Assembly (NCBI GenBank): GCA_005798555.1
Contig: SYJA01000087.1
Location: 5,157-69,156, forward strand
DNA from: Actinomycetota bacterium
Lineage (GTDB): Bacteria > Actinomycetota > Actinomycetes > S36-B12
Reading direction: 5' to 3'
Length of the DNA stretch: 64,000 nt
Shown here: piece after piece, positions 1 through 64,000 of the stretch
Position numbering within the stretch: position 1 is the stretch's first letter
Layout of the letters: each line of letters begins with the position of its first letter
The notes under the pieces: model-generated
The model's input: only the letters and a program-made list of their open reading frames with translations
Told to the model about the DNA's origin: nothing
Databases searched by the model: none
Position numbers and translations under genes: made by a program

Positions 1-514
1 CAATCTGCACCATCACCGGACCACTAAACCGCCTGACCAGGTCGCCGATATGCAAGCGCACCGCCTCAGCCAGTGCCTGAGTAATATCCCGGCAGGCACC
101 GAAGTCCGCAAGGATTCGTTCACCGGTTGCCATTTCAATACTTGCGGCAAGGGTCCAAGGGCCGCAAACTTCAGTTTTAATGGGGCCGACGTAACTTTGG
201 GCCTGCCCTTCGAGGGCATCTAGGTCCTCACCTGACCAGGACCGAGCCCGCCGCATCGCCCGACCGGGGCCGGGTGCCACCCGCCAGCCTTGGGGGGTGG
301 TATCCAGGCCCAAATCCAGACTAACTTCGGTAAGTAGCGCCGCGGTGCGCCCGACCAGATCCGCGCCCGGACCCCGTGCGGGCAGCTCGAAGACGTGAAT
401 GAAATCACTTAACTCCCCGGCAACGACCCGGGCCGCCTCTGCGGCGTCGGTGCCGGGCAAGGAGCCAATCCCGGTGGCTGCCAAGCGCGGCCAAGGAAAT
501 TCGTGCCCACTCAT
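1..514 (-). CDS. 5'-partial view of a MetE-like (cobalamin-independent methionine synthase family, Rv3015c-like) protein; N-terminus in window, runs off the left edge
   Basis: Not in the ORF track because it has no stop in the window. Reverse-strand translation from ATG at 514-512 gives MSGHEFPWPRLAATGIGSLPGTDAAEAARVVAGEL..., an uninterrupted frame to position 2. The GIGSLPGTD-type N-terminus and its position beside mnmA match the mycobacterial arrangement as I recall it. Confidence 0.55.
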   Translation of the reverse strand, partial: MSGHEFPWPRLAATGIGSLPGTDAAEAARVVAGELSDFIHVFELPARGPGADLVGRTAALLTEVSLDLGLDTTPQGWRVAPGPGRAMRRARSWSGEDLDALEGQAQSYVGPIKTEVCGPWTLAASIEMATGERILADFGACRDITQALAEAVRLHIGDLVRRFSGPVMVQI

Positions 515-524
515 GTAACTGATC

Positions 525-1610
525 TCATGCAGCACGGGTTGTGGCAGCAATAGTTGCCGAGCCAACAACCCGGGTACCGTCGTAGAGCACGACGGCTTGG
601 CCCAGTGCGATACCGCGAATCGGCACCAGGAGCTCAACCATCACCCGATCAGCGAGTTGATGTGCGCGGGCCGGCACCGGTACTCCGTGCGCCCGCACCT
701 GGGCCAGCAGATCGATCGGGGATGCGCCAAGAGGCGCGGTGGTCCAGATGGGTTTGCTGCCCTCGAGGGCATAGACATCAAGTAGCTCCGGGGGTCCGAC
801 AGTTACCCGCCGGGTGTCGATTTCAACGTCAACAACATAACGCGGCGCCCCATCAGCCGCCGGTCTAGACAAAGCCAGCCCGCGACGCTGCCCAATCGTG
901 AACGCATAGGTGCCATCGTGCTGCGCCAGCACCTCGCCCGACTCGGCATCGACGATTTCACCGGGTAAGGACCCGAGTTGTCTTTGTAAATAACCAGCCG
1001 TATCACCATCGGGAATGAAGCAGATGTCGTGACTGTCCGGCTTTTGCGCGACTAACAAGCCCCGAGCCTGCGCCTCAGCCCGGATGACATCTTTGGTGTC
1101 AGCGCCGAGGGGAAACATCGAATGAGCTAGTTGCAGCGGTTTTAGAACCCCCAGCACATAGGACTGATCCTTTTCCGGATCCACCGCCCGATGTAACTCC
1201 GGACCCGCCGGTCCGAGCACGATCCGCGCGTAATGCCCGGTAGCAACTGCATCAAAGTCCATTGCGAGGGCCCGATCGAGGACCGCCGTGAACTTAATGG
1301 ACTCATTGCAGCGCAGGCACGGATTGGGCGTATGGCCGACCCGGTACTCCTCGACAAAATCGGCAATTACCGCCTCCGCAAACTCTTCAGCCATATCCCA
1401 TACATAAAACGGGATACCGAGTTTGTCAGCGACACGACGTGCATCACGGGCATCGTCCAGGGTGCAGCAGCCCCGCTGCCGACCATCACCGTATGTCTTA
1501 TTACGCGACAGCGCGAGGTGCACCCCGACGACATCATGACCGGCATCGACCATGCGGGCGGCCGCGACCGAGGAGTCGACCCCACCAGACATCGCGACTA
1601 AGACCTTCAT
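525..1610 (-). CDS. mnmA: tRNA-specific 2-thiouridylase MnmA
   Basis: PP-loop motif in [20 protein letters not shown]. The start is trimmed from the track's 1700 to the internal ATG at 1610, so it no longer overlaps iscS (which ends at 1627). Confidence 0.9.
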
Positions 1611-1626
1611 GCGATCAGCGGATTTC

Positions 1627-2823
1627 TCATGCTGATCTCGACGAAACCGAGCGACCAGCTCTGTCGACGGCGCCCGGCAGCGCAGCGATAACGCGATCAA
1701 CGTCCGCCGAGGTGGACGGGTACCCGAAGCTAAACCTCAGCGAGGCCCGCGAAGTGCGCTCATCAACGCCCATGGCCAGAAGTACGTGGCTGGCTTCGGG
1801 AATCCCTGCGGTGCAGGCCGACCCGGTTGAGCAGTCCACCCCAGCGGCGTCCAGCAACATCAGCAGTGAGTCGCCCTCGCATCCGGGAAAGGAGAAATGC
1901 GCATTAGCCGGTAGCCGGCCACCGCCTACCAAATCCGGGTCACCATTTAGTACCGCACCAGGAACGGTTGCCAATACTCCCTTGACCAGTTCATTGCGCA
2001 GCTGCCGTAGGTGCTGCGCATGCATTACCTGCTGGTCAACGGCATTTCGCACGGCCACCGCGAAGGCCGCGATGGCAGGGGCATCCAAAGTTCCGGATCG
2101 AATATCGCGCTCCTGGCCGCCACCGTGCAGGACCGGGGTGAAGCTGGTAGCCGGGTTAACGATCAGCGCACCAACCCCAAACGGGCCGCCGATCTTGTGG
2201 CTGCTTATCGTCACCGCGTCAGCGCCAAGTGCACCCAGATTCATCGGCACCTGACCCAATGTTTGCACCGCGTCAGTATGAAATGGCACCCCGAACTCTC
2301 GACAAAGTTCGGCGATGGCCGCAACCGGTTCGACGGTTCCGACCTCGTTATTCGCCCACATCACCGTACAAAGTGCGACATTGGCAGCCGACTCGAGGGA
2401 CTGCGCAATGGCAGTCGTGCTCACCCGAGCATCGCGGTCGACCCCGAGCCATTCGATAATGGCTCCTTCATGCTCGCCCAGCCATGTCACCGGATCCAGC
2501 ACCGCATGGTGCTCAATCGCCGAAGCCAGAACCCGCAGTGGCTCCCCATTGCCTAATACCTGCTGGCGCTGCCAATAAAGGCCCTTGATCGCCAAGTTGT
2601 CCGCCTCGGTGCCACCCGCGGTGAAGATGACCGCACTGGGACGTGTCATCAGGTCAGCCGCAATGCTCTCCCGGGATTCCTCGACAACTTTGCGGGCGGA
2701 GCGACCAGATGCATGCAGTGAGGATGGGTTGCCTAGGTGCTCAGAAGCGGCCAGCCAGGCGGCACGAGCCGACGGCAACATGGCTGTGGTCGCAGCATGG
2801 TCGAGATAGGACCGGTCACTCAC
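1627..2823 (-). CDS. iscS: Cysteine desulfurase (class V aminotransferase, IscS/NifS-like)
   Basis: 398 aa with PLP-lysine motif [12 protein letters not shown] and catalytic loop STGSACTAG. Sits directly upstream of mnmA. Confidence 0.9.
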
Positions 2824-2857
2824 AACACATCATCGTAGAGCAGCAGGCCAACGGGGC

Positions 2858-3811
2858 TCAGGCGCGCTTCTTGATCTCCTCGGTCAGCTGTGGTACCACC
2901 TTAAAGAGATCACCCACTACGCCGAAGTCGGCGAGTTCAAAAAGCGGTGCTTCGGAATCCTTGTTGACAACAACAATTGTCTTGGAAGTCTGCATTCCGG
3001 CTCGGTGCTGAATAGCACCGGAAATACCGTTGGCCAGATAAAGCTGGGGCGATACGGTCTTGCCGGTCTGTCCCACCTGGTATTGATGTGGGTACCACCC
3101 GGCATCGGTTGCAGCGCGCGAGGCACCAACGGCCGCGCCCAAGGTGTCGGCGAGGGCTTCGATCACCGCGAAACCTTCAGCTGCCCCAACTCCGCGGCCA
3201 CCGGAAACCACGATCGCGGCCTCGGCGAGATCCGGTCGCCCATCCTTTTGGGCAACCGTACGGCCGGTGACCTTGGCCTTCATAGCCAACTCGCTGACCG
3301 GCACTGTGACGTCAACACGGGTCAGGGTCGTCGAGGCCGGCACCGGCGGGGTGGAGTTCGGTCGCACGGTGAAGATCGGCGTGCCCTTAATGACCTTGGA
3401 GTGCACGACGGTGCTCCCACCGAACACGCTTTGGGTGGCTATGCGGTCCGCTGAGATGCCTATTGCATCGGTGATCACCCCCGAGTTGATCTTGATGGCC
3501 AGCCGACCCGCCGTTTCCTTGCCATCTGCACTCGATGCGATCAGCACTGCACTGGGTGAGTGCTCCGAAACCAAATTGGCCAACACCTCTGCGCGTGGCG
3601 CAACCGGGTGATCGATGTACTGCGCACCGTCAGCCACATAAACCTTGCCAGCGCCGAATTCACCGAGCGTCGCAGCCGCTGCGTCGCAATAACCCGGGCC
3701 GATCCAGACCGCCGACGGCTCACCCAAAGTTCGCGCAAGTGTCAACAACTCGCTGGTGACTTTCTTCACCACGCCATCGGCATGTTCTGCGACAACCAAA
3801 ACCTCAGACAT
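2858..3811 (-). CDS. etfA: Electron transfer flavoprotein alpha subunit
   Basis: 317 aa with C-terminal FAD-binding signature PQLYLANGISGAIQHRAGM. Paired with etfB. Confidence 0.9.
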   Translation of the reverse strand: MSEVLVVAEHADGVVKKVTSELLTLARTLGEPSAVWIGPGYCDAAAATLGEFGAGKVYVADGAQYIDHPVAPRAEVLANLVSEHSPSAVLIASSADGKETAGRLAIKINSGVITDAIGISADRIATQSVFGGSTVVHSKVIKGTPIFTVRPNSTPPVPASTTLTRVDVTVPVSELAMKAKVTGRTVAQKDGRPDLAEAAIVVSGGRGVGAAEGFAVIEALADTLGAAVGASRAATDAGWYPHQYQVGQTGKTVSPQLYLANGISGAIQHRAGMQTSKTIVVVNKDSEAPLFELADFGVVGDLFKVVPQLTEEIKKRA

Positions 3812-3835
3812 GTGAATCCTCTCTGGAAGCCGACT

Positions 3836-4615
3836 CTAGATAAACTTTTGGACAGCAAGGAACTCGGCAAGCTTGACGCCACCATCACCATCATCGGTGA
3901 CAATTGTGCCTGTGGCCTTCGGCGGCCGAGCCGCAAAATCTTCGACAACCGTCCAAGCTGCGGCCAAACCGAGTCGTGACCCATCCAGGCCTGCATCAGC
4001 GGTAGACAGAGTTTCAACGGGCTTTTTCTTCGCAGCCATAATGCCCTTAAATGACGGGTAACGCGGCTCGTTGATTTTCTCGACCACACTTACCACCGCC
4101 GGCAGACTTGCCACCACCGTCTCGAAGCCGTAGTCGGTGACGCGTTGAATCGTGACCGAGGTGCCGTCAACGTCAACCTTTTGTGCGAAAGTCAATTGGG
4201 CAACCCCCAGCCGCTCAGCAACCATCGCCGGAACGACGCTCATGCGCGCATCGGTTGATTCTGATCCAAAGAAAATCAGGTCGAAATCCCGGCCGTCAAG
4301 TACCGTCGCCAAGGCGTACGAAGTGGCTAGCGCATCAGATCCGTGCAGGGTGTCGTCAACCAGGTGGACGGCGGCATCAGCACCCATGCTTAAGGCTTTA
4401 CGCACCGTCTCGCCAGCCCGCTCCGGGCCCATCGTGACGATCGTTATCTCACCGCCATGTGCTTCTTGCAGCTTTAGGGCCTCTTCTACGGCATACTCGT
4501 CGAGTTCGTTCATGACGCCATCGGCGGCTTCGCGATCTAAAGTCGAGTCATCACCTCGGAGTTTCTTCTCGGCCCAGGTATCGGGTACCTGCTTCACACA
4601 AACTGCGATTTTCAC
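3836..4615 (-). CDS. etfB: Electron transfer flavoprotein beta subunit
   Basis: 259 aa with the N-terminus MKIAVCVKQVPD typical of ETF-beta. Immediately upstream of etfA. Confidence 0.9.
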   Translation of the reverse strand: MKIAVCVKQVPDTWAEKKLRGDDSTLDREAADGVMNELDEYAVEEALKLQEAHGGEITIVTMGPERAGETVRKALSMGADAAVHLVDDTLHGSDALATSYALATVLDGRDFDLIFFGSESTDARMSVVPAMVAERLGVAQLTFAQKVDVDGTSVTIQRVTDYGFETVVASLPAVVSVVEKINEPRYPSFKGIMAAKKKPVETLSTADAGLDGSRLGLAAAWTVVEDFAARPPKATGTIVTDDGDGGVKLAEFLAVQKFI

Positions 4616-4820
4616 GCCATCCCCTTTATCGAATCGATCCCCTTGTCCACCCTCAATTTAGCAGCGCCGGCCGATTACGGCACCGTGGGCTAGGTTTCTC
4701 GCGGCTGCACCGGACTACGGTGCGACCAATGTCACACCGATGCTTGCTAAGTCGGCCACCCCGGCCCCGGCTAAGTTCACGACGCTGGTAAACCCGGTAG
4801 CCGCAAACCCCGACTAACCT

Positions 4821-5309
4821 ATGCCCGTGAGCGAAACCACCGAGCAGCAATCAGTCATCAAAGTGCGCGAAGCCCTCGCCCTTCTCGGTGCCCGGGGCGA
4901 GGTCCGAGCCCTGGCAGACAGTGCCCGCACCGCCCAAGAGGCCGCCGACGCGCTCGGAATCGAAATCGGGCAGATCGCCAGTTCACTGATTTTCCTGGCC
5001 GATGGCCAGCCGGTTCTTGTTATCGCCTCTGGTGGTCACCGGGTCGACATCATGACCCTTGCCACCATCCTCGGAGTCAGTGAGATAAAAAAGGCCAATG
5101 CTGATGAGGTTCGAAAAGCTACGGGCTTTGCAATCGGTGGTGTCGCGCCAGTTGGGCACCCGCACCCGCTACGTACCATCGTCGACATTGCACTATCTCG
5201 CTTCGACGAGGTGTGGGCTGCCGGCGGGCATCCCCATTACGTATTCCCGACCAGCTACGACGAACTACTTCGGATCACAGCTGGTGCAGCTGCTGAAGTG
5301 GGCGGCTAA
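4821..5309 (+). CDS. YbaK/aminoacyl-tRNA editing (deacylase) domain protein
   Basis: 162 aa. Single-domain similarity to YbaK/EbsC-type editing domains (…KATGFAIGGVAPVGHP…). Confidence 0.7.
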   Translation: MPVSETTEQQSVIKVREALALLGARGEVRALADSARTAQEAADALGIEIGQIASSLIFLADGQPVLVIASGGHRVDIMTLATILGVSEIKKANADEVRKATGFAIGGVAPVGHPHPLRTIVDIALSRFDEVWAAGGHPHYVFPTSYDELLRITAGAAAEVGG

Positions 5310-5316
5310 CCGGTCG

Positions 5317-6219
5317 CTAAGCCCGCTCGCCCTTGACGACTAGTACGACACCACCCAAAACCACCGTTAGCCCGATGAGAATTGATCTGCTAAATGGCTC
5401 CGCTAATACCAGCCAACCGAGTAGCACCGCAACAACCGGGTTCACATAGGGAAATGTTGAGACCAAAGAGATGGGCGCCCGAGCAATCAGAAAGGTGAAG
5501 GCCGAATAACCGATTATCGAGGCAATCACCAACCAGATCCAACCAATGACACTCACGCTTAAATAGCTGCCAAATTCGATCCGTTCGCCAATCAAGATGC
5601 CGACGGCCACCAACGCCACGCCTGCCATCAGCATCTGCAACGTCGCGGTCACGAGAGAGTTGGCTGGTACCGCGAATGACTTCGCCCGGCAGGAGAAGAA
5701 GGCCCACGAAATGCAGCCCACGAGTATTGCCAAACACCAGAAAAGAACGGCACCGGGTGCAGCGCCACTTACCGAGACGATACCGCCGGGCAACAACATC
5801 AGCACAATCCCGGCGATGCCAATAATTACCCCGGCCCCGGTGAGCCGGCTTGGACGGTCCCCATTAAGTAGCCGTAACAACACAATCCAGAGCGGAATGG
5901 AGGCGCCGATGAGGGCGGCGATCCCGCCAGGGACATATCGCTGGCCAAGGGCTAGAGCCGCAGCCCAGATGCTGATAATGCCAAGGCCCATGATGGCGGT
6001 TGAATAAAGCTCCCGACGGGTGATCCGAAACGGTGCTAGACCACGAAAAACCAGCACCCCGATACCAAGGCATAGCGACGCAACAAAATATCGCGACCCG
6101 GTTGCGATCAGTGGCGGCATCGACTTAACCACCTCGGAGAGGCCAAGGTAGGTGGAACCCCAAACAATCCAAAGCGTGACCAACGGTGCCCACACACCCA
6201 GCGCCGATGGCTGTTTCAC
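5317..6219 (-). CDS. EamA/DMT-family transporter
   Basis: 300 aa, about 10 hydrophobic helices arranged as two EamA-like halves. Confidence 0.8.
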   Translation of the reverse strand: MKQPSALGVWAPLVTLWIVWGSTYLGLSEVVKSMPPLIATGSRYFVASLCLGIGVLVFRGLAPFRITRRELYSTAIMGLGIISIWAAALALGQRYVPGGIAALIGASIPLWIVLLRLLNGDRPSRLTGAGVIIGIAGIVLMLLPGGIVSVSGAAPGAVLFWCLAILVGCISWAFFSCRAKSFAVPANSLVTATLQMLMAGVALVAVGILIGERIEFGSYLSVSVIGWIWLVIASIIGYSAFTFLIARAPISLVSTFPYVNPVVAVLLGWLVLAEPFSRSILIGLTVVLGGVVLVVKGERA

Positions 6220-6284
6220 GCTGGCAGCCTATTGCCGAGAGCACCGCGGATTGCTGGCCATTCGCCGGCAGGTAACTTTGGTGG

Positions 6285-6782
6285 ATGTCTTTAACAGGTC
6301 ATCTGAACGGTGGTGGTGAGATCACCCTGTGCCCAATTGACGAGGCATACCCAAAGCAGTTGATCCACAGCCCATACGAGAACTGGGGCGATAAGGCGGC
6401 AGCCGCCAATCAAATGATCATCGAGAGGTGGTGCATAAGACTCCTCGCGCAAGGTGCGCCCGTGGCAGATGTCGGCTACCTATCGGCGCATGTGGTTTGG
6501 TATGGCCCCACTCTCGGGTCCAGGGCCATGAACATCGGCATCGGCATCGTTGCCGAATACCGCGGGCAAGGCATCGGATCCTTGAGCCATCAACTGCTGG
6601 CCGAACACCTGCATTCGCAGGGGTATCTGCGCGTCGAAGCGTCCACCGATATTGCGAACCTTCCCGAACAGCGTGCTCTAGCAGCCGCAGGTTTCGAATT
6701 CGAAGGCATCGCGCGGCTGGCACAGGGCCGCGCAGCTGGGGTGCATGACCTGCAGGTGTGGTCACATCTGCCCGGGCCATAA
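6285..6782 (+). CDS. GNAT-family N-acetyltransferase
   Basis: 165 aa with acetyl-CoA binding motif YRGQGIGS and a RimJ/RimL-like C-terminal half. Start codon uncertain. Confidence 0.7.
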   Translation: MSLTGHLNGGGEITLCPIDEAYPKQLIHSPYENWGDKAAAANQMIIERWCIRLLAQGAPVADVGYLSAHVVWYGPTLGSRAMNIGIGIVAEYRGQGIGSLSHQLLAEHLHSQGYLRVEASTDIANLPEQRALAAAGFEFEGIARLAQGRAAGVHDLQVWSHLPGP

Positions 6783-6800
6783 ACGGCCTACACTCTGGGC

Positions 6801-7601
6801 ATGAGCGTGCGGGTGTACACCGGACGCCACTCTGATCGTGGCAGCTCCCGATCGGGCTGGCTGCCCTATGTGCCTTGGGCCCTAGCCGGCCTGACCATCA
6901 CCGGGCAGATCATCTGGGTCCTGGTAGGTGACCAACCGCGAATCGCGCTCACCATCGGCACCGTCGTCACCTTCTTCTTGGCGAGCGCAACACATGCCTA
7001 CCTATCGCGCGGACTTAGTTGGACCGCGGGCTACCTTGCGATCTCACTTGGCTTCGGTCTTGCGATCGAAGCCATCGGCACCGCGACCCGATTCCCATTC
7101 GGCGATTACACCTATACCAGTGTTCTTGGCCCCGCTGTCCTTGGCGTTCCGATCCTCATCCCACTGGCCTGGGCGATGATGGCTTATCCGTGCTTACTGG
7201 CGGCGCAGCGCCTGGTAGGCAGTGGGCTCGCCACCGCATTGGTGGGCGGTTGGCTATTCGCCTCGTGGGATCTGTTCCTGGATCCACAGATGGTCAGCGC
7301 GGGGGCCTGGCAGTGGAATTCGGTGGGCTGGGTACTACCTGGTATCCCGGGCATCCCATTGCAGAATTTCCTCGGCTGGCTGCTTATGGCATTCGTCTTG
7401 ATGTGGCTCCTTGACCGGCTACCGCGCAAGGTCGTCAAGGACGGTGTCCCCACCTTGCTGCTCACCTGGGTCTACCTATCCAATGTGCTCGCTGCCGCAG
7501 TTTTCTTCGGCCGTCCCACGGTCGCGCTCTGGGGTGCGGTCTGCATGGGTATCGTGCTGATTCCTTGGTGGTGGCGCAGTTGGAGCCAACCCCAGTGGTG
7601 A
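6801..7601 (+). CDS. Integral-membrane carotenoid biosynthesis protein (CruF-like, putative carotenoid 1',2'-hydratase family)
   Basis: 266 aa, polytopic and Trp-rich. Family assignment is from memory of the 'carotenoid biosynthesis protein' membrane family plus its position directly upstream of the GT2 and CrtD-like genes. Confidence 0.55.
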   Translation: MSVRVYTGRHSDRGSSRSGWLPYVPWALAGLTITGQIIWVLVGDQPRIALTIGTVVTFFLASATHAYLSRGLSWTAGYLAISLGFGLAIEAIGTATRFPFGDYTYTSVLGPAVLGVPILIPLAWAMMAYPCLLAAQRLVGSGLATALVGGWLFASWDLFLDPQMVSAGAWQWNSVGWVLPGIPGIPLQNFLGWLLMAFVLMWLLDRLPRKVVKDGVPTLLLTWVYLSNVLAAAVFFGRPTVALWGAVCMGIVLIPWWWRSWSQPQW

Positions 7602-8737
7602 TTAGACGCGGAGCACTAATTCGACGCGCAGCGGCAATTGGCGCATTTGGTGCGATTGCCATCGCGGTGCACACGGCGATCAACCTGCGGCACCTGCGCG
7701 CACCGGCAGTAGCCGGCCCGAACATATCCGAGCGCGTCAGCATCCTGCTCCCGGCGCGAAATGAAGCCGAACATATTTCCATTACCGTGCAAAGTATTCT
7801 TGCGCAAGAGGGATTAGACGACTTTGAGTTGATAGTTCTCGATGACGGTTCGACCGACGGCACCGCGGCGATAGTTCGAGCAATACCCGACCCGCACTTG
7901 AGGCTGGTTGTGGGCGCGGATGATCCGCCGCCAGCAAGGTGGCTGGGCAAACCCTGGGCCTGTGCTCGACTTGCAGACCTCGCTACCGGATCCGTCCTAG
8001 TTTTCGTCGACGCTGACGTTTACTTCGAGCCACAGGCCATTCGAGGCGCCGTCGGACTCTTGCGCGACCAAGGATTCGCTCTCGTTTCCCCTTATCCCAG
8101 GCAGGTTGCCAAATCCTGGCTAGAACGCCTCGTGCAGCCACTGATCGTTTGGTCTTGGTGCGCGACGGTGCCGCTGCGCTGGGCTGAGGCGTCGAGTCGA
8201 CCATCTTTGGCTGCGGCGAATGGTCAATTCATCGTCATTGATGCGCAGGCCTACCGGGCGGTCGGCGGCCATGAGGCGGTAGCTAACGAGGTAATTGAAG
8301 ATGTGGCACTCATGCGCGCGGTGAAAGTCATGGGCCAGCAGGCGGTTACCGCGGACGGTTCAAAAGTCGCCCACTGCCGGATGTACGCGACATCAGAGGA
8401 GGTTGTTAATGGCTATTCAAAGTCACTCTGGTCGGCATTTAACGGCCCGGCTGGATCCATTGCCGTCAACGGGCTGCTCCTCACCGCATATGTCGCACCC
8501 GCAGCAGCAATGCTCTTCGGGCGCGGACAGACTCGTGCCATCGGTGCCATCGGCTATGCGGCCGGTGTCACCAGCCGAGTGCTGGTCGCAAAGCGCACCG
8601 GTGAGCGCAGCTGGCCCGATGCCTTGGCCCAACCCATCTCGATCACCGCATTTACCGCTCTCAATGTACTTTCCTGGTCGCGCCACCGCCGCGGTGCTAA
8701 CTCCTGGAAAGGTCGACCTGTAACCGCGGTTACCTAA
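7565..8737 (+). CDS. Family-2 glycosyltransferase (candidate carotenoid glycosyltransferase, CruG/CrtX-like role)
   Basis: 390 aa. GT2 core (SILLPARNEAE...LIVLDDGSTDGT...VFVDADV) followed by C-terminal TM helices. Overlaps the preceding gene by 37 nt as drawn; the start may be later. Confidence 0.75.
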   Translation: MVVAQLEPTPVVIRRGALIRRAAAIGAFGAIAIAVHTAINLRHLRAPAVAGPNISERVSILLPARNEAEHISITVQSILAQEGLDDFELIVLDDGSTDGTAAIVRAIPDPHLRLVVGADDPPPARWLGKPWACARLADLATGSVLVFVDADVYFEPQAIRGAVGLLRDQGFALVSPYPRQVAKSWLERLVQPLIVWSWCATVPLRWAEASSRPSLAAANGQFIVIDAQAYRAVGGHEAVANEVIEDVALMRAVKVMGQQAVTADGSKVAHCRMYATSEEVVNGYSKSLWSAFNGPAGSIAVNGLLLTAYVAPAAAMLFGRGQTRAIGAIGYAAGVTSRVLVAKRTGERSWPDALAQPISITAFTALNVLSWSRHRRGANSWKGRPVTAVT

Positions 8738-8764
8738 AATAGCCGTGGCTCCTAGGCTGGGGCC

Positions 8765-10312
8765 GTGACCGACAAGTCAACAGTTACTGCCAAGTCAAAA
8801 GCAATTGGCAAATCAAAAGTCCTTGTGATTGGCGCCGGGGTTGGCGGGTTGGCTACCGCGGCGCGCTTAGCCGCAAAAGGCAGGTCGGTGACGGTTCTTG
8901 AGCAGGCAGATCATTTCGGCGGCAAGTTGGCCTCCTACCGAAGGGCTGGCTTTGTTTTCGATACCGGTCCCTCACTTTTCACCCTGCCGGCTGTTTACCG
9001 AGACCTCTTCCTGAAAACCGGCGGGCCACTTGAGGAAGCCATTGACCTCCAACCCCTCGACCCGGCTTTTCGCTACCAATTCGGTGACGGTGCCACCGTC
9101 GTGCTGCCCGGGGTCGGAGCTGGCCAGTGCGCTGACGCCCTCGCCGACGGACTCGGGGGCAAGGCCGCGCAGGAGTGGCGCAACCTGATCAAGCGCGGCG
9201 GCGCAATGTGGCAGGTCACCCGGGAGCCATTCTTGCAATCCCCGTTGGCCGGGTGGCGCAACATCATGGCACTTGCGCGAAATCCCGGTGATGTGCACAC
9301 CGTCGCACCTTTTACGACTTTGCGCGCCCTAGGTGAGAAAACCTTCAGCGACAAGCGCCTGGTGACTTTGCTCGACAGGTACGCGACTTATACCGGGTCT
9401 GATCCGCGCAAGGCACCGGCCGTCTTGGCCACCGTGCCATATATCGAACAGACTTTCGGCGCCTGGCATATCGGCGGCGGAATCAGTTCCTTGGCCGATG
9501 CGCTGGTGCAGCGCTGCCGAGACCTCGGAGTGGAGCTTCTTACCAGCACGGACGTAACGTCTATAAATACCGCCGGAAATCAGGTGACCGGTGTTCAAAC
9601 CCGCGGCGGCGAAACTTTCAAGGCAGATATCGTGGTTGCGAATGCTGACGCCGGACAGGTATACGGCAGCCTGATTAACTCCAATAGCGTTCAAGAGGCC
9701 CTCAAGAACATCCGGAAGTCAACTCCATCACTGGCCGGCTTCGTCCTACTTCTTGCGGTAAAAGGCCGAACCAAAGGCCTGCAACATCACAATGTCTGGT
9801 TTACCGAGAATTACGATGCGGAATTCGACGCAATATTTGGTCGCAAGACCGCCCCGGTCAGCGATCCGACAATCTATGTCTGCTCGCCAAGTGATCCACT
9901 CATGCGCCCCGATGCAGACCACGAGTCATGGTTTGTTCTTGTCAACGCACCGCGTCATGGTGATGGCACGAATGGCACGATGAATTGGGATGAGCCCGGC
10001 CTAGCCGAGCAGTACGCAGGTCACGTCTTGGGCGTACTCGCCAGACGCGGGATGGATATCAGGCCCAACATTTGCTGGCGCGAGATTCGAACCCCCGCGG
10101 ATCTGGAGCGCGATGTCCGGGCACCCGGGGGCGCGATTTACGGCACTTCCAGCAATGGCGCACGCGCGGCCTTCGCTCGGCCAGCAAATGAGTCGCCGGT
10201 CGGTGGGCTCTATCTAGTCGGCGGGTCATCGCACCCGGGCGGCGGCTTACCACTTGTCGGCATGAGTGCGGAGATCGTTGCAAAACTCATTAGCGCAAGT
10301 GGGAGTTATTAA
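8765..10312 (+). CDS. Phytoene-desaturase-family FAD oxidoreductase (CrtD-like carotenoid 3',4'-desaturase candidate)
   Basis: 515 aa with GTG start and dinucleotide fold VLVIGAGVGGLATAARLA. CrtI-family length and C-terminal GGSSHPGGG motif. Confidence 0.75.
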   Translation: MTDKSTVTAKSKAIGKSKVLVIGAGVGGLATAARLAAKGRSVTVLEQADHFGGKLASYRRAGFVFDTGPSLFTLPAVYRDLFLKTGGPLEEAIDLQPLDPAFRYQFGDGATVVLPGVGAGQCADALADGLGGKAAQEWRNLIKRGGAMWQVTREPFLQSPLAGWRNIMALARNPGDVHTVAPFTTLRALGEKTFSDKRLVTLLDRYATYTGSDPRKAPAVLATVPYIEQTFGAWHIGGGISSLADALVQRCRDLGVELLTSTDVTSINTAGNQVTGVQTRGGETFKADIVVANADAGQVYGSLINSNSVQEALKNIRKSTPSLAGFVLLLAVKGRTKGLQHHNVWFTENYDAEFDAIFGRKTAPVSDPTIYVCSPSDPLMRPDADHESWFVLVNAPRHGDGTNGTMNWDEPGLAEQYAGHVLGVLARRGMDIRPNICWREIRTPADLERDVRAPGGAIYGTSSNGARAAFARPANESPVGGLYLVGGSSHPGGGLPLVGMSAEIVAKLISASGSY

Positions 10313-11201
10313 GTCCTAGGGCTTGATAAACCTCTCGGGTCGAGGTTGAGCGATTAAGGGTGTAGAAATGAAGGCCCGGCGCCCCCAGCGCCAAGAGTTG
10401 CTCACCCAAGGTGGTTGCGACTTCGACACCTAACTCGTGGACGGCTTTTTGGTCATCTTCGATCCCTGCAAACCGCTGGGCGAGCTCGGCCGGGAATACG
10501 GCACCGGAAAGTGCTGCGAACCGCTCGATCTGCGCGACATTAGTGACGGGCATCAACCCGGGCACAATGGGCATGGTGCACCCGTGAACGGCAGCACGAC
10601 TAACTAGCCGTTCGTAATCGGACGCCCGGAAGAAGAACTGCGTGATGGCAAACTCGGCCCCCACATCCTGCTTGGCCGCCAGGACGCGCGCATCATCCTC
10701 GAAGTCAAGGGATTCGGGATGGCCTTCGGGGAATGCGGCGACCCCGACACTAAATGCACCGAGGGATCGCACGAGTGAAACAAGTTCATCGGCATGTTGC
10801 AGGCCACCGGGGTACTGCTCCCACTTGGCGCCGGGCCCAAAGCTCGGATCACCCCGCAGCGCCATGATGGTATTGACTCCGGCATCGAAGTATTGAGCGA
10901 TTACTCGCCGGAGGTCCGAAACGCTCGCATCGACGCAGGTCAGATGCGCAACGGGAAGCAAGGTGGTTTCCTCCGCAATCTGCTTGGTGATTCGCACCGT
11001 GCGATCTTGCGTGGATCCGCCTGCGCCGTACGTCACCGAAACAAAAGTGGGCTTTAGGGCCTCGAGTTCACGGACCGTCTGCCAAAGGGCCTGCTCCCCC
11101 GCATCGGTCTTGGGCGGGAACAACTCGAAGGAGAAACTGCTTCGGCCGCCCGCCAGTACCGCACCCAGGCTCGGTGCGACTTCGCGGATAGGCACACCCA
11201 A
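10290..11201 (-). CDS. metF: 5,10-methylenetetrahydrofolate reductase
   Basis: 303 aa with MTHFR family motifs (FSFELFPPKT, VSVTYGAGGST). Convergent 23-nt overlap with the CrtD-like gene. Confidence 0.9.
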   Translation of the reverse strand: MGVPIREVAPSLGAVLAGGRSSFSFELFPPKTDAGEQALWQTVRELEALKPTFVSVTYGAGGSTQDRTVRITKQIAEETTLLPVAHLTCVDASVSDLRRVIAQYFDAGVNTIMALRGDPSFGPGAKWEQYPGGLQHADELVSLVRSLGAFSVGVAAFPEGHPESLDFEDDARVLAAKQDVGAEFAITQFFFRASDYERLVSRAAVHGCTMPIVPGLMPVTNVAQIERFAALSGAVFPAELAQRFAGIEDDQKAVHELGVEVATTLGEQLLALGAPGLHFYTLNRSTSTREVYQALGLNNSHLR

Positions 11202-11281
11202 ACCCTAGCCCAGCAGCCCTGCAGAGCGGCCCAGCAACCAACCGGTCAGCCGATCTGGTCACTAGCCTCTAGACTCAGACG

Positions 11282-12391
11282 ATGCCAGCGCCGTCTGCAG
11301 CACCCATGAAGTTATCGCCATTTGATGCGGCGGAACTAAGGAAGCGCGTGCAGTGTGCGATAGACACGGTCCTAGCGCAGGAATCTGAGCGGCTGACGAA
11401 GATTGATCCCGATCTACTCCCACTTATTGAAGCATTGACGGTCTTACTTGGCGGCGGCAAGCGACTGCGACCGGCCTTTTGCTACTGGGGCTGGCGCGGT
11501 GCGCTAGCCAGCGGTCGGCCACCGGCCGAACTTGACGAACCTGCGATGCGGGCGGCCTCCGCCCTGGAATTCTTACAGGGGTGTGCCCTGGTTCACGATG
11601 ACGTCATGGATGGGTCCGACACCCGACGCGGGCAACCGGCCGCCCACCGGCGCTTCGCGAACCTGCACCGCAATCATTCTTGGCTTGGCTCCCCCGAGCA
11701 TTTTGGCATCGGCACGGCAATCTTGCTGGGTGATATGTGCCTGTCGTGGTCAGATCAAATGCTGCTAACCAGCGGCATGCCCGATACTGCGCTCCACCGG
11801 GTCAAGCCCATCTACGACGAGATGCGCACCGAGCTGATGGCTGGTCAGTACCTCGATCTCCTCGAACAAGCCCGCGGTGGTGGCTCCATTGAGCGAGCCC
11901 TGCGTGTGGTGCGCTACAAATCCGCAAAGTACACGATCGAGAAGCCACTGCACCTGGGCGCCGCACTTGCTGGTGGCTCCCCCGAGGTGTTCGCAACCTA
12001 CACGGCATTCGGCCTGCCCCTTGGCGAGGCGTTTCAACTACGCGATGACGTACTCGGGGTGTTCGGCGACCCGAAGGAAACCGGCAAACCAGCAGGTGAC
12101 GACCTTCGCGAGGGCAAGCGCACGGTGCTAATCGCGATTGCATCGGAGCGGGCCACGAGTGCTCAGATGTCAGCGATCCGCACCCACCTTGGTGATCCGG
12201 CACTTGATCTAGCCGGGGTTGAGGAGCTCCGCGAGATTATTGCGGCCACCGGTGCCCGCGAGCATGCAGAACACCTCATCGCCAGTCTGCTTGAGACCTC
12301 TCTCATTGCCATTGAGACTGACATCATCAACCCCGAGGCGCGTTCAATCTTCACTGAACTTGCCCACGCCGCAACTAAGAGATCGGGCTGA
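11282..12391 (+). CDS. idsA: Polyprenyl (geranylgeranyl) diphosphate synthase
   Basis: 369 aa with both Asp-rich motifs (LVHDDVMDGSDTRRG and FQLRDDVLGVFGD). Lies upstream of crtI and crtB, so it acts as crtE here. Confidence 0.85.
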   Translation: MPAPSAAPMKLSPFDAAELRKRVQCAIDTVLAQESERLTKIDPDLLPLIEALTVLLGGGKRLRPAFCYWGWRGALASGRPPAELDEPAMRAASALEFLQGCALVHDDVMDGSDTRRGQPAAHRRFANLHRNHSWLGSPEHFGIGTAILLGDMCLSWSDQMLLTSGMPDTALHRVKPIYDEMRTELMAGQYLDLLEQARGGGSIERALRVVRYKSAKYTIEKPLHLGAALAGGSPEVFATYTAFGLPLGEAFQLRDDVLGVFGDPKETGKPAGDDLREGKRTVLIAIASERATSAQMSAIRTHLGDPALDLAGVEELREIIAATGAREHAEHLIASLLETSLIAIETDIINPEARSIFTELAHAATKRSG

Positions 12392-12417
12392 TCAATTCGC
12401 ATGTCAAGGCAAGTTGG

Positions 12418-13989
12418 ATGAACCTGTCAAAGGGCCGATCACTTACCCGCTGGTTGCCGCGCACGACCCCGCGAATCGTCAGCGGGCCCACCGATCACGT
12501 TGTCATTGTTGGCGCGGGGCTCGCCGGCCTCTCCGCGGCGATGCGTCTAGCCGGAGCCGGGCGCCAGGTCACGGTTCTAGAACGCGAGCTAGTGCCGGGT
12601 GGTCGCGCTGGGCGCATAGACATTGAGACAGTGGACGGCACTTACAAGTTCGACACCGGTCCAACCGTCTTGACGATGCCCGACCTGATCGCCGACTGCT
12701 TCGATGCATTAGGTGAGGACATGCAAGATTGGCTTGAGCTTAAGCCGGTGGCCCCGCTCTACCGCGCCTTCTACCCCGATGGCTCGATTCTTAATGTGCA
12801 CGCCGATGTTGCGCAGATGGCCCAAGAGATTACCGAAGTAATTGGCGCAGATGAGGCTGCGGGATATTTGAGGTATGTTGATTTTGTCTCGAAGCTCTAC
12901 AAGTACGAGATGAAGGATTTTATCGACCGCAATATCGACAACCCATTCGATTTAGTCACCCCCGATCTCGCAAAGCTGGTGGCCATCGGCGGGTTTCGCA
13001 AACTGGCTCCAAAGGTGCGTGAATATCTAAAAGATCCCCGCACCGAGCGCATCTACTCCTTCCAGGCGATGTATGCAGGGCTGTCCCCGTACGACGCACT
13101 TGCGATCTATGCCGTAATCGCCTACATGGATTCAATCGCGGGGGTGTACTTCCCGACAGGTGGCATGCACGCACTCCCCGTCGCGATGGCAGCGGCCGCT
13201 GAAAAACATGGTGTCAGTATCAAGTACGCGACCACTGTCACTTCGGTCGAAACTAATGGTGACCGCGCTACCGCGGTGATCACCTCCTCCGGTGACCGGA
13301 TCGAAGCCGATGTAGTCGTGCTAAACCCTGACCTTCCGGTGGCCTACCGAGATCTTCTCGGCAAAACCCCCTGGTCGGTCGGTCGGCTGGACTACTCCCC
13401 ATCCTGCTTCCTGATGCTTGCCGGATCTACCGCTAACTACACCAAGATCGCTCACCACAATATTCACTTTGGGCGAAGCTGGCGCGGCGTATTCGATGAG
13501 CTGATCGACAAAAAGCAGCTCATGAGTGACCCGAGTGTCCTTGTCACCAACCCCTCTCGCTCGGACCCAACTTTGGCACCTGCTGGAAAACAGATTTACT
13601 ACGTTCTCTTTCCCACCCCGAATCTCGATGCAGATATTGATTGGCGAAACACCAGCCCAAGGTATCGCGATGAGGTGGTGCGGGTACTTGAAGAACGAGG
13701 ATATATCGGCTTTGGCGATGCAATTAAAGTTGAGAACATCACCACCCCACTGGATTGGCAAGATCGCGGCATGGAGCGCGGCGCACCATTTGCGGCCGCC
13801 CACTCATTCCTGCAAACCGGACCATTTAGGCCAGGTAACCTCTGGGGTGAAAATGTGGTCTTCACCGGTTCGGGCACCCAGCCGGGCGTAGGTGTACCTA
13901 TGGTCCTGGTCTCCGGCCGGCTTGCTGCTGAGCGTATTGTCGGCAAGGACCCGAACTATCACTCGCGTGCCCGCAGGAGTGGAAATTGA
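12418..13989 (+). CDS. crtI: Phytoene desaturase
   Basis: 523 aa with FAD fold VVIVGAGLAGLSAAMRLA. CrtI-like throughout and translationally coupled to crtB. Confidence 0.85.
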   Translation: MNLSKGRSLTRWLPRTTPRIVSGPTDHVVIVGAGLAGLSAAMRLAGAGRQVTVLERELVPGGRAGRIDIETVDGTYKFDTGPTVLTMPDLIADCFDALGEDMQDWLELKPVAPLYRAFYPDGSILNVHADVAQMAQEITEVIGADEAAGYLRYVDFVSKLYKYEMKDFIDRNIDNPFDLVTPDLAKLVAIGGFRKLAPKVREYLKDPRTERIYSFQAMYAGLSPYDALAIYAVIAYMDSIAGVYFPTGGMHALPVAMAAAAEKHGVSIKYATTVTSVETNGDRATAVITSSGDRIEADVVVLNPDLPVAYRDLLGKTPWSVGRLDYSPSCFLMLAGSTANYTKIAHHNIHFGRSWRGVFDELIDKKQLMSDPSVLVTNPSRSDPTLAPAGKQIYYVLFPTPNLDADIDWRNTSPRYRDEVVRVLEERGYIGFGDAIKVENITTPLDWQDRGMERGAPFAAAHSFLQTGPFRPGNLWGENVVFTGSGTQPGVGVPMVLVSGRLAAERIVGKDPNYHSRARRSGN

Positions 13990-14939
13990 GTTCAAGGGAT
14001 CTTGATGCTGCAGGCATCATCGACCCGGACTTAAGAGCCTCGTATGAACTTTGCCGGCAATTAAACGCCGCGCACGGCAAGACTTACTATTTGGCGACTT
14101 TATTACTGCCGCCCGGCAAACGCCCATATGTGCACGCGCTGTACGGGTTCGCAAGATATGCCGATGAGATAGTTGATGACCTCGCTTCCGCCCTGACCGA
14201 ACAGCAAAAGGCAGACTGGCTGCTGACCTGGGGTCAAACATTTCTCGATGACCTAGACAAGGGCTACTCAACTGATGCAGTGTGCCGAGCCGTCATCGAC
14301 ACCGTCCAGCGCTGGGACATCCCGAAAAGTCACTTTGCGGCCTTCCTGCACTCGATGCAGATGGACTTGACAGTTACGCACTATCAAACATTTGCCGATC
14401 TCTATGAATACGTGTACGGGTCGGCAGCCGTGATTGGACTGCAGATGGTGCCGATCCTCGAACCCACTTCACTCGAAGCGGCCGAAAAAGCCAAAGACCT
14501 GGGGGTCGCCTTTCAGCTCGCTAACTTTGTTCGCGATGTCGGCGAAGATCTTGACCGGGGTCGGGTGTATTTGCCACTTGACGAACTTGAGAAGTTTGGG
14601 GTTTATCCTGCCGATTTGCAGGCACGGGTCGCCACCCCCGAGATCAAGAGTGCCCTGCGTTATCAAATTGCCCGGGTTAAGGAACTAGAAGAGCGGTCAA
14701 GGCCCGGGATCTCGATGCTCCATCCATCATCCCAGGACTGCATTGAAGCCGCCCGGGTCCTTTATTGTGGGATTGTCGATGAGGTCGAAAAAATCGACTA
14801 CGAGGTGTTCACCAAGCGTGCATCCGTCCCGATGACGCGCCGGCTCAGCGTCGCGGGGCCAGCTTGGCTGCGCGCGCGACGCGCACGTCGACGATTTGGA
14901 TCCGGGCACGTGCGCGGCCTACATCAAAATGCAAGTTAG
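13986..14939 (+). CDS. crtB: Phytoene synthase
   Basis: 317 aa with squalene/phytoene synthase motifs YGFARYADEIVDD and FQLANFVRDVGEDLDRGRVYLP. Confidence 0.9.
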   Translation: MSSRDLDAAGIIDPDLRASYELCRQLNAAHGKTYYLATLLLPPGKRPYVHALYGFARYADEIVDDLASALTEQQKADWLLTWGQTFLDDLDKGYSTDAVCRAVIDTVQRWDIPKSHFAAFLHSMQMDLTVTHYQTFADLYEYVYGSAAVIGLQMVPILEPTSLEAAEKAKDLGVAFQLANFVRDVGEDLDRGRVYLPLDELEKFGVYPADLQARVATPEIKSALRYQIARVKELEERSRPGISMLHPSSQDCIEAARVLYCGIVDEVEKIDYEVFTKRASVPMTRRLSVAGPAWLRARRARRRFGSGHVRGLHQNAS

Positions 14940-15313
14940 CGGCGCCAGATAGGTGGTCCGGCTTTCGGTGTGCGCTGCACACCATGGCGCCCTAGCCAAA
15001 CCCAGCAGCCCAACGACAGCAACACGAGTGAGAATCCGAAAAGCAGATCCTCGACCGGCGCGAAGGCGAGTCGGCCATCACCGATGAATGGAGGTGCACC
15101 AACTTCTGGTGAAGAACCACCGATAATAGCCGAGCCGTCATAGCGCACGATCGCGAACCCCGTGAACATGCCGTTGGTTATCAGTTGAAAGAAAACGATG
15201 ATCGCGTACGAGACCCAGAACACCTTGCGGGTCACTAATTTGGTGCGCAGAAGGCACATATCGATTAAGACTGCGAGGATCACGGCTAGGCACCCAAGTT
15301 GCGTGTAAGTCAT
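14936..15313 (-). CDS. crtYd: Lycopene cyclase domain protein (heterodimeric lycopene beta-cyclase subunit)
   Basis: Small 3-TM protein. Start trimmed to the ATG at 15313, which forms an ATGA overlap with the stop of the upstream cyclase subunit. Confidence 0.7.
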   Translation of the reverse strand: MTYTQLGCLAVILAVLIDMCLLRTKLVTRKVFWVSYAIIVFFQLITNGMFTGFAIVRYDGSAIIGGSSPEVGAPPFIGDGRLAFAPVEDLLFGFSLVLLSLGCWVWLGRHGVQRTPKAGPPIWRR

Positions 15314-15672
15314 GACGCGCCGTCCGCATCGCCGACCGCCCACCCTTTGACCGATCGCACGGCCTCCAAGGTCAAAATCGAAGCGATCGGAATGACGATG
15401 AAGAACAGCACCTCATCGACGGGGACCGCGCCTGGCAAGTACCATCCTGATATGCGATCTTCATCAAACCACCAGTGGCCATTTGCGATTGCGTAAGCAT
15501 CCCAGCAAAAGAACATGATGACCGCCGGGACGATGCTCAAGGCCAATCGTTTAGCCCGGCGAAATACCCGGGTGCGGCAAGTTACCTCAAGCCAGGCACT
15601 GCCCGCCAAGACGAAAATCAAGATCGCCACATATGACAAATTCGCCGGCACGGTCATATACTCTCCTAACAC
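15310..15672 (-). CDS. crtYc: Lycopene cyclase domain protein (heterodimeric lycopene beta-cyclase subunit)
   Basis: 120 aa, 3 TM. Paired with and overlapping the second subunit, the typical actinobacterial crtYc/crtYd arrangement. Confidence 0.7.
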   Translation of the reverse strand: MLGEYMTVPANLSYVAILIFVLAGSAWLEVTCRTRVFRRAKRLALSIVPAVIMFFCWDAYAIANGHWWFDEDRISGWYLPGAVPVDEVLFFIVIPIASILTLEAVRSVKGWAVGDADGAS

Positions 15673-15780
15673 AACTAAACATGCACGGGAGCTCCTGCCT
15701 AGTGGAGCTGAGAGGGCGACAGCACGGCGTCGCCGACCGTTCGAACCTGTCCGGGTAATGCCGGCGTAGGGAGGATCCCA

Positions 15781-16386
15781 ATGTCAATGTTCATGAACGT
15801 GGCCTTCAGTGCGTGGAATAATGAGGTAACGGTGCTTGAGTTGCTGGCCGTGATTACCGCATTTATCGGAATCGGTCTGGCCATCCGCGGGACGCGGTGG
15901 GCGTGGCCATTCTATTTCCTCTCCAGTGCCCTTTATGGCTGGCTGCTCTGGGAGTACGCCCTCTACGGCACCGCGGCCCTGCAATTGGTTTTTATTGCCG
16001 CTGCAATCTGGGGTTGGTTCGGGTGGGGGGCAAAATCCATCACCCCCACCACCGTCAGTAATCGCACCCGCCTGATCCTTGTGGCTGGCAGTCTCGTGGC
16101 CTGGCTCGCCTTGGTGCCCGTCCTCGCAGCACTCGGGGATCCGGCGCCTTGGCCCGACACTTTCGTCTTTGTCGGTGGTGTCGTCGCCCAGGTATTGATG
16201 GTCCGTGAGTACGCGGAGTCGTGGGTACTTTGGATTGTCGTAAATGTTGTGGGAGCCGCTCTTTACGCGACACAAAACCTCTGGTTCACCTCGTTGTTCT
16301 ACGGGGCGCTACTTGTGCTGGCGGTCATTGGCCTGCGCAGTTGGCTCGCCAAGCGGGCACCGCTCCCGGGTTCGACTCACCTATGA
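15781..16386 (+). CDS. pnuC: Nicotinamide riboside transporter PnuC
   Basis: 201 aa, multi-TM and Trp-rich (WAWPFYF, WGWFGW). Coupled to a NadR-type kinase gene. Confidence 0.8.
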   Translation: MSMFMNVAFSAWNNEVTVLELLAVITAFIGIGLAIRGTRWAWPFYFLSSALYGWLLWEYALYGTAALQLVFIAAAIWGWFGWGAKSITPTTVSNRTRLILVAGSLVAWLALVPVLAALGDPAPWPDTFVFVGGVVAQVLMVREYAESWVLWIVVNVVGAALYATQNLWFTSLFYGALLVLAVIGLRSWLAKRAPLPGSTHL

Positions 16387-16925
16387 GCGAGGCAACTGGA
16401 ACATCACGGAAAATTGGGCTATTGGGCGGGGAATGCACCGGCAAAACCACTCTCGCCAAAGCCTTATGCGACCACCTTGATGCGGTCGTCGTACCCGAGT
16501 ATCTACGCGACTTCGTCAGCATCACTGGGCGGGTGCCAATTGCCTTGGAGCAATCCGACATCATGACCACGCAAATTGCCGCCGAGAATTCAGCCCTAGC
16601 CGCTAGCCCACATGCGCTGCTCCTTTGCGACCCCGCTGCCCTAATGACCGCCATCTACAGCCTCGCCTACTTCGGCGATCGCTCGTTACTTGATTCCGCC
16701 ACCTTGCACGCCGCGACATACCGAACTCTCATTTGGTGTGGCACCGACATCCCCTGGGAGCCTGATGGCAACCAGCGGGACGGACCGGAATACCGAGACC
16801 GGGTCGATGGCCTGATCGCCGAGGTGGTTGGCAGTGATCTCGTGCCTGCCGGTATCAAAGTACATCGAATTGACGGCACAGTTGACGATCGACTGCGGGC
16901 AGTCGTGGAGTTGCTGGAGCAATAG
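16383..16925 (+). CDS. AAA/P-loop kinase, NadR C-terminal (ribosylnicotinamide kinase)-like
   Basis: Start re-chosen at the internal ATG 16383 (ATGA overlap with the pnuC stop). P-loop GGECTGKTTLAKAL; later DIPWEPDGNQRD resembles the NadR RNK domain. Confidence 0.65.
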   Translation: MSEATGTSRKIGLLGGECTGKTTLAKALCDHLDAVVVPEYLRDFVSITGRVPIALEQSDIMTTQIAAENSALAASPHALLLCDPAALMTAIYSLAYFGDRSLLDSATLHAATYRTLIWCGTDIPWEPDGNQRDGPEYRDRVDGLIAEVVGSDLVPAGIKVHRIDGTVDDRLRAVVELLEQ

Positions 16926-16995
16926 GGCGCCCTCGAACAGGGAAAGCAAGCGTGGCAACAGCACCGGCACGTGGGACGTACCTAGAATCACAAGG

Positions 16996-18855
16996 GTGGA
17001 GCAGTCTGTACCGGACCCGTTAGTCGGGCAGACGATTGATGGACGCTATTTGGTCCGCGCGCGCCTCGCCCGGGGCGGGATGGCCACCGTTTACGAGGCC
17101 GTTGATTTGCGTTTGGACCGCGTGGTCGCACTCAAGGTCATGCACCGCCACCTTGCCGAAGACCCGGATTTCGTGGCCCGGTTTGAGCGTGAGGCGAAAT
17201 CGGCAGCGCGCCTTTCGCACCCACATGTTGTCGCCGTCTACGACCAAGGGCACAGTGACAACCTGATCTACCTGGCCATGGAGATGGTGCCCGGGCGCAC
17301 TTTGCGCGATGTGATGCGCGACTTCGGGCCACTAACCCCCGAGCAGGCCCTGGTAATCCTTGACCCGGTCCTCGAGGGCCTGGCTGCCGCACACGCCGCC
17401 GGCTTCGTGCATCGCGATATTAAGCCGGAGAATGTGCTGCTAGCCGACGATGGTCGGGTGAAAGTTGCCGACTTCGGGTTGGCGCGGGCGGTTTCAACCT
17501 CAAATACCAGCGCCACCCAAGGACTGATCATGGGCACGGTCGCATACCTGTCACCCGAACAAGTCGAACGCGGTGACGCCGACGAACGCTCAGATCTTTA
17601 TGCAGCAGGGATCCTGCTTTTCGAAATGGTGACCGGGCAGGTCCCGCATGCGGGCGACAGTCCGCTTTCCGTCGCCTATGCCCATGTCAACAACGACGTT
17701 CCGGCGCCGTCCAAGATTCGGCCGACGGTGCCACCTGAGATCGACGCCCTAGTCGTTCGCGCAACGCGTCGCGAGGCGAACTTGCGTTACCAGCGAGCCG
17801 CCGAGTTCCTGGCCGATGTAAGAAGGATCCGCGTTAATCTGCCACCACCTAGGCCGTTCGTAGAGGCACATGACACCTTGGTGGTTGACGCTTCGGTCGC
17901 AGCGCGTCTCGCCGCCGGTAAACCGGTGGCACCCTCGCCGGCAGTCTCACCAGCAATCGCTGAGACCAGACACCGGCGCAAGGGACCTTGGGTCGCCTTA
18001 GTGATCGTGCTCGTCGTGCTGGGGGCCGGCATCGGCGGTTGGCTACTAGCCACCGGCAAATCGGTGCCGACTCCCGACATCGTTGGTCAATCCACCACGG
18101 CTGCCACCGAGATTCTTCGTGCGGCCGGGCTCTCGCTAGTTGTTGCCGAAGAGCAATTCAGTGAAGAGACACCGGCCGATCAAGTCATCAGTAGCGATCC
18201 GGCACCTGGTGCTGGGGTTCGCGAGGGGGGCGCCGTCGGCGCCGTCGTCTCCAAGGGCCCGGAGCGTTATGTCATACCAAATGTGCAAGGGCTCACGGCC
18301 GCCGAGGCAACCGCAGCGCTCACTGGGGCGAATTTGGTGATTGGCTCCACCACCACGGTATTTGACGACCGGGTACCCGCCAATGCGGTCTTTGGGACAA
18401 GTCCAGAGATCGGGACCGAGGTCAAACCGGGCACCAGCGTGGATATTTCGGTCTCCAAGGGACCAAAGCCGGTGCCTATTCCTGCTGTGGTGGGCAAGAA
18501 AGCCCCGGTAGCGGCCAGCGCACTGGCCGATCTTGGCCTCATCGTGATAACGAAGGAGAAATTCTCGGAGCAGGTGGCCGACGGGTTGGTCATCGCGATA
18601 CGGCCAGGCGAAGGCACGGTGGTCTACTCCGGTACCGAGGTTGACCTGGTCACCTCCAAAGGACCGCCGCCGGTTGAAGTGCCAAGCCTCGTTGACATGC
18701 CAAAGAACAAAGCAATTAGCACCCTTAAGGGCCTTGGCCTAAAACCGAAAGTCCTCGAGGCGGCAGCGACCCCACTTGATCGGGTCTATTCGCAGGACCC
18801 GCCGGCCGGCACCATGATCCCCAAGGGCAGCCAGGTCATTATTCGTATTATCTAG
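16996..18855 (+). CDS. Ser/Thr protein kinase with four extracellular PASTA domains
   Basis: Start re-chosen at GTG 16996 (VEQSVPDPLVGQTIDGRYLV...). Kinase motifs GGMATVYEA, HRDIKPENVLL, DFGLAR and SPEQ. One TM (WVALVIVLVVLGAGIGGWLLA), then four repeats of about 65 aa; the first three end in SKGP and the last runs to the C-terminus. Confidence 0.85.
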   Translation: MEQSVPDPLVGQTIDGRYLVRARLARGGMATVYEAVDLRLDRVVALKVMHRHLAEDPDFVARFEREAKSAARLSHPHVVAVYDQGHSDNLIYLAMEMVPGRTLRDVMRDFGPLTPEQALVILDPVLEGLAAAHAAGFVHRDIKPENVLLADDGRVKVADFGLARAVSTSNTSATQGLIMGTVAYLSPEQVERGDADERSDLYAAGILLFEMVTGQVPHAGDSPLSVAYAHVNNDVPAPSKIRPTVPPEIDALVVRATRREANLRYQRAAEFLADVRRIRVNLPPPRPFVEAHDTLVVDASVAARLAAGKPVAPSPAVSPAIAETRHRRKGPWVALVIVLVVLGAGIGGWLLATGKSVPTPDIVGQSTTAATEILRAAGLSLVVAEEQFSEETPADQVISSDPAPGAGVREGGAVGAVVSKGPERYVIPNVQGLTAAEATAALTGANLVIGSTTTVFDDRVPANAVFGTSPEIGTEVKPGTSVDISVSKGPKPVPIPAVVGKKAPVAASALADLGLIVITKEKFSEQVADGLVIAIRPGEGTVVYSGTEVDLVTSKGPPPVEVPSLVDMPKNKAISTLKGLGLKPKVLEAAATPLDRVYSQDPPAGTMIPKGSQVIIRII

Positions 18856-18891
18856 ACCCACCAGGTTAACGATTTTGATGAATGGAACTCC

Positions 18892-20304
18892 ATGCGCGAA
18901 CTTCCAGATGAGACCCGGCGAGCACTTGATATTCCAGCAGATATCTTGGCGTTGGATCCGGACCAGATGCGCCGCCTTGGCTACGGGGTTGTTGATCGAG
19001 TAATTGAGCACCTGACCACCCTGGGTGAACAACGGGCACTGACCACCGGTGACCTCATCGCCTTGACCACCCAATTAGGTGGTCCAATCCCCCGCCATGG
19101 CTCCTCGATCTCGGAAAACCTCACCAACCTCGCAGACATCGCTTTGGCCAATCAGCAACATGGTGAGCATCCGCGTTATTTCGCCCGCGTACCCGGCCCC
19201 TCCTCCTACCCAGCCATTCTCGGCGAATGGCTCGCCACCGGCATGCAGTCGGTGGCTTCCTCATGGGGTGGGGGCTCTGGCCCAAGCACCCTGGAAACCA
19301 TCGTCTGCTCCTGGCTGCGCGATGGGCTGGGCTTGGCCCCAGCATGTGAAGGGGTGCTGCTTTCTGGCGGCTCAATGGCAAATATCACCGCGGTGATCAC
19401 GGCACGCAATCTCAAGGGCCCGGGCATCATCTATCTTTCAGATCAAACCCATTCCTCGATCACGCGCGGCCTGCTTGCGATCGGGCAGCCTCCTGAGCAT
19501 ATTCGCATTCTCGCGACCGACAGCAGCTTTAAACTCAACCCAATCGATCTGCGTGCCGCCATCGAGATCGATATCGAAAATGGCTTACCCCCGATGCTGG
19601 TAGTTGCGACCGCGGGGACAACCAATACCGGCGCCGTCGACGACCTGCCAGCAATTGGCGCCATCTGCGAGTCGTACAAGATGTGGCTACATGTCGATGG
19701 CGCATACGGCGGCCCAGCCGCGCTCTGTGAACGCGGCCGATTAGCGCTACCTGGCCTAGACCGAGCCGACTCGTTCGTTACCGATCCACATAAGTGGCTA
19801 TTTCAGCCCTATGACATCGCCTGCCTGTTCGTCAAGACTCCCGGCGCCCTTGAACAGACCTTCGCGATGAACCCCGAGTACCTGAAGGACGTCGCTGGTG
19901 GCGCCGTCGAACTGCAAAACCGGAGTCTGGAGCTGACCCGCCGCAGTCGCGCCGTAAAACTCTGGCTCACCTTCCGGTCCTATGGGCTGGCGACCCTGGC
20001 AGCTGCGATACACCGTGGCATTGGCTTGGCGGAATACGCCCAATTTCTCGTGGAGCAGGACGAGCGACTCGAGATCATCACTCCGGCAGCCCTTGGAATC
20101 GTGACCTTCGCTGGAATGAATGCCGATGCCGCGAACCATGTGCGAGCAGCAGCTGACCTCACCGAGGATGGTTACGCCGCGGTCTCGAGCACGGTACTGA
20201 AGGGTCGAACCGTCCTACGGCTTTGCACCATCAATCCGAGCACCACCACCGATGACATCGCCGGCACCGTTGCCCGCCTTGCCCAGCTTCTCAGCCGAGG
20301 CTAG
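18892..20304 (+). CDS. Group II pyridoxal-dependent amino-acid decarboxylase
   Basis: 470 aa with HVDGAYGG and the PLP-lysine context DSFVTDPHKWLFQPYD. Substrate not assignable by eye. Confidence 0.75.
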   Translation: MRELPDETRRALDIPADILALDPDQMRRLGYGVVDRVIEHLTTLGEQRALTTGDLIALTTQLGGPIPRHGSSISENLTNLADIALANQQHGEHPRYFARVPGPSSYPAILGEWLATGMQSVASSWGGGSGPSTLETIVCSWLRDGLGLAPACEGVLLSGGSMANITAVITARNLKGPGIIYLSDQTHSSITRGLLAIGQPPEHIRILATDSSFKLNPIDLRAAIEIDIENGLPPMLVVATAGTTNTGAVDDLPAIGAICESYKMWLHVDGAYGGPAALCERGRLALPGLDRADSFVTDPHKWLFQPYDIACLFVKTPGALEQTFAMNPEYLKDVAGGAVELQNRSLELTRRSRAVKLWLTFRSYGLATLAAAIHRGIGLAEYAQFLVEQDERLEIITPAALGIVTFAGMNADAANHVRAAADLTEDGYAAVSSTVLKGRTVLRLCTINPSTTTDDIAGTVARLAQLLSRG

Positions 20305-20779
20305 CGCCCTCGTGTTCGAGTAATGCCCGCTTAATCGCCAGGCCGTAGCCATAGCCGCCTATGCCATTCGCGGCGACAACTCGATGGCATGGCACAAATG
20401 GTGCCACCAGATTTGCCGAGCAGGCAGTACCCACGGCCCGGTAGGCACTTGGCCTACCCGCCCGCGCTGCTAAACCACCGTAACTAGCAACTGTGCCAGG
20501 CGCGATGGTGCGCATGGCCGCCCACACCACCTGCTGGAATGGCCCGCCATCTTGGGCAACCTCAACTTCGCCAAGGGCTGAGAGCTCACCGGCGCAATAA
20601 CGTTTCAGTACGTCTTCGACGTCTGCGAGTTCGGCCTTCTTGAAGGTTGATACCGGCGACAGTCTGGACTTGATGTCCGCGATGCCACGAAATGACGAAG
20701 CCACCACCACCCCATTGTCAGCCACCACAGTGATAGTGCCGCCGGGTATTTTCACGCTGGCAAAAGGTAATGGCGGCAT
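20291..20779 (-). CDS. ogt: Methylated-DNA--protein-cysteine methyltransferase
   Basis: 162 aa with active-site motif VPCHRVV. Confidence 0.85.
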   Translation of the reverse strand: MPPLPFASVKIPGGTITVVADNGVVVASSFRGIADIKSRLSPVSTFKKAELADVEDVLKRYCAGELSALGEVEVAQDGGPFQQVVWAAMRTIAPGTVASYGGLAARAGRPSAYRAVGTACSANLVAPFVPCHRVVAANGIGGYGYGLAIKRALLEHEGASLG

Positions 20780-20800
20780 TCAAATAGCTTCCTGAGCGCG

Positions 20801-22162
20801 TTATCGAGTGATCAACATGTCGGCAACTAGAAACGCCAGCTCCAGGCTTTGCACCCGATTCAATCTCGGATCGCAGGCGGTCTCGTAGCGGTCGCCAAGA
20901 TTGTCCTCCAGCACACCGCCGGTGCCGCCGACACATTCGGTGACATCATCGCCGGTTAGTTCGATGTGGATCCCGCCGGGGAAGGTGCCCAGATCACGGT
21001 GGACTTCGAAAAAGCCCTTGACCTCGCCAATGACATCGTCGAAAACCCTGGTCTTGTGCCCGGTCGTGGCTTCTCGGGTATTGCCGTGCATTGGATCGCA
21101 GACCCACACCACCGGCACCCCGCTGGCGTCGACTTTCTGGACGATACCGGGCAGCACCTCGCGCACCTGACCGGCCCCCATTCGCGTGATTAAGGTCAGT
21201 CGGCCGGGGATGCGCTCAGGGTTTAGCCGTTCGGCTATTTCCACGATGTCATCGGCGGCGGCCGTCGGGCCAACCTTGACGCCGACCGGGTTGTGGATTA
21301 CCGAGGCAAACTGCACGTGGGCGGCATCAAGTTGCCGGGTGCGCTCCCCGATCCACAAAAAATGCCCGGAGACGTCGTAGGGCAACCCAGTGCGCGAATC
21401 AATGCGAGTCATCGCACGCTCATAGTCAATGGAAAGTGCCTCATGTGCTGCGAAAAACTCAACCCGTTTGAACTCGTCAGGATTTGCGCCGCAGGCGTGC
21501 ATGAAGGACAGTGCCCGATCAATTTCAGCCGCAAGTGAGTCGTAGCGCTGGCCGGCGGTTGAGTCACGCACGAAATCCTGATTCCAGGCGTGTACCTGAC
21601 GCAGATCCGCATACCCACCCTGAGTGAATGCACGCACCAGATTCAGTGCCGCACTAGATGCGTTGTAGGCGCGGACCAATCGCCGCGCATCTGGGCGACG
21701 GGCTTGCTCGGTGAACTCCATCGAGTTCACCGCATCGCCGAAGTACGAGGTCAACTCAATGCCATCGCGCACCTCGGTCAACTTGGTGCGCGGCTTGAAG
21801 TACTGCCCCGCCAACCGACCAACTTTGACAACGGGTAGCGAGGCCGCATAAGTCAAGACCACTGACATCTGGAGCACCGTTTGCAGGCGCGAACGAATTG
21901 AGTCCGCGGTATTGGCCTCGAAGGTTTCGGCGCAGTCGCCACCCATCAGGACGAATGCTTCGCCATGGCACGCAGCCGCCAGCCGCTCCAGCAAGACATC
22001 GCATTCACCGGCGAACACCAGCGGGGGCAGTGCGCGTAACTCAGCCAACGCCCGGGCTAGTTCCCCGGCATCTGGCCACGGCGGCTGCTGGTGGGCCGGT
22101 AGATCCGGCCAGTTAGCCAACGGCCCCGGGCGTACTTGACCAGGGTCGGCTGCTGCGGACAT
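20801..22162 (-). CDS. aroG: Class II 3-deoxy-7-phosphoheptulonate (DAHP) synthase
   Basis: 453 aa, with the length and sequence typical of the actinobacterial/plant class II enzyme. Confidence 0.9.
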   Translation of the reverse strand: MSAAADPGQVRPGPLANWPDLPAHQQPPWPDAGELARALAELRALPPLVFAGECDVLLERLAAACHGEAFVLMGGDCAETFEANTADSIRSRLQTVLQMSVVLTYAASLPVVKVGRLAGQYFKPRTKLTEVRDGIELTSYFGDAVNSMEFTEQARRPDARRLVRAYNASSAALNLVRAFTQGGYADLRQVHAWNQDFVRDSTAGQRYDSLAAEIDRALSFMHACGANPDEFKRVEFFAAHEALSIDYERAMTRIDSRTGLPYDVSGHFLWIGERTRQLDAAHVQFASVIHNPVGVKVGPTAAADDIVEIAERLNPERIPGRLTLITRMGAGQVREVLPGIVQKVDASGVPVVWVCDPMHGNTREATTGHKTRVFDDVIGEVKGFFEVHRDLGTFPGGIHIELTGDDVTECVGGTGGVLEDNLGDRYETACDPRLNRVQSLELAFLVADMLITR

Positions 22163-22182
22163 GGGTCAAGGGTAGAGCAGGT

Positions 22183-23207
22183 TCAGCCGAAGAAGGTGGC
22201 TGCCTCTTCATATCGGGCCACCGGCACTGTTTTCAATACCCCGGTCGCCACCTTCAATGGCACCCGAACTACGTCGGTGCCCCGCAGGGCCACCATCTTG
22301 CCCCAGTCCATGTCCTTGACGGCCGCGATCGCATTGAGCCCGAAACGGGTTGCTAACACCCGATCAAATGCGGTCGGGGTGCCGCCGCGCTGCACATGGC
22401 CGAGCACCGTGGTTCGTGCTTCCTTGCCGGTGCGGCTTTCGATCTGGCCGCCCAGCCACTCGCCGATTCCCGACAGTTTCACGTGGCCGAAGGCATCAAG
22501 GGTGGCGTCCTTTGTGATGAGGCCACCGTCTTTCGGCAGGGCGCCTTCGGACACCACCAGAATCGGTGAATAGTGCGAGCGGAACCTAGATTGCACCCAA
22601 TCCACCACTTCATTGAGGTCAAATGGTACCTCCGGGATCAAGATGGCGTTCGCCCCGCCGGCCATCCCCGAGTGCAAAGCGATCCAGCCCGCGTGTCGGC
22701 CCATTACCTCGCAGATAAGTACCCGATGGTGTGACTCGGCGGTCGTGTGCAACCGGTCAATCGCTTCGGTCGCGATCGTGACCGCGGTATCGAAGCCGAA
22801 GGTGTAATCGGTCCCGCTTAGGTCATTGTCAATTGTCTTTGGCACGCCGATCACCGAAATACCATGCTCATGCAGGACGGTTGCCACGCCGAGGGTGTCT
22901 TCGCCGCCGATGGCGATCAACGCATCCACCCCGAGGTCACTAAGGTTTTTCTCAATCGCCTCGATACCGCCATCGACTTTTACTGGGTTGGTGCGCGATG
23001 ACCCAAGAATGGTGCCGCCACGGGGCAGGTGCCGCGGACCGCAGGTATATCAAGCTGCATCGTGACACCGTCGAGGGGGCCTTTCCAGCCATCGCGAAAA
23101 CCGACAAAGGAAAAGCCGTATTCGGTTACCCCGCGCCGCACGATGCCACGAATGACCGCATTTAAGCCCGGGCAATCACCCCCGCCGGTCAATACTCCAA
23201 CACGCAT
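22183..23207 (-). pseudogene. pfkA: 6-phosphofructokinase (PfkA family) with its reading frame broken by an apparent 1-nt deletion near 23028-23031
   Basis: Two track ORFs (22980..23552 and 22183..22929) together encode one PfkA. The N-terminus MRVGVLTGGGDCPGLNAVIRG...DIPAVRG is in one frame. LPRGGTILGSSRTNPVKVDGGIEAIE...IAIGGEDTLG...MGRHAGW...GHVQRGGTPT continues in the -1 frame. The total span is 1025 nt (3n+2), so one extra base would restore about 341 aa. Confidence 0.8.
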
Positions 23208-23301
23208 GAGACCCGCCCCTCCCCTTGCCGGCTTGCTCGAAATGTAAACGCTATCAAGGTCGGGCAGCCGTTGCAGCAGCCGGCGGCCTAAAGTTCGACC
23301 C

Positions 23302-24804
23302 ATGGAGCCACCGGACTCACGCGCCACTTCGGCGATTTTGGCCATTGATGCCGGCACCACCGGTGTTACCGCGCTCGTGGTGTCAACCGCCGGCCAAATT
23401 GTGGCCCAGGGGTATTCGGAATTCCCGCAGTACTTTCCGGCCGATGACCAGGTAGAACACGACCTTGGTGAAATCTGGTCGGCCACCTTGACCGCAAGCC
23501 GAGAGGCCCTAGCGAAAACCGACCTGACCGTCGGAGCGATTGGTGTTACCAATCAGCGCGAGACCATCTGCTTTTGGGACCGCGAGACCTTAGGTGCGGC
23601 GCGCCGGGCCATTGTTTGGCAGGACCGTCGCACCGCTGATATGTGCGGGCAGCTCCGCGCGGCCGGACACGAGACCAAAGTCACCGCTTTGTCCGGGCTG
23701 CGCCTTGACCCGTATTTCTCGGCCACCAAAATCGCCTGGGTGCGCGAAACTGACGAGCAAACTTGGAGCCAGGTCCTAAGTGGTCGGGTGGCGATCGGAA
23801 CTATTGATTCCTATCTAATTGCCCGAATGACTCGCGGACTTCACCACGTGACCGATGCGACCAACGCTTCGCGCACCATGTTGTATGACCTCAAAACCGG
23901 AACTTGGGACCGGTGGCTCTGTGATCTCTTCGGGGTGCCAATGGACGCCCTCCCCGAGATCGTGTCCTCATATGGGGTGATCGGCAATAGCGACGCTGCA
24001 AGCTTTCTCGGCATAAACGCTCCGATCGCTGGGATTGCCGGTGACCAACAGGCCGCCCTTGTCGGACAAGCCGGTTTCACCCCAGGAGCGGCCAAATGTA
24101 CCTATGGAACCGGCTCGTTCTTACTCGTTAACACCGGCGCCAAGCCTGCTGCGTCAACGCGGGGCCTACTTACGACAGTTGCCTTGCAACATTTAGATGG
24201 TCGACGCGACTTCGCACTCGAAGGCTCGGTATTCGTCACCGGGGCGGCCGTCCAGTGGCTTCGCGACGGACTAGGGATCATCGCCAGCGCAGCCGAGGTT
24301 GAAGCCCTCGCACGAAGTGTGCCCGATGCTGGTGGCGTTGTCTTTGTGCCAGCACTGACCGGCCTGGGCGCACCAGACTGGGATCCCTATGCGCGCGGGC
24401 TGATCATTGGCATCACCCGCGCTACCACAAAAGCCCATATTGCCAGGGCCACCTTGGATGCGATCGCCTACGAAGTTGTTGACCTAGTCGAGCTCATGCG
24501 AACCGAAGGTGGGGTGGATCTAAGCGTGTTGGCGGTCGACGGTGGGGCTGCCGCCAATGATTTGCTTTGCCAAATACAGGCCGACACCCTCGGCATCCCC
24601 GTCGACCGATCCGCCGAATTACAAACCACCGGCCTCGGTGCTGCGTTCCTGGCCGGCCTCGGCACCGGCGTGTGGGCGGCTACCGAGGAATTAATAGTGA
24701 CCCGACGAAGCTCTGGGATTTTTAGCCCGGGTGCAGCAGACCCAACAGGCCATGCGCGTTGGCGCGCTGCCGTTAGGCGCAGTACCGCCTGGGCCAGCGA
24801 CTAG
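23302..24804 (+). CDS. glpK: Glycerol kinase
   Basis: 500 aa, FGGY family, with AIDAGTTG, WQDRRT and GDQQAALVGQ motifs. Confidence 0.9.
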   Translation: MEPPDSRATSAILAIDAGTTGVTALVVSTAGQIVAQGYSEFPQYFPADDQVEHDLGEIWSATLTASREALAKTDLTVGAIGVTNQRETICFWDRETLGAARRAIVWQDRRTADMCGQLRAAGHETKVTALSGLRLDPYFSATKIAWVRETDEQTWSQVLSGRVAIGTIDSYLIARMTRGLHHVTDATNASRTMLYDLKTGTWDRWLCDLFGVPMDALPEIVSSYGVIGNSDAASFLGINAPIAGIAGDQQAALVGQAGFTPGAAKCTYGTGSFLLVNTGAKPAASTRGLLTTVALQHLDGRRDFALEGSVFVTGAAVQWLRDGLGIIASAAEVEALARSVPDAGGVVFVPALTGLGAPDWDPYARGLIIGITRATTKAHIARATLDAIAYEVVDLVELMRTEGGVDLSVLAVDGGAAANDLLCQIQADTLGIPVDRSAELQTTGLGAAFLAGLGTGVWAATEELIVTRRSSGIFSPGAADPTGHARWRAAVRRSTAWASD

Positions 24805-25523
24805 GTTTCCGAATCAACCAAGGACTGCGCATCTGCTCGATCACCCTTGGCAATTAGCTCCTTTGCCCGGGTGGCGTACATATCGACATACTCCTGACCG
24901 GACAACGCCATCAATTCGTACATGACCTCATCGGTTACCGAGCGCAGGATGAAGCGGTCATCCTCAAGTCCCTCGTAACGTTCGAAGCTCAGCGATTTAC
25001 CAACGCGGATACCTACCCGGCGCAGCCTCGGCTTGACAACTCCGGGCGGTTGGATCTCATAGGTGTTGATCATGGCGACCGGGATAATCGGGACTCTTGC
25101 TTCCAGCGCCATTCGAGCCGCACCGGTTCGACCGCGATACAAGGTGCCATTTGGCGACCGGGTACCTTCTGGGTAGATACCGAGCAACGCCTGCTCGCCA
25201 AGGAGCCTGGTCGCAGTGTGGATCACGGCTTCGGCACTGCGCCCCCCGGATCGGTCAACAGGTACTTGGCCTACCCCGTTGAAGAAGAGCTTGGTGAAGA
25301 AGCCCTTGACCCCCCGGCCGGTGAAGTAATCACTCTTCGCGAGGTAGGTCAACCGGCGATTGAGAACAACGGCCAAGAAAAACGAGTCGGAGAACGAAAG
25401 GTGGTTACTGGCGAGCAGTGCCGCGCCCGAATCGGGCACATTCTCCCGGCCTTCCACCCAAGGCCGAAAAAGCACGCGCAGCCACGGGCCAATCACCCAG
25501 TACTTAAGTACCCAGTAGAGCAC
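24801..25523 (-). CDS. plsC: 1-acyl-sn-glycerol-3-phosphate acyltransferase
   Basis: 240 aa with HX4D motif NHLSFSDS and a PEGTRS motif. Confidence 0.85.
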   Translation of the reverse strand: MLYWVLKYWVIGPWLRVLFRPWVEGRENVPDSGAALLASNHLSFSDSFFLAVVLNRRLTYLAKSDYFTGRGVKGFFTKLFFNGVGQVPVDRSGGRSAEAVIHTATRLLGEQALLGIYPEGTRSPNGTLYRGRTGAARMALEARVPIIPVAMINTYEIQPPGVVKPRLRRVGIRVGKSLSFERYEGLEDDRFILRSVTDEVMYELMALSGQEYVDMYATRAKELIAKGDRADAQSLVDSET

Positions 25524-25571
25524 CTGATCTCCTTGACCACGTGAATTCGTAAACGCCTTGGTGGCACACTA

Positions 25572-26336
25572 GTGGCTATGCCCCTAATGCCTGATGCACA
25601 GCCGTTCGCATTCGACGGACCGCCGTCCAACTCGATAGCAATTTGTGTCCTCCATGGCTTTACCGGGTCCCCCAAATCGGTCACCCCGTGGGGGCAGGCC
25701 CTGGCCGCCGCCGGCTGGACGGTTCGGGTGCCGCGGCTCCCCGGGCATGGCACCCGTTGGCAGGACATGAACATCACCACTTGGGAGGACTGGTACGCCG
25801 AAGCCGATCGCACCATTCGCGAGCTCATGGCGACACATGACAAAGTCTTCGTCATGGGCCTGTCAATGGGTGGGTCGCTCAGCCTGCGAATTGCCGAGCA
25901 GCATGGACCCGCCATCGCCGGTGTCGTGCTGGTAAACCCCGCGGTGCACTCAGAGCGCCCCGACCGCCACCTACTACCGCTTATCTCGCGTTTCATCCCA
26001 TCCTTCCCCGGGTTGTCCAATGACATCGCCAAACCAGATACCGACGAAGGCGCCTACGACCGCCTACCGCTCAAGGCGGCATATTCACTCACTAAGTTGT
26101 GGACCGCGGTTAAAGCCGACATTGCCAAGGTAACGCAACCGTTGCTGATTTTTCACAGTGAGCACGACCACACGGTCGAACCGTCTAACACCGCCTGGAT
26201 TTTGGCGAACGCCCGATCCGCCGACAAAACCGATGTGCTGCTAACTCGGTCCTTCCACGTCGCAACTCTTGACTATGATGCAGACGTCATCGAAACCGGC
26301 AGCATCGATTTCGTTCGACGAATCACCGCGAGCTAA
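25572..26336 (+). CDS. Alpha/beta hydrolase (carboxylesterase/lysophospholipase-like)
   Basis: 254 aa with HGFTGSP and nucleophile elbow GLSMGG. Confidence 0.75.
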   Translation: MAMPLMPDAQPFAFDGPPSNSIAICVLHGFTGSPKSVTPWGQALAAAGWTVRVPRLPGHGTRWQDMNITTWEDWYAEADRTIRELMATHDKVFVMGLSMGGSLSLRIAEQHGPAIAGVVLVNPAVHSERPDRHLLPLISRFIPSFPGLSNDIAKPDTDEGAYDRLPLKAAYSLTKLWTAVKADIAKVTQPLLIFHSEHDHTVEPSNTAWILANARSADKTDVLLTRSFHVATLDYDADVIETGSIDFVRRITAS

Positions 26337-26752
26337 TGACGCCACCACGGCCTGAACCGGCAGGCGACCAATCCGACTCGACGCAAGATAGTGCCTGGGC
26401 GGCCATCGTCGCCGACCTGTCCGGTGACATGCGCATGGAAATCGGGGATCTGAACAACCAAATAGGCACTGAGGACGAGCCGGACCCATTCATTGAGGAA
26501 TTACTTTCCGAGGGCCGCTTTGAGCCACCGAAACCGCCACCTATCCCGATGCCGGACACCATCGGCAGATTCGCTTGGGCTGGTGCGATTGGCGGACCGA
26601 TACTGCTGGTGGTCTTTTATCTCCTCGGGCTCGGTGGCTTCTTGACCACGGTGGCACTCCTTGCCGCGATCGCCGGGTTTATCACGTTAGTCGCCCGCAA
26701 GCGCGAACGAGTGCCGGGCGCCGATGAGCGCGACGATGGTGCAGTGGTCTAG
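26336..26752 (+). CDS. Hypothetical membrane protein (acidic N-terminus, Pro-rich linker, two C-terminal TM helices)
   Basis: 138 aa. ATGA-type coupling to the hydrolase gene; no family recognised. Confidence 0.45.
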   Translation: MTPPRPEPAGDQSDSTQDSAWAAIVADLSGDMRMEIGDLNNQIGTEDEPDPFIEELLSEGRFEPPKPPPIPMPDTIGRFAWAGAIGGPILLVVFYLLGLGGFLTTVALLAAIAGFITLVARKRERVPGADERDDGAVV

Positions 26753-27224
26753 TCGAGCCGCTATAGTTCCGCGCTGCGTAATGAGTTGTCGCCCGTGCGC
26801 CGCCGCCGCCAAAGCGGATCTGGTCTGGTCCCTCAGCACACCGACTCGAACCGTTGTTGATCTATCGGCGCCGGGTTCAGATGTCGGCGATATCTCAATC
26901 TCATCAGGCACCTTGGAGCGTAAGCCCGCCGGCACCGCAATCGGCTTCTACACAACCAGCCAGATAACAGTGCGAGCGGGCTTGCCCGGCGGCCAGGAAA
27001 ATCGCGATGTCAGTTTGACCCTCAGCGCACCGGGTGGCGTCATCTACGCCAAGTCCTTGATCACGGCTACTCCCAAGGTGCCACCAAGTGCCGCACAGGT
27101 GCTCGCCATCAGCGGTGGCACCGGAAAGTACGCTGGCGTATCCGGTGAGCTAATTCAGGCCGGCATTATTGCCGAGCATTGCCCGGCGGACCTGCGGCGT
27201 CGGTCGTTGGCGCTTACCGGTTAG
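26724..27224 (+). CDS. Dirigent/allene-oxide-cyclase-like beta-barrel domain protein, possibly truncated at both ends
   Basis: Core resembles bacterial dirigent-like proteins (…GFYTTSQITV…LAISGGTGKYAGVSGEL…). No convincing signal peptide. The last ~19 codons run antisense through the glucokinase remnant. An alternative ATG at 26781 avoids overlap with the upstream gene. Confidence 0.35.
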   Translation: MSATMVQWSSRAAIVPRCVMSCRPCAAAAKADLVWSLSTPTRTVVDLSAPGSDVGDISISSGTLERKPAGTAIGFYTTSQITVRAGLPGGQENRDVSLTLSAPGGVIYAKSLITATPKVPPSAAQVLAISGGTGKYAGVSGELIQAGIIAEHCPADLRRRSLALTG

Positions 27225-27979
27225 TTTTTCGGCAAGAGTTTGCCTCGTGCTGTCGAGGAGTAAGTCTCCGGCTTCACACACCCCACCGCCGATCACAAAT
27301 GCTGTTGGATCCAAGATCGCCGCCAAATCCGCCAGTCCCCGACCCAGCCAGGTACCCACGCGGGTGAATGCCTCAATTGCTACCGGATCTCCCAGTTAGG
27401 CGGCCTTGGTTAGGTGCACCCCTTGGACGCCTTCTGGCATGCCACCACCAAGTGAGAGCAACAGGCCGGCCTCTCCTCGACGACTTGCCGCCAACGCCCG
27501 CGCATCGCGAACCAGTGCGTTACCACTTGCGTATTGCTCTGCGCACCCATTGCGGCCACACGCACATGGCAAACCATCGGGGACCGAGTTCATATGACCG
27601 ATTTCACCGGCGGCACCGTGGGCGCCACGAAGTAGTTTTCCGTCAATGATGATCCCGCCACCGATGCCGGTGCCAACGGTCACCACCGTTAAGTCATCGA
27701 CATCAGCGCCGGCACATTTGACCAACCTAGATTCGGGGCGAAGAAAACCGTGGACCTCGCCGAATCAACCGGGCCCGCAACCACCAGGCCCACACCGACA
27801 ACGGCCCCCGGATACGGCGCACTCAATTCCGAAACTACTTCAGCAACCACGGCGAGGGCTCTGCCGGCATCATTTCGACGCGACTCCCGCCGCGCCGTGG
27901 TGACAATCGCACCAGACTCGTCGACTAGGCCGGCGCGAATCTAGGTGCCGCCGACGTCTACGCCGATACTCAATGTCAT
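27150..27979 (-). pseudogene. glk: ROK-family glucokinase remnant with multiple inactivating lesions
   Basis: Reverse translation from ATG 27979 gives MTLSIGVDVGGT*IRAGLVDE..., with TAG at 27941-27943 where ROK kinases have Lys. Homology then jumps frame near 27700-27725 with about 30 codons missing, including the ENDAN region. The middle part is intact (TVGTGIGGGIIIDGKLLRGAHGAAGEIGHM...CACGRNGCAEQYASG). An in-frame TAA lies at 27396-27398 (HLTKAA*LGDPVAIE), and the C-terminus is truncated after LGNNAGL. Confidence 0.85.
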
Positions 27980-27988
27980 GTATTCCGC

Positions 27989-28303
27989 CTAGGGGCGCTC
28001 GCGCCTGACGCGTACCCAAGTCACGTCTTCGTCGTTACCAACAAAAGTTACATGCTCTGTTACATCGGCAGCGGTATCCAAATCCCATTCGGTGACGCTG
28101 CCGGTTGCCGCCTCGTTCATAACCGTGTCAAGGCCAAAGGCCCGCATTGCGCCCAAGCTGCGGCAGACAAGGCATTCTGGATGCTCACTTGGGTCCACGT
28201 GCTCACTGTGCGGACCGACCACCGTCTGCGCAGCCCAGGTGAGTAGTTGCTGGAGTCCGCCCATTATCGCGGTGGGGTCAAATGACCGCTGTTCATCGCT
28301 CAT
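27989..28303 (-). CDS. Small acidic conserved hypothetical protein (DUF5304-like)
   Basis: 104 aa with a CLVC motif. 4-nt overlap with the ArsA-like gene upstream. Confidence 0.45.
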   Translation of the reverse strand: MSDEQRSFDPTAIMGGLQQLLTWAAQTVVGPHSEHVDPSEHPECLVCRSLGAMRAFGLDTVMNEAATGSVTEWDLDTAADVTEHVTFVGNDEDVTWVRVRRERP

Positions 28304-29469
28304 GGTTGCGGCCAGATCGACTCATCGGGCTCGAAAGCGATCACGAGCTGTTGTGCTCGAACTTCTGCCTCTTTCATAATGCACCGACATAGGACCGGCG
28401 GCAACGGCAGCACTCGCCTGGTAGAGCCCACGACGATAATCGCGTTGTCGCCGAATCGGCCCACCTTGATGACCTGGTCTGCCAGATCAGCCAGCGGAAG
28501 TCGCCACTCGTAACCCGAAACAGTCGGCAGCACCCCACTGGGAACTTTCTTGTTGAAAGCACGATCTGCCTGCTGGTGCCGAACCGATACCGGCAATTTA
28601 CGCAGGCCGGACTTGCCGATTGGCTCAGCTGGTTTAAAGGGCACCGTGATTACCGGTGTATCCACTAGCTCATCCCGCAAGGCGCGCACGCGCTTACGCT
28701 GCTTCTGCGCCCACTTGCGTGGCCAATTATCACTGCTCACCGGGTACCGATTTATAAATACTGCATCGACGTGATGCCCGAGCAGAGTCAAAGTAGCAAG
28801 ATGTCGACGGGTTTCAGCCAGCACGACTTTCTCCGGTGTCGCAACAAGTCGAACCACGCTGCCCACGCCCGAAAGCGCATTCTTAACTCGACCTAAGTCG
28901 GCTGCCAGCTCCTGAACCGCGGTCAGCACGGTGGCCTTTGTCGAAACCGGGCCGCGCGCTGCGCGGGCCACCGCAAACCCGGGTGTCAAGATCACGGCAA
29001 GCAGGTGCTCTAGGGCCTCCGGCAGCGCCAAAAGGCGAGCGGTCTCGGCGGTCGGCCCACCATCCACTACAACAACATCAATTCCGGGGTCGGCAAGCAA
29101 ATCGGCAACTGCAAGCAATGACAGCAACTCATCAACCCCTGGCAGTACCGTCAACTCAGCCGCATGTATTGGGTCAACACCGGCTTCGGCCAGCAATTCA
29201 ACCGCGATTGCCCGAAGCGCCTGCCAGGAGTCGGTGCGCTGGGTATGTGCGTCAAGAATTGTCACCGACAACCCTTTGCTAACCACCGTCGGAGTCCTCG
29301 GGCTTATTGGTATTGCGAGCACATCACCGCATGAGTGCGCTGGATCGGTTGAGACTAATCGCACCCGGCGACCGGCATCGGCTAACTGGACGGCGGTCGC
29401 AGCCGCAAGGGTTGATTTACCGACGCCGCCCTTGCCGCTAAACAGAATCAGACGAACTTGACTCGACAC
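28300..29469 (-). CDS. ArsA/GET3-family P-loop ATPase
   Basis: 389 aa with deviant Walker A FSGKGGVGKST and the DPAHS signature. Confidence 0.8.
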   Translation of the reverse strand: MSSQVRLILFSGKGGVGKSTLAAATAVQLADAGRRVRLVSTDPAHSCGDVLAIPISPRTPTVVSKGLSVTILDAHTQRTDSWQALRAIAVELLAEAGVDPIHAAELTVLPGVDELLSLLAVADLLADPGIDVVVVDGGPTAETARLLALPEALEHLLAVILTPGFAVARAARGPVSTKATVLTAVQELAADLGRVKNALSGVGSVVRLVATPEKVVLAETRRHLATLTLLGHHVDAVFINRYPVSSDNWPRKWAQKQRKRVRALRDELVDTPVITVPFKPAEPIGKSGLRKLPVSVRHQQADRAFNKKVPSGVLPTVSGYEWRLPLADLADQVIKVGRFGDNAIIVVGSTRRVLPLPPVLCRCIMKEAEVRAQQLVIAFEPDESIWPQP

Positions 29470-29893
29470 GTTTCTTTAGTCCTTTGAGGGCGGTGTCGAT
29501 GATGACGCGCTCGGCTTTCCGCTTAATCATGCCGATCATCGGGATTTTAACATCAACAGCGAGTTGGTAATAAACGGTTGTCGTACCGTCACCATTATCG
29601 GTTAGCGTGTAACTGCCATCCATCGCGGTGAGCATCTCTGCCTTGGTTAAAGTCCACGACACTGAATTGTTGTCATCCCAGTCGTATTCAAGTTCGTAGG
29701 TGTCCTTGATCGGACCTGAGGCCAAACTGAACCGGGCGTCGGCCGGCCGGGAGTCTTCCTCGTAAACCGACAGCACCTCGACGGATGAAATACCGTCGCT
29801 CCACTGCGGATAGGAAGCCAGATCTGCGATAACCGACATGATCGGTGCTGGCGCAGCCTCGATGACAATGCTGGACTCGGTCTTGTCGCCCAT
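29438..29893 (-). CDS. SRPBCC (cyclase/dehydrase, START-like) family protein
   Basis: Start trimmed to the internal ATG at 29893 (MGDKTESSIVIEAAPAPIMSVIADLASYPQW...). Typical SRPBCC size of about 150 aa. Confidence 0.65.
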   Translation of the reverse strand: MGDKTESSIVIEAAPAPIMSVIADLASYPQWSDGISSVEVLSVYEEDSRPADARFSLASGPIKDTYELEYDWDDNNSVSWTLTKAEMLTAMDGSYTLTDNGDGTTTVYYQLAVDVKIPMIGMIKRKAERVIIDTALKGLKKRVESSSSDSV

Positions 29894-29987
29894 GCTGACT
29901 CCCCTGCTGCAGTTATCCGCATTACTGCCCTTGACCGGCCCGATGCCCTTGCTTATTGGCCAAAGGCTACTACCTTGCCGGACCCGG

Positions 29988-30767
29988 CTAGAGGTCGATG
30001 ACGAACGGGAGTTCGCGCCCGTGAAAATGCCCCACATTCATGCATTCGGTCTTGCCAATTCGGGCCCGTGCCCGCAAGGGCTGGTGCACGTGGCCAAATA
30101 GGTGCAAGGCCGGCTCGAATTCCTTTAGGTAATCCAAGATGGCTAAACTTCCGATTTCGAATCGGCGCGCGACAAGGTCATAGGTCAATTGCGGCACCGC
30201 TGGCGGAATATGGGTAAACAGGACGTCTACCGGCCCTAAGGCTTGGATTTTCTCAGCGTATTGCTCCTCGGAGAGTTCATATGGCGTGCGCATCGGGCTC
30301 GCCAGGCCGCCACCGACGAATCCCATCCGGATCCCATTGACCGTGAGCGTCGCACCGTCGACAACTTGGTGACCCGCCTTCAGGAACTCCGGCCAGAGCG
30401 CAGGTACGTCGACATTGCCATATGTCAGCAGAGCCGGAGTCGGCATCGCTTCGAACAGCTCTTGGTACTGCTGACGGATCATCAACTCCAGTGAGCTCCA
30501 ACGATCAGCATGATCGAAAACCCCGCGCCCGCGCCACGCCGCGGCACTAAGTTCACGTGCTTCATCGAAACGGTTAGCGGTGCGCGCCTCGATATACGCC
30601 CGCGTGTGGTCAGGCCCAAAAAGATCCGTGTATATCCCCCTGGTTGGATCGTCATAGTCTAGGAACAAAATCAGGTCGCCCAGGCAGACGAATAGGTCAG
30701 ATCCCTGCCCCGCGCGCGCCAACGCCTCGCTAGCACCATGTACATCGGAAACCACGTGCGCCCTCAC
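29988..30767 (-). CDS. Metallophosphoesterase
   Basis: 259 aa with calcineurin-like motifs VSDVHG, GDLI, GNVD and GHVH. Confidence 0.75.
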   Translation of the reverse strand: MRAHVVSDVHGASEALARAGQGSDLFVCLGDLILFLDYDDPTRGIYTDLFGPDHTRAYIEARTANRFDEARELSAAAWRGRGVFDHADRWSSLELMIRQQYQELFEAMPTPALLTYGNVDVPALWPEFLKAGHQVVDGATLTVNGIRMGFVGGGLASPMRTPYELSEEQYAEKIQALGPVDVLFTHIPPAVPQLTYDLVARRFEIGSLAILDYLKEFEPALHLFGHVHQPLRARARIGKTECMNVGHFHGRELPFVIDL

Positions 30768-31174
30768 CGAGGATCACCTGGTCGCCTGTCCCCCTCAAGT
30801 TCATCCTTCAGCGCCCAAGCGGTGCGCTTCCAGGCCATCGCGTGCCGATTGCGAAGCGCGTCAATTTGGCGCCGGCCATGGGGGCTGGCGGGAATCGTCC
30901 GCGCCCGCGCCGGTGACCCGGGCAGTGCTGGGTCCGCGCGCAGGTAATAGTGCAGGAGCACCCCATCGCCGACTTGTTCCAGCCAGATCTCACTTGAGCC
31001 CACCATGGCACCCGATACCGACCACCTGATCCCATCTAGGCCCCGGTCCATGAACACTGTCAAGGTCAGCTCCGGCCACCAATACTGCCAGCGGGTTTGA
31101 TCGGCAACCACTAGGGCAAGTTGCGCCCGGTCAACCACCAGATAGGTCTCGTCGACGAGATCCACACTGGCCAT
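30764..31174 (-). CDS. Hypothetical protein, SRPBCC-like
   Basis: 136 aa. 4-nt overlap with the downstream phosphoesterase gene; weak START-like appearance only. Confidence 0.4.
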   Translation of the reverse strand: MASVDLVDETYLVVDRAQLALVVADQTRWQYWWPELTLTVFMDRGLDGIRWSVSGAMVGSSEIWLEQVGDGVLLHYYLRADPALPGSPARARTIPASPHGRRQIDALRNRHAMAWKRTAWALKDELEGDRRPGDPR

Positions 31175-31334
31175 GCCCCTGAGAATGCCATGGAAGGGCC
31201 ACTTGCGCCGATCCTGGGGTGGCGGCCGGGGTGACCGGCTTCACGATTTCCCGCGCCTGCCGGCCGAAGTTCGGCTAGCGTTGGGTGGTGTTCACGCACC
31301 TGCAAAGCCTCGTGGCTCAAGTGAAGGAGTAGCC

Positions 31335-33131
31335 GTGCTAAAGGAGTTCTCCGTCCCGGTTATCGTCCCGGCCCCCACCTCGGGGAGCTTGGTTGACCAC
31401 ATCACCGAAAATGCCGACCAGGTTCCAGATAAAGTCGTGTTCTCGGTTCCCCGGGGGGCCGCTTGGGTCGGCATCACGGCCAAGCAATTCAATGACGATG
31501 TCAAGGCGATTGCCAAAGGCATCATCGCGAACGGGGTCGAACCGGGCCAGCGCATTGGCATCATGTCGCGCACCCGATTCGAATGGGCATTGGTCGACTA
31601 CGCCATCTGGTACGCCGGAGCAACAAGTGTGCCGATCTACGAGACCTCATCGGCGGAGCAGGTGCAGTGGATCCTGAGTGATTCCGGTGCTGTTGCCGTG
31701 ATCCTCGAGACGCACAAGCACAAGGCGGTGTTCGACCAGGTTGCAGTTGAAATCCCCGACGTCAAGCGCATGTGGGTGCTAGACGACGGCATTCTTGACG
31801 AACTCAAATCAGCTGGCCTAGGTATCAGCGACGACGAACTTGAATCCCGGCGCGCGACTTTGAACCCAGCCTCCGTCGCGACCATCATCTACACCTCCGG
31901 TACCACGGGGCGCCCGAAGGGCTGCGTGCTCACGCACAGCAACTTGATGTTCGAGGTCGACAACGTGGTGCAGGGCCTCGAGGACGTGTTCTTGGTTGAG
32001 GGGTCTTCCACGTTGCTGTTCCTACCGGTTGCCCACGTATTCGGTCGCTTGATCCAGTTGGGGTGTGTTCGAGCCCGCGTACGACTCGGCCACACCGCAG
32101 ATATCAAGGAACTACTACCAAACCTTCAGTCCTTCCAGCCGACCTTCTTGCTCGCGGTGCCCCGAGTTTTCGAGAAGATCTACAACTCCTCTCAGCAAAA
32201 GGCGAATGCCGCCGGCAAGGGGCATATCTTCGAAACCGCAAGCCAGGTAGCCATCGACTACAGCAAAGCACTTGATGATGGTGGCCCGAGCATCGGTTTG
32301 AAAATCAAGCACGCGATCTTCGACCGCTTAGTCTACAAGAAGTTGCGCGCTGCCATGGGTGGAAAGCTGAAGTGGGCGGTTTCCGGCGGCGCACCACTGG
32401 GCTCCCGACTCGGGCACTTCTTCCGCGGTATCGATGTCACCATCTTGGAGGGCTACGGCCTCACCGAAACCAGCGCAGCCTCCACGGTCAGCCGACCGAA
32501 TGCCCTGCGCATCGGCAGTGTCGGCCAGCCGCTGCCGGGGGCCAGTGTCAAGGTGGCAGATGACGGTGAACTTTTGCTCGCGGGTGCCCAGATCTTCGCC
32601 GGCTACTGGAATAACCCAGCCGCCACCGCCGAGGCCATCGAACCCGATGGCTGGTTTCACTCCGGCGACATCGGGGAAATCGATGACAGGGGCTTTGTCC
32701 GAATCACCGGACGCAAAAAGGAGCTCATCGTCACCGCCGGTGGAAAGAATGTGGCTCCCGCGGTGCTCGAGGATCGAATTCGTGCCAACTGGTTGGTGTC
32801 ACAGTGCATGGTCGTTGGCGATGCCCAGCCATTCATCGCAGCCCTTGTCACCATTGACCCCGAGGCCTTTCCGGCTTGGGCCAAGCAAGCTGGTAAACCA
32901 GAATCTGCGACCGTTGCCGACCTTGTTGCCGATGCGGATCTCATCGCCGCGGTGCAAACGGCAATAGATGAAGGAAACAAGGCGGTGTCAGCTGCTGAGG
33001 CCATCAAGAAGTTCGTCATTTTACCTCATGACTGGACCGAGGAAGGTGGGCAAATGACCCCTTCCATGAAGTTGAAACGCAGTATCGTGATGAAGGAATG
33101 CGAAGCCGATATCGCGGCCCTGTATTCGTAA
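31335..33131 (+). CDS. fadD15: Long-chain fatty-acid--CoA ligase (FadD15-like)
   Basis: Start re-chosen at GTG 31335, preceded by GAAGGAG. AMP-binding motifs YTSGTTGRPKG and GYGLTETS. Confidence 0.85.
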   Translation: MLKEFSVPVIVPAPTSGSLVDHITENADQVPDKVVFSVPRGAAWVGITAKQFNDDVKAIAKGIIANGVEPGQRIGIMSRTRFEWALVDYAIWYAGATSVPIYETSSAEQVQWILSDSGAVAVILETHKHKAVFDQVAVEIPDVKRMWVLDDGILDELKSAGLGISDDELESRRATLNPASVATIIYTSGTTGRPKGCVLTHSNLMFEVDNVVQGLEDVFLVEGSSTLLFLPVAHVFGRLIQLGCVRARVRLGHTADIKELLPNLQSFQPTFLLAVPRVFEKIYNSSQQKANAAGKGHIFETASQVAIDYSKALDDGGPSIGLKIKHAIFDRLVYKKLRAAMGGKLKWAVSGGAPLGSRLGHFFRGIDVTILEGYGLTETSAASTVSRPNALRIGSVGQPLPGASVKVADDGELLLAGAQIFAGYWNNPAATAEAIEPDGWFHSGDIGEIDDRGFVRITGRKKELIVTAGGKNVAPAVLEDRIRANWLVSQCMVVGDAQPFIAALVTIDPEAFPAWAKQAGKPESATVADLVADADLIAAVQTAIDEGNKAVSAAEAIKKFVILPHDWTEEGGQMTPSMKLKRSIVMKECEADIAALYS

Positions 33132-33158
33132 AATTCTGCGTCCGATGAAAATCTGGGT

Positions 33159-34247
33159 TTAGCCGACTACCCGGCCAATCCCGGTGAAGTGCCGCTCGTA
33201 CCAGGGCGCGAGCACATTGGTGATGACGACGCCGTCTCTCGGGTTTGCCGCGTGCACCATTTTGCCACCGCCAATATAAAGGCCAACGTGGTGCACACTG
33301 CCGCCGAAGTAGAAGACCAGGTCACCTGGCTGGGCCTCGCTGAGCGGTATCTTCCTCGCTTTTTGGTATTGCGAATAGCTGTAGTGCGGCAGGGCGACTC
33401 CGCCTTGGCGCCAAGCGCTCATCGTGAGGCCGGAGCAGTCAAATGTCGTGGGGCCAGATGCGGCGGCAACATATCGGTCGCCGACTTGTGATAGGCCGTA
33501 CCGAACCGCAGCCACCGCCCGGTTACTAACGGAGTAGCCACCACCACTAAAGCTGCTGCTATTTAGTTCCTGCGCTGCCGCTGCCGCGGCTGCCAGCGAG
33601 GCCTGTCGCTCACTGGCCGCCATTGCGGCCAGGCGTTGCCGCTCTGCTGCCTCCAAGGAATTCAAGATCGCCTGCGCATCTGCCAGCCGGTCATCGGCTT
33701 CCTTCTTCGCGTCGGCCATTTCGGCGCGAACCTGCCGGGCGGCCTCCTCTTTTTGTTGCAGGGCCGCCTCGCTTTGGGCCAACCGCAACCGAGCGGTCTG
33801 GGAGGCCCGCAGAGCATCGGCCTGCCCCTTGGCTACCTGATCCAGGGCGGAGGCTTGGGCTAAAAACTGTGCCGGATTTTCTGCGAGCAGCACCTGCAGG
33901 GAGGCGTCGACCCCGCCGCCGGTATAGGTAGCCCGGGCGAGATCATCCACCGCACCGGAAATCGCATTTAGCTCCCGACGCTCGACCGCAATCTTGTCCT
34001 TGAGGGCCGCCAGCGCATCTTCAATGTCACTTAGCCGGGCTCGGGCGCCATTGAAGCGCTCGTTGGCCGACGTTGCTTTGGCCTCTAGCTCAAAAACCTG
34101 TTGACGCACCTCGCCCAGATCGCGGGCCGCCGCCGGCGCGGCTAAGGCGATGACGCCGATTAAGGCTGCGCCGACAGCAGCCAGTGCAACTCTCCCAGTA
34201 GAACCCGTCAACCCAGCGCGGCGCCCAGCAGCCGTTCGAGGAGGCAT
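33159..34247 (-). CDS. Secreted NlpC/P60 peptidoglycan endopeptidase with N-terminal coiled coil (RipC-like)
   Basis: Start trimmed to ATG 34247 (MPPRTAAGRRAG...signal/TM). Long Ala/Glu/Gln/Arg-rich coiled coil, then catalytic FDCSGL and HVGLYIG. Confidence 0.85.
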   Translation of the reverse strand: MPPRTAAGRRAGLTGSTGRVALAAVGAALIGVIALAAPAAARDLGEVRQQVFELEAKATSANERFNGARARLSDIEDALAALKDKIAVERRELNAISGAVDDLARATYTGGGVDASLQVLLAENPAQFLAQASALDQVAKGQADALRASQTARLRLAQSEAALQQKEEAARQVRAEMADAKKEADDRLADAQAILNSLEAAERQRLAAMAASERQASLAAAAAAAQELNSSSFSGGGYSVSNRAVAAVRYGLSQVGDRYVAAASGPTTFDCSGLTMSAWRQGGVALPHYSYSQYQKARKIPLSEAQPGDLVFYFGGSVHHVGLYIGGGKMVHAANPRDGVVITNVLAPWYERHFTGIGRVVG

Positions 34248-34409
34248 CGTAAACCGCACTGACCAGGGCTCCCTCCGGCTTTGTTTGCTCAGGCGATTAA
34301 CGCCGCTATCACCTTTCCGTCTCTGGATACGGTAACAGACGTCGGCCGGGCGCCCAACCGGGATAAGCCGCATTTGCCCCCCATAGCTCCCCTTAGGTCC
34401 CCGCCCGAA

Positions 34410-34637
34410 TTAAGTGCCCCATTTCTGGTCGAAATCCTCATATCGGACACAATTTCCCGTTACTTCAGTGACCAGCCGCAGCGGTGGGATCAGGCCCGAA
34501 TCGGTCAATACGCCCAGAGCCACCCGGTGGTCATCGGCGATCTGCACCGTCGCCGCCGGTGGACCCAGCAACACGGTGACAACACAATCCCCGCAGGCCA
34601 GGCCCGCGAGTTTGCAGGTACCGCAATCAATGATCAT
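34410..34637 (-). CDS. Small Cys-rich hypothetical protein
   Basis: 75 aa with CGTC...CGDC near the N-terminus. No family recognised. Confidence 0.35.
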   Translation of the reverse strand: MIIDCGTCKLAGLACGDCVVTVLLGPPAATVQIADDHRVALGVLTDSGLIPPLRLVTEVTGNCVRYEDFDQKWGT

Positions 34638-34676
34638 GCCCCAAAGGTAATCAGGGGGTCTGACACCCAGCCCAGA

Positions 34677-34958
34677 TCACGGACCGCCATCGCCAGGCCC
34701 TTCGGTGCTGGGGCCACCAAACTCAGGACGCGGCACGATCTCGATCCGGTCGGTCGCGGCGCACCACCGACATTGAACCTGCTCGATTTCCTCGGTCAGC
34801 ACGGTGGTTTCCTCCACCACCGGCGCACCGGAGATGTCAACATGCCAAAACTCACTTACCCTGGCCTTACGCACCACGTCAAAGCGGGTCAGGTTACCGC
34901 AATGGGCACAGCGAAAGCGTGACTTTGGATCCGGGAGGGTGCGTGGGGTGTCGGCCAC
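34677..34958 (-). CDS. Small zinc-ribbon-like hypothetical protein
   Basis: 93 aa with CAHC ... CRWC spaced about 50 aa apart. Confidence 0.4.
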   Translation of the reverse strand: MADTPRTLPDPKSRFRCAHCGNLTRFDVVRKARVSEFWHVDISGAPVVEETTVLTEEIEQVQCRWCAATDRIEIVPRPEFGGPSTEGPGDGGP

Positions 34959-35007
34959 GGCAGCACCTTACCGGGATTTGTCGGAGGGTTGCCTTAGCGT
35001 GCATCAC

Positions 35008-36798
35008 ATGCCGGCCGTTGCCCCTGTCAACCAGCAGTTGAGTCTTACCGACCTAGGTACCCGACTAAGTGCCGCGACTTTCGTCGTGGTTGACCTCGAG
35101 ACCACCGGTGGGCCACCGGCCGAGGCCGGTATCACCGAATTCGGAGCGGTGAAGGTAACCGGGGGGCAGGTTATCGGCGAGTTCGCGACTTTGGTCAATC
35201 CCGGTAGCCCAATACCACCATTTATCGCGGCCCTCACCGGCATCACGGACTCTCTTGTTGCCACGGCGCCACGACTTACTTCGGTACTTCCTAGCTTTTT
35301 GGAATTCGCCCGCGGCAGCGTGCTCGTCGCCCACAACGCCCCCTACGACATCGGATTCCTGAAGGGCGCCTGCCTGAAACTCGATCACGAATGGCCGGGC
35401 AACCACGTTATCGACACGGCCCGGCTGGCCCGGCTCACGCTACACCGCGATGAAGTCGCAAATTGCAAGCTTGCGACCCTCGCCGCCTACTTTCGCACCG
35501 ACGTCACACCCACGCACCGAGCTTTTGCTGACGCCCGCGCCACCGCTGACGTCTTGCACCGACTCCTCGAGCGCGTCGGCGACTTCGGCGTCGAAACCCT
35601 TGAGGATCTTGCCGCATTTACCTCCCGCGTGACCTCGGCCCAGCGCACGAACAGGCATCTCGCAACGGGTCTACCTGATGCACCTGGGGTCTATATCTTT
35701 CGAGATCCCCAAGGCGAGGCGCTTTATGTCGGCACCTCCAAGAACATCCGCAAACGGGTGCGCACCTACTTCACCGCCTCGGAGACTCGGCGCCGAATGG
35801 ACCAGATGATCACCATCGCGAGTTCAGTTGATCCGATCGTGTGCGCCACCACACTTGAAGCCCGGGTTCGTGAACTTCGACTGATCGCAACCAAGCAGCC
35901 CAGATATAACCAGCAATCAAAGCGACCAGAGCGTCAAACCTGGCTGAAATTAACCGCCGAAACTGCGCCACGCTTAGCCATTGTCCGCGAAGTTCGCGAC
36001 GACACCGCCGCCGGCGCCTGCTACCTGGGTCCATTTCGATCCAGTGCTGCCGCCCAAGAAGCCGCAGCCGCATTGCAATTCGCGTTACCACTTCGGGTTT
36101 GCTCCACGAAACTGGCGCGCAAACCTCGTAGCACCACGGCGGGCTGCGCCCTCGCTGAACTCGGTAAATGCCTGGCCCCGTGCACATCAGCGATAGACCA
36201 CCTCGAATATGACGCCCTAGTTGAACGCGTCCGCTCGGCAATGTCCGGCGCAGTCGAACCCGTCGCATCAGCAGTACATGAGCGTATGCGTGAACTCGCT
36301 GATCAAAGCCGTTTCGAAGATGCCGCACTCTGGCGCGACCGCCTCGCCCACTTCGTGCATGCCAGCATGCGCACACATCAGCTGATGATGCTGGCACATA
36401 TTGAACAAGTGGTCGCCGCCAAGATGACTTCGGCGGGCGGCTGGGAGGTGCACTGTATTCGCTACGGCGCACTTGCCGGCGCGGCCACGATCATGGCTGG
36501 TGTTGACCCGCTCCCAGTTGTGGCGGCCATGATTGCTGCCGCGGACGTCATCCCGGCACCCAGAGCGGGGGCCCTAGCCGGACTGACCGAAGAAGCCGAG
36601 GCGATCTTGGCCTGGCTGGGCGGTGACTTCGTTCGATTGGTGCGCACCAGTGCACCACTTGCCCTGCCAATTGGCTGCGGGGGTGCACTCCTTGCCAAGC
36701 TCGGTCAGGTCCGCGAGGAGATTCGCGCCCAAGAGCCCGTTGACTACCAATGGCTATCGGCGGCTGCCCGGCGTAAACCCGTCACCCGCATCGCTTAG
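35008..36798 (+). CDS. DEDD (DnaQ-like) 3'-5' exonuclease fused to a GIY-YIG (UvrC-N-like) nuclease domain
   Basis: Start re-chosen at ATG 35008 (a GTG at 34999 is also possible). Exo motifs VVVDLETTGG and HNAPYDIGFL, then GIY-YIG PGVYIFRD...ALYVGTSKNIRKRV. Resembles mycobacterial Rv2191 as I recall it. Confidence 0.75.
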   Translation: MPAVAPVNQQLSLTDLGTRLSAATFVVVDLETTGGPPAEAGITEFGAVKVTGGQVIGEFATLVNPGSPIPPFIAALTGITDSLVATAPRLTSVLPSFLEFARGSVLVAHNAPYDIGFLKGACLKLDHEWPGNHVIDTARLARLTLHRDEVANCKLATLAAYFRTDVTPTHRAFADARATADVLHRLLERVGDFGVETLEDLAAFTSRVTSAQRTNRHLATGLPDAPGVYIFRDPQGEALYVGTSKNIRKRVRTYFTASETRRRMDQMITIASSVDPIVCATTLEARVRELRLIATKQPRYNQQSKRPERQTWLKLTAETAPRLAIVREVRDDTAAGACYLGPFRSSAAAQEAAAALQFALPLRVCSTKLARKPRSTTAGCALAELGKCLAPCTSAIDHLEYDALVERVRSAMSGAVEPVASAVHERMRELADQSRFEDAALWRDRLAHFVHASMRTHQLMMLAHIEQVVAAKMTSAGGWEVHCIRYGALAGAATIMAGVDPLPVVAAMIAAADVIPAPRAGALAGLTEEAEAILAWLGGDFVRLVRTSAPLALPIGCGGALLAKLGQVREEIRAQEPVDYQWLSAAARRKPVTRIA

Positions 36799-36805
36799 CC
36801 AAGAC

Positions 36806-37891
36806 CTACGGTTTAAGGGACCGCGTCCGAGCGATCCACCGGTCCAACAACACTAATCCCGCCCCCGAGTCGATCACCTCGCGGGCCCTTGGCAGCCCTT
36901 GCCGCAACCGCTCCATCAAAGCCACCTGAGCATCGCCCACACCGGTTGCCGCGTCGTATGCAGCAAGTGCTGCCGACCCGTTCAGCGCAACGCCGTCACG
37001 AATAGCGGCTACCCGATCGGCATCTGAATCGGTTATCAGAACTCCACTCAGAACCTTCCGCAGGAGTTCTGCATTGCGCACCCGATCACCACCGGTTATC
37101 AACTCCGCAGAAACAAGTTCAATCCCAAGTTCACATGGATCAATGACCACCTCGCGGATCCCGGTTGCCGTGACATCCCAGGCATGGGTTATGGCACTCG
37201 TAGAAATCTCATCGAGGCCATCAGCGCCGTGCACCACGATGGCCTTAACGCCTCGGCGCTCCAGCACATCCGCCATTATTGGGGCGCGGGACTTATCCGC
37301 ACAGCCGATGAGTGCGCTTTGAGCCAGGGCTGGGTTCGTCAGCGGTCCCAATAGGTTGAAGACAGTGGGCACCCCAAGTTCACGCCGCGCCGTTACGGCG
37401 TAGCGCATTGCTGGGTGGTGAATGGGCGCGAAGCAAAACGCAATGCCGATCTCCTTGGCACAGACCTCAACTAGTTCGGGCGGTAAGTCGATCACCACCC
37501 CGAGTTCTTCCAGCACATCAGCGGTACCGGTTGAAGATGACGCCGCACGGTTACCGTGTTTGACCACCGGAGCACCGGCCGCCGCGGCGACTATTGCGGC
37601 CATGGTCGAGATATTCACTGAATGTGAGTTATCGCCCCCCGTGCCCACCACGTCAAGTACCGAGGTCTTCACGTTTACCCGGTTGGCATGTGCCAACATC
37701 ACTTCGACCAGCGCTCGAACTTCGACCGGTGTTTCACCCTTGGCCCTAAGCGCGGTCACGAAACCGGCCACCTGCACATCTGTGGCTTCACCGTCAAGAA
37801 TTTGGGTCATCGCCCAAGTAGCGCTATCGGCCGACAAATCACTACCCGCTAGCAAGGAGCGCAGGATCTGCGGCCAGGTCAGCGGTGCCAT
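36806..37891 (-). CDS. trpD: Anthranilate phosphoribosyltransferase
   Basis: 361 aa with VVGTGGDNSHSVNIST and KHGNRAASS motifs. Confidence 0.9.
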   Translation of the reverse strand: MAPLTWPQILRSLLAGSDLSADSATWAMTQILDGEATDVQVAGFVTALRAKGETPVEVRALVEVMLAHANRVNVKTSVLDVVGTGGDNSHSVNISTMAAIVAAAAGAPVVKHGNRAASSSTGTADVLEELGVVIDLPPELVEVCAKEIGIAFCFAPIHHPAMRYAVTARRELGVPTVFNLLGPLTNPALAQSALIGCADKSRAPIMADVLERRGVKAIVVHGADGLDEISTSAITHAWDVTATGIREVVIDPCELGIELVSAELITGGDRVRNAELLRKVLSGVLITDSDADRVAAIRDGVALNGSAALAAYDAATGVGDAQVALMERLRQGLPRAREVIDSGAGLVLLDRWIARTRSLKP

Positions 37892-37931
37892 CTAGATCAT
37901 CGTGATTTCAATTATTTGCGAGGCCAACAGG

Positions 37932-38372
37932 TCACGCGGTGACGACGATGGACGACTTGGTCAATCTGGACCGAAGTAGGCCGGCCACCGCGTCGGCGAT
38001 CGATACGGCATTGATTGGATGCGAGGACACCGCATCGGCCCGCGACCACGTAGCCAGCCAGGCATCTTGCGGCCGGGCTATCAGCACCAAAATTGGCGGG
38101 CAGTTGAATATCTCATCCTTGAGCTGCCGGGTCAGGCCCATGCCGCCCGCCGGGGTGGCTTCGCCGTCCAAAATAAGCAAGTCAAAGCCCCCTTTGTCAA
38201 CCAACCCAATCAACGCCGGCGCCGTCGCACATTCGACATATGACAGTTCGGGTAGGTCGGCGGCGGGACGCCGGCCCAAGGCTAAAAGCACATCCTGGCG
38301 CACCTTGCGGTCGTTGCTGTAGACCAAAACCTTTACCGGCCCGGGCACCTCTTGCGCCACCTGATCACTCAC
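37932..38372 (-). CDS. Stand-alone CheY-like receiver-domain protein
   Basis: 146 aa with VKVLVYSNDR ... FDLLILDGEATP (acceptor Asp position kept) and no output domain. Confidence 0.5.
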   Translation of the reverse strand: MSDQVAQEVPGPVKVLVYSNDRKVRQDVLLALGRRPAADLPELSYVECATAPALIGLVDKGGFDLLILDGEATPAGGMGLTRQLKDEIFNCPPILVLIARPQDAWLATWSRADAVSSHPINAVSIADAVAGLLRSRLTKSSIVVTA

Positions 38373-38530
38373 GGCACGATCTTAGACCGGGCCTTGTTCG
38401 ACCCCATCAGCCTCCCCGCGGCCCGGTCCGATTACCTAGGTCGCGGGTCCCCTCGTCCCCGGGGGCGACCGTGAGCAGATTCACTCGGGGTGGGAAGCAC
38501 AAGTCCCTGACTACCTGAGATACTTCCCTC

Positions 38531-39136
38531 ATGGTGTCGACCACCCAAGTTCCTGCGGCTTATCAGCACGCCCCCGCCAATCGCCCCAATATCGTGGCCG
38601 TCGGGACCATCATTTGGCTGGCCAGCGAACTCATGTTCTTCGCTGCCCTTTTTGCCATGTACTTCACTATGCGGGCGGTTAACCCAGAACTTTGGGCCGA
38701 GGAAACCAAACTGCTCAATATTCCCTTCTCAAGCCTGAACACCACGATTTTGGTACTCTCCAGCGTTACCTGCCAGCTGGGAGTGTTCGCCGCTGAACGC
38801 GGTGAGGTCAAAGTCCTGCGTCGCTGGTTCATCATCACCTTTTTGATGGGGTCCTTCTTCATCGCCGGCCAGGTCACCGAGTACGTAGCACTAGTGCATG
38901 AGGGCCTGACCTTGTCCGCCAATGCCTATGGTTCTGCTTTCTACCTGACCACCGGGTTCCACGGTCTGCACGTGACCGGCGGGCTCATTGCCTTCCTGTT
39001 CGTGCTTGCCACCACCTACGCCACCAAGCGTTTCACCCATGATCAGGCCACTCGAGCGATCGTGGTGTCGTACTACTGGCACTTTGTCGACGTGGTCTGG
39101 ATCGCCCTGTTCTTCATGATTTATATCCTTAAATGA
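38531..39136 (+). CDS. ctaE: Cytochrome c oxidase subunit III
   Basis: 201 aa, 5 TM, typical actinobacterial CtaE preceding qcrCAB. Confidence 0.9.
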
Positions 39137-39155
39137 CGACGAAAGGCTTGCTCGC

Positions 39156-39947
39156 GTGAAGTTCCTCGCCGCCCGACGACGCCAGCCCGTCGTTGCCTTG
39201 GCCATGCTGCTTTTCGCACTTGTTGCGGTCGGGGGTCTATACGCCGCCGCGGGGACGGTGCGACCGGCCGAAGCCGCAGGCGCCGCCAGCAGCGAAACCC
39301 AGGTTGAGATGGGCAAGCAGTTATACCTGGAGGGCTGCTCGTCCTGCCACAGTCTGCAGGCTCAGGGCTCCACTGCTGGGCCAACCCTGATCGGGGTGGG
39401 CGCGGCCGCCGTTGATTTCCAGGTCTCGACCGGCCGCATGCCGCTGGCCGCCCCCGGTGTGCAATCAGTTGCCGGGCCGCCGAAGTACAACGAAGAGGAC
39501 ACCGCAGCATTAGCCGCCTATGTGGCATCACTGGCCCCGGGCCCGGCCATCCCCAGCGCCGAGCAGGTTGATTTCGCAAGTGCCGATGTGGCCGAGGGCG
39601 GGGTGCTCTTTCGGGTCAATTGCCAGCAATGCCATCAGGCCGCGGGCCAAGGCGGCGCACTGACCCAGGGCAAGTACGCACCCAGCCTGATGGGTGCAAC
39701 TCCAACGCAGATGTACGAAGCCATGGTTACCGGGCCCGAAAGTATGCCGGTCTTCAGCGATGCCACCTTGCCGGAAGAAGACAAGAAAGCGATCATGGCC
39801 TATGTCGACCATCTGCAAAATGCGTCCGACCCGGGCGGGCTCTCCCTCGGCCGACTCGGCCCGGTGACCGAAGGCCTCTTCCTTTGGACTGCAGTATTTG
39901 GTGCCCTGATCGCAGTGGCCGTCTGGATTGGGATTAAGGCGCGATGA
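39156..39947 (+). CDS. qcrC: Cytochrome bc1 complex dihaem cytochrome c subunit
   Basis: 263 aa with two CxxCH motifs (CSSCH, CQQCH) and a C-terminal TM anchor. Confidence 0.9.
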   Translation: MKFLAARRRQPVVALAMLLFALVAVGGLYAAAGTVRPAEAAGAASSETQVEMGKQLYLEGCSSCHSLQAQGSTAGPTLIGVGAAAVDFQVSTGRMPLAAPGVQSVAGPPKYNEEDTAALAAYVASLAPGPAIPSAEQVDFASADVAEGGVLFRVNCQQCHQAAGQGGALTQGKYAPSLMGATPTQMYEAMVTGPESMPVFSDATLPEEDKKAIMAYVDHLQNASDPGGLSLGRLGPVTEGLFLWTAVFGALIAVAVWIGIKAR

Positions 39948-40999
39948 CCGATATCAGTACCGGATCGGGGCACGGCCCCAGCGAAAACACACCGGCCAAA
40001 CTTGGTTACTCCCCCGTTGCCGACATCCCGCATCGCCCACGGGTGGCCGACACCGATCCGAGGGCGGCGCGTCGGGCAGAGCGCCAAGTTGCGTCGATGT
40101 TCATGCTGTCCATGTTTTTCGTCGTACTTTTCGTCGTTGCCTTCATCGCCATCGACAAGTACGCCACCGTCTATATCCCGGTTTTTGGTGCGGTAGGGGC
40201 AATGAATGTCGCCCTCGGGTTCACTATGGGCGTAGCGATCTTCCTGATCGGTGCCGGAGCCATTCAGTGGGCAAAGAAACTGATGCCCGATGTCGAAGTC
40301 GTGCAACTGCGGCATGATTTGGTTTCACCTACCGAGGCCACAAATGAAGCCGCGGCAAATTACGAACGGGGCAAGGAAGAATCGGGTTTTGCGCGCTTTA
40401 AGATCATCCGCCGTACCTTGATCGGGGCCATGGTTTTATTTCCCATCCCGCTGGTCGTGATGTTGCGCGACCTGTGGATTTCCCCACCGGGCAACCCCAG
40501 CCCCTCAACCCTGTTGACCACCACCCTCTGGGAGGACGGCACCCGGGTGGTGACCGACGCCACCTATCTGCCAATCCGCCCTGAAGACATACCGGTCGGC
40601 GGCTTAGTCTCAGCGGCACCTGCCGACCTACCCGAAGTCCAAGAAGCCGAACACAACCTAAATGCCCGCGGCAAGGCCGCAATCATCTTGGTGCGCATGG
40701 ACCCGGCCGAAATCCTCTCGCAACAAGGTGACGGCTGGGATTATCAAGGAATCCTCGCTTACTCCAAGATCTGCACCCACGTGGGTTGCCCGATCGCCCT
40801 GTATGAACAGCGCACCCACCACCTGCTCTGCCCCTGCCACCAATCAACCTTCGACCTTTCGGACTCAGGCAATGTGATCTTTGGGCCGGCTGCCCGCCGC
40901 ATGCCCCAGTTGCCGATTGGCGTAGATGCGGAAGGATTCATTGTGGCGAAGGCACCATTCGCTGAACCGGTTGGACCAAGTTTTTGGGAGCGTGGATGA
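39944..40999 (+). CDS. qcrA: Cytochrome bc1 complex Rieske iron-sulfur subunit
   Basis: 351 aa with Rieske boxes CTHVGCP and CPCHQSTF. Confidence 0.9.
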   Translation: MTDISTGSGHGPSENTPAKLGYSPVADIPHRPRVADTDPRAARRAERQVASMFMLSMFFVVLFVVAFIAIDKYATVYIPVFGAVGAMNVALGFTMGVAIFLIGAGAIQWAKKLMPDVEVVQLRHDLVSPTEATNEAAANYERGKEESGFARFKIIRRTLIGAMVLFPIPLVVMLRDLWISPPGNPSPSTLLTTTLWEDGTRVVTDATYLPIRPEDIPVGGLVSAAPADLPEVQEAEHNLNARGKAAIILVRMDPAEILSQQGDGWDYQGILAYSKICTHVGCPIALYEQRTHHLLCPCHQSTFDLSDSGNVIFGPAARRMPQLPIGVDAEGFIVAKAPFAEPVGPSFWERG

Positions 41000-42768
41000 G
41001 CACGACGAATTCGGCGGCGGCCAATCCGATACCTGCAAGCCCAATCGAGGCAGCCGGTGGCGGGGTTGCGACATATGTCGATCAGCGGGTGGGCAGCAAC
41101 AAGTTCTTGGGTCGCACCCTCGGCAAAGTCTTTCCGGACCACTGGTCCTTCATGCTCGGTGAAATCGCCCTTTACAGCTTCCTGGTCGTACTCCTATCCG
41201 GGGTCTACTTAACTTTGTTTTACAAGCCATCCATGGTCGAGGTCATCTATAACGGCTCCTATGTGCCCCTCAAGGGCATCGAAATGTCAGAGGCTTACGC
41301 ATCAACCCTAGACATCTCATTCGACGTGCGCGGTGGGCTCTTGATCCGCCAAATGCATCACTGGTCGGCCCTAATCTTCATAGCCGCAATCGCGGTGCAC
41401 ATGTTCCGGGTTTTCTTCACCGGCGCATTTCGCAAGCCACGGGAATTCAACTGGATACTCGGCGTCGGCTTGGCCACCTTGGCCCTGGCCGCTGGGTTCT
41501 CCGGTTACTCATTGCCCGATGACCTCCTCTCCGGCACCGGACTGCAGATCGCCCGCGGCATCGTGCAGTCCATCCCAATTGTCGGCACTTGGGGAGCGTT
41601 CTTGCTATTCGGTAGCGAATTCCCCGGCACCGACTTCATCTCCAGGCTCTACGGCATCCATATCTTGCTGGTCCCCGGGCTCATTCTCGCCCTCGTCTCT
41701 GTGCACCTAATGCTGGTTTGGACCCAAAAGCACACCCAGTTCCCCGGCCCGGGCCGCACCAATAACAACGTGGTGGGCTACCCTCTCATGCCGGTGTACA
41801 TGGCAAAAGCGGGCGGCTTCTTCTTCATCGTGTTCGGCATCTGCACCCTGATCGCCGGCCTAGTGACAATTAACCCAATTTGGCTTTTCGGGCCCTACAC
41901 CCCAGACCAAGTCAGCGCCGGTTCACAGCCGGACTGGTACATAGGTTGGCTCGATGGGGCGCTGCGGATCATGCCGAATCTTGAGTCTTACTTATTCGGC
42001 TACACCATTTCCTGGAACATTTTGATCCCCGCGGTTATCATGCCCGGGATCGTCTTCACCGCACTTGCCTTCTATCCGTTCTTAGAGGCCTGGATCACCG
42101 GGGACAAGCGCGAGCATCACCTCTTGGATCGCCCGCGCAACAACCCAACCCGCACCGGCATTGGGGTCATGGCAATAACTTTCTACGGCTTGCTCTGGAT
42201 CGGTGGCGGCAACGACATCATCGCAACTAGTTTCAACCTGACTATCAACTCAATTACCTGGTTCCTTCGCATCGCCGTCTTCGTGCTGCCACCAATCGCG
42301 TTCTTAGTAACCAAGCGCATCTGCTTGGCCCTGCAGCGCCGCGACCGCGACAAATTACTGCACGGTTACGAAACCGGACGGGTGCTACGCCTGCCCCATG
42401 GCGAATTCATCGAGGTGCACGAAACCATCAATTACAAGGAGATGGCGGTCATCACCTCTAAGAGCGACATCGCGCCGTTGCCGGCTCCGGTCAAGGTCGA
42501 CGCCGACGGAGTTGCCAACCGTAAGTACTGGATCCAGTCGCTTCGTGCCAAGCTCAGCAACTTCTTCTACGCTGACAACATCTCCAAGCCAACCGCCGCG
42601 GAGATCGAAGCCGCCCAGCACCATCTCGATCATGGCGCGGCCCTTGAGGCTCCGCTGCACGCCTATGAGGACGCCGATGAAATCCGCAACGCGCACGGCG
42701 GCGTGCTGCACCACCCCGGGATGGCCAACACCAACGCAGAACAGTTAGCCGGGCGAAGCGATCGCTGA
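40996..42768 (+). CDS. qcrB: Cytochrome bc1 complex cytochrome b subunit
   Basis: Start set at ATG 40996 (ATGA overlap with the qcrA stop). Long polytopic cytochrome b with a C-terminal extension. Confidence 0.9.
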   Translation: MSTTNSAAANPIPASPIEAAGGGVATYVDQRVGSNKFLGRTLGKVFPDHWSFMLGEIALYSFLVVLLSGVYLTLFYKPSMVEVIYNGSYVPLKGIEMSEAYASTLDISFDVRGGLLIRQMHHWSALIFIAAIAVHMFRVFFTGAFRKPREFNWILGVGLATLALAAGFSGYSLPDDLLSGTGLQIARGIVQSIPIVGTWGAFLLFGSEFPGTDFISRLYGIHILLVPGLILALVSVHLMLVWTQKHTQFPGPGRTNNNVVGYPLMPVYMAKAGGFFFIVFGICTLIAGLVTINPIWLFGPYTPDQVSAGSQPDWYIGWLDGALRIMPNLESYLFGYTISWNILIPAVIMPGIVFTALAFYPFLEAWITGDKREHHLLDRPRNNPTRTGIGVMAITFYGLLWIGGGNDIIATSFNLTINSITWFLRIAVFVLPPIAFLVTKRICLALQRRDRDKLLHGYETGRVLRLPHGEFIEVHETINYKEMAVITSKSDIAPLPAPVKVDADGVANRKYWIQSLRAKLSNFFYADNISKPTAAEIEAAQHHLDHGAALEAPLHAYEDADEIRNAHGGVLHHPGMANTNAEQLAGRSDR

Positions 42769-43121
42769 GCACGGGGTCCACCTGGGCCGGCTACGACCAC
42801 AGCAAATAGAGTGCGCAAAGCAGATTCATGCTCGCCCAATGCATATTTCTTGCCGCTTACCCCGAGCACTCCCCGCACTCGATGCTGCCCCCGAACACCG
42901 CGCTTGGACAAACTACCGGCGTTACCTCACTAACACTTAGGCAGACTACTGATCCTGCCGACCCTTGATTCTTTAAATTCCAAATATAGGCAATTCCACT
43001 GCAAGGGGTGCTGCCCAACTTTGCTCCAAACACCCACAATGACGACTACGCCAAAAAATCCAATGATCAATTCGATCAGTAGGTTAGAGCTGAAATTGCT
43101 TTCCAGTCATTCGCATGGGGC

Positions 43122-43517
43122 TCAGTGGGCGAATTCGCCCCGGTAGTACTCAAAGAGCCAACCCACCAATGCAACAAGAAGAACCCCAACGCCTAGTACC
43201 AACAACCACACCGCGAAAATAAAGCCAAAAACCACCATCAGGGTCGCAAAACCAACGACTAACGGCCACCACGAATGCGGGCTGAAGAACCCGTATTCGG
43301 GATCGGCTTCATCGATATCCGCATCAAGGCGATCCTCAGGCCGGGGGTAGACCCGCTTGGATGTGTAGAGCACGTAAAAGGCCACCAAGAAGGCCAGCGC
43401 CCCGGAGAGGGCTAGCGCGGTGGTGCCGATCGGATCACGGGACAGGAACCAATAGACGCCCGCGGTAGGCGGGAAGAAGATCGCACCTAGGCCGAAGATG
43501 GCACCTTCGATCCTCAC
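43122..43517 (-). CDS. ctaF: Cytochrome c oxidase subunit IV (actinobacterial CtaF)
   Basis: 131 aa, 4 TM, with a 4-nt overlap to the ctaD stop. Confidence 0.8.
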
Positions 43518-45211
43518 GCCTTTGACCCTTCACCAACTGGTGCGTTGGTACTCATCGCCAGCTCGGGATGATGCAGGTCAAATGCTGGCCGCTCCGACCG
43601 GATCTTGGGTATCGACACGAAGTTGTGGCGTGGCGGCGGGCACGAGGTCGCCCACTCCAGCGAGCCACCCCAGCCCCACGGGTCATCAACGCCGACTAAC
43701 GGCGCGGTGCGGACGGTCTTGATGACGTTCCAGAAGAAGAACAGCGAGGAGATGCCTAGAATCGCCGCGCCCACGGTCGAGACCGCATTGAGCGTAGAAA
43801 AGCCATCCGAGGGCAGGTAATCCCCGTAACGACGGGGCATGCCCTGCACGCCCAGCCAGTGCTGCACCAGGAAAGTCGTCTGGAAACCGACGAACAGCAG
43901 CCAGAAGTGGATCTTGCCGAGGCGCTCATCGAGCATTTTGCCGGTCATCTTGGGCCACCAGAAGTAAAGGCCGGCGAAGAACATGAAGACCACGGTGCCA
44001 AATACCGTGTAGTGGAAATGCGCCACCACGAAGTAGCTATCGGACAGGTGGAAGTCAAGCGGCGGCGACGACAAGATAATGCCCGTGAGACCGCCGAACA
44101 AGAACGTGAACATAAAGCCCAAGGTCCAGAGCATCGGGGTGTCAAAAGCGACAGAGCCTTTCCACATAGTGCCGATCCAATTGAAGAACTTCACTCCGGT
44201 AGGCACCGCGATCAGCATCGTCATGAAGGCGAAGAAAGGCAGATAGACCGAGCCAGTCACATACAGGTGGTGCGCCCAAACGGCCATGGAAAGGGCACCG
44301 ATCCCCAAGGTCGCGAGGACTAAGCCCTTGTAGCCAAAAATTGGCTTACGGGAAAATACCGGAATGATTTCACTGGCTATACCAAAGAATGGCAACGCCA
44401 GAATATACACTTCAGGGTGCCCAAAGAACCAGAAGAGGTGCTGCCAAAGCATCGCCCCACCGTTTTCCGACGCGAAGACAACCGCCCCATAGTTTCGGTC
44501 GATGAATGCGAGTGCTAGCGCACCAGCCAGCACCGGGAAGGCCAGCAGCGCCAACACACTGGTCACAAAAATCGTCCACGTGAATAACGGCATCCGGAAC
44601 ATCGTCATACCGGGGGCGCGCATGCAGAAAATAGTTGTCACGAAGTTAACCGAGCCAAGAATTGTGCCCAAGCCGCCCATGGCCAGGCCCAATAGCCACA
44701 GGTCACCGCCCACCTCGGGCGAGTAGAAAGCATTGCTCAACGGTGCGTAGGCAAACCAGCCGAAAGCCGCCGCGCCACCTGGGGTAAGGAATCCCGCTGC
44801 CACTGTTAGCCCGCCGAAAGCAAACAGCCAGAACCCCAACATATTCAGCCGAGGAAATGCCACATCCGGTGAGCCGATCTGCAATGGCATGATGACATTC
44901 GCGTAGCCAACAAATAGTGGGGTGGCGAACAGAAACAACATGATCGTTCCATGCATGGTAAATAGTTGGTTGTATTGCTCAAGGGAGATGAATTGCAGCC
45001 CCGGGACAGCCAGTTCGGCTCGGATGGCTAAGGCCATTGCACCGGCAGCGAAGAACCAAAATGTGGCAAGCATCAGGTACATGTAGCCGATGACTTTATG
45101 GTCGGTAGACGTTAGCCATGACACCACCAGCGCACCCGGAGTCCGCTTCCTGTGCTGCGGCGCCTCCGGCAGTTTGTCTGCGATGTCAACGCGGTCGCTG
45201 AGAATCGTCAT
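43514..45211 (-). CDS. ctaD: Cytochrome c oxidase subunit I
   Basis: 565 aa haem-copper oxidase subunit I (…[11 protein letters not shown]…, HHMY/HHLY-type region). Confidence 0.95.
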
Positions 45212-46041
45212 ATAGTTGTCTCCTCGGGCATCTGACCCTCGTCGGTGCTTCTACCGGTATCCAACAAACCTGACTGCCCCTGGGCTCGCAATTGCTCCAC
45301 ATAAGCGTCAAATTCGGCGCGCTCTACCACTTTGACCGTAAATAACATACTTGAATGCTCCACCCCGCATAGCTCTGCGCACCGGCCCGGGTAGGTGCCG
45401 GCCTTGTCGGGTGTTAACTCAAAGGCATTCGTCTTGCCGGGGATTACGTCCATCTTGAATAAGAAATCCGGCACCCAAAAGGAGTGGATCACATCCGGCG
45501 AGGTGAGTTCGAATCGCACTTTTTCATTAACGGGCAGCACCAGCACCGCAGGTTGCGCCGGGCTACCCACCGCGTAAACATCCTCATCTAGGTAGTTAAA
45601 GCCCCAGTTCCAGCGATAGGCGACCACGGTGACCGTTTGGGCCTGATCATTCTCCATCGTCAGAAGTTCGCTTTGGTCACGGGCGGTGAACCAGAACAAC
45701 CCGAGAATCATGATGAGCGGCACAATCGTGTAAAGCAATTCAACTGGCAGATTGTAAGCGGTCTGTTCTGGAACTTCGTCCTTGTGCCGGCGGCGATAGG
45801 CCACCGCAGCCCAAATCATCAGCCCCCAAGTAACGATCCCGACCCCCCAGGCGGCCAACCACGAACCGTTCCAAAGATTTAGGACTATGTGGCCCTCCTT
45901 CGAAGCCGGTTCTGGCATATCGAAGAAGAAAGCCTCATTGGCGGTACAGCCACTCAACAGGCCCGCTGCGACCACGGTGCCAAGGATGATAACCAGCGCC
46001 CGCGGACGGCGCAGACTAGCCGCCCACTTAGACAAACCCAC
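45208..46041 (-). CDS. ctaC: Cytochrome c oxidase subunit II (lipoprotein)
   Basis: 277 aa with lipobox LLSGC and CuA site [12 protein letters not shown]. Confidence 0.9.
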
Positions 46042-46171
46042 GAAACGCCCTCCGCTGGAAGCTCCAAATCACCTTGATGTTAGCGCCTAAGAGCCGAGGT
46101 TGCCTTCTCACCCCGGGCAAATTGACGTGAGGTATTCGCCACACCCTTCGGGCCCGACTAACGTGCTGTCC

Positions 46172-47284
46172 ATGGGTAGTAATTGGCAGCCACCACCGGG
46201 GCTACTCGATGGCGTCGGCGGCCAGCCGGCGTCAGCCACCGCGGCCGCGGCCCAGGGTGCTGCTGCTGCGCTGGCCTGGGCAGATCCGCGATCCCTTCAC
46301 CATGCTGGCCGCCGCAGTGACGGGCTCCTCGCTGCGGCCCGCCGCAGTATCGCCGACAGTGTGTCCGCCGCCGCGGGCACGACCATCCACGCCGACGAGG
46401 TCTATTTCACCCCGTCGGCGCTGGCGGCACAAACCATCGCCCTCGCCGGCTGCCCGGGCCCGGTTGTCATGAGCGCCGTTGAAACCGCAGCACTGCTTGA
46501 TCTCGGTGACCTTCGAGACCACTCGCAAGTAATCGGAGTTGACGCCGCCGGCCGCGTGGATGTCGGCGCTTTCGGCCAGGCCGCGGCCGGCAAGGCCATA
46601 GCCGCCCTGCAACTGGCCAATAGCGAGGTTGGCACCTGCCAGCCGATTGAGCACGTGGCAGCGGCAAGCCCGGGGCTGCCGATCTTGATGGACGCCACCG
46701 GAGGGCTGGGGCGGATCCAATTGCCCACTGGGTGGGCCATGCTCACCGCTGGGGCCGGCGGGTGGGCTGGCCCGGCCGGGGTCGCCATCTTGGTGGTGCG
46801 CCGCGGCGGGCGGTGGGGTTCACCACCGGCAAGTGAGCGCGGCCTGCTCGGCGGCTTTGCCGATATCCCCGGGGCCGTTGGTGCGGCAACCGCCCTTGCC
46901 GAACTCAGTGCCGAACAAGATGCCCAACATGATCAAGCATTCGCCAATATCGAATTACTTCGAGCCGGTATCGCCTCCAAGATCACCGATGTCGAAGTCT
47001 TAGGTGATGGGGTCTGGCGCCTACCGCATATCCTGACGTTCTCCGTGCTATACGTCTCCGGTGAGGCCCTGGTACTCGAACTGGATAAGCGCGGGTTCGC
47101 GGTCGCCAGCGGCTCAGCCTGCGTTGCCGAGGAGGCCCGGCCCAGCCACGTGCTAGCTGCCATGGGTGCCTATACGGGTGGCAATATCCGAATTTCCCTG
47201 CCCCTTGGCTGCACCACCGAAACGGTTGAGGGCTTCCTCGATGCGCTTCCTGATGCGGTTGCCGCGGTTCGAGCCGATAACTAG
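46172..47284 (+). CDS. Cysteine-desulfurase homologue lacking the PLP-binding lysine (catalytic Cys loop retained)
   Basis: Start re-chosen at ATG 46172. Aligned by eye to the IscS in this window, [18 protein letters not shown] corresponds to LTAGAGGWAGPAGVAILVV, so His-Lys is replaced by Gly-Gly. The loop ASGSACVAE is kept. Confidence 0.7.
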   Translation: MGSNWQPPPGLLDGVGGQPASATAAAAQGAAAALAWADPRSLHHAGRRSDGLLAAARRSIADSVSAAAGTTIHADEVYFTPSALAAQTIALAGCPGPVVMSAVETAALLDLGDLRDHSQVIGVDAAGRVDVGAFGQAAAGKAIAALQLANSEVGTCQPIEHVAAASPGLPILMDATGGLGRIQLPTGWAMLTAGAGGWAGPAGVAILVVRRGGRWGSPPASERGLLGGFADIPGAVGAATALAELSAEQDAQHDQAFANIELLRAGIASKITDVEVLGDGVWRLPHILTFSVLYVSGEALVLELDKRGFAVASGSACVAEEARPSHVLAAMGAYTGGNIRISLPLGCTTETVEGFLDALPDAVAAVRADN

Positions 47285-47529
47285 TGGACCCGCAGATTTG
47301 GCTTGATGAACGCGGCCGGCGCTGCCCGCTGCCGATCATCGCACTTAACCGCGCCGCCATGGAGCATCCCGCCGGCACCGTCATTGCCCTGCTAAGTGAC
47401 GATCCGGCAGCAACATTCGATGTGCCCGCATGGTGCCGGCTGAAGAACGCGACACTACTTAGTGAAAGTGCGCCACCAGATGGCGGGGCTGGTTCGGTTT
47501 TTCACGTTCAGGTCACCGCAGCAACCTAG
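47284..47529 (+). CDS. TusA-like sulfurtransferase
   Basis: 81 aa with the CPxP-type active site (RRCPLPI). Its start overlaps the stop of the desulfurase-like gene. Confidence 0.7.
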   Translation: MDPQIWLDERGRRCPLPIIALNRAAMEHPAGTVIALLSDDPAATFDVPAWCRLKNATLLSESAPPDGGAGSVFHVQVTAAT

Positions 47530-48188
47530 TTGGTAAAGCAGGGTTCAAGTGGCAGCGCGCTGTCCAGCGCCGACAAATACTCTGCCCGCGAAATGGCGAT
47601 CGCCCCAAGGCTTGCAAGGTGGTTGGTGCGCCACTGCACATCGATGAACCTGCCATCGCCTTCCGCGCGCAATTTATTCGCCAACGCCACGAGGGCTACC
47701 TTTGACGCATCCCGTTCGCGGTGGAACATCGACTCACCCGCGAAAATCCCCCCAACCTCAACGCCGTAAAGACCACCGACCAGCTCCCCGGCGCGCCATA
47801 CCTCGATCGAGTGTGCCCACCCCATGTCGTGCAATGCCGAGTAAGCGGCGATGAAATCCTCGGTAATCCAAAGACCATCTCGGCGGGAATCACCGCACTC
47901 TCGCATCACCCGAGCGAACGCCTGATCAACGGTGACTTCGAATTGACCGGTTGATTTGCGTAGGGATCTACTTACCCGAAGGTCCACAAGGCGCAATATC
48001 CCCCTGGGATTAGGTGACCACCAACCGAGCTCACCGGTATCCACGTGCATCGGGAATAAGCCCATTCGGTAAGCCTGCAAAACGGTGCCCGGCGCCAGAT
48101 CGGCCCCGAGGCCAACTAGGTCCTGATCGGGTGCCGCTTGCGCTGGGTCAGGCAACAGCCATTCACCGGGGGCTGGCTCTACCCGCAT
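47526..48188 (-). CDS. aat: Leucyl/phenylalanyl-tRNA--protein transferase
   Basis: 220 aa with GLFPM, GGLYGV and FAGESMFH motifs. Confidence 0.85.
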   Translation of the reverse strand: MRVEPAPGEWLLPDPAQAAPDQDLVGLGADLAPGTVLQAYRMGLFPMHVDTGELGWWSPNPRGILRLVDLRVSRSLRKSTGQFEVTVDQAFARVMRECGDSRRDGLWITEDFIAAYSALHDMGWAHSIEVWRAGELVGGLYGVEVGGIFAGESMFHRERDASKVALVALANKLRAEGDGRFIDVQWRTNHLASLGAIAISRAEYLSALDSALPLEPCFTN

Positions 48189-48206
48189 GGCGTTTCTTGG
48201 GACTAC

Positions 48207-49193
48207 TTACGGCCGTGGGCAGGAAATATGCGGCTCAATATCTGCTGCGGCATCATCGCCATAGGTCTTGGCGATCCGCTCCAAGAAGTGCCGCTGGGCA
48301 ATCGAGTACTCCTGCGTGCCGATGGTTTCAATGACATAAGTGGCCAAGAGTGAACCGATTTGCGCACTGCGCTCATCACTAAGGCTCCATGCCTGCCCAG
48401 CTAGGAAGCCGGCACGAAATGCATCGCCAACCCCGGTCGGATCGGCCTTACGATCCTCAGCGGGGCAGGTTACGGTCACCGCCGGCTCACCACGTCGCTC
48501 TATGCGCGCACCATCTGGGCCTAGAGTCGTGACCCGGACTTCAACCCGAGATGCGATGTCCTGGGTGGTCCAACCGGTCTTTTGATGTATCAGCGCGGAT
48601 TCATACTCGTTGGTGAAAAGCACTGCCGCGCCCTCAACTAGTGGGCGGATTTCGTCACCATCCATCCGCGCAAGTTGCTGACTTGGGTCGGCAGCGAAAG
48701 GCATACCGCGAAAGCGGCACTCATCGGTGTGCCGAAGCATCGCTTCAGGATCATTGGGGCCAATTAGCACCATGTCTGCGCTGCCTACGCGGTCGATGAC
48801 CGGCTGCAGTTCAATGCCACGAGCCTCCGACATCGCACCTGGATAAAACGAGGCAATTTGATTCTGCTCCAGATCGGTAGTGCAGACAAAGCGTGCCGTG
48901 TGATGGACATCGGAGATGAGAACCGAGGAGGTGTCGACACCGTGCCGTTGCAACCACGAACCGTAGTCGCTGAAGTCGGCACCAACCGCGCCGACGAGCA
49001 CCGGGTTAAGCCCAAGGCAGCCCATGCCAAAAGCGATATTGGCCGCAACTCCCCCGCGCCGGATCTCCAGGGCCTCGACCAAGAAGGACAAGGAGATCTT
49101 GTCCAGCTTGTCGGCCACGAGCGAATCCGCGAACCGACCCGGAAACGTCATCAGATGATCGGTCGCGATGGACCCGGTGATTAGGACAGCCAC
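48207..49193 (-). CDS. PfkB-family carbohydrate/nucleoside kinase (adenosine-kinase-like)
   Basis: 328 aa with PfkB signatures (…GGVAANIA…, DPTGVGDAFRAGF). Syntenic position of mycobacterial adenosine kinase, from memory. Confidence 0.75.
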   Translation of the reverse strand: MAVLITGSIATDHLMTFPGRFADSLVADKLDKISLSFLVEALEIRRGGVAANIAFGMGCLGLNPVLVGAVGADFSDYGSWLQRHGVDTSSVLISDVHHTARFVCTTDLEQNQIASFYPGAMSEARGIELQPVIDRVGSADMVLIGPNDPEAMLRHTDECRFRGMPFAADPSQQLARMDGDEIRPLVEGAAVLFTNEYESALIHQKTGWTTQDIASRVEVRVTTLGPDGARIERRGEPAVTVTCPAEDRKADPTGVGDAFRAGFLAGQAWSLSDERSAQIGSLLATYVIETIGTQEYSIAQRHFLERIAKTYGDDAAADIEPHISCPRP

Positions 49194-49211
49194 GCCTGCA
49201 GACCCTACCTG

Positions 49212-49586
49212 TCAGAGTCGTGAAGTTGCGCAGGCTGGCGTCGAGCCGGGTAGTCGGTGTCGATTAGCCGCAACTACCCGGTAACCGCGATCAACCAGGT
49301 GGCTGAGCCCCGGGGTGCTAAGTGCAGCGCCCAATGCACGCCATGGCTGCGCCGAGGCACGCAGTAGCGCCACCACCGCTGGTCCACCGGAAACGGGTGG
49401 ACCTGCCACCGGCACCCACTGCAGGGCACTTTCGCAGGCCGCCTGTGCGACCCCAAGTGCGGTGAGATCGGCTCGCTGCCACGCGATGATGGTGGCCGGC
49501 GGCCGGACCCACCGCTGGAGTTTTCTCGCACTCCAAGTGCAAAAGCCACAGTCTCCGTCAAAGAGGATCGTGGCGTTAGCTCGCAT
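49212..49586 (-). CDS. DCC-family thiol-disulfide oxidoreductase (DUF393)
   Basis: Start trimmed to ATG 49586; FDGDCGFC motif. Confidence 0.7.
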   Translation of the reverse strand: MRANATILFDGDCGFCTWSARKLQRWVRPPATIIAWQRADLTALGVAQAACESALQWVPVAGPPVSGGPAVVALLRASAQPWRALGAALSTPGLSHLVDRGYRVVAANRHRLPGSTPACATSRL

Positions 49587-49596
49587 GATTAACCCG

Positions 49597-49968
49597 TTAG
49601 CTGAATGAATCCCCGCAGGCGCAAGAGCTACCCGCATTCGGGTTGTCAATTGTGAAGCCCTGCTTTTCGATGGTGTCGACGAAGTCAATAGTGGCACCGC
49701 CTAGGTACGGGGCGCTCATCCGATCGGTCACCACGCCGACCCCGTTGTAATCCTTGATGACATCGCCATCAAGGCTGCGGTCGTCGAAGAAGAGTTGATA
49801 GCGAAGGCCTGAGCAACCACCCGGCTGCACGGCCACCCGAAGGGTTAGATCATCTCGGCCCTCCGCGTCCAGGAGTGTCTTGACCTTGAACGCAGCAGCA
49901 TCAGTCAGGACGATCCCGGTGCTGATCGGTTCGCTGGTGACCTGCTTGCTCGTGGTGTCGGCAGACAT
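49597..49968 (-). CDS. erpA: HesB/IscA-family iron-sulfur cluster insertion protein
   Basis: Start trimmed to ATG 49968. GGCSGL motif and C-terminal CACGDSF. Confidence 0.85.
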   Translation of the reverse strand: MSADTTSKQVTSEPISTGIVLTDAAAFKVKTLLDAEGRDDLTLRVAVQPGGCSGLRYQLFFDDRSLDGDVIKDYNGVGVVTDRMSAPYLGGATIDFVDTIEKQGFTIDNPNAGSSCACGDSFS

Positions 49969-50082
49969 GTTTACCCCTTCATTTTTGCTGGCGCTGGTGC
50001 AGTAAGTCTTCACTGTGGAGTCTACGACAGTTTCAACCATTCGCCCAGCGACACTATTCCCGAAAGCCCCAATCTTCGGCCG

Positions 50083-51321
50083 GTGACCCTTGGGATGCCT
50101 GATTCTGCCGGGTGGGGAACAATAACCCTCGTGACCGGGTTACTGCACGAGCCTCAGCCAACCCCACTGGCATTGCTGTTGCTCGGCCAAGATGCCGACC
50201 CCGGGAGTGAACGGGGGGTTGAGTGCCCCGGCGCCCTGCCCGCGGCAAGTGACCCAGATCTCGTAGATCGCGCCGCCGCAGCCAAGGCCGCGCTGGGTGA
50301 CCGGCTATTCATCCTCGGCCACCACTACCAGCGAAATGAGGTCATAGATTTCGCCGACGTCACCGGTGATTCATTCAAGCTCGCCCAGCAAGCCGCGGCA
50401 CACCCAGCAGCCGAGTTCATCGTTTTCTGTGGTGTGCACTTCATGGCCGAAAGCGCCGATATTCTCACCGCTGACAACCAGAAGGTGATACTGCCTGATC
50501 TAGCCGCTGGCTGCTCAATGGCCGACATGGCAAATATCGTGCAAGTTGAGCACTGCTGGGAAGACTTAGAGCAGGCCGGTATCGCTGAAGTCACGATCCC
50601 AATCACTTACATGAATTCCACGGCAGCCATAAAGGCATTTACCGGCCGGCACGGGGGCGCCGTCTGTACTTCGAGTAATGCCGAGCGCAGTATGCGTTGG
50701 GCCTTCGAGCAGGGTGAAAAAGTGCTTTTTCTGCCCGACCAGCACCTTGGACGAAATACCGCAGTACGCGAACTCGGGCTCGAGCTGACCGACTGCGTGG
50801 TTTTTAACCCACGCAAGCCACTCGGCGGCCGCACCGCCGATCAGTTGCGCGATGCGAAAGTCATCCTCTGGAAAGGCCATTGTTCAGTGCACGGACGCTT
50901 CACCGCCGATTGCGTCGATGATGTCCGCGAACGCATCCCAGGTGTCACGGTCATCGTGCATCCAGAGTGCACCTACGAGGTCGTCACCAAGGCCGATATT
51001 GTTGGCTCGACCGAAAAGATCATCGCCACCATCGCAGCAGCTCCGCCCGGGAGCGCATGGGCGATTGGCACCGAATTGAATCTAGTGAAACGCCTTGCCC
51101 AAAACCACCCCGACAAGACCATTGCCTACCTGGATAAGTCGGTGTGCTTCTGCTCGACGATGAACCGCATTGACCTACCGCACCTCGTTTGGGTTCTTGA
51201 GTCGTTGATCGCCGGGACCGTGGTCAACCAGATCGAGGTCGATCCCGAGACCGCCAAGTGGGCCAAGGTCTCACTGGACCGCATGCTTGCCCTCCCGGGG
51301 CCAGATGCCAAAGCCGACTAG
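50083..51321 (+). CDS. nadA: Quinolinate synthase
   Basis: 412 aa NadA family (…GHHYQRNEVI…, CGVHFMAESA, CSMADM, HPEC). Start uncertain; a GTG at 50131 is also possible. Confidence 0.9.
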   Translation: MTLGMPDSAGWGTITLVTGLLHEPQPTPLALLLLGQDADPGSERGVECPGALPAASDPDLVDRAAAAKAALGDRLFILGHHYQRNEVIDFADVTGDSFKLAQQAAAHPAAEFIVFCGVHFMAESADILTADNQKVILPDLAAGCSMADMANIVQVEHCWEDLEQAGIAEVTIPITYMNSTAAIKAFTGRHGGAVCTSSNAERSMRWAFEQGEKVLFLPDQHLGRNTAVRELGLELTDCVVFNPRKPLGGRTADQLRDAKVILWKGHCSVHGRFTADCVDDVRERIPGVTVIVHPECTYEVVTKADIVGSTEKIIATIAAAPPGSAWAIGTELNLVKRLAQNHPDKTIAYLDKSVCFCSTMNRIDLPHLVWVLESLIAGTVVNQIEVDPETAKWAKVSLDRMLALPGPDAKAD

Positions 51322-51332
51322 GCTGCGCAATC

Positions 51333-51944
51333 ATGTTCGGACTTAATCGCAAGAACGCCGCAGCCAATGACGCTGTTTACACTGATGTCGTGGGGCAAAG
51401 CGCCCCGGGCCAGGTGGCCGGCGGTGGCAAGGGCCACGCCACGCCATCACGTCGCGAGGCGGAGGAGGCACGCAAGAGCCAGCTGAAGATCCCAAAGGAC
51501 CCTAAAGCCGCCAAGAAGGCATCGCGGCAACGCGATCAAGAAGATCGGGCCCGCGCCCGAGAAGGCATGCGCAATGGCGAGGAGAAATACCTGCCAGCCC
51601 GCGACCGAGGCCCGGCCAGGGCATTCGCACGCGACTTCGTCGATGGCCGCGTTACCTTGGCAGAGTTCTTCATCTTCATCGCCATTGCGGTACTCGCCCT
51701 CGGCTTTATCCGAAATCCGCTGATCCAGAGTTGGGTATCAATCGGGTTCTTCGCCCTGACGGCACTCATCGTCGTCGACACCGTCGTATTGCTGGTGCAG
51801 TTGAGCCTTCGGGCCAAGAAGGCGTTCCCCGAGGCCAAGGACCGCAAGGGCCTGCTGCTTTATGCCACCTTGCGCACCTTGCAGCTTCGACGCCTGCGCC
51901 TGCCACCACCTCGGGTACGCCGCGGCGGAGCGCCAAAGGTTTAA
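51333..51944 (+). CDS. DUF3043-like membrane protein
   Basis: Start re-chosen at ATG 51333. Basic N-terminal half (GKGHATPSRREAEEARK) followed by two TM helices. Confidence 0.6.
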   Translation: MFGLNRKNAAANDAVYTDVVGQSAPGQVAGGGKGHATPSRREAEEARKSQLKIPKDPKAAKKASRQRDQEDRARAREGMRNGEEKYLPARDRGPARAFARDFVDGRVTLAEFFIFIAIAVLALGFIRNPLIQSWVSIGFFALTALIVVDTVVLLVQLSLRAKKAFPEAKDRKGLLLYATLRTLQLRRLRLPPPRVRRGGAPKV

Positions 51945-52073
51945 TCCGCGCACTGGCGCCCGCGCTACCCACTTGCCGGCTAGCTAGTCAACGCGCAGCC
52001 AGCGAAGTTCACCGCCAAATGGCCATCGTCACAAAATTATTGCGACAGCTGCTTCAAGGGTCATCAGGAGTAG

Positions 52074-52289
52074 CTAGTCAGCCGGGCGCAGCCCCATCGG
52101 CCCGTAGACGATTCGATCCTCCTCAAGGAGCAAAACCTGTTCGATCCCAGCCTCGAGCAGGGTCGGCCAAACCTCTCCGATCCAGGTCTCGGCATCAGAT
52201 TGGGTCGGGAACTGCGTTGCCATCGAGGTATCGGGTAGTTCAGCAACCACAACGCCTTCGGCCGTTCGATATTGCCAAGACCAACCCAT
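52074..52289 (-). CDS. Small hypothetical protein
   Basis: 71-aa ORF with reasonable codon bias; no family recognised. Confidence 0.35.
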   Translation of the reverse strand: MGWSWQYRTAEGVVVAELPDTSMATQFPTQSDAETWIGEVWPTLLEAGIEQVLLLEEDRIVYGPMGLRPAD

Positions 52290-52454
52290 TAAGACTCCTC
52301 CGACCCCGTTTGGCTCGACATTTCAACCGCCCGAAAGCGACCATGTCTGTCCTACGGCCGCCATCCTAGAGTGCCTAAGGCGGGATCAGGTAATCGTGGA
52401 AGCGGGGTGGAGATAGGCGGGTCGGGATTGACAACGGCGCGTCAGCCGTGGGAA

Positions 52455-52624
52455 GTTGACCCCACAACTGAATCCGCGTAATTGAATCCAGGGAAAGTCC
52501 GGTGCGATTCCGGCGCTGTCCCGCAACCGTGATCCCAGTCTTTGGGAGAGTCGGAGCACCTGGCAGTTACGAACGGCTCCACCCGTCGAGGTAACGGAAC
52601 GGAGCCCGGGTCTTTACCCGGTCT
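52455..52624 (+). promoter_or_regulatory. Cobalamin riboswitch (aptamer core about 52477-52571 plus platform hairpins)
   Basis: Matches conserved cobalamin-riboswitch elements: AGGGAAAGUCCGGUGCGAUUCCGGCGCUGUCCCGCAACCGUGA (B12-box region) and GAGUCGGAGCACCUGGC. An 8-bp P1 forms between CGUAAUUG (52477-52484) and CAGUUACG (52564-52571). Confidence 0.85.
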
Positions 52625-52656
52625 CCCTTCATGCAGCAATGCTGAAGGGGTTTTTT
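52625..52656 (+). terminator. Intrinsic terminator forming the riboswitch expression platform
   Basis: Stem CCCTTCA(T)GCA, loop GCAA, stem TGC-TGAAGGG, followed by a run of six T (52651-52656). Lies immediately upstream of the first gene of the operon. Confidence 0.8.
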
Positions 52657-52705
52657 GTGGCCGAATAGGACGTGGGCACCAGGACAAACCGACTCAACCA
52701 AGAAT

Positions 52706-53743
52706 ATGGTGACCATGTCCAAACGATTTTCCGCACTTGTGGCGCTGGCCACAACGATTCTCGCCCTCGGCGCCGTCGCGCAGCCCGCATCTGCCAACCC
52801 GGCGGCCAATTCGGGCCTCTATGGCCGCGGGGATGCCACTTATGACGGCGTCTTTCGCCAGTCCCTGGGGATCTTGGGCCTGGTCGCAAATGACGTCAAG
52901 CCAGGCAAGGCAGCTATCACCTGGCTCCTTAAGCAGCAGTGCGCTGATGGCAGTTTCCAGGCGTACCGCCCCGATCCGAGCAAGGCTTGTGGTGTCTCCG
53001 ATCCGGTCAACTACACCGGCCCCGACACCAACTCCACCGCGCTGGCCCTAAGCGCTCTCCTGGCAGTGGATCAGGCCGCAAGTGCCGATGCGGCCGCGAC
53101 CTGGTTGGCGAAGCACCAAGACACTGATGGGGGTTGGCCTTGGTTCCTCGGTGGTGCCACCGACCCCGCATCCACCGGCTTGGTGCTGTCCGCATTGATG
53201 GGCGAGGCACCAAGTCGGCAGGTGCCCGTTTACCGAAAAGCCGCCCGCTACCTGAACCGCTTGGCCGTAGGTTGCGCGAGCGGTGGCGGACTTTCCTATG
53301 AGAGGGGCGCCGCCGCAGATCCCCTCGCCACCGCACAGGGCTTCTTGGGACTTGTTGCGACCTTGCCGGTCAGCGGATCGAGTTCCATCAAGCTAGCCGC
53401 AAATCCAACTTGCGGCAGGTCGGCAACGGGCGCAGCCGGCAGTTACCTGGCCACGAAGATCACGGGCGCTGGCGCACTACCCAGCGCATTTGGGTCAGAC
53501 CCTGATTACACGTCAACAAGTTTTGCTGTCCTTGGTTTCGTGGCGAACTCCAATGGCCGGCAAGCGGTAACCAAAGGCACCGCCACCTTGGTTGCAAATG
53601 CGAGTGCCTACGCGATGCCGGCGGGAGCAGCTAACCCTGGTGCTTTGGGTTTGCTGCTGCTGGTGAGCGAGGCGACGAATATGAAGCCAACCAATTTCGG
53701 TGGCATCAATTTGATCACTACGTTGCAGCAGAACCAGCAGTAA
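52706..53743 (+). CDS. Exported prenyltransferase/squalene-oxidase-repeat (alpha/alpha-toroid) protein
   Basis: Start re-chosen (ATG 52706 or 52715). Signal peptide MSKRFSALVALATTILALGAVAQPASA. Repeats WLLKQQCADGSF and WLAKHQDTDGGWPW. First gene behind the B12 riboswitch. Confidence 0.7.
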   Translation: MVTMSKRFSALVALATTILALGAVAQPASANPAANSGLYGRGDATYDGVFRQSLGILGLVANDVKPGKAAITWLLKQQCADGSFQAYRPDPSKACGVSDPVNYTGPDTNSTALALSALLAVDQAASADAAATWLAKHQDTDGGWPWFLGGATDPASTGLVLSALMGEAPSRQVPVYRKAARYLNRLAVGCASGGGLSYERGAAADPLATAQGFLGLVATLPVSGSSSIKLAANPTCGRSATGAAGSYLATKITGAGALPSAFGSDPDYTSTSFAVLGFVANSNGRQAVTKGTATLVANASAYAMPAGAANPGALGLLLLVSEATNMKPTNFGGINLITTLQQNQQ

Positions 53744-54447
53744 TGCCACGTGTCGCCCGGGCCAGCTGCATCAGCGTCGCAATTTGTCTTGCGGCGCTGT
53801 TGTTCAGCCCGGTGGCCCGGGCCGAGACCGGATACCGCTATTGGACGTTTTGGACAGTGCGCAATGGCCAATGGATTTTCTCCCAGGTTGGTCCGGCGGG
53901 TACCGCACCGGTCGACGGCGATGTGCAGGCTTGGCGGTTCGCGGTCACTGCAAATGCAAGTGGCAGCACCAGCGAACCGCGCACCGACCCGTCCCGGGCT
54001 TTCGAACTGATTTGCGGTTCCGTTCAGCAACCCGATGGCCAGATTCGAGTTGCCATGGTCATTGATCCGGGTGTTGCCGATACCGCACCTGCCGGACAAT
54101 CGCCACCACCAGCGCGTGGCGCGTGCGCGGTCATTGACGAATCAAAGTCCGGTGCCGATGCCTTGATGGCAGTGGCGACACCGCGCGTGCAGTCGGGATT
54201 GGTCTGCGGGATCGACTCGTACCCAACCGGTGAATGCGCAATTGCCATCGATACCACCGCAACTTCGATTGGCGCAGCTGAGGTGACCGATGTTTTGGCG
54301 GCGCCGTCAACTGCGGTGAGCGAGAGTGCCAGCGCTGCGGTTCCGGCAGCCGCCGATGGCAGCCCGGTGCCGCTCATCGCAGTCGGGGTGGTCATCGCAC
54401 TTGGCTTGGTCGGCGCTTGGGAATTACAGCGCAGGCGGTCGTCATGA
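53743..54447 (+). CDS. Exported, C-terminally membrane-anchored protein of unknown function (SCO2322-like as I recall the family name)
   Basis: 234 aa with TAATG coupling. Signal peptide ...LLFSPVARA, four Cys, an Ala/Ser-rich linker, and a TM anchor PLIAVGVVIALGLVGAW followed by RRRSS. Confidence 0.55.
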   Translation: MPRVARASCISVAICLAALLFSPVARAETGYRYWTFWTVRNGQWIFSQVGPAGTAPVDGDVQAWRFAVTANASGSTSEPRTDPSRAFELICGSVQQPDGQIRVAMVIDPGVADTAPAGQSPPPARGACAVIDESKSGADALMAVATPRVQSGLVCGIDSYPTGECAIAIDTTATSIGAAEVTDVLAAPSTAVSESASAAVPAAADGSPVPLIAVGVVIALGLVGAWELQRRRSS

Positions 54448-55565
54448 CTGGGTCACTCTTCACCCTCCCACGGTGGTTGCACCCGGCAGCCTGGTGGGTT
54501 TGGGCCCTAGGACTGGCTGCAGCGGCAAGTCGCACCACCAATCCGTTATTACTCTCCTTGATCATTGCCGTGGCAGCACTCGTGGTCTTTGCTCGAAAGC
54601 CGGATGCACCGTGGGGGCGATCCTTCATCTTCTTCCTGCGGCTAGGGGTGGCGGTTATCGTCATTCGGGTGGGCGTCCAACTGATTTTCGGTGCGGCGTT
54701 CGGCACCACGGTGCTACTTCAGCTGCCCGGCGTGGCCTTGCCCTCATGGTTAGCAGGGGTTCGACTTGGTGGTGACATCACCTTTGAGAGCGTGCTTTTG
54801 GCTTTCTATGACGGCTTGCGGCTGGCGACTATCTTGATCTGCGTCGGGGCCGCAAACTCCCTCGCCTCACCAAGTAGGTTGCTGAAGTCCGTGCCTGCAG
54901 CGCTCTACGAGTTCGGAGTCAGCGTGGTAGTCGCCATGACGTTTACACCTCAACTCGTTGCCGACGTCGATCGGGTGCGCACCGCCCGCCGCTTACGTGG
55001 TCGCCCAACAAGAGGTGTCCGGGCAATTGCCGGCGCAGCGATGCCGGTTTTCGAGGGGGCACTTGAAAAATCCGTGACACTCGCGGCGGCCATGGACTCC
55101 CGCGGCTACGGCCGCCGCGGCGCAATTAGTGCCGCCCAGCGCCGCCTGAACTCAGTGCTATTGCTAACCGGGCTGGTCGCCGCCTGCATCGGCACTTACG
55201 CTCTCATCGCCGCCGGGTCCCCGGCGGCGCTCGGGCTGCCCATGCTGGTTGTTGGTGTGAGTGTCTGCATCACTTCGATCACGTGGTCAGCGCGCACTGC
55301 CGTGCGCACCCGCTACCGGCCAGACCCATGGGCGCTCCCGGAGAATTTGGTGGCCGGCGCCGGCGTGCTGGTGGCCTTGAGCTTTCTCGCCGCCAATTGG
55401 GTGGCCATGCCGGGCTTGGCTACCCCTAGTAACCCACCGACCTGGCCGGCGCTGCCGCTCCTGCCACTCCTCGGTTTGCTAATTGCTGCCACTCCGGCAC
55501 TCACGGCACCCACGCTGCCCCGCACCATCGTTGGCGAGTTGCCAAGGATCGGGGTCCCCTCATGA
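54444..55565 (+). CDS. ecfT: ECF transporter transmembrane (T) component with an extended C-terminus
   Basis: Start at ATG 54444 (ATGA overlap). CbiQ/EcfT coupling motifs (VDRVRTARRLRG; LAAAMDSRGYG), followed by roughly 100 extra residues with further TM helices. Confidence 0.75.
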   Translation: MTGSLFTLPRWLHPAAWWVWALGLAAAASRTTNPLLLSLIIAVAALVVFARKPDAPWGRSFIFFLRLGVAVIVIRVGVQLIFGAAFGTTVLLQLPGVALPSWLAGVRLGGDITFESVLLAFYDGLRLATILICVGAANSLASPSRLLKSVPAALYEFGVSVVVAMTFTPQLVADVDRVRTARRLRGRPTRGVRAIAGAAMPVFEGALEKSVTLAAAMDSRGYGRRGAISAAQRRLNSVLLLTGLVAACIGTYALIAAGSPAALGLPMLVVGVSVCITSITWSARTAVRTRYRPDPWALPENLVAGAGVLVALSFLAANWVAMPGLATPSNPPTWPALPLLPLLGLLIAATPALTAPTLPRTIVGELPRIGVPS

Positions 55566-57184
55566 TCAACTTCGAGTGCGTTTCGATTACCTACCCGGGC
55601 GCCACCGAGCCGGTACTCACCGAGGTGAACCTGCAGATCCCCGAGGGTGAGCTCGTGTTGGTCGTAGGCCGCACCGGCAGTGGCAAGACCACCTTGCTCC
55701 GGGCCATCAACGGCTTGGTCCCGCACTTCACCGGTGGCACGCTCACCGGCCGAATCCTCGTCGACGGACGCGACACCGCCACCAACCCACCGCGCGAACT
55801 AGCCGATCTGGTGGGCGTGGTGCCGCAGGATCCGATGAGCGGATTTGTCGCCGACACGGTAGAGGAAGAACTCGCATATGGCATGGAGTGCCTTGGCCTG
55901 GCACCCGATGTCATGCGTCGGCGAGTTGAAGAAACCCTCGATCTACTTGGCTTAGTGGATCTGCGCAACCGGCCACTGCTGTCACTTTCGGCCGGCCAAC
56001 GGCAACGGGTAGCAATCGGCTCGGTGCTGGCTTCACACCCGACAGTGCTCGTACTTGATGAACCCACCTCGGCCCTTGACCCCGGTGCCGCCGAGGACGT
56101 ACTCGCCGCACTGCAGCGCTTGGTGCACGATCTCAACGTCACGGTTGTGATGGCGGAACACCGATTGGAGCGAGTGGTGCAGTACGCCGATCGCATCGTG
56201 ATCGTGCCCGGCGATGGTGAACCAATAATCAGTGGCACCCCGAGCGAAATGATGGGCAATTCACCAATCGCCCCACCTGTTGTTGAACTCGGCAGACTCG
56301 CTGGTTGGCAGCCGCTCCCGTTGACCGTGCGTGACGCACGACGCGCCGCTGGCCCCCTGCGTGAGCTCCTGACCGGGCACGCGGCGCCACTTCGAATCAT
56401 CAAAGGTGCGCGCGACGCGACACCACTGATCGTAACTGACAAGTTGACCGTGCGTTACGGAGCTGTTGTCGCCCTGAAAAATGTGAGCACCACAATCACC
56501 CGAGGTGAAATCGTCGCACTAATGGGCCGAAATGGCGCCGGAAAATCTACGCTGCTGAGCACAATGGTGGGCCTAAGGCTGGCGAGTGCGGGGGTAGTTC
56601 GAACGAACGGTAAGGATCCCCGCGAGATTAAAGGTCCCGAACTCGTGCACAGTGTTGGCTTGGTGCCACAAGACCCCGGCGATCTACTCGAAGCCTCGAC
56701 CGTCGCCGGCGAGTGCCGATCATCAGACCATGACGCCAATGCTGAACTTGGAACCACCCGCGCGCTCTTGGCACTTCTCGCACCAGAAGTCATGGACGGC
56801 ACGCACCCGCGGGATTTATCCGAGGGCCAAAGGCTGCTCCTGGCGCTGGCTATCGTGCTCGCCGCCCGACCGCCACTGCTGCTACTTGATGAGCCAACGC
56901 GTGGCCTCGACTATCCCACCAAGGCAAGACTGGTAAAAATCCTTCGTGAGTTGGCAGCTACCGGGCACGGGGTCGTGCTGGCAACACATGATGTGGAACT
57001 GGCCGCGGAAGTAGCAACGCGGGTGATCGTGCTCGCCGAGGGCGAGGTCGTTGCCGATGGGCCGACCCACGAAGTGGTACTGGCCTCCCCCATGTTCGCA
57101 CCGCAGGTCGCGAAGATCTTGGCCCCCGAGGACTGGCTAACGGTCTCCGAGGTTCGCGCTGCGATGATTGAGCAGGTCGGCTAG
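55562..57184 (+). CDS. ECF transporter fused tandem ATPase (EcfA-EcfA')
   Basis: 540 aa with two ABC cassettes: Walker A GRTGSGKTT and GRNGAGKST, signatures LSAGQRQR and LSEGQRL. Confidence 0.9.
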   Translation: MINFECVSITYPGATEPVLTEVNLQIPEGELVLVVGRTGSGKTTLLRAINGLVPHFTGGTLTGRILVDGRDTATNPPRELADLVGVVPQDPMSGFVADTVEEELAYGMECLGLAPDVMRRRVEETLDLLGLVDLRNRPLLSLSAGQRQRVAIGSVLASHPTVLVLDEPTSALDPGAAEDVLAALQRLVHDLNVTVVMAEHRLERVVQYADRIVIVPGDGEPIISGTPSEMMGNSPIAPPVVELGRLAGWQPLPLTVRDARRAAGPLRELLTGHAAPLRIIKGARDATPLIVTDKLTVRYGAVVALKNVSTTITRGEIVALMGRNGAGKSTLLSTMVGLRLASAGVVRTNGKDPREIKGPELVHSVGLVPQDPGDLLEASTVAGECRSSDHDANAELGTTRALLALLAPEVMDGTHPRDLSEGQRLLLALAIVLAARPPLLLLDEPTRGLDYPTKARLVKILRELAATGHGVVLATHDVELAAEVATRVIVLAEGEVVADGPTHEVVLASPMFAPQVAKILAPEDWLTVSEVRAAMIEQVG

Positions 57185-57987
57185 TGACAAACTCCTTGGC
57201 CCTACGGCTTGGACCGCGATCCATCATCACCATCGCGGCCACCTCACTTGTCGGGATGGTTGCCTTCGGCTGGCCACTTATCGCTGCCCCGACTTCGAGT
57301 GTCGTCGCGCATGCCACCGATGCGCCCTGGTTGTTCGCCATCGTCATTCCACTACTGCTCGCCGTAGTTGTTTCGTCCTTCACCGACGGCGGCATGGACG
57401 CCAAGGCAATTGCCCTGCTCGGAGTCCTAGCAGCTGTCGTAGCGGTGCTGCGACCCCTAGGAGGTGGTACTGCCGGGCTGGAGCCGATCTGGGTCATTTT
57501 GGTGCTCGGTGGTCGTGCCCTTGGGCCCGGTTTTGGTTTTGCCCTTGGGGCGGTAGCACTTTTTTCATCGGCCCTGCTAACCGGTGGGGTGGGGCCGTGG
57601 CTGCCATTTCAAATGCTCGGGGCCGCATGGGTCGGCCTTGGCGCTGGCCTGCTGCCCAGGGCTACCGGCCGACCTGAACTCCTGCTCCTCGCCGCCTACG
57701 GTGCGCTCGCAAGCTTCGCCTACGGCCTGCTGATGAATCTTTGGTTCTGGCCCTTTGTCGCCAACCTGCCGGCCGCGCTCGCCTACGCACCCGGCGCACC
57801 AATTGTGGAGAACTTGGTGTCCTGGGTCCGATTTACTCTTGTGACGTCCCTTGGGTACGACATTCCACGCGCGGTGCTAACCGTCACGTTGACCCTCATC
57901 GCCGGCGCGCCTATCTTGAATGCACTGCGACGGGTTTCGCGCCGCGCGGCTTTTGACCCGCAGTCGATCTTCGTGCCGGTGCCATGA
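57184..57987 (+). CDS. ECF transporter substrate-capture (S) component, candidate cobamide-specific
   Basis: 267 aa polytopic membrane protein, GTG start overlapping the ATPase stop (TAGTG). S role inferred from its position in the ECF module. Confidence 0.6.
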   Translation: MTNSLALRLGPRSIITIAATSLVGMVAFGWPLIAAPTSSVVAHATDAPWLFAIVIPLLLAVVVSSFTDGGMDAKAIALLGVLAAVVAVLRPLGGGTAGLEPIWVILVLGGRALGPGFGFALGAVALFSSALLTGGVGPWLPFQMLGAAWVGLGAGLLPRATGRPELLLLAAYGALASFAYGLLMNLWFWPFVANLPAALAYAPGAPIVENLVSWVRFTLVTSLGYDIPRAVLTVTLTLIAGAPILNALRRVSRRAAFDPQSIFVPVP

Positions 57988-59390
57988 TCGTTCAACTGAT
58001 GGGCACCGGATCCGCGGACGGTTGGCCCAACCCATTTTGTCGCTGCCCATCGTGCACGAGCGAACGGGCCGCGGGTAGCACCCGATGCCCAACCGCAGCG
58101 CTGGTGGATGGCTGCCTCTTGCTGGACGCCGGGCCGACGGTAGCCGCGGCTGCCGGTCGATTCGGAACCTCGTTCGCCGATCTTGAGCATATTTTGATCA
58201 CCCACGGCCATCCGGACCACCTGGCCCCGGACTTTCTGCTCTGGCGCAGTTGGGTTGACCCCGGCTTCACGTTACATATCTGGGCGCCACCGGTTGCCCT
58301 CGAACGCTGCCGCGACTGGATCGGGCCAAATGATGCGGTGCAACTGCACCAGATCACCGCTGGCGAGGAATTGAACTTGGTGACACGAACCGGGGACTAT
58401 GCGGTGCGCACCCTGCCCGCAGCACATGCAACCGGTAATGGCGACGTGCTGGCCGAGGAAGCCGTGCTGTTCGACCTCACCGCCCCCGATGCACGCCGTC
58501 TCTTCTATGCAACTGATACCGGGCCATTCAGTGCGGCTTTGCTAGATCAGGTTCGTGGACGGTGCTTTGACCTGGTGCTACTTGATGAGACTTTTGGCAC
58601 CAAATTTGACCATGGGCACGGACACCTTGATCTAGAAACCTTTCCGCAGGCCGTGCAGGACCTGCGCGACATAAACGCAACCACCGAGCACACCGATGTT
58701 GTTGCGATACACCTGAGCCACCACAATCCGCCCACCGAGCAACTGCGGGCTTCGCTCTTGGGCTGTGGCGCCCGCGTTGTCGACGATGGCACCGCCATCG
58801 AGGTGGGCCTGCGGATAGCCGGTAACAGCCACCACTTCATCTTGGGTGGCGCCCGATCCGGTAAATCCCACTTCGCCGAAACCATCGCAGCCAGGTCTGG
58901 GCATGTCACCTATCTGGCGACCGGCTACCCGGCAGGTGAAGACCCAAACTGGAATGCCCGGATTGCCGCGCACCGCCAGCGCCGCCCGGGGCATTGGCGA
59001 ACCGAAGAGACCATTGACCTGGCCACGGCGATCGAAAAAGCAGCAGCCGGCAGCTGCCTGCTGATCGATTGCCTGGCCCTTTGGCTAACTAGGACATTGG
59101 ACGAGATCAACGGCTGGGCGACCGACCCGCAGGCTAGTGCGGTGGCCCAAAAGGAAATACATCGTCGAACCGACCAACTTGTTTCGGCCCTGCAAAATAC
59201 GCGGGCTGCAGTGATCCTCGTTTCGAATGAGGTGGGCCAAGGGGTGGTGCCGGAAACAAGCAGCGGACGCCTCTTTCGCGACCTACTCGGGGTTGTCAAT
59301 GCCCGGGTGGCCCAAACTTGCCATGAGGTCACTTTCATGATCGCCGGCAGATCTGTCCCACTACATGATTTGACCACGGTGAGAGGCTGA
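57984..59390 (+). CDS. cobU: Fusion of an MBL-fold (PhnP-like) metallo-hydrolase domain to adenosylcobinamide kinase/adenosylcobinamide-phosphate guanylyltransferase
   Basis: 468 aa. The N-terminal ~270 aa carry CRCPSC and ITHGHPDH (HxHxDH). The C-terminal ~185 aa carry the CobU P-loop ILGGARSGKS and a CobU-like body. Confidence 0.8.
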   Translation: MIVQLMGTGSADGWPNPFCRCPSCTSERAAGSTRCPTAALVDGCLLLDAGPTVAAAAGRFGTSFADLEHILITHGHPDHLAPDFLLWRSWVDPGFTLHIWAPPVALERCRDWIGPNDAVQLHQITAGEELNLVTRTGDYAVRTLPAAHATGNGDVLAEEAVLFDLTAPDARRLFYATDTGPFSAALLDQVRGRCFDLVLLDETFGTKFDHGHGHLDLETFPQAVQDLRDINATTEHTDVVAIHLSHHNPPTEQLRASLLGCGARVVDDGTAIEVGLRIAGNSHHFILGGARSGKSHFAETIAARSGHVTYLATGYPAGEDPNWNARIAAHRQRRPGHWRTEETIDLATAIEKAAAGSCLLIDCLALWLTRTLDEINGWATDPQASAVAQKEIHRRTDQLVSALQNTRAAVILVSNEVGQGVVPETSSGRLFRDLLGVVNARVAQTCHEVTFMIAGRSVPLHDLTTVRG

Positions 59391-59394
59391 CCGC

Positions 59395-60471
59395 ATGGCT
59401 AACCCGGACCCTTATCGAGTTGAAGTCGCCCTACCTGATGCGCCCGCCAGTTCGGAAGCAGCTGCACGGCAATTAACACTTACGAAACCCGCCGGCGCGC
59501 TCGGGCGCTTGGAAGAAATCAGCAGCTGGGCCGCCGGGGTTCAAGGTCGTTGCCCACCGATCCCGTTCACCCGACCCAGTGTTGTCGTCTTCGTCGGCGA
59601 CCACGGGGTCGCGCGTGCGGTCGGCACCTCCGCCTTCCCGACCGAGGTCACCGCCCAGATGGTCCTGAATTTCTTGGCCGGCGGCGCCGCCGTTAATGTC
59701 TTGGCACGAAAGGTTGGCGCGCAGGTCCGCGTGATCGATGTCAGCGTTGACTGCGACCGCGCCTATCTAGACAAAATCGCTCCCGAGGTCGCACAACATC
59801 GGGTCAGGCGCGGTAGCGGTGCGATCGACCGCGAGGATGCGCTGACCCAAGCCGAGGGTGAAGCAGCATTTGCACTCGGTCAGCGCATCGCCGATGAGGA
59901 AATCGACTCCGGGGCGGATCTGTTGATCGCAGGTGACATGGGGATAGGCAACACCACCCCGGCGGCGACGTTGATCGGACTACTCACCTCGAATGATGCC
60001 GCCACCGTCACCGGCAGGGGCACCGGCATTGATGACGCCACCTGGATGCGGAAGTGTGCAGCAGTCCGCGATGCGATGCGACGCGGGCGACCCTTCATTG
60101 GTGAACCAAGGAAGTTGCTGCAAGTGGTGGCGGGCGCCGATATCGCAGCGATGTCAGGCTTCCTACTGCAAGCGGCAATTCGCCGCACGCCGGTGCTTCT
60201 TGACGGCACGATCACCACCGCGGCGGCCCTGGCCGCTGACCGAATTGACTACCGGGCCAAGAACTGGTGGCTGGCTGGCCACCTATCAGCTGAACCAGCA
60301 CATGCCCTTGCCCTAAATCGCCTGAACATGACACCGTTACTCAGTTATCAAATGCGCCTCGGCGAAGGCACCGGCGCCCTGCTGGCCCTGCCGATTTTAC
60401 AGTCGGCAATTGCGTTATTAAATGAGATGGCGACCTTCGCTGAGGCTGGGGTGTCAGACCGCGATGCCTGA
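59395..60471 (+). CDS. cobT: Nicotinate-nucleotide--dimethylbenzimidazole phosphoribosyltransferase
   Basis: 358 aa CobT family (GDMGIGNTT; ...LGEGTGA). Confidence 0.9.
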   Translation: MANPDPYRVEVALPDAPASSEAAARQLTLTKPAGALGRLEEISSWAAGVQGRCPPIPFTRPSVVVFVGDHGVARAVGTSAFPTEVTAQMVLNFLAGGAAVNVLARKVGAQVRVIDVSVDCDRAYLDKIAPEVAQHRVRRGSGAIDREDALTQAEGEAAFALGQRIADEEIDSGADLLIAGDMGIGNTTPAATLIGLLTSNDAATVTGRGTGIDDATWMRKCAAVRDAMRRGRPFIGEPRKLLQVVAGADIAAMSGFLLQAAIRRTPVLLDGTITTAAALAADRIDYRAKNWWLAGHLSAEPAHALALNRLNMTPLLSYQMRLGEGTGALLALPILQSAIALLNEMATFAEAGVSDRDA

Positions 60472-61219
60472 CTGGCTTCGACTTTCCGTTGGCACCTTCA
60501 CCCGGCTGCCGGTGCCAGCCCCACGCAGGGTAGACCAAGCCACCGCCGGGTGGGCTATGACGTTCGCACCGGTCATCGCATTCGTGCTGGCTCTAATCTG
60601 CGCCCTGCCCGTGCTTCTAGCAGGCAACAACCTGGCTAGAGCACTGCTCCTGTCGGCGCTTAGCGTTGGACTCCTCACCTGGTGCACGCGTGCACTCCAT
60701 CTCGATGGGCTCGCCGATACCGCCGACGCACTGGGCAGTGGTAAACCGGCCGCCGAGGCCCTGGTGATCGCCCGTAAATCCGATATCGGACCCTTCGGGG
60801 TGCTGGCCATTGCCTTCACTTTGGCGTTGCAGGTATTTGCACTCAGCGCTGCGGCAACTACCTCGTTGGGTGCGGGCCGTGGCTACCTGATGCTGATCAT
60901 CGCCGTAGTCACCGGACGCATTGCCCTGCTTTGGGCCTGCACCAAGCCGGTGCCGGCGGCACGACCCGATGGGCTCGGGGCCGTTGTTGCAGGAACCGTG
61001 CCATGGTTCGTGACTGTTGGCTGGACGATCGCGCTGCTGCTAGCCGCCTATTTCGCCCTCAATCTCGTTGGCTTGGGCATGGTCATCGCCGGAATCATCA
61101 TTGGGGTGATTGTCATTGCAATTGCAAGTCGCAGGCTCGGTGGGGTCACCGGTGATGTGCTTGGGGGGGTGATCGAGACCAGCACCACTGCCGCCCTCGT
61201 GATCGGCGCCCTGCTTTAA
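60464..61219 (+). CDS. cobS: Adenosylcobinamide-GDP ribazoletransferase (cobalamin synthase)
   Basis: Start re-chosen at ATG 60464 (8-nt overlap with the cobT stop). Polytopic, with HLDGLADTADAL and GGVTGDVLG motifs. Confidence 0.85.
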   Translation: MPDWLRLSVGTFTRLPVPAPRRVDQATAGWAMTFAPVIAFVLALICALPVLLAGNNLARALLLSALSVGLLTWCTRALHLDGLADTADALGSGKPAAEALVIARKSDIGPFGVLAIAFTLALQVFALSAAATTSLGAGRGYLMLIIAVVTGRIALLWACTKPVPAARPDGLGAVVAGTVPWFVTVGWTIALLLAAYFALNLVGLGMVIAGIIIGVIVIAIASRRLGGVTGDVLGGVIETSTTAALVIGALL

Positions 61220-62343
61220 GTCCGGGTGGACGGCTCCACAAATGGCGGCTTGGTCACGGTGAATTTCGACGCCCGGCCACGCACGTCCACGACTACCTCA
61301 TCACCGATATTTACCGACGGATCAAGTAACGCGAGCGCGATCCCTTGCTTCAGGGTCGGGGAAAAAGTACCGCTGGTCACTTCGCCGATGACCGCGCCGG
61401 CGAGTGCATCGCCGGCTACCTGGCGCACCTCCATATGCGGGCGCGGAATCCCGCGATCCATCGACTTGAGCCCGCGCAGTCGGCGCTTTGGTCCGACCTC
61501 GCGTTCCGCAACCAATGCAGCACGACCGGCAAATTCGGGTTTATCCCAGCCCACCGCCCAGGCCAACCCGGCCTGAACCGGGGAGATATCCAAACTGAGG
61601 TCCTGGCCGTGCAGCGGATAGCCCATCTCGGTTCGCAAGGTGTCGCGGGCACCCAACCCGGCGCGAACCAGGCCAAATTCATCGCGGCGGGCCAGCAGGG
61701 CATCCCAAAGCTCAACCAGCACGGACACTGGCGCCACTAGTTCATAGCCGTGCTCACCGGTGTAACCGGTACGGCACACGGTAACCGGCTCACCTCGAAA
61801 CTTCGAATCGGCCATGGTCAGGTAGTCATGATCGGCGGGCATGCCCATCGATTCGATCAGGGCCTTACTGCGCGGGCCCTGAACCGCGATGATTCCTAGA
61901 TCATTGTGCAGATCGACAATTTCAACGCCAGCTGGCGCTGCGCTTCGCAGGGCCGCTACGACAGTTGGCGCATTCGAGGCATTGGGCACCATGAATATGT
62001 CGTCATCGGCGCATCGGTAGACGATGAGATCGTCGATCACGCCACCGGACTCACTGAGTACCTCAGATTCCTTGCACAACATGGTGTACTGCGCTTGCCC
62101 CGATGTAATTCGATCCAGGTCGTTGGTGAGCAGCTCGTTAAGGAATGCCACGGCTCCCGGCCCCTGAATACGCACCTTGCCCATGTGCGAGACATCGAAA
62201 ATCCCAACGGCCGAGCGCACCGCGGTGTGCTCAGCGACCACCCCCGTGTATTCGATTGGCATCTCCCAGCCACCGAAGTCGGCCATCTTCGCGCCGGCAG
62301 CCACATGACGCTCGGCCAGTGGGGTCTGCTTCAGGGAATTCAC
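61216..62343 (-). CDS. gcvT: Glycine cleavage system aminomethyltransferase (T protein)
   Basis: 375 aa GcvT family (…FDVSHMG…, GYTGEHGYE). Confidence 0.9.
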
Positions 62344-62375
62344 AGGGTTGACCGTATCCCACTATTCTTGACCGC

Positions 62376-63857
62376 ATGACTCTTACACTCGCCCAGACTT
62401 CCGCCGCCAGTGCCGTTTGCGATGCCCTGCTCGTCGCGGTTCGACCCAAAAATCGCAGGATCGAGATCGTCGGCAAAGCTTTGACTCCAGCACTTGCGAC
62501 GAAGGTCACCGCTGCCCTGACCGCAATGGGTGCCACCGGCAAATCCGGGGAGATCACCAAGATCGGCGGGCTAACCGGATTCAAGGCGCCGATCATCGTT
62601 GCAGTGGGCCTGGGCGAGCCGGGCGCCAAAGGATCGCCGGAGGCCACGAGACGGGCCTACGGCAATGCCATCCGGGCTCTTGGCGGCACCAAGAAGATCG
62701 CCATCGTGGCCGATCCCGACCCGGTGCGGTTGCAAGCCACGGCGATGGGCGCCCGGCTGGCGGCTTATTCCTTCACCGCATTCAAATCGAAGAATGACCC
62801 GAAGTCCGCGCCGCCGGCGAGCATCGTGCTACTGGTGCCCGCGCCCAGCACCGCGGCCCAAAAAATATCAATCGCAGAAGTTAATATCGTCGGCAATGCG
62901 GTAGACCTGACCCGCGACCTGGTAAACACCCCACCAAATGCCCTCCCGCCGAGCGCCTTGGCCGCCGCAGCCAAGAAGGCGGTGGCCGGGTTGCCGGTCA
63001 CCGTGACGATCTGGGACGAGCGCGCCCTCAAGAGCGCTGGGTGCGGTGGGATCTTGGGCGTTGGGCAAGGTTCGGTTAACCCGCCGCGGCTGGTCAAGAT
63101 GGTCTACGCACCACGCGGGGCCAAGGCCCATCTGGCCATCGTCGGCAAAGGCATCACTTTCGACACCGGTGGTATCTCGATTAAGCCGGCCAAGAATATG
63201 GACGAGATGAAGGGCGATATGGCCGGTGCCGCCGCCGTGATCGCCGCGGTGCAAGCGATCGCGGAGCTAGGCCTTCATGTCAAAGTGACGGGTTGGGTGC
63301 CAACGGCCGAGAATATGCCAAGTGGTACCGCTCAGCGCCCCGGTGACGTCATCAAGATGTACAACGGCATGACCGTCGAGGTCCTCAATACCGACGCCGA
63401 GGGCCGCTTGGTTCTCGGTGATGCGCTGGCGATGGCCGCGAAGGACAAGCCCACCCTGATCATTGATGCCGCCACTTTGACCGGTGCCCAGCGCATCGCC
63501 CTCGGCTCAAGGACCGCCGGGGTGATGGCCAATGAAGACGCGGCCCGGGACCAGGTCTGCGCCGCCGCGGAGGCAGGTGGTGAGTCCATGTGGCCGATGC
63601 CACTTCCCGATGACCTACTTGCCACCTTGGATTCGGCAACCGCCGATATCGCCAATATTGGTGATGGCTTAGGCGGCATGCTCTCGGCCGGGGTTTTCCT
63701 AAGCAGGTTCGTTCCCGATGGCCAGCCCTGGGTGCACCTGGATATTGCCGGGCCGGCATTTAATGACAAGGCCCCTTACGGCTACACGCCTAAGGGCGGG
63801 ACGGGGGCCGCGGTGCGCACCTTCGTGCAGGTCGCCAAAGGGCTTGCGGCAGGATAA
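62376..63857 (+). CDS. pepA: Leucyl aminopeptidase (M17)
   Basis: 493 aa with the NTDAEGRL signature and the VGKGITFDTGG motif. Confidence 0.9.
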   Translation: MTLTLAQTSAASAVCDALLVAVRPKNRRIEIVGKALTPALATKVTAALTAMGATGKSGEITKIGGLTGFKAPIIVAVGLGEPGAKGSPEATRRAYGNAIRALGGTKKIAIVADPDPVRLQATAMGARLAAYSFTAFKSKNDPKSAPPASIVLLVPAPSTAAQKISIAEVNIVGNAVDLTRDLVNTPPNALPPSALAAAAKKAVAGLPVTVTIWDERALKSAGCGGILGVGQGSVNPPRLVKMVYAPRGAKAHLAIVGKGITFDTGGISIKPAKNMDEMKGDMAGAAAVIAAVQAIAELGLHVKVTGWVPTAENMPSGTAQRPGDVIKMYNGMTVEVLNTDAEGRLVLGDALAMAAKDKPTLIIDAATLTGAQRIALGSRTAGVMANEDAARDQVCAAAEAGGESMWPMPLPDDLLATLDSATADIANIGDGLGGMLSAGVFLSRFVPDGQPWVHLDIAGPAFNDKAPYGYTPKGGTGAAVRTFVQVAKGLAAG

Positions 63858-63901
63858 GGACGAGGTCAATACCACCAGTAGTCATAGCCGCCACCCCGAT
63901 A

Positions 63902-64000
63902 GGAGTTCTTCGTGCCCGCTGCCGATCTGGTCATCCTCGGTGGCGGTAGCGGTGGCTACGCGTGCGCGCTTCGGGCCGCCGAGCTGGGCATGTCGGTCAT
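63902..64000 (+). CDS. lpdA: Dihydrolipoyl dehydrogenase, N-terminal fragment (runs off the right edge)
   Basis: GTG at 63902 preceded by AGGAG. VPAADLVILGGGSGGYACALRAAELGMSV is the FAD dinucleotide fold of Lpd. Confidence 0.65.

Follow-up and report, generated by a model that had tools for sequence, protein, structure and literature searches.

The organism behind the 64-kb window (the whole stretch of DNA that was analyzed) is an uncultured actinobacterium from fresh water, with relatives among Candidatus Nanopelagicales MAGs. Between a riboswitch leader and position 61219, it contains eight genes, all on the plus strand, in the order SCO2321-like toroid, SCO2322 family, EcfT, fused EcfA-A', ECF S component, MBL::CobU, CobT and CobS (Table 1). 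All eight identities proposed in an earlier note on this DNA were upheld, that of gene 5 through its orthologues, and those of genes 1 and 2 were refined to the SCO2321 and SCO2322 families. The seven junctions were also located where that note had read them: TAATG at 53743; ATGA at 54444, 55562 and 57984; TAGTG at 57184; a 4-nt gap at 59391–59394; and an 8-nt overlap at 60464–60471. The largest gap between adjacent genes is thus 4 nt, and four of the stop/start junctions overlap. The flanking genes (nadA, DUF3043 ... gcvT, pepA) belong to a conserved actinobacterial backbone. As had been claimed, no corrin-ring gene was found within the 64-kb window; our reading covers this window only, and a de novo corrinoid pathway may be present elsewhere in the organism's genome.

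Table 1. Features of the locus, with positions counted from the first nucleotide of the window.
Feature	Position	Strand	Evidence or remark
Candidate promoter	52428..52457	+	Conservation among relatives
Cobalamin-clan riboswitch aptamer	52475..52613	+	RF01689, own covariance model R1, covariation
Intrinsic terminator (expression platform)	52624..52656	+	8+3 bp stem, then T6
Gene 1, exported single-domain alpha/alpha-toroid, SCO2321-like	52706..53743	+	NCBIfam, AF2, profile
Gene 2, SCO2322-family, exported, C-terminally anchored	53743..54447	+	NCBIfam, PF28005, alignment A2
Gene 3, EcfT (CbiQ family)	54444..55565	+	Pfam CbiQ, E 4.7e-07, residues 27-233
Gene 4, fused EcfA-EcfA' ATPase	55562..57184	+	Two ABC domains
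Gene 5, ECF S component	57184..57987	+	Orthologues, hydropathy (~6-7 TM helices)
Gene 6, MBL::CobU fusion	57984..59390	+	MBL part 57984-58829; CobU part 58830-59390
Gene 7, CobT (nicotinate-nucleotide:DMB phosphoribosyltransferase)	59395..60471	+	Pfam DBI_PRT, NCBIfam
Gene 8, CobS (adenosylcobinamide-GDP ribazoletransferase)	60464..61219	+	Pfam CobS, E 1.7e-40
gcvT	61216-62343	-	Convergent with cobS, 4-nt overlap at cobS end

The leader was examined with Rfam at the gathering threshold. RF01689 (AdoCbl-II, clan CL00101) matched the plus strand at 52479–52569 with 47.7 bits (cutoff 36.5; E 2e-08), and a second family of the same clan, also above its own cutoff, was removed by clan competition. 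The earlier note had proposed RF00174 as a check; this holds at the level of the clan, but the best family is the sister RF01689. In relatives, the top-scoring family of the element varies among RF01482, RF01689 and RF00174. With a covariance model (R1) derived from 20 relatives, the riboswitch was recovered at 149 bits; the wider boundaries of this match take in, beyond the Rfam core, a conserved 3' hairpin, CCGTCGAGGTAACGG. In an alignment of 56 sequences, 97.4% of the cells were paired, a figure that is somewhat inflated because the alignment was fitted to its model, and compensatory changes occurred in 20 of the 33 pairs. None of 500 shuffles did as well, and every slid register dropped to 28–45% paired. 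This cobalamin-clan RNA presumably binds a corrinoid and switches expression.

A simple terminator scan overlooked the hairpin that follows the aptamer (CCCTTCA-t-GCA gcaa TGC-TGAAGGG, then T6); on folding, the 3' part gave z = -3.0. Rfam, covariation and fold together bear out the earlier description of a well-formed cobalamin aptamer plus terminator. A hairpin and T-run stand at an equal offset (+37/38 nt) in 26 of 78 loci, with stems that differ in sequence and stay complementary; because a clear terminator is found only in these, the expression platform appears to differ between genomes. Upstream, the candidate promoter consists of a -35 element, TTGACA (52428–52433), an 18-nt spacer and a weak -10 element, GAAGTT (52452–52457). 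The motifs TTGAC(A/T), GTGG-TCGGAT/TAGGAT and ACAACT recur at equal spacing 5' of the riboswitch in relatives. The last of these precedes the first paired helix by 8–14 nt in 57 of 78 loci (by 12 nt in 43), and transcription probably starts near it, at 52465–52470.

For comparison, we assembled 80 related loci, all from uncultured freshwater Actinomycetota. The toroid gene has the riboswitch immediately 5' of it in 78 of them; the other two have no usable upstream sequence. Two extra loci likewise have a single riboswitch directly 5' of gene 1. No second riboswitch was found in the block or, among the 78 relatives, within ~10 kb of it. Gene 2 follows gene 1 in 74 of 75 loci, and EcfT comes next after this exported pair in 61 of 67. 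The block occupies the same genomic spot in dozens of genomes, where it takes three forms, of two, five or eight genes: the exported pair by itself behind the riboswitch, without a transporter next to it (about 6 loci), a transporter-only form (21 loci) and the full eight-gene form (15–18 loci). These forms give the change no direction, and the earlier note's reading of the riboswitch and six genes as an insertion, which starts from the mycobacterial order of DUF3043 and cobT-cobS, is at most a candidate. The eight-gene order stays tight down to a protein identity of ~45%.

The product of gene 1 (alternative start, 52715) has a signal peptide ending in AQPASA, a single N-terminal hydrophobic segment and four conserved cysteines. 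It matches the equivalog SCO2321_fam (NF053823) with E 2.7e-57 and 194.5 bits, under the cutoff of 300, and aligns to positions 6–353 of this 405-position model, without the C-terminal ~50 residues; it is homologous to the SCO2321 family but outside the equivalog. Pfam gave weak matches to TED, SQHop_cyclase and Prenyltrans, and the family profile matched squalene-hopene cyclase (SHC) with E 1.6e-24. The AF2 model (pLDDT 91) adopts a toroid fold, for which Foldseek returned drimenyl-PP synthase and SHC as the top PDB matches (TM ~0.53), with TED domains at ~0.5. Fold and repeat homology alike therefore place gene 1 with toroids of the class II terpene cyclase/prenyltransferase type. Transcobalamin was absent from its matches by fold (50 listed), profile or Pfam. 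The gene 2 product comprises a signal peptide, a globular domain of ~140 aa with four invariant cysteines (alignment A2), a low-complexity linker and a C-terminal TM helix followed by RRR; hydropathy places its TM segments at residues 7–25 and 207–225. It is a member of SCO2322_fam (NF040672; 142.5 bits, cutoff 85), and PF28005 is annotated on all 44 of its homologues. Its AF2 model has a pLDDT of 82, and it had no fold or sequence match in the PDB, the transcobalamin beta-domain included.

What might these two proteins do? Our leading suggestion, which we put forward tentatively and at somewhat less than even confidence, is a role at the cell surface, where they would catch scarce corrinoids and hand them over to the ECF importer. 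ECF importers classically work without an extracytoplasmic partner. Surface corrinoid-capture proteins exist in Bacteroides (BtuG/BtuH), and transcobalamin and intrinsic factor are high-affinity B12 carriers with an alpha/alpha barrel. The likeness of gene 1 to terpene cyclases and TED, and to no known corrinoid binder, argues against capture, as do the loci in which the pair has no adjacent transporter. We regard it as rather unlikely that the pair performs some other B12-linked extracytoplasmic task, such as the release of corrinoid from carrier proteins or particles, the protection or assembly of the importer in the envelope, or action on an isoprenoid-like envelope compound. Such a task would suit the homology of gene 1 to squalene-hopene cyclase/prenyltransferase repeats and not to known B12 binders, the lack of a recognizable relative of gene 2, and the occurrence of the pair without the transporter. 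Yet the riboswitch has no other cargo as constant as this pair, which follows it in all 78 loci whose upstream sequence is available and is itself kept together in 74 of 75; for exported proteins, cytosolic prenyl-diphosphate chemistry is implausible; reading by eye, we saw no DxDD run among the invariant and near-invariant columns listed for the gene 1 alignment (A1); and the barrel of the eukaryotic carriers is likewise alpha/alpha.

The distal genes encode salvage enzymes. Gene 6 matches Lactamase_B_2 (E 1.8e-19) and CobU (E 1.1e-52) in Pfam, and its CobU half exceeds the cutoff of NCBIfam PRK05800.1 (179 vs. 161 bits). In 17 fusion orthologues, the P-loop GGARSGKS and H330 of the CobU half are invariant, as are the CxCxxC motif (C19, C21, C24), H74xH76xD78H79, H148, D178, H243 and H246 of the MBL half. 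The closest NCBIfam and PDB relative of the MBL half is PhnP; at 35.6 bits against an equivalog cutoff of 272, it is PhnP-like rather than a true PhnP. The fusion is in frame and free of stops in 17 loci, and it has at least about 45 full-length clusters at 50% identity. It is confined to loci in which cobU comes immediately after the importer (17 loci); in the four with another arrangement (L026, L029, L030 and L081), CobU stands alone. CobT is well supported (DBI_PRT, E 4.8e-124; PRK00105.1, 452.6 bits, cutoff 306). CobS clears its Pfam cutoff (139.8 vs. 23.2) and falls below those of the NCBIfam equivalogs (best 145 vs. 282).

The earlier note had called this set a complete nucleotide-loop assembly, a term that goes too far. 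The cobU, cobT and cobS genes are indeed present, but neither a CobC/CobZ-type phosphatase nor a corrinoid adenosyltransferase was found in the window; the MBL domain could supply the phosphatase step. Its further designation of the operon as one for remodelling found no direct support: CbiZ and CbiR are absent, and the sole candidate is the uncharacterized MBL domain. By analogy, the substrate of that domain may be a nucleotide-loop phosphoester, a proposal that we hold to be doubtful.

Are all eight genes a single regulatory unit, as had been proposed? A single cobalamin leader and terminator does head a compact block of uptake genes and cobU-cobT-cobS; the overlaps and the absence of gaps, by themselves, suggest that the eight genes are co-transcribed. 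Inside the block, five promoter-like hits were found (2.8±1.6 in shuffles) and seven terminator-like ones (9.6±3.6 in shuffles), neither kind being commoner than in the shuffles. There is precedent for a cobalamin riboswitch 5' of cobU in M. tuberculosis PPE2-cobQ-cobU (PMC12713380). In three of the loci with stand-alone CobU (L026, L030 and L081), however, cobU-T-S lies apart from the module and has no riboswitch, which argues that salvage need not be under B12 control throughout the family. Such control would follow from the adjacency of the genes in a single sub-lineage and is no rule of the family. These three loci, together with the two- and five-gene forms that lack salvage genes, would also fit an arrangement in which control by the riboswitch extends no further than the promoter-proximal genes (the exported pair, perhaps the ECF genes), while cobU-cobT-cobS depends chiefly on a B12-independent promoter within the coding sequence upstream of it. 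Two weak sigma-70-like matches on the plus strand (55539–55566 and 57889–57917) point the same way. We nevertheless judge that arrangement improbable: the promoter-like matches score 9/12 and are no commoner than in shuffles, there is no intergenic room (cobU is preceded by an ATGA overlap and cobT by the 4-nt gap), the tight order persists in 15–18 genomes to the divergence given above, and the MBL::CobU fusion is restricted to the importer-linked arrangement.

Genes 3–5 have the composition of a group I (dedicated) ECF system, with T, two ABC domains and S encoded together. EcfT carries a C-terminal extension of ~140 aa with extra TM helices (from hydropathy) and is conserved over its full length in 61 loci. 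The 540-aa EcfA-A' contains two Pfam ABC_tran stretches (E 5e-57) and matches NCBIfam ECF_ATPase_1/2 (E ~1e-88). Gene 5 itself has no direct Pfam or NCBIfam match, and the claim that it is an S component is upheld through its orthologues only: 16 of 22 (45–81% identity) match PF12822 ECF_trnsprt (best E 1e-10), and close homologues carry the name "ECF transporter S component" at NCBI and JGI. None of the 22 orthologues matches the CbrT-type family, and gene 5 had no relative in the PDB, the CbrT chain included (single sequence and profile, E <= 10). It thus appears to be an S-component family distinct from CbrT.

We infer that this system imports a corrinoid. The lack of detectable similarity between gene 5 and CbrT, the sole proven corrinoid S component, counts against this reading. 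Import of the lower-ligand base or alpha-ribazole has been proposed for CblT-type S components, and B12-riboswitch-controlled CbiMNQO systems import cobalt. That genes 3–5 import such a non-corrinoid, either for CobT and CobS, which lie in the same operon, or as cobalt, as the matches of T to the "cobalt transport" CbiQ family and of the ATPase to cbiO models might suggest, is very improbable: those matches are generic to every ECF module, no CbiM/CbiN-type component is present, and a base importer would be useless in the 21 transporter-only loci, which are without full CobT and CobS. Moreover, a riboswitch-led ECF module persists in acI genomes that lack B12 biosynthesis; this favours corrinoid as the substrate, since cobalt import under B12 control would be pointless there (PMC5301498).

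Taken as a whole, this is probably a corrinoid-repressed uptake-plus-salvage locus. In the mechanism that we propose, the leader RNA would begin at the promoter about 10 nt 5' of the aptamer. With corrinoid cofactor plentiful, the aptamer would bind it, and the hairpin and U-run would stop transcription; with corrinoid scarce, read-through would proceed across eight translationally coupled genes. The gene 1 product, exported and soluble, and the gene 2 product, exported and tethered by its C-terminal helix, would catch corrinoid at the surface for the dedicated group I importer (EcfT, EcfA-A' and a specific S component). CobU would convert an incomplete corrinoid (cobinamide or cobinamide-phosphate) to its GDP form, CobT would turn the base into alpha-ribazole phosphate, and CobS would then couple both halves. 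The MBL domain might cleave the nucleotide loop of unwanted cobamides, yielding cobinamide-phosphate for its own CobU half in a CbiR-like remodelling; alternatively, it might remove the 5'-phosphate, i.e., perform the CobC step.

Several known systems bear on this proposal. BtuG/BtuH and transcobalamin/intrinsic factor illustrate how a binder of high affinity outside the cell can feed a membrane transporter, and the transcobalamin-type carriers share the fold class of gene 1; among the matches listed, neither group had a sequence, profile or fold match to it. For the SCO2321 and SCO2322 families, a name exists but no description of function, and the one paper found with any of the locus tags deals with an unrelated delivery peptide. 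Genes 3–5 have their functional model in ECF-CbrT of Lactobacillus delbrueckii, for which experiments have shown import of both cobalamin and cobinamide (Santos et al. 2018; PMC5997447). That importer works with a shared group II module and has no extracytoplasmic partner, whereas the system described here is of the dedicated group I type, in which A-A' is fused and T extended. Our working analogy for the MBL half of gene 6 is an enzyme of Akkermansia muciniphila, CbiR (Mok et al. 2020; PMC7733943). CbiR cleaves the phosphoribosyl bond of the nucleotide loop to give cobinamide-phosphate, which CobU/T/S rebuild in a real remodelling route, and its gene, like the MBL half, adjoins cobU/cobT/cobS. 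As a member of the AP endonuclease 2 superfamily, CbiR nevertheless differs from the MBL half, which has a sequence-unrelated, PhnP-like MBL fold and is fused to CobU.

The closest known loci are those of the acI freshwater Actinobacteria, in which cobalamin/AdoCbl riboswitches precede an ECF module interpreted as a putative transporter of cobalamin (Kang et al. 2017; PMC5301498). They come from the same or a closely related lineage; a TPP-riboswitch-PnuC feature is common to acI and our window. That report names an "ECF module" only, and the exported pair, the S-component family and the link to cobU-T-S are absent from its description. Riboswitch-led ECF modules of acI have therefore already been reported, but the exported pair and the MBL::CobU fusion, of which we found no description in the searchable literature, are apparently undescribed there. 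Relative to the acI modules, the window holds a longer, eight-gene form with MBL::CobU, and the recurrence of its riboswitch-led layout in many uncultured relatives points to two candidate protein functions.

The window contains two RNA elements by Rfam at gathering thresholds: a cobalamin-clan aptamer and a TPP riboswitch. An earlier note on this DNA had proposed a search with RF00174 to confirm that one cobalamin riboswitch heads an eight-gene operon for cobamide capture, import and remodelling. Because the top match is the sister family RF01689 and not RF00174, that proposal held at the level of the clan but not of the named family; a second family of the same clan also exceeded its own cutoff and was masked by clan competition. 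In 3' order, the aptamer is followed by two short hairpins and then by the stem of an intrinsic terminator. A simple terminator scan was blind to this stem because its loop exceeds 8 nt; it was recovered by folding and by comparison.

Features of the cobalamin-sensing block and of the remainder of the window
Feature	Position	Strand	Description
Carotenoid cluster	6801-15672		CruF-like hydratase, glycosyltransferase, CrtD-like and CrtI-like desaturases, phytoene synthase, polyprenyl diphosphate synthase, two small lycopene-cyclase subunits
metF	10290-11201	-	embedded in the carotenoid cluster
TPP riboswitch and PnuC pair	15675-16386		RF00059, 67.7 bits, directly 5' of the PnuC-family gene
PnuC-family gene	15781-16386
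Respiratory neighbourhood	36806-47284		conserved in actinobacteria: trpD, ctaE, qcrC-qcrA-qcrB, ctaD, ctaC
Candidate -35, TTGACA	52428-52433		motif conservation in relatives; inferred start near 52465
Cobalamin-clan aptamer	52479-52569	+	RF01689 (AdoCbl-II), 47.7 bits vs. a cutoff of 36.5
Intrinsic terminator	52624-52656		8+3 bp stem CCCTTCA-t-GCA/TGC-TGAAGGG, then TTTTTT; sequence and folding
Gene 1	52706/52715-53743	+	signal peptide; weak TED, squalene-hopene-cyclase and prenyltransferase toroid matches
Gene 2	53743-54447	+	above the SCO2322 family cutoff
Gene 3	54444-55565	+	EcfT (CbiQ)
Gene 4		+	fused double ABC ATPase, ECF type
Gene 5		+	ECF S component via orthologues; ~6-7 hydrophobic helices
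Gene 6		+	Lactamase_B_2 and CobU
Gene 7		+	CobT
Gene 8		+	CobS

Relatives of the locus were gathered with a pattern scan, seeded with an alignment of gene 1 and run over one genome per species. The scan matched more than 599 stretches; in 556 of them a relative of gene 1 is encoded, and the analysis used the best 80 loci. All of these come from uncultured Actinomycetota, mostly MAGs of freshwater “Candidatus Nanopelagicales”, and the proteins of one (L006) are 92–98% identical to those of the window. Three of the MAGs (L003, L004 and L048) are titled “Bifidobacterium breve” and four (L009, L025, L041 and L042) “Rubrivirga”; these labels look wrong, as gene content and synteny are those of freshwater Actinomycetota.

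A covariance model trained on the leaders of 20 relatives found a single match in the window and a single one in each of 78 of the 80 relatives (the best 80 of 556), always on the gene strand and 100–450 nt 5' of gene 1. The two loci that lacked a match were L003, whose sequence starts within gene 1, and L040, with just 244 nt of upstream sequence. A further two loci, found via homologues of gene 2, display the same single-riboswitch pattern. Among 56 sequences, in an alignment that was fitted to the model and thus favours pairing, 97.4% of the predicted pairs are formed, with double compensatory changes at 20 of the 33; none of 500 shuffles and no slid register came near this. A hairpin with a T-run, always offset by +37/38 nt, occurs in 26 of the 78 loci, the window among them, and its stems vary in sequence between loci while complementarity is kept. 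The other loci, mostly of higher GC, presumably employ a different expression platform.

Also conserved, immediately 5' of the first helix, are TTGAC(A/T), a spacer of ~18 nt, GTGG-TCGGAT/TAGGAT, and then ACAACT, which lies 8–14 nt before that helix in 57 of the 78 loci (at 12 nt in 43). From this arrangement we infer the -35 and the start that are entered in the table as candidates. ACAACT, part of a promoter-like stretch in the window (52428–52470), may mark the start of transcription. A TTGACC at 52456, close to the 52455 at which the earlier note began the operon, is unlikely to serve as a -35, because a -10 located 17 nt downstream would sit inside the covarying first helix; the conserved TTGACA fits better.

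All of the junctions described for the eight genes behind this leader were confirmed: 1-base overlaps at 53743 and 57184, ATGA at 54444, 55562 and 57984, a spacing of 4 nt ahead of 59395, and an overlap of 8 nt at 60464. Within the block, matches resembling promoters or terminators were no commoner than in shuffled sequence. The block is flanked by nadA and a DUF3043 gene upstream, and by a convergent gcvT and then pepA downstream. Gene 1 matches the NCBIfam “SCO2321 family” with an E-value of 2.7e-57, under the curated cutoff. Gene 5 itself had no direct family match; PF12822 (ECF S component) was matched in 16 of 22 of its orthologues (45–81% identity), and its close homologues are annotated “ECF transporter S component” by both NCBI and JGI. 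EcfT is about 110–140 residues longer than the CbiQ domain; the extension (residues ~234–373) is predicted to add four or five transmembrane helices, and the full length is kept in relatives. As had been noted, no corrin-ring gene lies in the window, and the 64 kb contain no gene for CobC or an adenosyltransferase.

The composition of the block varies among the best 80 loci. Gene 2 follows gene 1 in 74 of the 75 assessable loci, and EcfT comes next after this exported pair in 61 of 67. The eight-gene form of the window recurs in 15–18 loci; two complete MAG chromosomes, OZ245718.1 and OZ257127.1, have it. A five-gene form (21 loci) ends with the S component, followed by gcvT/pepA, often with a short CobT-like ORF before them, and in about six loci genes 1 and 2 stand alone behind the riboswitch. 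At L026, L030 and L081, cobU-cobT-cobS are found elsewhere in the neighbourhood, and neither Rfam nor our own model detects a cobalamin riboswitch with these detached genes. From this survey, we conclude that the riboswitch is invariably associated with the exported pair, usually with the importer, and with the salvage genes in one sub-lineage only.

At L029, the SCO2322-family gene and cobU are separated not by ECF genes but by two ORFs (287 and 412 aa; 11895–14067), which may represent a different transporter or partner. The short CobT-like ORF (~176 aa), found in many relatives after the S component (or CobS) and ahead of gcvT, covers only positions 147–313 of the 350-position CobT model. 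It occurs at L011:15504–16031 and L007:18869–19306, as well as in L012, L013, L018, L023, L032, L048, L049, L071, L074–L076 and L080; because it co-occurs with a full CobT in several loci, it is either a separate small gene or a remnant. In the window, which is without this ORF, cobS abuts gcvT.

Most loci share the backbone nadA-DUF3043-...-(cobT-cobS)-gcvT-pepA. That fits the “insertion” of the block previously suggested and, equally well, an older arrangement since lost or reshuffled in other genomes. The remainder of the window, which also includes Fe-S cluster genes, contains a conserved respiratory neighbourhood that supports comparing the window with the mycobacterial chromosome region.

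An AlphaFold2 model of gene 1 (45-sequence alignment) is a confident single alpha/alpha toroid (pLDDT 91), with drimenyl-diphosphate synthase, squalene-hopene cyclase and complement TED domains as its best PDB fold matches (TM ~0.5); the family profile matched squalene-hopene cyclase with an E-value of 1.6e-24. Neither transcobalamin nor intrinsic factor was among the 50 Foldseek matches listed, and Cobalamin_bind was matched neither by the family profile nor in Pfam scans of 45 members. Gene 2 encodes a signal peptide, a ~140-residue beta-rich domain that opens with an invariant AYRYWTYW and has four invariant cysteines, a low-complexity linker, and a C-terminal helix followed by RRR. Its model (pLDDT 82) had no PDB fold match at E < 2, and its profile retrieved nothing from the PDB sequences. 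The notion of a split transcobalamin, in which gene 1 would supply the alpha domain and gene 2 the beta or DUF4430-like domain, was rejected for want of evidence, as no B12 carrier was among the matches listed for gene 1 and these searches gave gene 2 no PDB relative. What remains is a genomic case for the pair: the proteins are exported and disulfide-bearing, one is membrane-tethered, and they are the constant cargo of a corrinoid-sensing switch.

The N-terminal 282 residues of gene 6 are closest to PhnP (E 1.5e-4 vs. PDB 3g1p; E 6e-9 vs. NCBIfam PhnP, far under its cutoff), a phosphodiesterase whose substrate is a ribosyl cyclic phosphate. This metallo-beta-lactamase (MBL) half and the CobU half are in frame with no stop between them. 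Seventeen orthologous fusions share an invariant CxCxxC, HxHxDH, H148, D178, H243 and H246, and the P-loop and H330 of CobU are likewise invariant. An exhaustive search recovered roughly at least 45 full-length clusters of MBL::CobU at 50% identity, the named members of which are annotated only as CobU and originate from metagenomes. All 17 loci in which cobU comes directly after the importer have the fusion, and the four in which it does not (L026, L029, L030 and L081) lack it; with few loci from related genomes, this correlation is only a hint. CobU at those four is a stand-alone protein of ~180 aa without an MBL domain. CbiR cuts the nucleotide loop, giving cobinamide-phosphate for CobU, CobT and CobS (PMC7733943), and by analogy it is plausible that the MBL half is a loop hydrolase supplying its own CobU half. 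The alternative is that it acts as a putative CobC-like phosphatase.

The observation as a whole (riboswitch, terminator, eight genes and junctions) was thus borne out, and its interpretation is largely reasonable, although it goes beyond the evidence on co-transcription, “complete” salvage, “remodelling” and “insertion”. The evidence best supports a corrinoid-repressed operon, controlled by termination, that serves capture, ECF import and (re)assembly of the lower loop in a probable B12 auxotroph. A bolder reading, in which genes 1 and 2 are a new extracytoplasmic corrinoid-capture pair feeding the ECF importer and the MBL domain on CobU is a new cobamide nucleotide-loop hydrolase that is analogous but not homologous to CbiR (or CobC) and channels its product into CobU, is tentative, and we would sooner expect it to fail than to hold. 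If both parts were true, B12-auxotrophic freshwater Actinomycetota would scavenge and re-tailor any corrinoid encountered; those of the Nanopelagicales type are among the commonest lake bacteria. ECF importers are a transporter class defined by the absence of external binding proteins; corrinoid binding by the exported pair would make it a new B12-capture family in monoderm bacteria, and the importer a rare ECF system with extracellular helpers. Should MBL::CobU cut or dephosphorylate the loop, it would be a third, unrelated type of cobamide-remodelling enzyme, or would fill the missing phosphatase step. The two-, five- and eight-gene forms, all led by the same riboswitch, amount to a natural experiment that could tell which genes require regulation by B12.

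How does this locus compare with known systems? The literature searched, which had most subscription journals outside it, held no description of the function of SCO2321-2325, no functional description of prenyltransferase/SHC-like proteins with cobalamin riboswitches, and nothing on an MBL-CobU fusion. In M. tuberculosis, a cobalamin riboswitch precedes cobQ-cobU (PMC12713380). ECF systems are able to import cobalamin and cobinamide, as established for ECF-CbrT (PMC5997447); the S component of the window has no detectable relation to CbrT, and sequence searches with it against CbrT or any solved S component found nothing. Four complete acI genomes are without B12 biosynthesis (Kang et al. 2017; PMC5301498), and such bacteria therefore rely on B12 from other organisms. 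The window shares with these genomes the pairing of a THI element with PnuC, read there as a PnuT thiamine importer (PMC5301498). The riboswitch-ECF link, too, was already published for acI genomes (PMC5301498) and is not new; it is the exported pair and the MBL::CobU fusion that deserve experiments, and the locus is the best candidate for the means by which freshwater Nanopelagicales-type Actinomycetota obtain B12.

Follow-up and report, generated by a model that had tools for sequence, protein, structure and literature searches.

ECF transporters are taught as binding-protein-independent importers, and the absence of extracytoplasmic partners is the textbook rule. What is the role of two predicted exported proteins that, in an actinobacterial ECF operon, are encoded ahead of the transporter genes and under the same cobalamin riboswitch? 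This question is raised by a stretch of 64,000 nucleotides (hereafter the window), for which a preliminary description had proposed that the two proteins form a split extracellular cobamide binder in the manner of mammalian transcobalamin. That description had started from the rule given above, which stands as a textbook rule, although exceptions have been published (PMC1796856; bioRxiv 10.1101/864751). We propose here that the two proteins, termed g1 and g2, most likely assist the uptake of B12 at the cell surface of abundant freshwater actinobacteria.

A cobalamin riboswitch precedes an eight-gene ECF operon

The locus begins with an AdoCbl-II (cobalamin) riboswitch aptamer at positions 52479..52569 of the + strand, on which the hairpin and the eight operon genes are also located (Rfam RF01689, 47.7 bits against a gathering score of 36.5, E=2e-08). 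Scoring above the gathering threshold, on the same strand and upstream of the operon, the element belongs to clan CL00101, and the version of this RNA in close relatives scores as RF01482 or RF01689. Sequence reading and RNA folding reveal a GC-rich terminator-like hairpin, CCCUUCAUGCAGCAAUGCUGAAGGGG, at ~52625..52656, followed by UUUUUUG. The hairpin at 52625-52656 is the probable expression platform and would confer transcriptional OFF control. A simple terminator scan did not pick it up, probably due to an internal mismatch in the hairpin.

According to the ORF coordinates, riboswitch and hairpin are followed by a unit of eight genes that overlap by 1-4 nt or are separated by a 4-nt gap. 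The first gene, g1 (52706..53743), encodes a 345 aa soluble alpha/alpha-toroid protein with predicted Sec-dependent export, an anchorless relative of the SCO2321 family in which QW-like repeats and the motif GPDTNSTA occur. The stop of g1 shares 1 nt with the start of g2 (53743..54447), which encodes a SCO2322-family (PF28005) protein of 234 aa. EcfT of the CbiQ family follows at 54417..55565 (Pfam PF02361, 30.1 bits against a cutoff of 25), and probably starts from the ATG at 54444, which overlaps the g2 stop (ATGA). A fused EcfA-EcfA' ATPase with two ABC_tran domains (55562..57184; TIGR04520 and TIGR04521, ~296 bits each) is succeeded by a 267 aa ECF S component with ~6 hydrophobic segments by hydropathy (57184..57987), whose homologues are named 'ECF transporter S component', some of them carrying PF12822. 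The S component itself had no direct match in the local Pfam copy, and a PDB sequence search detected no similarity to solved S components or CbrT. T, two A domains and S are thus encoded together, as in dedicated (group I) ECF systems. Pfam revealed no CbiM/CbiN-type metal S component in the operon. The unit is completed by a metallo-beta-lactamase-fold domain fused to CobU, the cobinamide kinase / guanylyltransferase (57984..59390; Lactamase_B_2 1.8e-19, CobU 1.1e-52), by CobT, the NaMN:DMB phosphoribosyltransferase (59395..60471; PF02277 414 bits, NF000996 452 bits), and by CobS, the adenosylcobinamide-GDP ribazoletransferase, as the last gene (60422..61219; NCBIfam NF001279 2.5e-42 and TIGR00317 2.7e-28, both under the cutoffs). 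A convergent gcvT comes after cobS. The earlier placement of g1 and g2 as the first, riboswitch-controlled genes of an ECF operon, directly ahead of EcfT, the double ABC ATPase and the S component, is borne out by this layout.

g1 is a predicted exported toroid that has lost the motifs of its relatives

Both genes are genuine. g1 contains the strings WLLKQQCADGSF and WLAKHQDTDGGWPW quoted in the preliminary description, and homologues of g1 (down to E=1e-199) as well as of g2 (in 449 species genomes) exclude chance ORFs. The export assigned to both proteins also found support, in predicted signal peptides. In g1 a single N-terminal hydrophobic segment ends in AQPASA, directly before an N, and no further TM segment follows. 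A C-terminal anchor is absent from g1 in 57/59 loci, with TM segments restricted to the Streptomyces loci L063 and L079. The g1 family has four conserved Cys; export and disulfides remain predictions for g1 and g2 alike. Against the NCBIfam equivalog SCO2321_fam (NF053823) g1 reaches 194.5 bits, under the cutoff of 300, over model positions 6-353 of 405, and by this sequence measure it is a related anchorless subfamily outside the SCO2321 membrane-protein equivalog.

The AF2 model of g1 is a 12-helix alpha/alpha toroid (pLDDT 91.3), for which Foldseek returned drimenyl-PP synthase, squalene-hopene cyclase (SHC) and TED domains (8zg5 at E=3.7e-7). SHC was also retrieved by the g1 family profile in a PDB profile search at 3e-26. 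Together with the lack of a TM segment, this agrees with the initial view of g1 as a soluble toroid with prenyltransferase/squalene-oxidase-type repeats. The catalytic signatures of such proteins are gone: neither the terpene-cyclase DxDD nor the thioester CGEQ motif occurs in any of 68 family members (0/68 each), and DDxxD is absent from g1. In their place, 50/68 members carry GPDTNSTA, of which PDTNSTA lines up with PDVDDTA of SHC in the profile alignment, a register that is plausible, yet not unique owing to the internal repeats. The only His of g1 (H137) sits in a non-conserved column, and the family has no conserved His. The loss of DxDD, DDxxD and thioester motifs makes a non-enzymatic binding role reasonable. 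Annotation pipelines call relatives of g1 'terpene cyclase/mutase family protein', a label that is very probably misleading because the protein is predicted to be exported and lacks DxDD. We considered g1 as a terpene-cyclase enzyme and rejected this in view of the signal peptide, the missing DxDD and the setting behind a B12 riboswitch. A tblastn search of g1 against plasmids gave zero matches.

g2 is a tethered ectodomain with an unmatched fold

g2 has a predicted signal peptide ending in VARA, directly before an E, and a predicted C-terminal TM helix followed by RRR. In between lies an ectodomain of ~140 aa that is joined to the TM helix by an Ala/Ser/Pro-rich linker; four of its Cys are invariant in the alignment, as are Trp/Tyr positions. 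The TM helix is found in 174/185 homologues, in which the A/P/S/T-rich stalk spans 30-170 aa, so that the former characterization of g2 as a small Cys domain on an Ala/Ser-rich linker with a C-terminal TM could be extended to the family. g2 belongs to the SCO2322 family (NCBIfam NF040672 / PF28005; 142.5 bits against a cutoff of 85, residues 27-169), which is abundant: 1557 cluster representatives were collected at E<=1e-3. A tblastn search of g2 against plasmids gave one unannotated Streptomyces match.

The ectodomain is modelled by AF2 with a pLDDT of about 90 or more and a secondary-structure order of beta-beta-alpha-beta-beta-alpha-beta. Foldseek of this model gave no PDB match (best E=0.8) and none in BFVD, sequence and profile searches of the PDB with g2 gave no useful match, and Pfam at E<=10 over 44 g2 members returned only TM-helix noise and no DUF4430/SLBB. 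As solved proteins include neither a structural nor a sequence relative of this domain, a binding function would define a new ligand-binding fold.

Genomic context ties the pair to B12 and g2 to the transporter

The gene order g1-g2-T-AA'-S is kept in nearly all of 80 genome loci, often with cobU/T/S next, the arrangement of exported proteins with CbiQ and a double ABC ATPase recurs in ~60 loci, and a CL00101 riboswitch lies directly upstream of g1 in 32/34 loci with anchorless g1. The B12 link of the operon family is therefore strong, and the co-occurrence of the pair with riboswitches and cob genes that had been anticipated extends, as linkage to ECF and cobU/cobT/cobS genes, across dozens of genomes. 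Among outcomes named beforehand as speaking against a cobamide-related role were homologues usually lacking B12 riboswitches or cob genes and a cytoplasmic first protein with a retained prenyl-substrate site; none of those checked was encountered. Three distant g1 homologues are each followed by a PF28005 gene. The notion of an obligate pair stands for the adjacency, which is conserved, but not for the dependence, as g1 is missing from 16 operons that keep g2 and the ECF genes. Of the two, it is g2 that constantly accompanies the ECF module. For g2-only loci, 2/15 exceed the riboswitch gathering score. When the threshold was relaxed, sub-threshold RF00174 matches were located exactly upstream of g2 in 4/4 retested loci, and a reading in which the B12 link is confined to g1-containing operons was dropped for this reason. 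A true g1-g2 fusion of the Rosetta stone type was not found. The one candidate, P0402 (730 aa, holding both g1 and g2), is better read as two ORFs merged by a frameshift: a separate signal peptide is still present in its g2 part, and translation seems to run out of frame at the junction. In Streptomyces, scans of the SCO2321-2325 loci detected no riboswitch even at E<=1, cob genes are missing from the neighbourhood, and the g1/g2 family may therefore not be B12-specific everywhere.

The constancy of g2 alongside T-AA'-S, with g1 dispensable, invites an explanation that differs from a capture pair. g2 could belong to the ECF complex as a structural or gating subunit and load or cap the S component, leaving g1 as the sole soluble capture protein or as an optional enhancer. 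Group I ECF systems such as CbiMNQO and NikMNQO have extra membrane components, and CbiN, NikN or NikL would be the models for such a subunit. The membrane anchor of g2 beside the transporter and the overlap of its stop with the likely EcfT start fit this picture. However, g1-g2 pairs that form two-gene riboswitch units without ECF genes within 8-10 kb (L044, L046, L081) would be odd for an obligate subunit, and a stalk of 30-170 residues sets the domain far from the membrane plane. We regard this explanation as unlikely, yet as the best of the alternatives.

Four loci (L024, L037, L044, L046) hold g1-g2 alone and still under riboswitch control, which ties the pair to B12 independently of the ECF genes. 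In three of these (L024, L044, L046) the riboswitch-g1-g2 unit adjoins divergent cobS-cobT-cobU, with no ECF genes nearby. Such units, and a g1 that is soluble and predicted to be secreted, would also suit proteins that act on extracellular B12 apart from any transporter, by sequestering or storing it, withholding it from competitors, remodelling or protecting it. Against this speaks that the pair is translationally coupled to ECF genes in the large majority of loci, that the genomes of L024, L044 and L046 may encode an ECF or Btu system at another site, and that no catalytic motif was recognised in g1. We consider a transporter-independent function improbable.

We judge it just as improbable that the cargo is related to B12 without containing the corrin ring, g1 and g2 then binding a lower-ligand base or alpha-ribazole, as for CblT-type S components, or cobalt. 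The operon does contain cobT for lower-ligand activation, the salvage route needs cobinamide as well as a base, and the S component lacks detectable likeness to CbrT or solved S components. B12 riboswitches are moreover known to control cobalt and DMB transporters (PMC8123684). Yet cobT, cobU and cobS are wholly absent from many related operons (for example L040, L051, L065, L069, L076), so that import of the complete cofactor fits better. The lack of a CbiM/CbiN-type metal S component argues against cobalt, and acI genomes are without corrin-ring synthesis, so that cobalt alone would be useless to acI (PMC5301498). A toroid of 315 aa plus a domain of 140 aa would also be large for a small base.

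The transcobalamin analogy holds only for the fold class

Transcobalamin, intrinsic factor and haptocorrin share with the proposed pair the idea of a toroid and a small domain enclosing a corrinoid, and g1 falls into their broad alpha6/alpha6 toroid class. This part of the original analogy stood, whereas a specific resemblance was not recovered. With transcobalamin profiles of limited sensitivity, built from only 3 sequences taken from PDB entries, hhalign gave a probability of 0.14% for g1 against the alpha domain and 0.56% for g2 against the beta domain (SLBB beta-grasp, DUF4430). None of the three proteins appeared in the g1 PDB profile search at E<=10, nor among the best 50 Foldseek matches of g1. 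Neither g1 nor g2 has a detectable sequence or structural likeness to known corrinoid binders; g1 and g2 are without profile similarity to either transcobalamin domain, the fold of g2 is unmatched, and g1 lacks a conserved His. Judged from profiles and models, squalene-hopene cyclase and TED domains are plainly closer to g1 than transcobalamin is, and the analogy is valid only at the level of fold class. A true but very diverged transcobalamin homologue split in two, with g1 as alpha and g2 as SLBB beta domain, is hardly credible in view of these hhalign values, the empty g2 search of a library holding transcobalamin-family structures, the 0/44 members with DUF4430/SLBB and the closer relatives of g1, even though the toroid class is shared, the order of secondary-structure elements in g2 does not conflict with a beta-grasp and Firmicute ECF operons carry such split pairs (bioRxiv 10.1101/864751).

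A proposed surface capture route

We favour a reading in which g1 and g2 serve, outside the cytoplasm, as accessory proteins to a corrinoid-salvage system repressed by B12, and put its chances at about even. When AdoCbl is scarce, the riboswitch would permit transcription through all eight translationally coupled genes. g2 would then stand above the membrane on its flexible 30-170 aa stalk as constant partner of EcfT, EcfA-A' and the S component, and g1, a secreted and presumably catalytically dead terpene-cyclase/TED-like toroid without an anchor of its own, would probably be held at the surface by g2. Both proteins together, or g2 alone where g1 is missing, might capture scarce corrinoid outside the cell, either cobinamide or complete cobamide, and pass it to the S component. 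Inside, MBL-CobU, CobT and CobS would finish or reassemble the nucleotide loop. Putative elements of this scheme are the binding of corrinoid, the complex of g1 with g2, the hand-off to the S component and the choice of corrinoid as substrate. More daring, and in our estimation clearly less probable, is the extension that the SCO2322 ectodomain is an unrecognised corrinoid-binding fold which, with g1, makes up a two-protein surface 'corrinophore' for a dedicated ECF transporter, convergent with the transcobalamin principle and used by the most abundant freshwater bacteria.

If the partners function in this way, capture proteins would be a recurrent and widespread add-on of ECF transporters, given g2 in 449 species genomes and >1500 sequence clusters. 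Among the carriers are acI/Nanopelagicales-type freshwater actinobacteria, auxotrophs or salvagers with respect to B12, and the pair may determine the way in which this dominant part of the bacterioplankton competes for cobamides at picomolar concentrations. With g1, a toroid of the terpene-cyclase/TED type would clearly have been taken over for an extracellular role without catalysis. Even without binding, the pair would remain a conserved component of B12 regulons in need of an explanation, with g1 very probably mislabelled by annotation pipelines.

Comparison with known systems

The closest folds to g1 are those of the class II terpene cyclases squalene-hopene cyclase and drimenyl-diphosphate synthase and of the complement/alpha2-macroglobulin TED, with Q-x-x-DGGW QW-like repeats in common. 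g1 differs from them as a single 315-aa toroid with a signal peptide, with DTNS in place of DxDD, without CGEQ and under B12-riboswitch control. Among transporters, ECF-CbrT of L. delbrueckii is reportedly a shared-module (group II) system without extracytoplasmic partners. It resembles the operon described here as an ECF-type importer assigned to cobalamin/cobinamide (PMC5997447). For acI actinobacteria, which lack B12 biosynthesis, a riboswitch-preceded ECF module has been described, and the two exported proteins go unmentioned in excerpts of that account (PMC5301498).

The preliminary description knew of no functional characterisation of the pair. This holds in so far as our literature searches found no relevant paper on SCO2321/SCO2322 when covering SCO2321-SCO2325, and no Gram-positive B12 surface binders, but the concept itself has been published twice (PMC1796856; bioRxiv 10.1101/864751). 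Burroughs, Balaji, Iyer and Aravind described in 2007 that CbiO/CbiQ operons of Firmicutes and archaea encode exported SLBB and alpha/alpha-toroid proteins, for which they predicted a role in scavenging B12 or its precursors (PMC1796856). g1 and g2 are alike in their predicted signal peptides, in the combination of a toroid with a small second domain, in being encoded with CbiQ/CbiO-type genes and in hosts that are often without B12 synthesis. In contrast, the small domain of the 2007 proteins is a transcobalamin-like SLBB/DUF4430 domain, while g2 is a SCO2322/PF28005 protein without a detectable SLBB signal; g1 and g2 are furthermore always separate polypeptides, occur in Actinomycetota and use a C-terminal TM tether and not a sortase motif. 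For Lsa1839 and Lsa1840, encoded in the ECF-like operon lsa1836-1840 of Lactobacillus sakei, it was proposed that they assemble outside the cell as a heterodimer and deliver a tetrapyrrole to the S component (bioRxiv 10.1101/864751). As with g1 and g2, a prenyltransferase-like toroid and a small domain are two separate exported proteins whose genes accompany those for S, A-A' and T. Lsa1839/1840 reportedly match the transcobalamin beta/alpha domains by HHpred with high probability, whereas g1 and g2 gave no match, and for the L. sakei operon heme was proposed as substrate and a B12 riboswitch was not reported (bioRxiv 10.1101/864751). Thus, an exported toroid and small-domain binder feeding an ECF transporter is a published idea, of which g1 and g2 represent an uncharacterised version from actinobacteria that makes use of another small domain.

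Operon and genomic neighbourhood

An AdoCbl-II riboswitch (RF01689, 52479-52569, + strand; 47.7 bits in Rfam against a gathering score of 36.5) precedes an operon of eight genes, whose junctions are overlaps of 1-4 nt or one 4-nt gap. Sequence and RNA folding place a hairpin, CCCUUCAUGCAGCAAUGCUGAAGGGG, and a subsequent U-run 3' of the aptamer (~52625-52656, +), probably a terminator-type expression platform of the typical form. The first two genes, g1 (52706-53743, +) and g2 (53743-54447, +), encode proteins predicted to be exported, and an ORF check in the window showed that their coordinates, quoted peptide strings and characteristics had been given correctly in the preliminary description. 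On the same strand follow EcfT/CbiQ and a fused EcfA-A' ATPase (genes 3 and 4, Pfam/NCBIfam profiles), a 267-aa membrane protein that is the S component candidate (gene 5; homologues are annotated as ECF S components, some with PF12822), a metallo-beta-lactamase (MBL) domain fused to CobU (gene 6, 57984-59390, +), and CobT and CobS (genes 7 and 8, profile matches). By this gene content, a dedicated ECF importer and enzymes for cobinamide-to-cobamide salvage are combined in one operon. The same 64-kb window holds a second vitamin-sensing leader, a TPP riboswitch (RF00059, 67.7 bits, 15675-15789, +).

The N-terminal domain of MBL-CobU has a metallo-beta-lactamase fold (Lactamase_B_2, 1.8e-19; PhnP-like matches are weak). 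Since none of the operon genes encodes a CobC-type phosphatase, this domain may supply the missing alpha-ribazole-phosphate/cobamide-phosphate phosphatase step, and it could be the 'CblZ' of Rodionov's reconstructions. CobU is unfused in one related locus (L046).

Beside the riboswitch lies a 71-aa ORF (52074-52289, -) with 55% identity to a similarly placed 71-aa ORF in locus L082; ORFs of 68-71 aa occupy the matching position in L081 and L083. The ORF has no Pfam family and, judged by this conservation, is a real gene; because its orientation varies between genomes, it is a neighbour outside the operon. The arrangement NadA, DUF3043, (aldo-keto reductase), small ORF and riboswitch operon is common to the window (50083-51944), L046, L081 and L082. 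Conservation of this neighbourhood across distant actinobacterial MAGs suggests that the locus is inherited vertically and is not mobile.

The two predicted exported proteins

The g1 protein has a single N-terminal hydrophobic segment (ending AQPASA, followed by N), no further transmembrane segment by hydropathy, and four conserved Cys. Its AlphaFold2 model, built from a 68-sequence alignment, is a 12-helix alpha/alpha toroid (pLDDT 91.3). In Foldseek and profile searches the closest fold neighbours are class II terpene cyclases, with matches to drimenyl-diphosphate synthase (E=3.7e-7) and squalene-hopene cyclase (SHC; profile E=3e-26), and complement TED domains are matched as well. Neither the DxDD motif nor the thioester CGEQ motif occurs in any of the 68 family members. 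A near-invariant GPDTNSTA aligns with PDVDDTA of SHC, which would put Asn at the general-acid position; g1 is internally repetitive, so this register is plausible, short of proven. Public records name the homologues 'terpene cyclase/mutase family protein' or 'Prenyltransferase and squalene oxidase repeat'; with a signal peptide present and DxDD absent, the enzymatic name is probably misleading. The NCBIfam model 'SCO2321 family membrane protein' is related to g1, which scores under its cutoff and lacks the C-terminal anchor region. An anchor is absent from g1 in 57 of 59 loci, a C-terminal TM helix being found only in Streptomyces versions.

The g2 protein exceeds the curated SCO2322-family threshold (142.5 bits vs 85), a family that is PF28005 in the newest Pfam. 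A predicted signal peptide (ending VARA, followed by E) leads into an ectodomain of ~140 aa, which opens with (A/S)YRYWT(Y/F)W and in which four Cys and four Trp are invariant. A stalk rich in A/P/S/T connects it to a C-terminal TM helix; this anchor is kept in 174/185 homologues, with stalks of 30 to 170 residues. The ectodomain model is confident (block pLDDT mostly 87-97), and Foldseek returned no structural relative (best E=0.8 in PDB, 0.96 in BFVD), nor was there a PDB sequence or profile match. In a 431-aa metagenomic protein, P0415, a class-A beta-lactamase-like domain (PF13354, 1.2e-08) is joined to a C-terminal SCO2322 domain that itself lacks both signal peptide and anchor; no other candidate for a natural fusion of the g2 domain was seen, and this one may be a gene-calling artefact.

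Distribution and proposed function

With 1557 cluster representatives at E<=1e-3 and relatives in 449 species-representative genomes, the g2 family is large; within the sample examined it is restricted to Actinomycetota-type genomes. Closest to the window are freshwater MAGs of acSTL and Nanopelagicales type. Several freshwater actinobacterial MAG records with the operon (L001, L008, L015, L030, L033) are titled 'Bifidobacterium breve', which looks like a taxonomy labelling error.

We put at about even the chance that g1 and g2 serve extracellular corrinoid capture and hand-off to the ECF importer in B12-limited cells. B12 limitation would switch on transcription; g2 on its stalk and secreted g1, probably held by g2, would capture a corrinoid outside the membrane for transfer to the S component; after import through the ECF module, CobU, CobT and CobS would complete the cofactor. 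Of this mechanism, the analysis shows the gene content, the regulation, the predicted topologies, the fold of g1, its lost catalytic motifs and the co-occurrence. Ligand binding, contact between g1 and g2, and hand-off are what we infer.

Among 80 fetched loci the order g1-g2-T-AA'-S (EcfT, fused ATPase, S component) is maintained almost wherever the contig permits, often with MBL-CobU, CobT and CobS downstream. Sixteen evaluable loci (Kribbella, Nocardioidaceae, Jiangellales, Phytoactinopolyspora, Raineyella) have g2-T-AA'-S without g1, even by profile search; g2 is thus the constant element. It is conceivable, if rather unlikely, that g2 is a CbiN/NikL-like gating subunit and not a binder. 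A g1 without g2 was never seen in the loci examined, and in 3/3 distant g1 homologues examined separately a PF28005 gene lies directly 3'.

A riboswitch at Rfam gathering lies immediately 5' of g1 in 32/34 anchorless g1 loci (misses L070, L072). Operons with g2 only matched in 2/15 at gathering, and in 4/4 of a subset retested at E<=1, with RF00174 at 20-27 bits on the correct strand exactly 5' of g2. The Streptomyces loci L063 and L079 (SCO2321-SCO2325 type, g1 membrane-anchored) gave 0/2 at either threshold, and cob genes are lacking in their vicinity. Directly 5' of g1 in L063 lies an unrelated MBL-fold gene. Substrate or regulation of the Streptomyces version may differ from the freshwater clade. 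Given these matches across loci, the homologues are not usually without B12 riboswitches or cob genes, and the proposed B12 link stands, with the Streptomyces branch as exception. A cargo other than a corrin (lower-ligand base, alpha-ribazole or cobalt) seems improbable.

Two-gene g1-g2 units with no nearby ECF genes occur in L024, L044, L046, L070, L081 and probably L037. Four of these (L024, L037, L044, L046) carry the riboswitch and are counted among the positive g1 loci, and in L044 and L046 the unit is divergent from cobS-cobT-cobU. An extracellular B12 role independent of the transporter is similarly doubtful.

Comparison with known systems

Exported SLBB (transcobalamin-C-terminal-like) domains fused or adjacent to alpha/alpha toroids in CbiO/CbiQ operons have been described, with scavenging of B12 or a precursor predicted (Burroughs et al. 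2007, PMC1796856). In the L. sakei lsa1836-1840 ECF operon, separate genes encode two exported proteins, one like the beta and one like the alpha domain of transcobalamin; they are proposed to form an extracellular heterodimer that feeds heme to the S component (bioRxiv 10.1101/864751). For acI genomes, Kang et al. (2017, PMC5301498) describe a riboswitch-preceded ECF module as a putative cobalamin transporter. In view of this work, the concept of an exported toroid plus small-domain feeder is already published. We found no publication on what SCO2321 or SCO2322 does; the actinobacterial g1-g2 pair, above all the SCO2322 domain, is uncharacterised. Its interest lies in its wide occurrence among ecologically dominant bacteria and in g2, which lacks a structural relative.

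The preliminary description had seen in g1 and g2 a possible two-polypeptide, transcobalamin-like B12 capture device. Alpha and beta domains were aligned from human, rodent and bovine PDB sequences, a further human transcobalamin sequence serving only as probe. With just three transcobalamin sequences, and hence limited power, hhalign put the match of g1 to the alpha domain at a probability of 0.14% and that of g2 to the beta domain at 0.56%. No g2 family member had even a weak DUF4430/SLBB Pfam match. Transcobalamin, intrinsic factor and haptocorrin, all in the Foldseek library, were not matched by g2 and were absent from the best 50 matches listed for g1. These comparisons do not support placing g1 and g2 in the transcobalamin family, and a true homology beyond detection is very improbable. 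The earlier interpretation is supported in part; g1 resembles transcobalamin by fold class and the pair by overall architecture, and the likeness goes no further.

Follow-up and report, generated by a model that had tools for sequence, protein, structure and literature searches.

The analysed window is a 64,000 nucleotide stretch of contig SYJA01000087.1 from a lake-dwelling Actinomycetota bacterium. It contains an operon that is led by a cobalamin riboswitch and runs through the genes of an ECF-type importer to a gene fusion, cobT, and cobS (Table 1). The 267-aa membrane protein encoded before the fusion has no match to any Pfam or NCBIfam family, and its gene immediately precedes the fusion in every ECF-type locus with a long enough contig. 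CobS scores below its curated cut-offs (TIGR00317, 99.4 bits against 110) and its true start may be slightly downstream of 60422.

Table 1. Features of the riboswitch-led operon, in window positions
Feature	Position	Strand	Evidence
AdoCbl-II (cobalamin) riboswitch aptamer, leads operon	52479..52569	+	Rfam RF01689, 47.7 bits against gathering score 36.5
SCO2321-family exported/membrane protein	52655..53743	+	NCBIfam NF053823, E 3e-57; syntenic in most related loci
SCO2322-family protein	53743..54447	+	NCBIfam NF040672, 142.5 bits against cut-off 85; syntenic
ECF transporter T component (CbiQ-like)	54417..55565	+	Pfam CbiQ, E 4.7e-07; 50-95% identity in related loci
Duplicated ECF-type ABC ATPase (EcfA-EcfA')	55562..57184	+	NCBIfam ECF_ATPase_1 and ECF_ATPase_2, two ATPase stretches, E 1e-88
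267-aa polytopic membrane protein, putative substrate-capture (S) component of importer	57184..57987	+	Hydrophobic throughout; position
PhnP-family MBL-fold domain of fusion (residues 1-282)	57984..58829	+	Pfam Lactamase_B_2, invariant residues, AF2 model, nearest folds
CobU domain of fusion (adenosylcobinamide kinase / adenosylcobinamide-phosphate guanylyltransferase; residues 283-468)	58830..59390	+	Pfam CobU, NCBIfam NF004469
CobT (nicotinate-nucleotide--dimethylbenzimidazole phosphoribosyltransferase)	59395..60471	+	NCBIfam TIGR03160, 404 bits against cut-off 319
CobS (cobamide synthase)	60422..61219	+	NCBIfam cobS models, E 2.5e-42; syntenic in related loci

The fusion ORF (57984-59390, forward strand) encodes 468 aa and its ATG start overlaps the stop of the upstream gene (ATGA). 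Pfam matches are Lactamase_B_2 over residues 45-228 (E 1.8e-19) and CobU over residues 285-459 (E 1.1e-52, 178 bits against a cut-off of 27), the latter domain also being above the curated NCBIfam cut-off (PRK05800 / NF004469, 179 bits against 161). These scores and the motifs bear out the sequence-only reading that a PhnP-like domain of the metallo-beta-lactamase (MBL) fold is joined to a standard CobU. The three motifs it had named were all located: the CRCPSC cluster at residues 19-24 (nt 58038-58055), ITHGHPDH at residues 72-79, with H74xH76xD78H79 at nt 58203-58220, and the P-loop GGARSGKS at residues 288-295 (nt 58845-58868), which is invariant among homologues. Compared with CobU/CobP (PF02283, NF004469), the C-terminal 185 residues form an ordinary CobU with an intact P-loop, whereas the 280-residue N-terminal hydrolase domain is extra. 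H330 is conserved within an invariant HRxRRP motif and may be the equivalent of the guanylylated catalytic His of Salmonella CobU. In a class-wide profile search this domain was the sole CobU match in the source genome. Source databases name the protein merely 'bifunctional adenosylcobinamide kinase/...', ignoring its N-terminal domain.

One reading to be weighed was that an error of assembly or sequencing had run two separate genes together. This is refuted. The junction is one uninterrupted frame with no stop, and at least 529 actinomycete species genomes carry the fusion in a single frame, among them isolates, closed chromosomes, and cultured Rhodococcus, Nocardioides, and Longivirga. All 80 of the related loci that were fetched from these keep the same frame, which excludes a sequencing error, and the architecture recurs in at least 1,800 protein clusters. 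The fusion is a natural two-enzyme protein.

Kinship of the N-terminal domain with PhnP

The identity of the N-domain and its catalytic residues were computed from profiles, alignments, and models. In Pfam and NCBIfam it matches MBL families only, with no histidine-phosphatase fold with an RHG motif. Among sequences with a solved structure it is closest to PhnP (3g1p, E 4.7e-14), the 5-phospho-alpha-D-ribosyl 1,2-cyclic phosphate phosphodiesterase of the C-P lyase pathway, although the fusion is far below the cut-off of the PhnP equivalog TIGR03307 (35.6 bits against 272.25). The AF2 model of the domain has a pLDDT of 93.3, and that of the full-length fusion a pLDDT of 86.7 and a pTM of 0.80. 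The best folds found by Foldseek, all with probability 1.0, are PqqB, the PhnP-family structure 6b9v (TM 0.80 by target), and PhnP 3g1p, followed by YhfI, ElaC, Apyc1, and RNase Z. PqqB apart, most of the matched folds are phosphodiesterases. The title of 6b9v calls it a PhnP-family diphosphatase, and two other close folds, 3qh8 and 3md7, bind AMP or GMP.

Fourteen residues (C19, C21, C24, H74, H76, D78, H79, H148, D178, H210, H214, H243, H246, and H247) show no variation among 40 homologues of approximately 50% identity, and the full signature is present in 81 loci. Seven of them, H74, H76, D78, H79, H148, D178, and H243, are the predicted binuclear metal ligands, which are shared with PhnP. 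H214 of the GHLD motif is aligned to the general-acid His of the PhnP RNHCD(L) motif, H243 and H246 align with the PhnP HISH motif, and C19, C21, and C24 align with its CECAAC. In PhnP the N-terminal Cys cluster and a late His form the structural zinc site, and the Cys cluster and H246 of the fusion are accordingly placed as a putative site of this kind. These residues place the N-domain among the PhnP-family phosphodiesterases, which have a binuclear metal site, and it keeps every PhnP metal and acid residue. We know of no phosphomonoesterase in this family.

The stand-alone relative P0224 (E 4e-42) ends a C-P lyase operon containing phnGHIJ, making it a PhnP by context, and it has the same metal-site and acid residues as the fusion's MBL domain. 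H210 and H247, in contrast, are invariant only within the importer-linked clade of fusions and vary in PhnPs and other forms. This pattern may mark a substrate distinct from that of PhnP. A B12-binding motif of the DxHxxG type around H210 was considered and rejected, as the spacing does not fit. The context differs from that of PhnP as well, which is encoded with phnGHIJKLM, whereas the fusion is joined to CobU and set in a B12-riboswitch importer operon. A role as the PhnP of a phosphonate pathway was likewise rejected, there being no match to PhnJ in the source genome (86% complete) and no second copy of the domain. Among the other unfused relatives, P0165 is flanked by ffh and an ABC_membrane pair and lacks a riboswitch, an ambiguous context with no visible B12 link, and P0146, P0157, and P0202 are on contigs too short to show gene context. 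Literature searches on CobU with metallo-beta-lactamase, on cobamide remodelling since 2021, on B12 salvage in acI/Nanopelagicales, and on 6b9v returned no description of the fusion and no account of the 6b9v substrate.

Importer linkage, distribution, and decay

Conservation of the fusion, its linkage to importers and riboswitches, and its phyletic pattern were likewise computed. The locus order of riboswitch, SCO2321-family gene, SCO2322-family gene, EcfT, EcfAA', the 267-aa membrane protein gene, and fusion is found in nearly all Nanopelagicales and Nocardioides loci. In Rhodococcus the fusion closes a BtuFCD-like operon (Peripla_BP_2, FecCD, ABC_tran), with a cobalamin riboswitch upstream in locus L083 (47.6 bits). 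None reaches the gathering threshold in L076 (24.5 bits), L078, or L093. Two unrelated kinds of importer, ECF and BtuFCD-like, thus precede the intact MBL domain in operons with a B12 riboswitch. The fusion-bearing importer operons of Rhodococcus and Nocardioides do not include cobT.

The phyletic pattern was assessed in a sample of 161 Actinomycetes genomes; because kinship makes the genomes non-independent, the enrichment figures look statistically stronger than they are. Where CobU is present and CbiB absent, the full fusion is the sole CobU in 31 of 41 genomes. Among CbiB-positive genomes there are 33 with plain CobU, 22 with a decayed MBL remnant, and 18 with the full form. The catalytic core is decayed in those 22, so de novo B12 assembly proceeds there with no need for the MBL domain. 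Truncated remnants that lack the metal site are still fused to CobU in 23 sampled genomes, and the remnant loci never adjoin importer genes. In four of five CbiB-positive genomes of the Rhodococcus group the importer-linked fusion is a second CobU, with a stand-alone CobU beside cobT. Full-length forms that keep the core metal ligands with no importer adjacent are found in 13 CbiB-positive genomes (including loci L127, L131-L133, and L135-L141), showing that the domain is not strictly importer-bound. The gene order in these is fusion, cobT, cobS, or only part of this.

No CbiZ, CbiB, or true BluB was detectable in the source genome. It has several B12-binding enzymes, and the source organism therefore depends on imported corrinoids. 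BluB is absent from 30 of 36 fusion genomes, so that most would need a lower base from outside to remodel corrinoids to cobalamin. Three AP_endonuc_2 genes are present in the source genome, none of them on the contig of the window, and this family is too broad for any to be called CbiR.

Possible roles of the fusion in B12 metabolism

The sequence-only reading had noted an operon with CobU, CobT, and CobS but without CobC or CobZ, and had proposed that the MBL domain replaces the missing enzyme as a phosphomonoesterase for alpha-ribazole-5'-phosphate or adenosylcobalamin-5'-phosphate. The observation holds for the operon, which has no His_Phos_1 or PgpA-type gene. It does not hold for the genome, which encodes a 401-aa RNase H and His_Phos_1 protein of the Rv2228c/MSMEG_4305 type, and the replacement idea thereby loses its premise. 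The PgpA family (PF04608), which archaeal CobZ resembles, has no match in the source genome, and of the His_Phos_1 proteins elsewhere in it none reaches the TIGR03162 cut-off. With paralogues everywhere, TIGR03162 and PF00300 cannot discriminate the presence of CobC. A full-length RNase H-CobC query was used instead, and the two-domain protein was found in 36 of 36 fusion-bearing genomes tested, the source genome included. The CobC-type protein therefore co-occurs with the fusion and is not replaced by it. For proteins of this type alpha-ribazole-5'-phosphatase activity has been measured and a role in B12 synthesis in vivo has been described (PMC7466739). Both the C-terminal CobC domain of Rv2228c/MSMEG_4305 and CobZ act in the pathway of nucleotide-loop assembly, as the fusion does, with no sequence or fold kinship to it. 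It can be said for the phosphatase that the authors of PMC7466739 suspect M. smegmatis of having another, unidentified source of CobC activity, and that the core-intact, importer-free forms of the 13 CbiB-positive genomes directly precede cobT and/or cobS, as a biosynthetic enzyme might. Against it, the relatives PhnP, RNase Z, and Apyc1 are diesterases, the core has decayed in the 22 CbiB-positive genomes, and in Rhodococcus the fusion belongs to an importer operon that is separate from cobT and from the stand-alone cobU. A phosphatase role is therefore poorly supported and improbable.

It is somewhat less unlikely that the domain is an active PhnP-type hydrolase on some other B12-related phosphodiester or diphosphate. 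The substrate might be alpha-DAD, a dinucleotide form of the activated lower ligand (giving alpha-RP and AMP), or else a cyclic phosphate or a conjugated corrinoid taken up from outside; proofreading of misassembled cobinamide-GDP or cobamide-phosphate is a further candidate. The diphosphatase title of 6b9v, the nucleotides bound by 3qh8 and 3md7, and the restriction of invariant H210 and H247 to the importer-linked clade are consistent with this, and an alpha-DAD bypass to alpha-RP is mentioned in a review (PMC12713380). However, the fusion to CobU and the placement with importers but without cobT in Rhodococcus and Nocardioides argue for a corrinoid rather than a lower-ligand substrate, and a need for such steps in salvage has not been described. 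The persistence on CobU of remnants without a metal site does suggest structural value of the N- and C-terminal pieces, as if the MBL domain served CobU as a scaffold, helped it to oligomerise, or bound corrinoids for it. A non-catalytic domain is nevertheless highly improbable, as the invariance of all 14 metal-site, acid, and other His and Cys residues across sequences of only about 50% identity in 81 loci is the signature of selection on catalysis.

The importer linkage, the fusion as sole CobU in 31 of 41 CbiB-negative genomes and as second CobU in Rhodococcus, and the decay in 22 CbiB-positive genomes fit better with the trimming of imported corrinoids for remodelling, which the sequence-only reading had offered as its alternative and which is favoured here. 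As the likeliest of the readings, though with slightly less than even odds, the fusion would process imported corrinoids, the PhnP-like domain opening the nucleotide loop and CobU rebuilding it. We infer that the substrate would be a complete imported cobamide, such as pseudocobalamin, and that the bond cleaved would be the nucleotide-loop phosphodiester. Cleavage would free the unwanted lower-ligand riboside and leave cobinamide-phosphate or cobinamide. This product may be channelled to the fused CobU, which would turn it into adenosylcobinamide-GDP by its kinase and/or guanylyltransferase activity. CobT and CobS of the same operon would then add a new lower ligand, and the RNase H-CobC protein, a separate His-phosphatase, would take off the last phosphate.

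There is a precedent in CbiR of Akkermansia muciniphila, where cleavage of the phosphodiester yields Cbi-P with no rebuilding of the linker, and CobU, CobT, CobS, and CobC then finish the cofactor (PMC7733943). The fusion would be a functional analogue of this cobamide phosphodiesterase, with the same proposed reaction on another fold. Both genes are among cobU, cobT, and cobS salvage genes in hosts without CbiZ. The folds are unrelated, that of the N-domain being MBL and that of CbiR the TIM barrel of the AP endonuclease 2 superfamily. Only the fusion is joined to CobU, and its activity is predicted.

Some observations count against a cobamide diesterase. A cobamide is far larger than the substrate of PhnP. 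The importer-free full-length forms, the scarcity of BluB, and contexts such as that of P0165 are in the same direction.

Which B12 analogues a microbe can use is decided by cobamide remodelling. Besides a CobS-based route, which has reportedly been found, the only families of remodelling enzymes known to us are CbiZ and CbiR. A bolder and more tentative proposal is that the PhnP-like domain adds a third family of unrelated structure to these two, a phosphodiesterase physically coupled to CobU. With it, very abundant actinobacteria of freshwater and soil would remove the lower ligand of analogues that they import, cyanobacterial pseudocobalamin for instance, and rebuild the molecules, and H210 and H247 would adapt the PhnP scaffold to the corrinoid. 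Nanopelagicales dominate lake bacterioplankton, and they are among the carriers of the fusion, as are cultivable Rhodococcus and Nocardioides, all of it labelled simply CobU in databases. A cobamide phosphodiesterase in these would be a new enzyme family for B12 ecology. It would change genome-based predictions, turning many 'cobinamide salvagers' into 'remodellers', and would explain how B12-auxotrophic lake bacteria handle pseudocobalamin. The decay series, from intact domains in importer operons to eroded ones in CbiB genomes, provides a comparative handle, and with cultured hosts at hand the hypothesis can be tested directly.

The fusion gene and its spread

The ATG start of the fusion ORF overlaps, as ATGA, the stop codon of the membrane-protein gene before it. 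Pfam recognises Lactamase_B_2 at residues 45-228 (E 1.8e-19) and CobU at residues 285-459 (E 1.1e-52), as the sequence-only reading had claimed, and its motifs CRCPSC (19-24), ITHGHPDH (72-79) and GGARSGKS (288-295) were correctly placed. In NCBIfam, the CobU part scores 179 bits against a curated cut-off of 161, and the N-terminal part is a weak match to the PhnP model (35.6 bits, cut-off 272).

A word-indexed search identified more than 1,800 related protein clusters. The best 120 of these all contain both Pfam domains, at 48-94% identity, and are 459-497 aa long, except for a 337-aa fragment; their database names are only bifunctional adenosylcobinamide kinase/guanylyltransferase. Scanning one genome per species confirmed the fusion in at least 529 species, among Nanopelagicales, other freshwater Actinomycetes MAGs, Nocardioides, the Rhodococcus erythropolis group and Longivirga, some as closed chromosomes. 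This spread, and the single open frame across the junction in the window and in 80/80 fetched loci, dispose of the earlier caution that a sequencing error might have joined two genes; there is next to no chance of an assembly or sequencing artefact. A literature search found no published description of the fusion or of an MBL-type remodelling enzyme. New here are three results: that fusion genomes also encode an RNase H-CobC protein, how the CobU forms divide between genomes with and without CbiB, and a series of catalytic decay, together with a phn-operon relative.

Features of the window and of related loci
Feature	Location	Remarks
AdoCbl-II riboswitch	52479-52569	47.7 bits; heads eight co-directional genes
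Gene 1		SCO2321-family protein
Gene 2		SCO2322-family protein
Gene 3		EcfT (CbiQ-like)
Gene 4		duplicated ECF ATPase
Gene 5		polytopic membrane protein, 267 aa, without family match
Gene 6	57984-59390 (+)	MBL-CobU fusion, 468 aa
Gene 7		cobT
Gene 8		cobS
TPP riboswitch (RF00059)	15675-15789 (+)	67.7 bits; no relation to the fusion
Remnant-CobU	L102:5892-7100 (G109)	402 aa; 9.2-Mb genome
Unfused P0165 locus	L143:7001-11511	E 1e-81
Reduced locus	L148:3061-6084	unfused MBL gene
Half-size DBI_PRT-like ORF	G003:C1:943528-944079	equivalents in G008, G009, G011, G013, G014, G017
BluB + CobT-like frame	L100 (G028:C1:1152733-1154358)	616 aa; Nocardioides-type genome
cobT as two adjacent frames	G009:C1:595263-596292; G012:C2:541923-542937	fusion genomes

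A PhnP-family domain and its decay

Across 40 aligned N-domains (about 50% identity) C19, C21, C24, H74, H76, D78, H79, H148, D178, H210, H214, H243, H246 and H247 are invariant. The top match among PDB sequences in a profile search is E. coli PhnP (3g1p, E 4.7e-14); H214 pairs with the His of the PhnP RNHCD motif and H243/H246 with its HISH motif. The confident AlphaFold model (pLDDT 93.3) matches, best first, PqqB, 6b9v (TM 0.80 by target; titled 'new diphosphatase from the PhnP family') and PhnP, followed by nucleotide-bound Brucella MBL proteins, YhfI, ElaC, Apyc1 and RNase Z. These matches place the domain in the phosphodiesterase branch of the superfamily.

An exhaustive profile search yielded 319 clusters of relatives at E <= 1e-30, many of them unfused and 264-290 aa long. 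One unfused relative, P0224 (E 4e-42), is the last gene of a C-P lyase operon containing phnGHIJ and is thus a PhnP by context; its metal-site and acid residues are those of the fusion, which anchors the family assignment. Some unfused forms scoring above P0224 sit at B12 loci: P0166 follows an SCO2322-family gene and adjoins gcvT, with cobU, cobS and cobT elsewhere in its genome, and P0183 is close to cobS. The N-domain is therefore a member of the PhnP family that B12 metabolism has recruited. PhnP proper can be rejected, since the window's genome has neither PhnJ nor a second copy of the domain. H210 and H247 do not vary within the importer-linked clade but do so in PhnPs and other forms, which makes them candidate substrate-specific residues.

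Many large-genome CbiB-positive actinomycetes have a CobU of about 400 aa in which a decayed PhnP-like domain makes up the first 225 residues (L102, L103-L126), with its Cys cluster retained and its metal site gone; Pfam recognises CobU alone. The L102 remnant keeps the Cys cluster and flanking parts and has lost D78/H79, H148, D178, H210 and H214. At these loci cobS follows remnant-CobU, in most with cobT between, and no importer genes lie beside them.

Importers, salvage and CbiB

The gene order of the window's operon is kept in nearly all of 80 related loci. Nocardioides-type operons are without cobT, which lies elsewhere in the genome. In Rhodococcus-group loci the fusion ends a BtuFCD-like operon (Peripla_BP_2, FecCD, ABC_tran), with an upstream cobalamin riboswitch at 47.6 bits in L083 and a sub-threshold 24.5 bits in L076. 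The same fusion therefore stands behind two unrelated importer types.

Unfused P0165 lies directly after ffh, and two ABC_membrane+ABC_tran half-transporters, which may be an exporter-fold importer pair, begin 5 nt downstream; no riboswitch was detected at this locus. All that the reduced locus L148 retains is an SCO2321-like gene (436 aa), one of the SCO2322 family and, beside gcvT, an unfused MBL gene with intact catalytic residues; ECF genes are absent there, and cobU, cobS and cobT are on another contig.

In the window's genome (2.09 Mb, 86% complete) no CbiZ, CbiB or true BluB was detectable; there are several B12-binding enzymes and one cobT match. By gene content, the organism imports and salvages corrinoids.

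In several fusion operons a half-size DBI_PRT-like ORF (about 260 aa), matching CobT family positions 132-317 only, is just 3' of cobS. The BluB/CobT-like frame of L100 resembles the BluB/CobT2 fusion of Propionibacterium, and the split cobT of two fusion genomes may be a pseudogene or frameshift error.

The full-length fusion profile and CbiB were searched in an even draw of 161 Actinomycetes genomes, at least 90% complete except the window's own.

CobU forms and CbiB in 161 Actinomycetes genomes (descriptive counts, not a statistical test, since the genomes are related to one another)
Form	Genomes	CbiB-positive	CbiB-negative
Complete MBL-CobU	49	18	31
Remnant MBL fused to CobU	23	22	1
Plain CobU	42	33	9
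No CobU	47	1	46

Intact fusions thus account for 31/41 genomes with CobU but without CbiB. Omitting the unpublished, CbiB-positive G066 makes the full-form row 48, 17 and 31. Among the 35 fusion genomes of a second set, 28 lack CbiB and have the fused CobU as their sole CobU; four of the seven CbiB-positive genomes are Rhodococcus with an extra stand-alone CobU adjoining cobT. Counter-evidence to the pattern comes from 13 CbiB-positive genomes (L127, L131-L133, L135-L141) in which a full-length fusion with intact core ligands has no importer adjoining; cobT and/or cobS follow where the contig permits. Two further CbiB-positive forms, L130 and L134, are degenerate.

Proposed function

The sequence-only reading proposed that the MBL domain stands in for a missing CobC/CobZ phosphatase, and the operon indeed has no such gene. 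However, the window's genome has six or seven His_Phos_1 paralogues, one of which (401 aa) pairs RNase H with His_Phos_1 in the architecture of Rv2228c and MSMEG_4305. For the C-terminal domain of this type, alpha-ribazole-5'-phosphatase activity has been measured, along with a contribution to B12 synthesis in M. smegmatis (PMC7466739; PMC12713380). As a query, the 401-aa protein matched over both domains in 35/36 fusion genomes, and in the 36th the match stops at a contig end. The fusion is therefore not filling the gap of an absent CobC, and the protein of this type supplies one half of what that reading said would refute it, a cobC elsewhere; a replacement phosphatase is improbable.

The best-supported reading, a tentative one, is that the N-domain is a cobamide phosphodiesterase for remodelling. 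It would open the nucleotide loop of imported complete cobamides at its phosphodiester, the fused CobU would turn the released cobinamide-phosphate or cobinamide into Cbi-GDP, CobT and CobS would install a new base, and a separate CobC-type phosphatase would finish the cofactor. A hydrolase fused to the enzyme taking its product is expected if the steps are sequential. The route follows the logic of CbiR (PMC7733943), with a different fold. It is less likely that the domain acts on another B12-related diester or diphosphate, and a non-catalytic role is very improbable.
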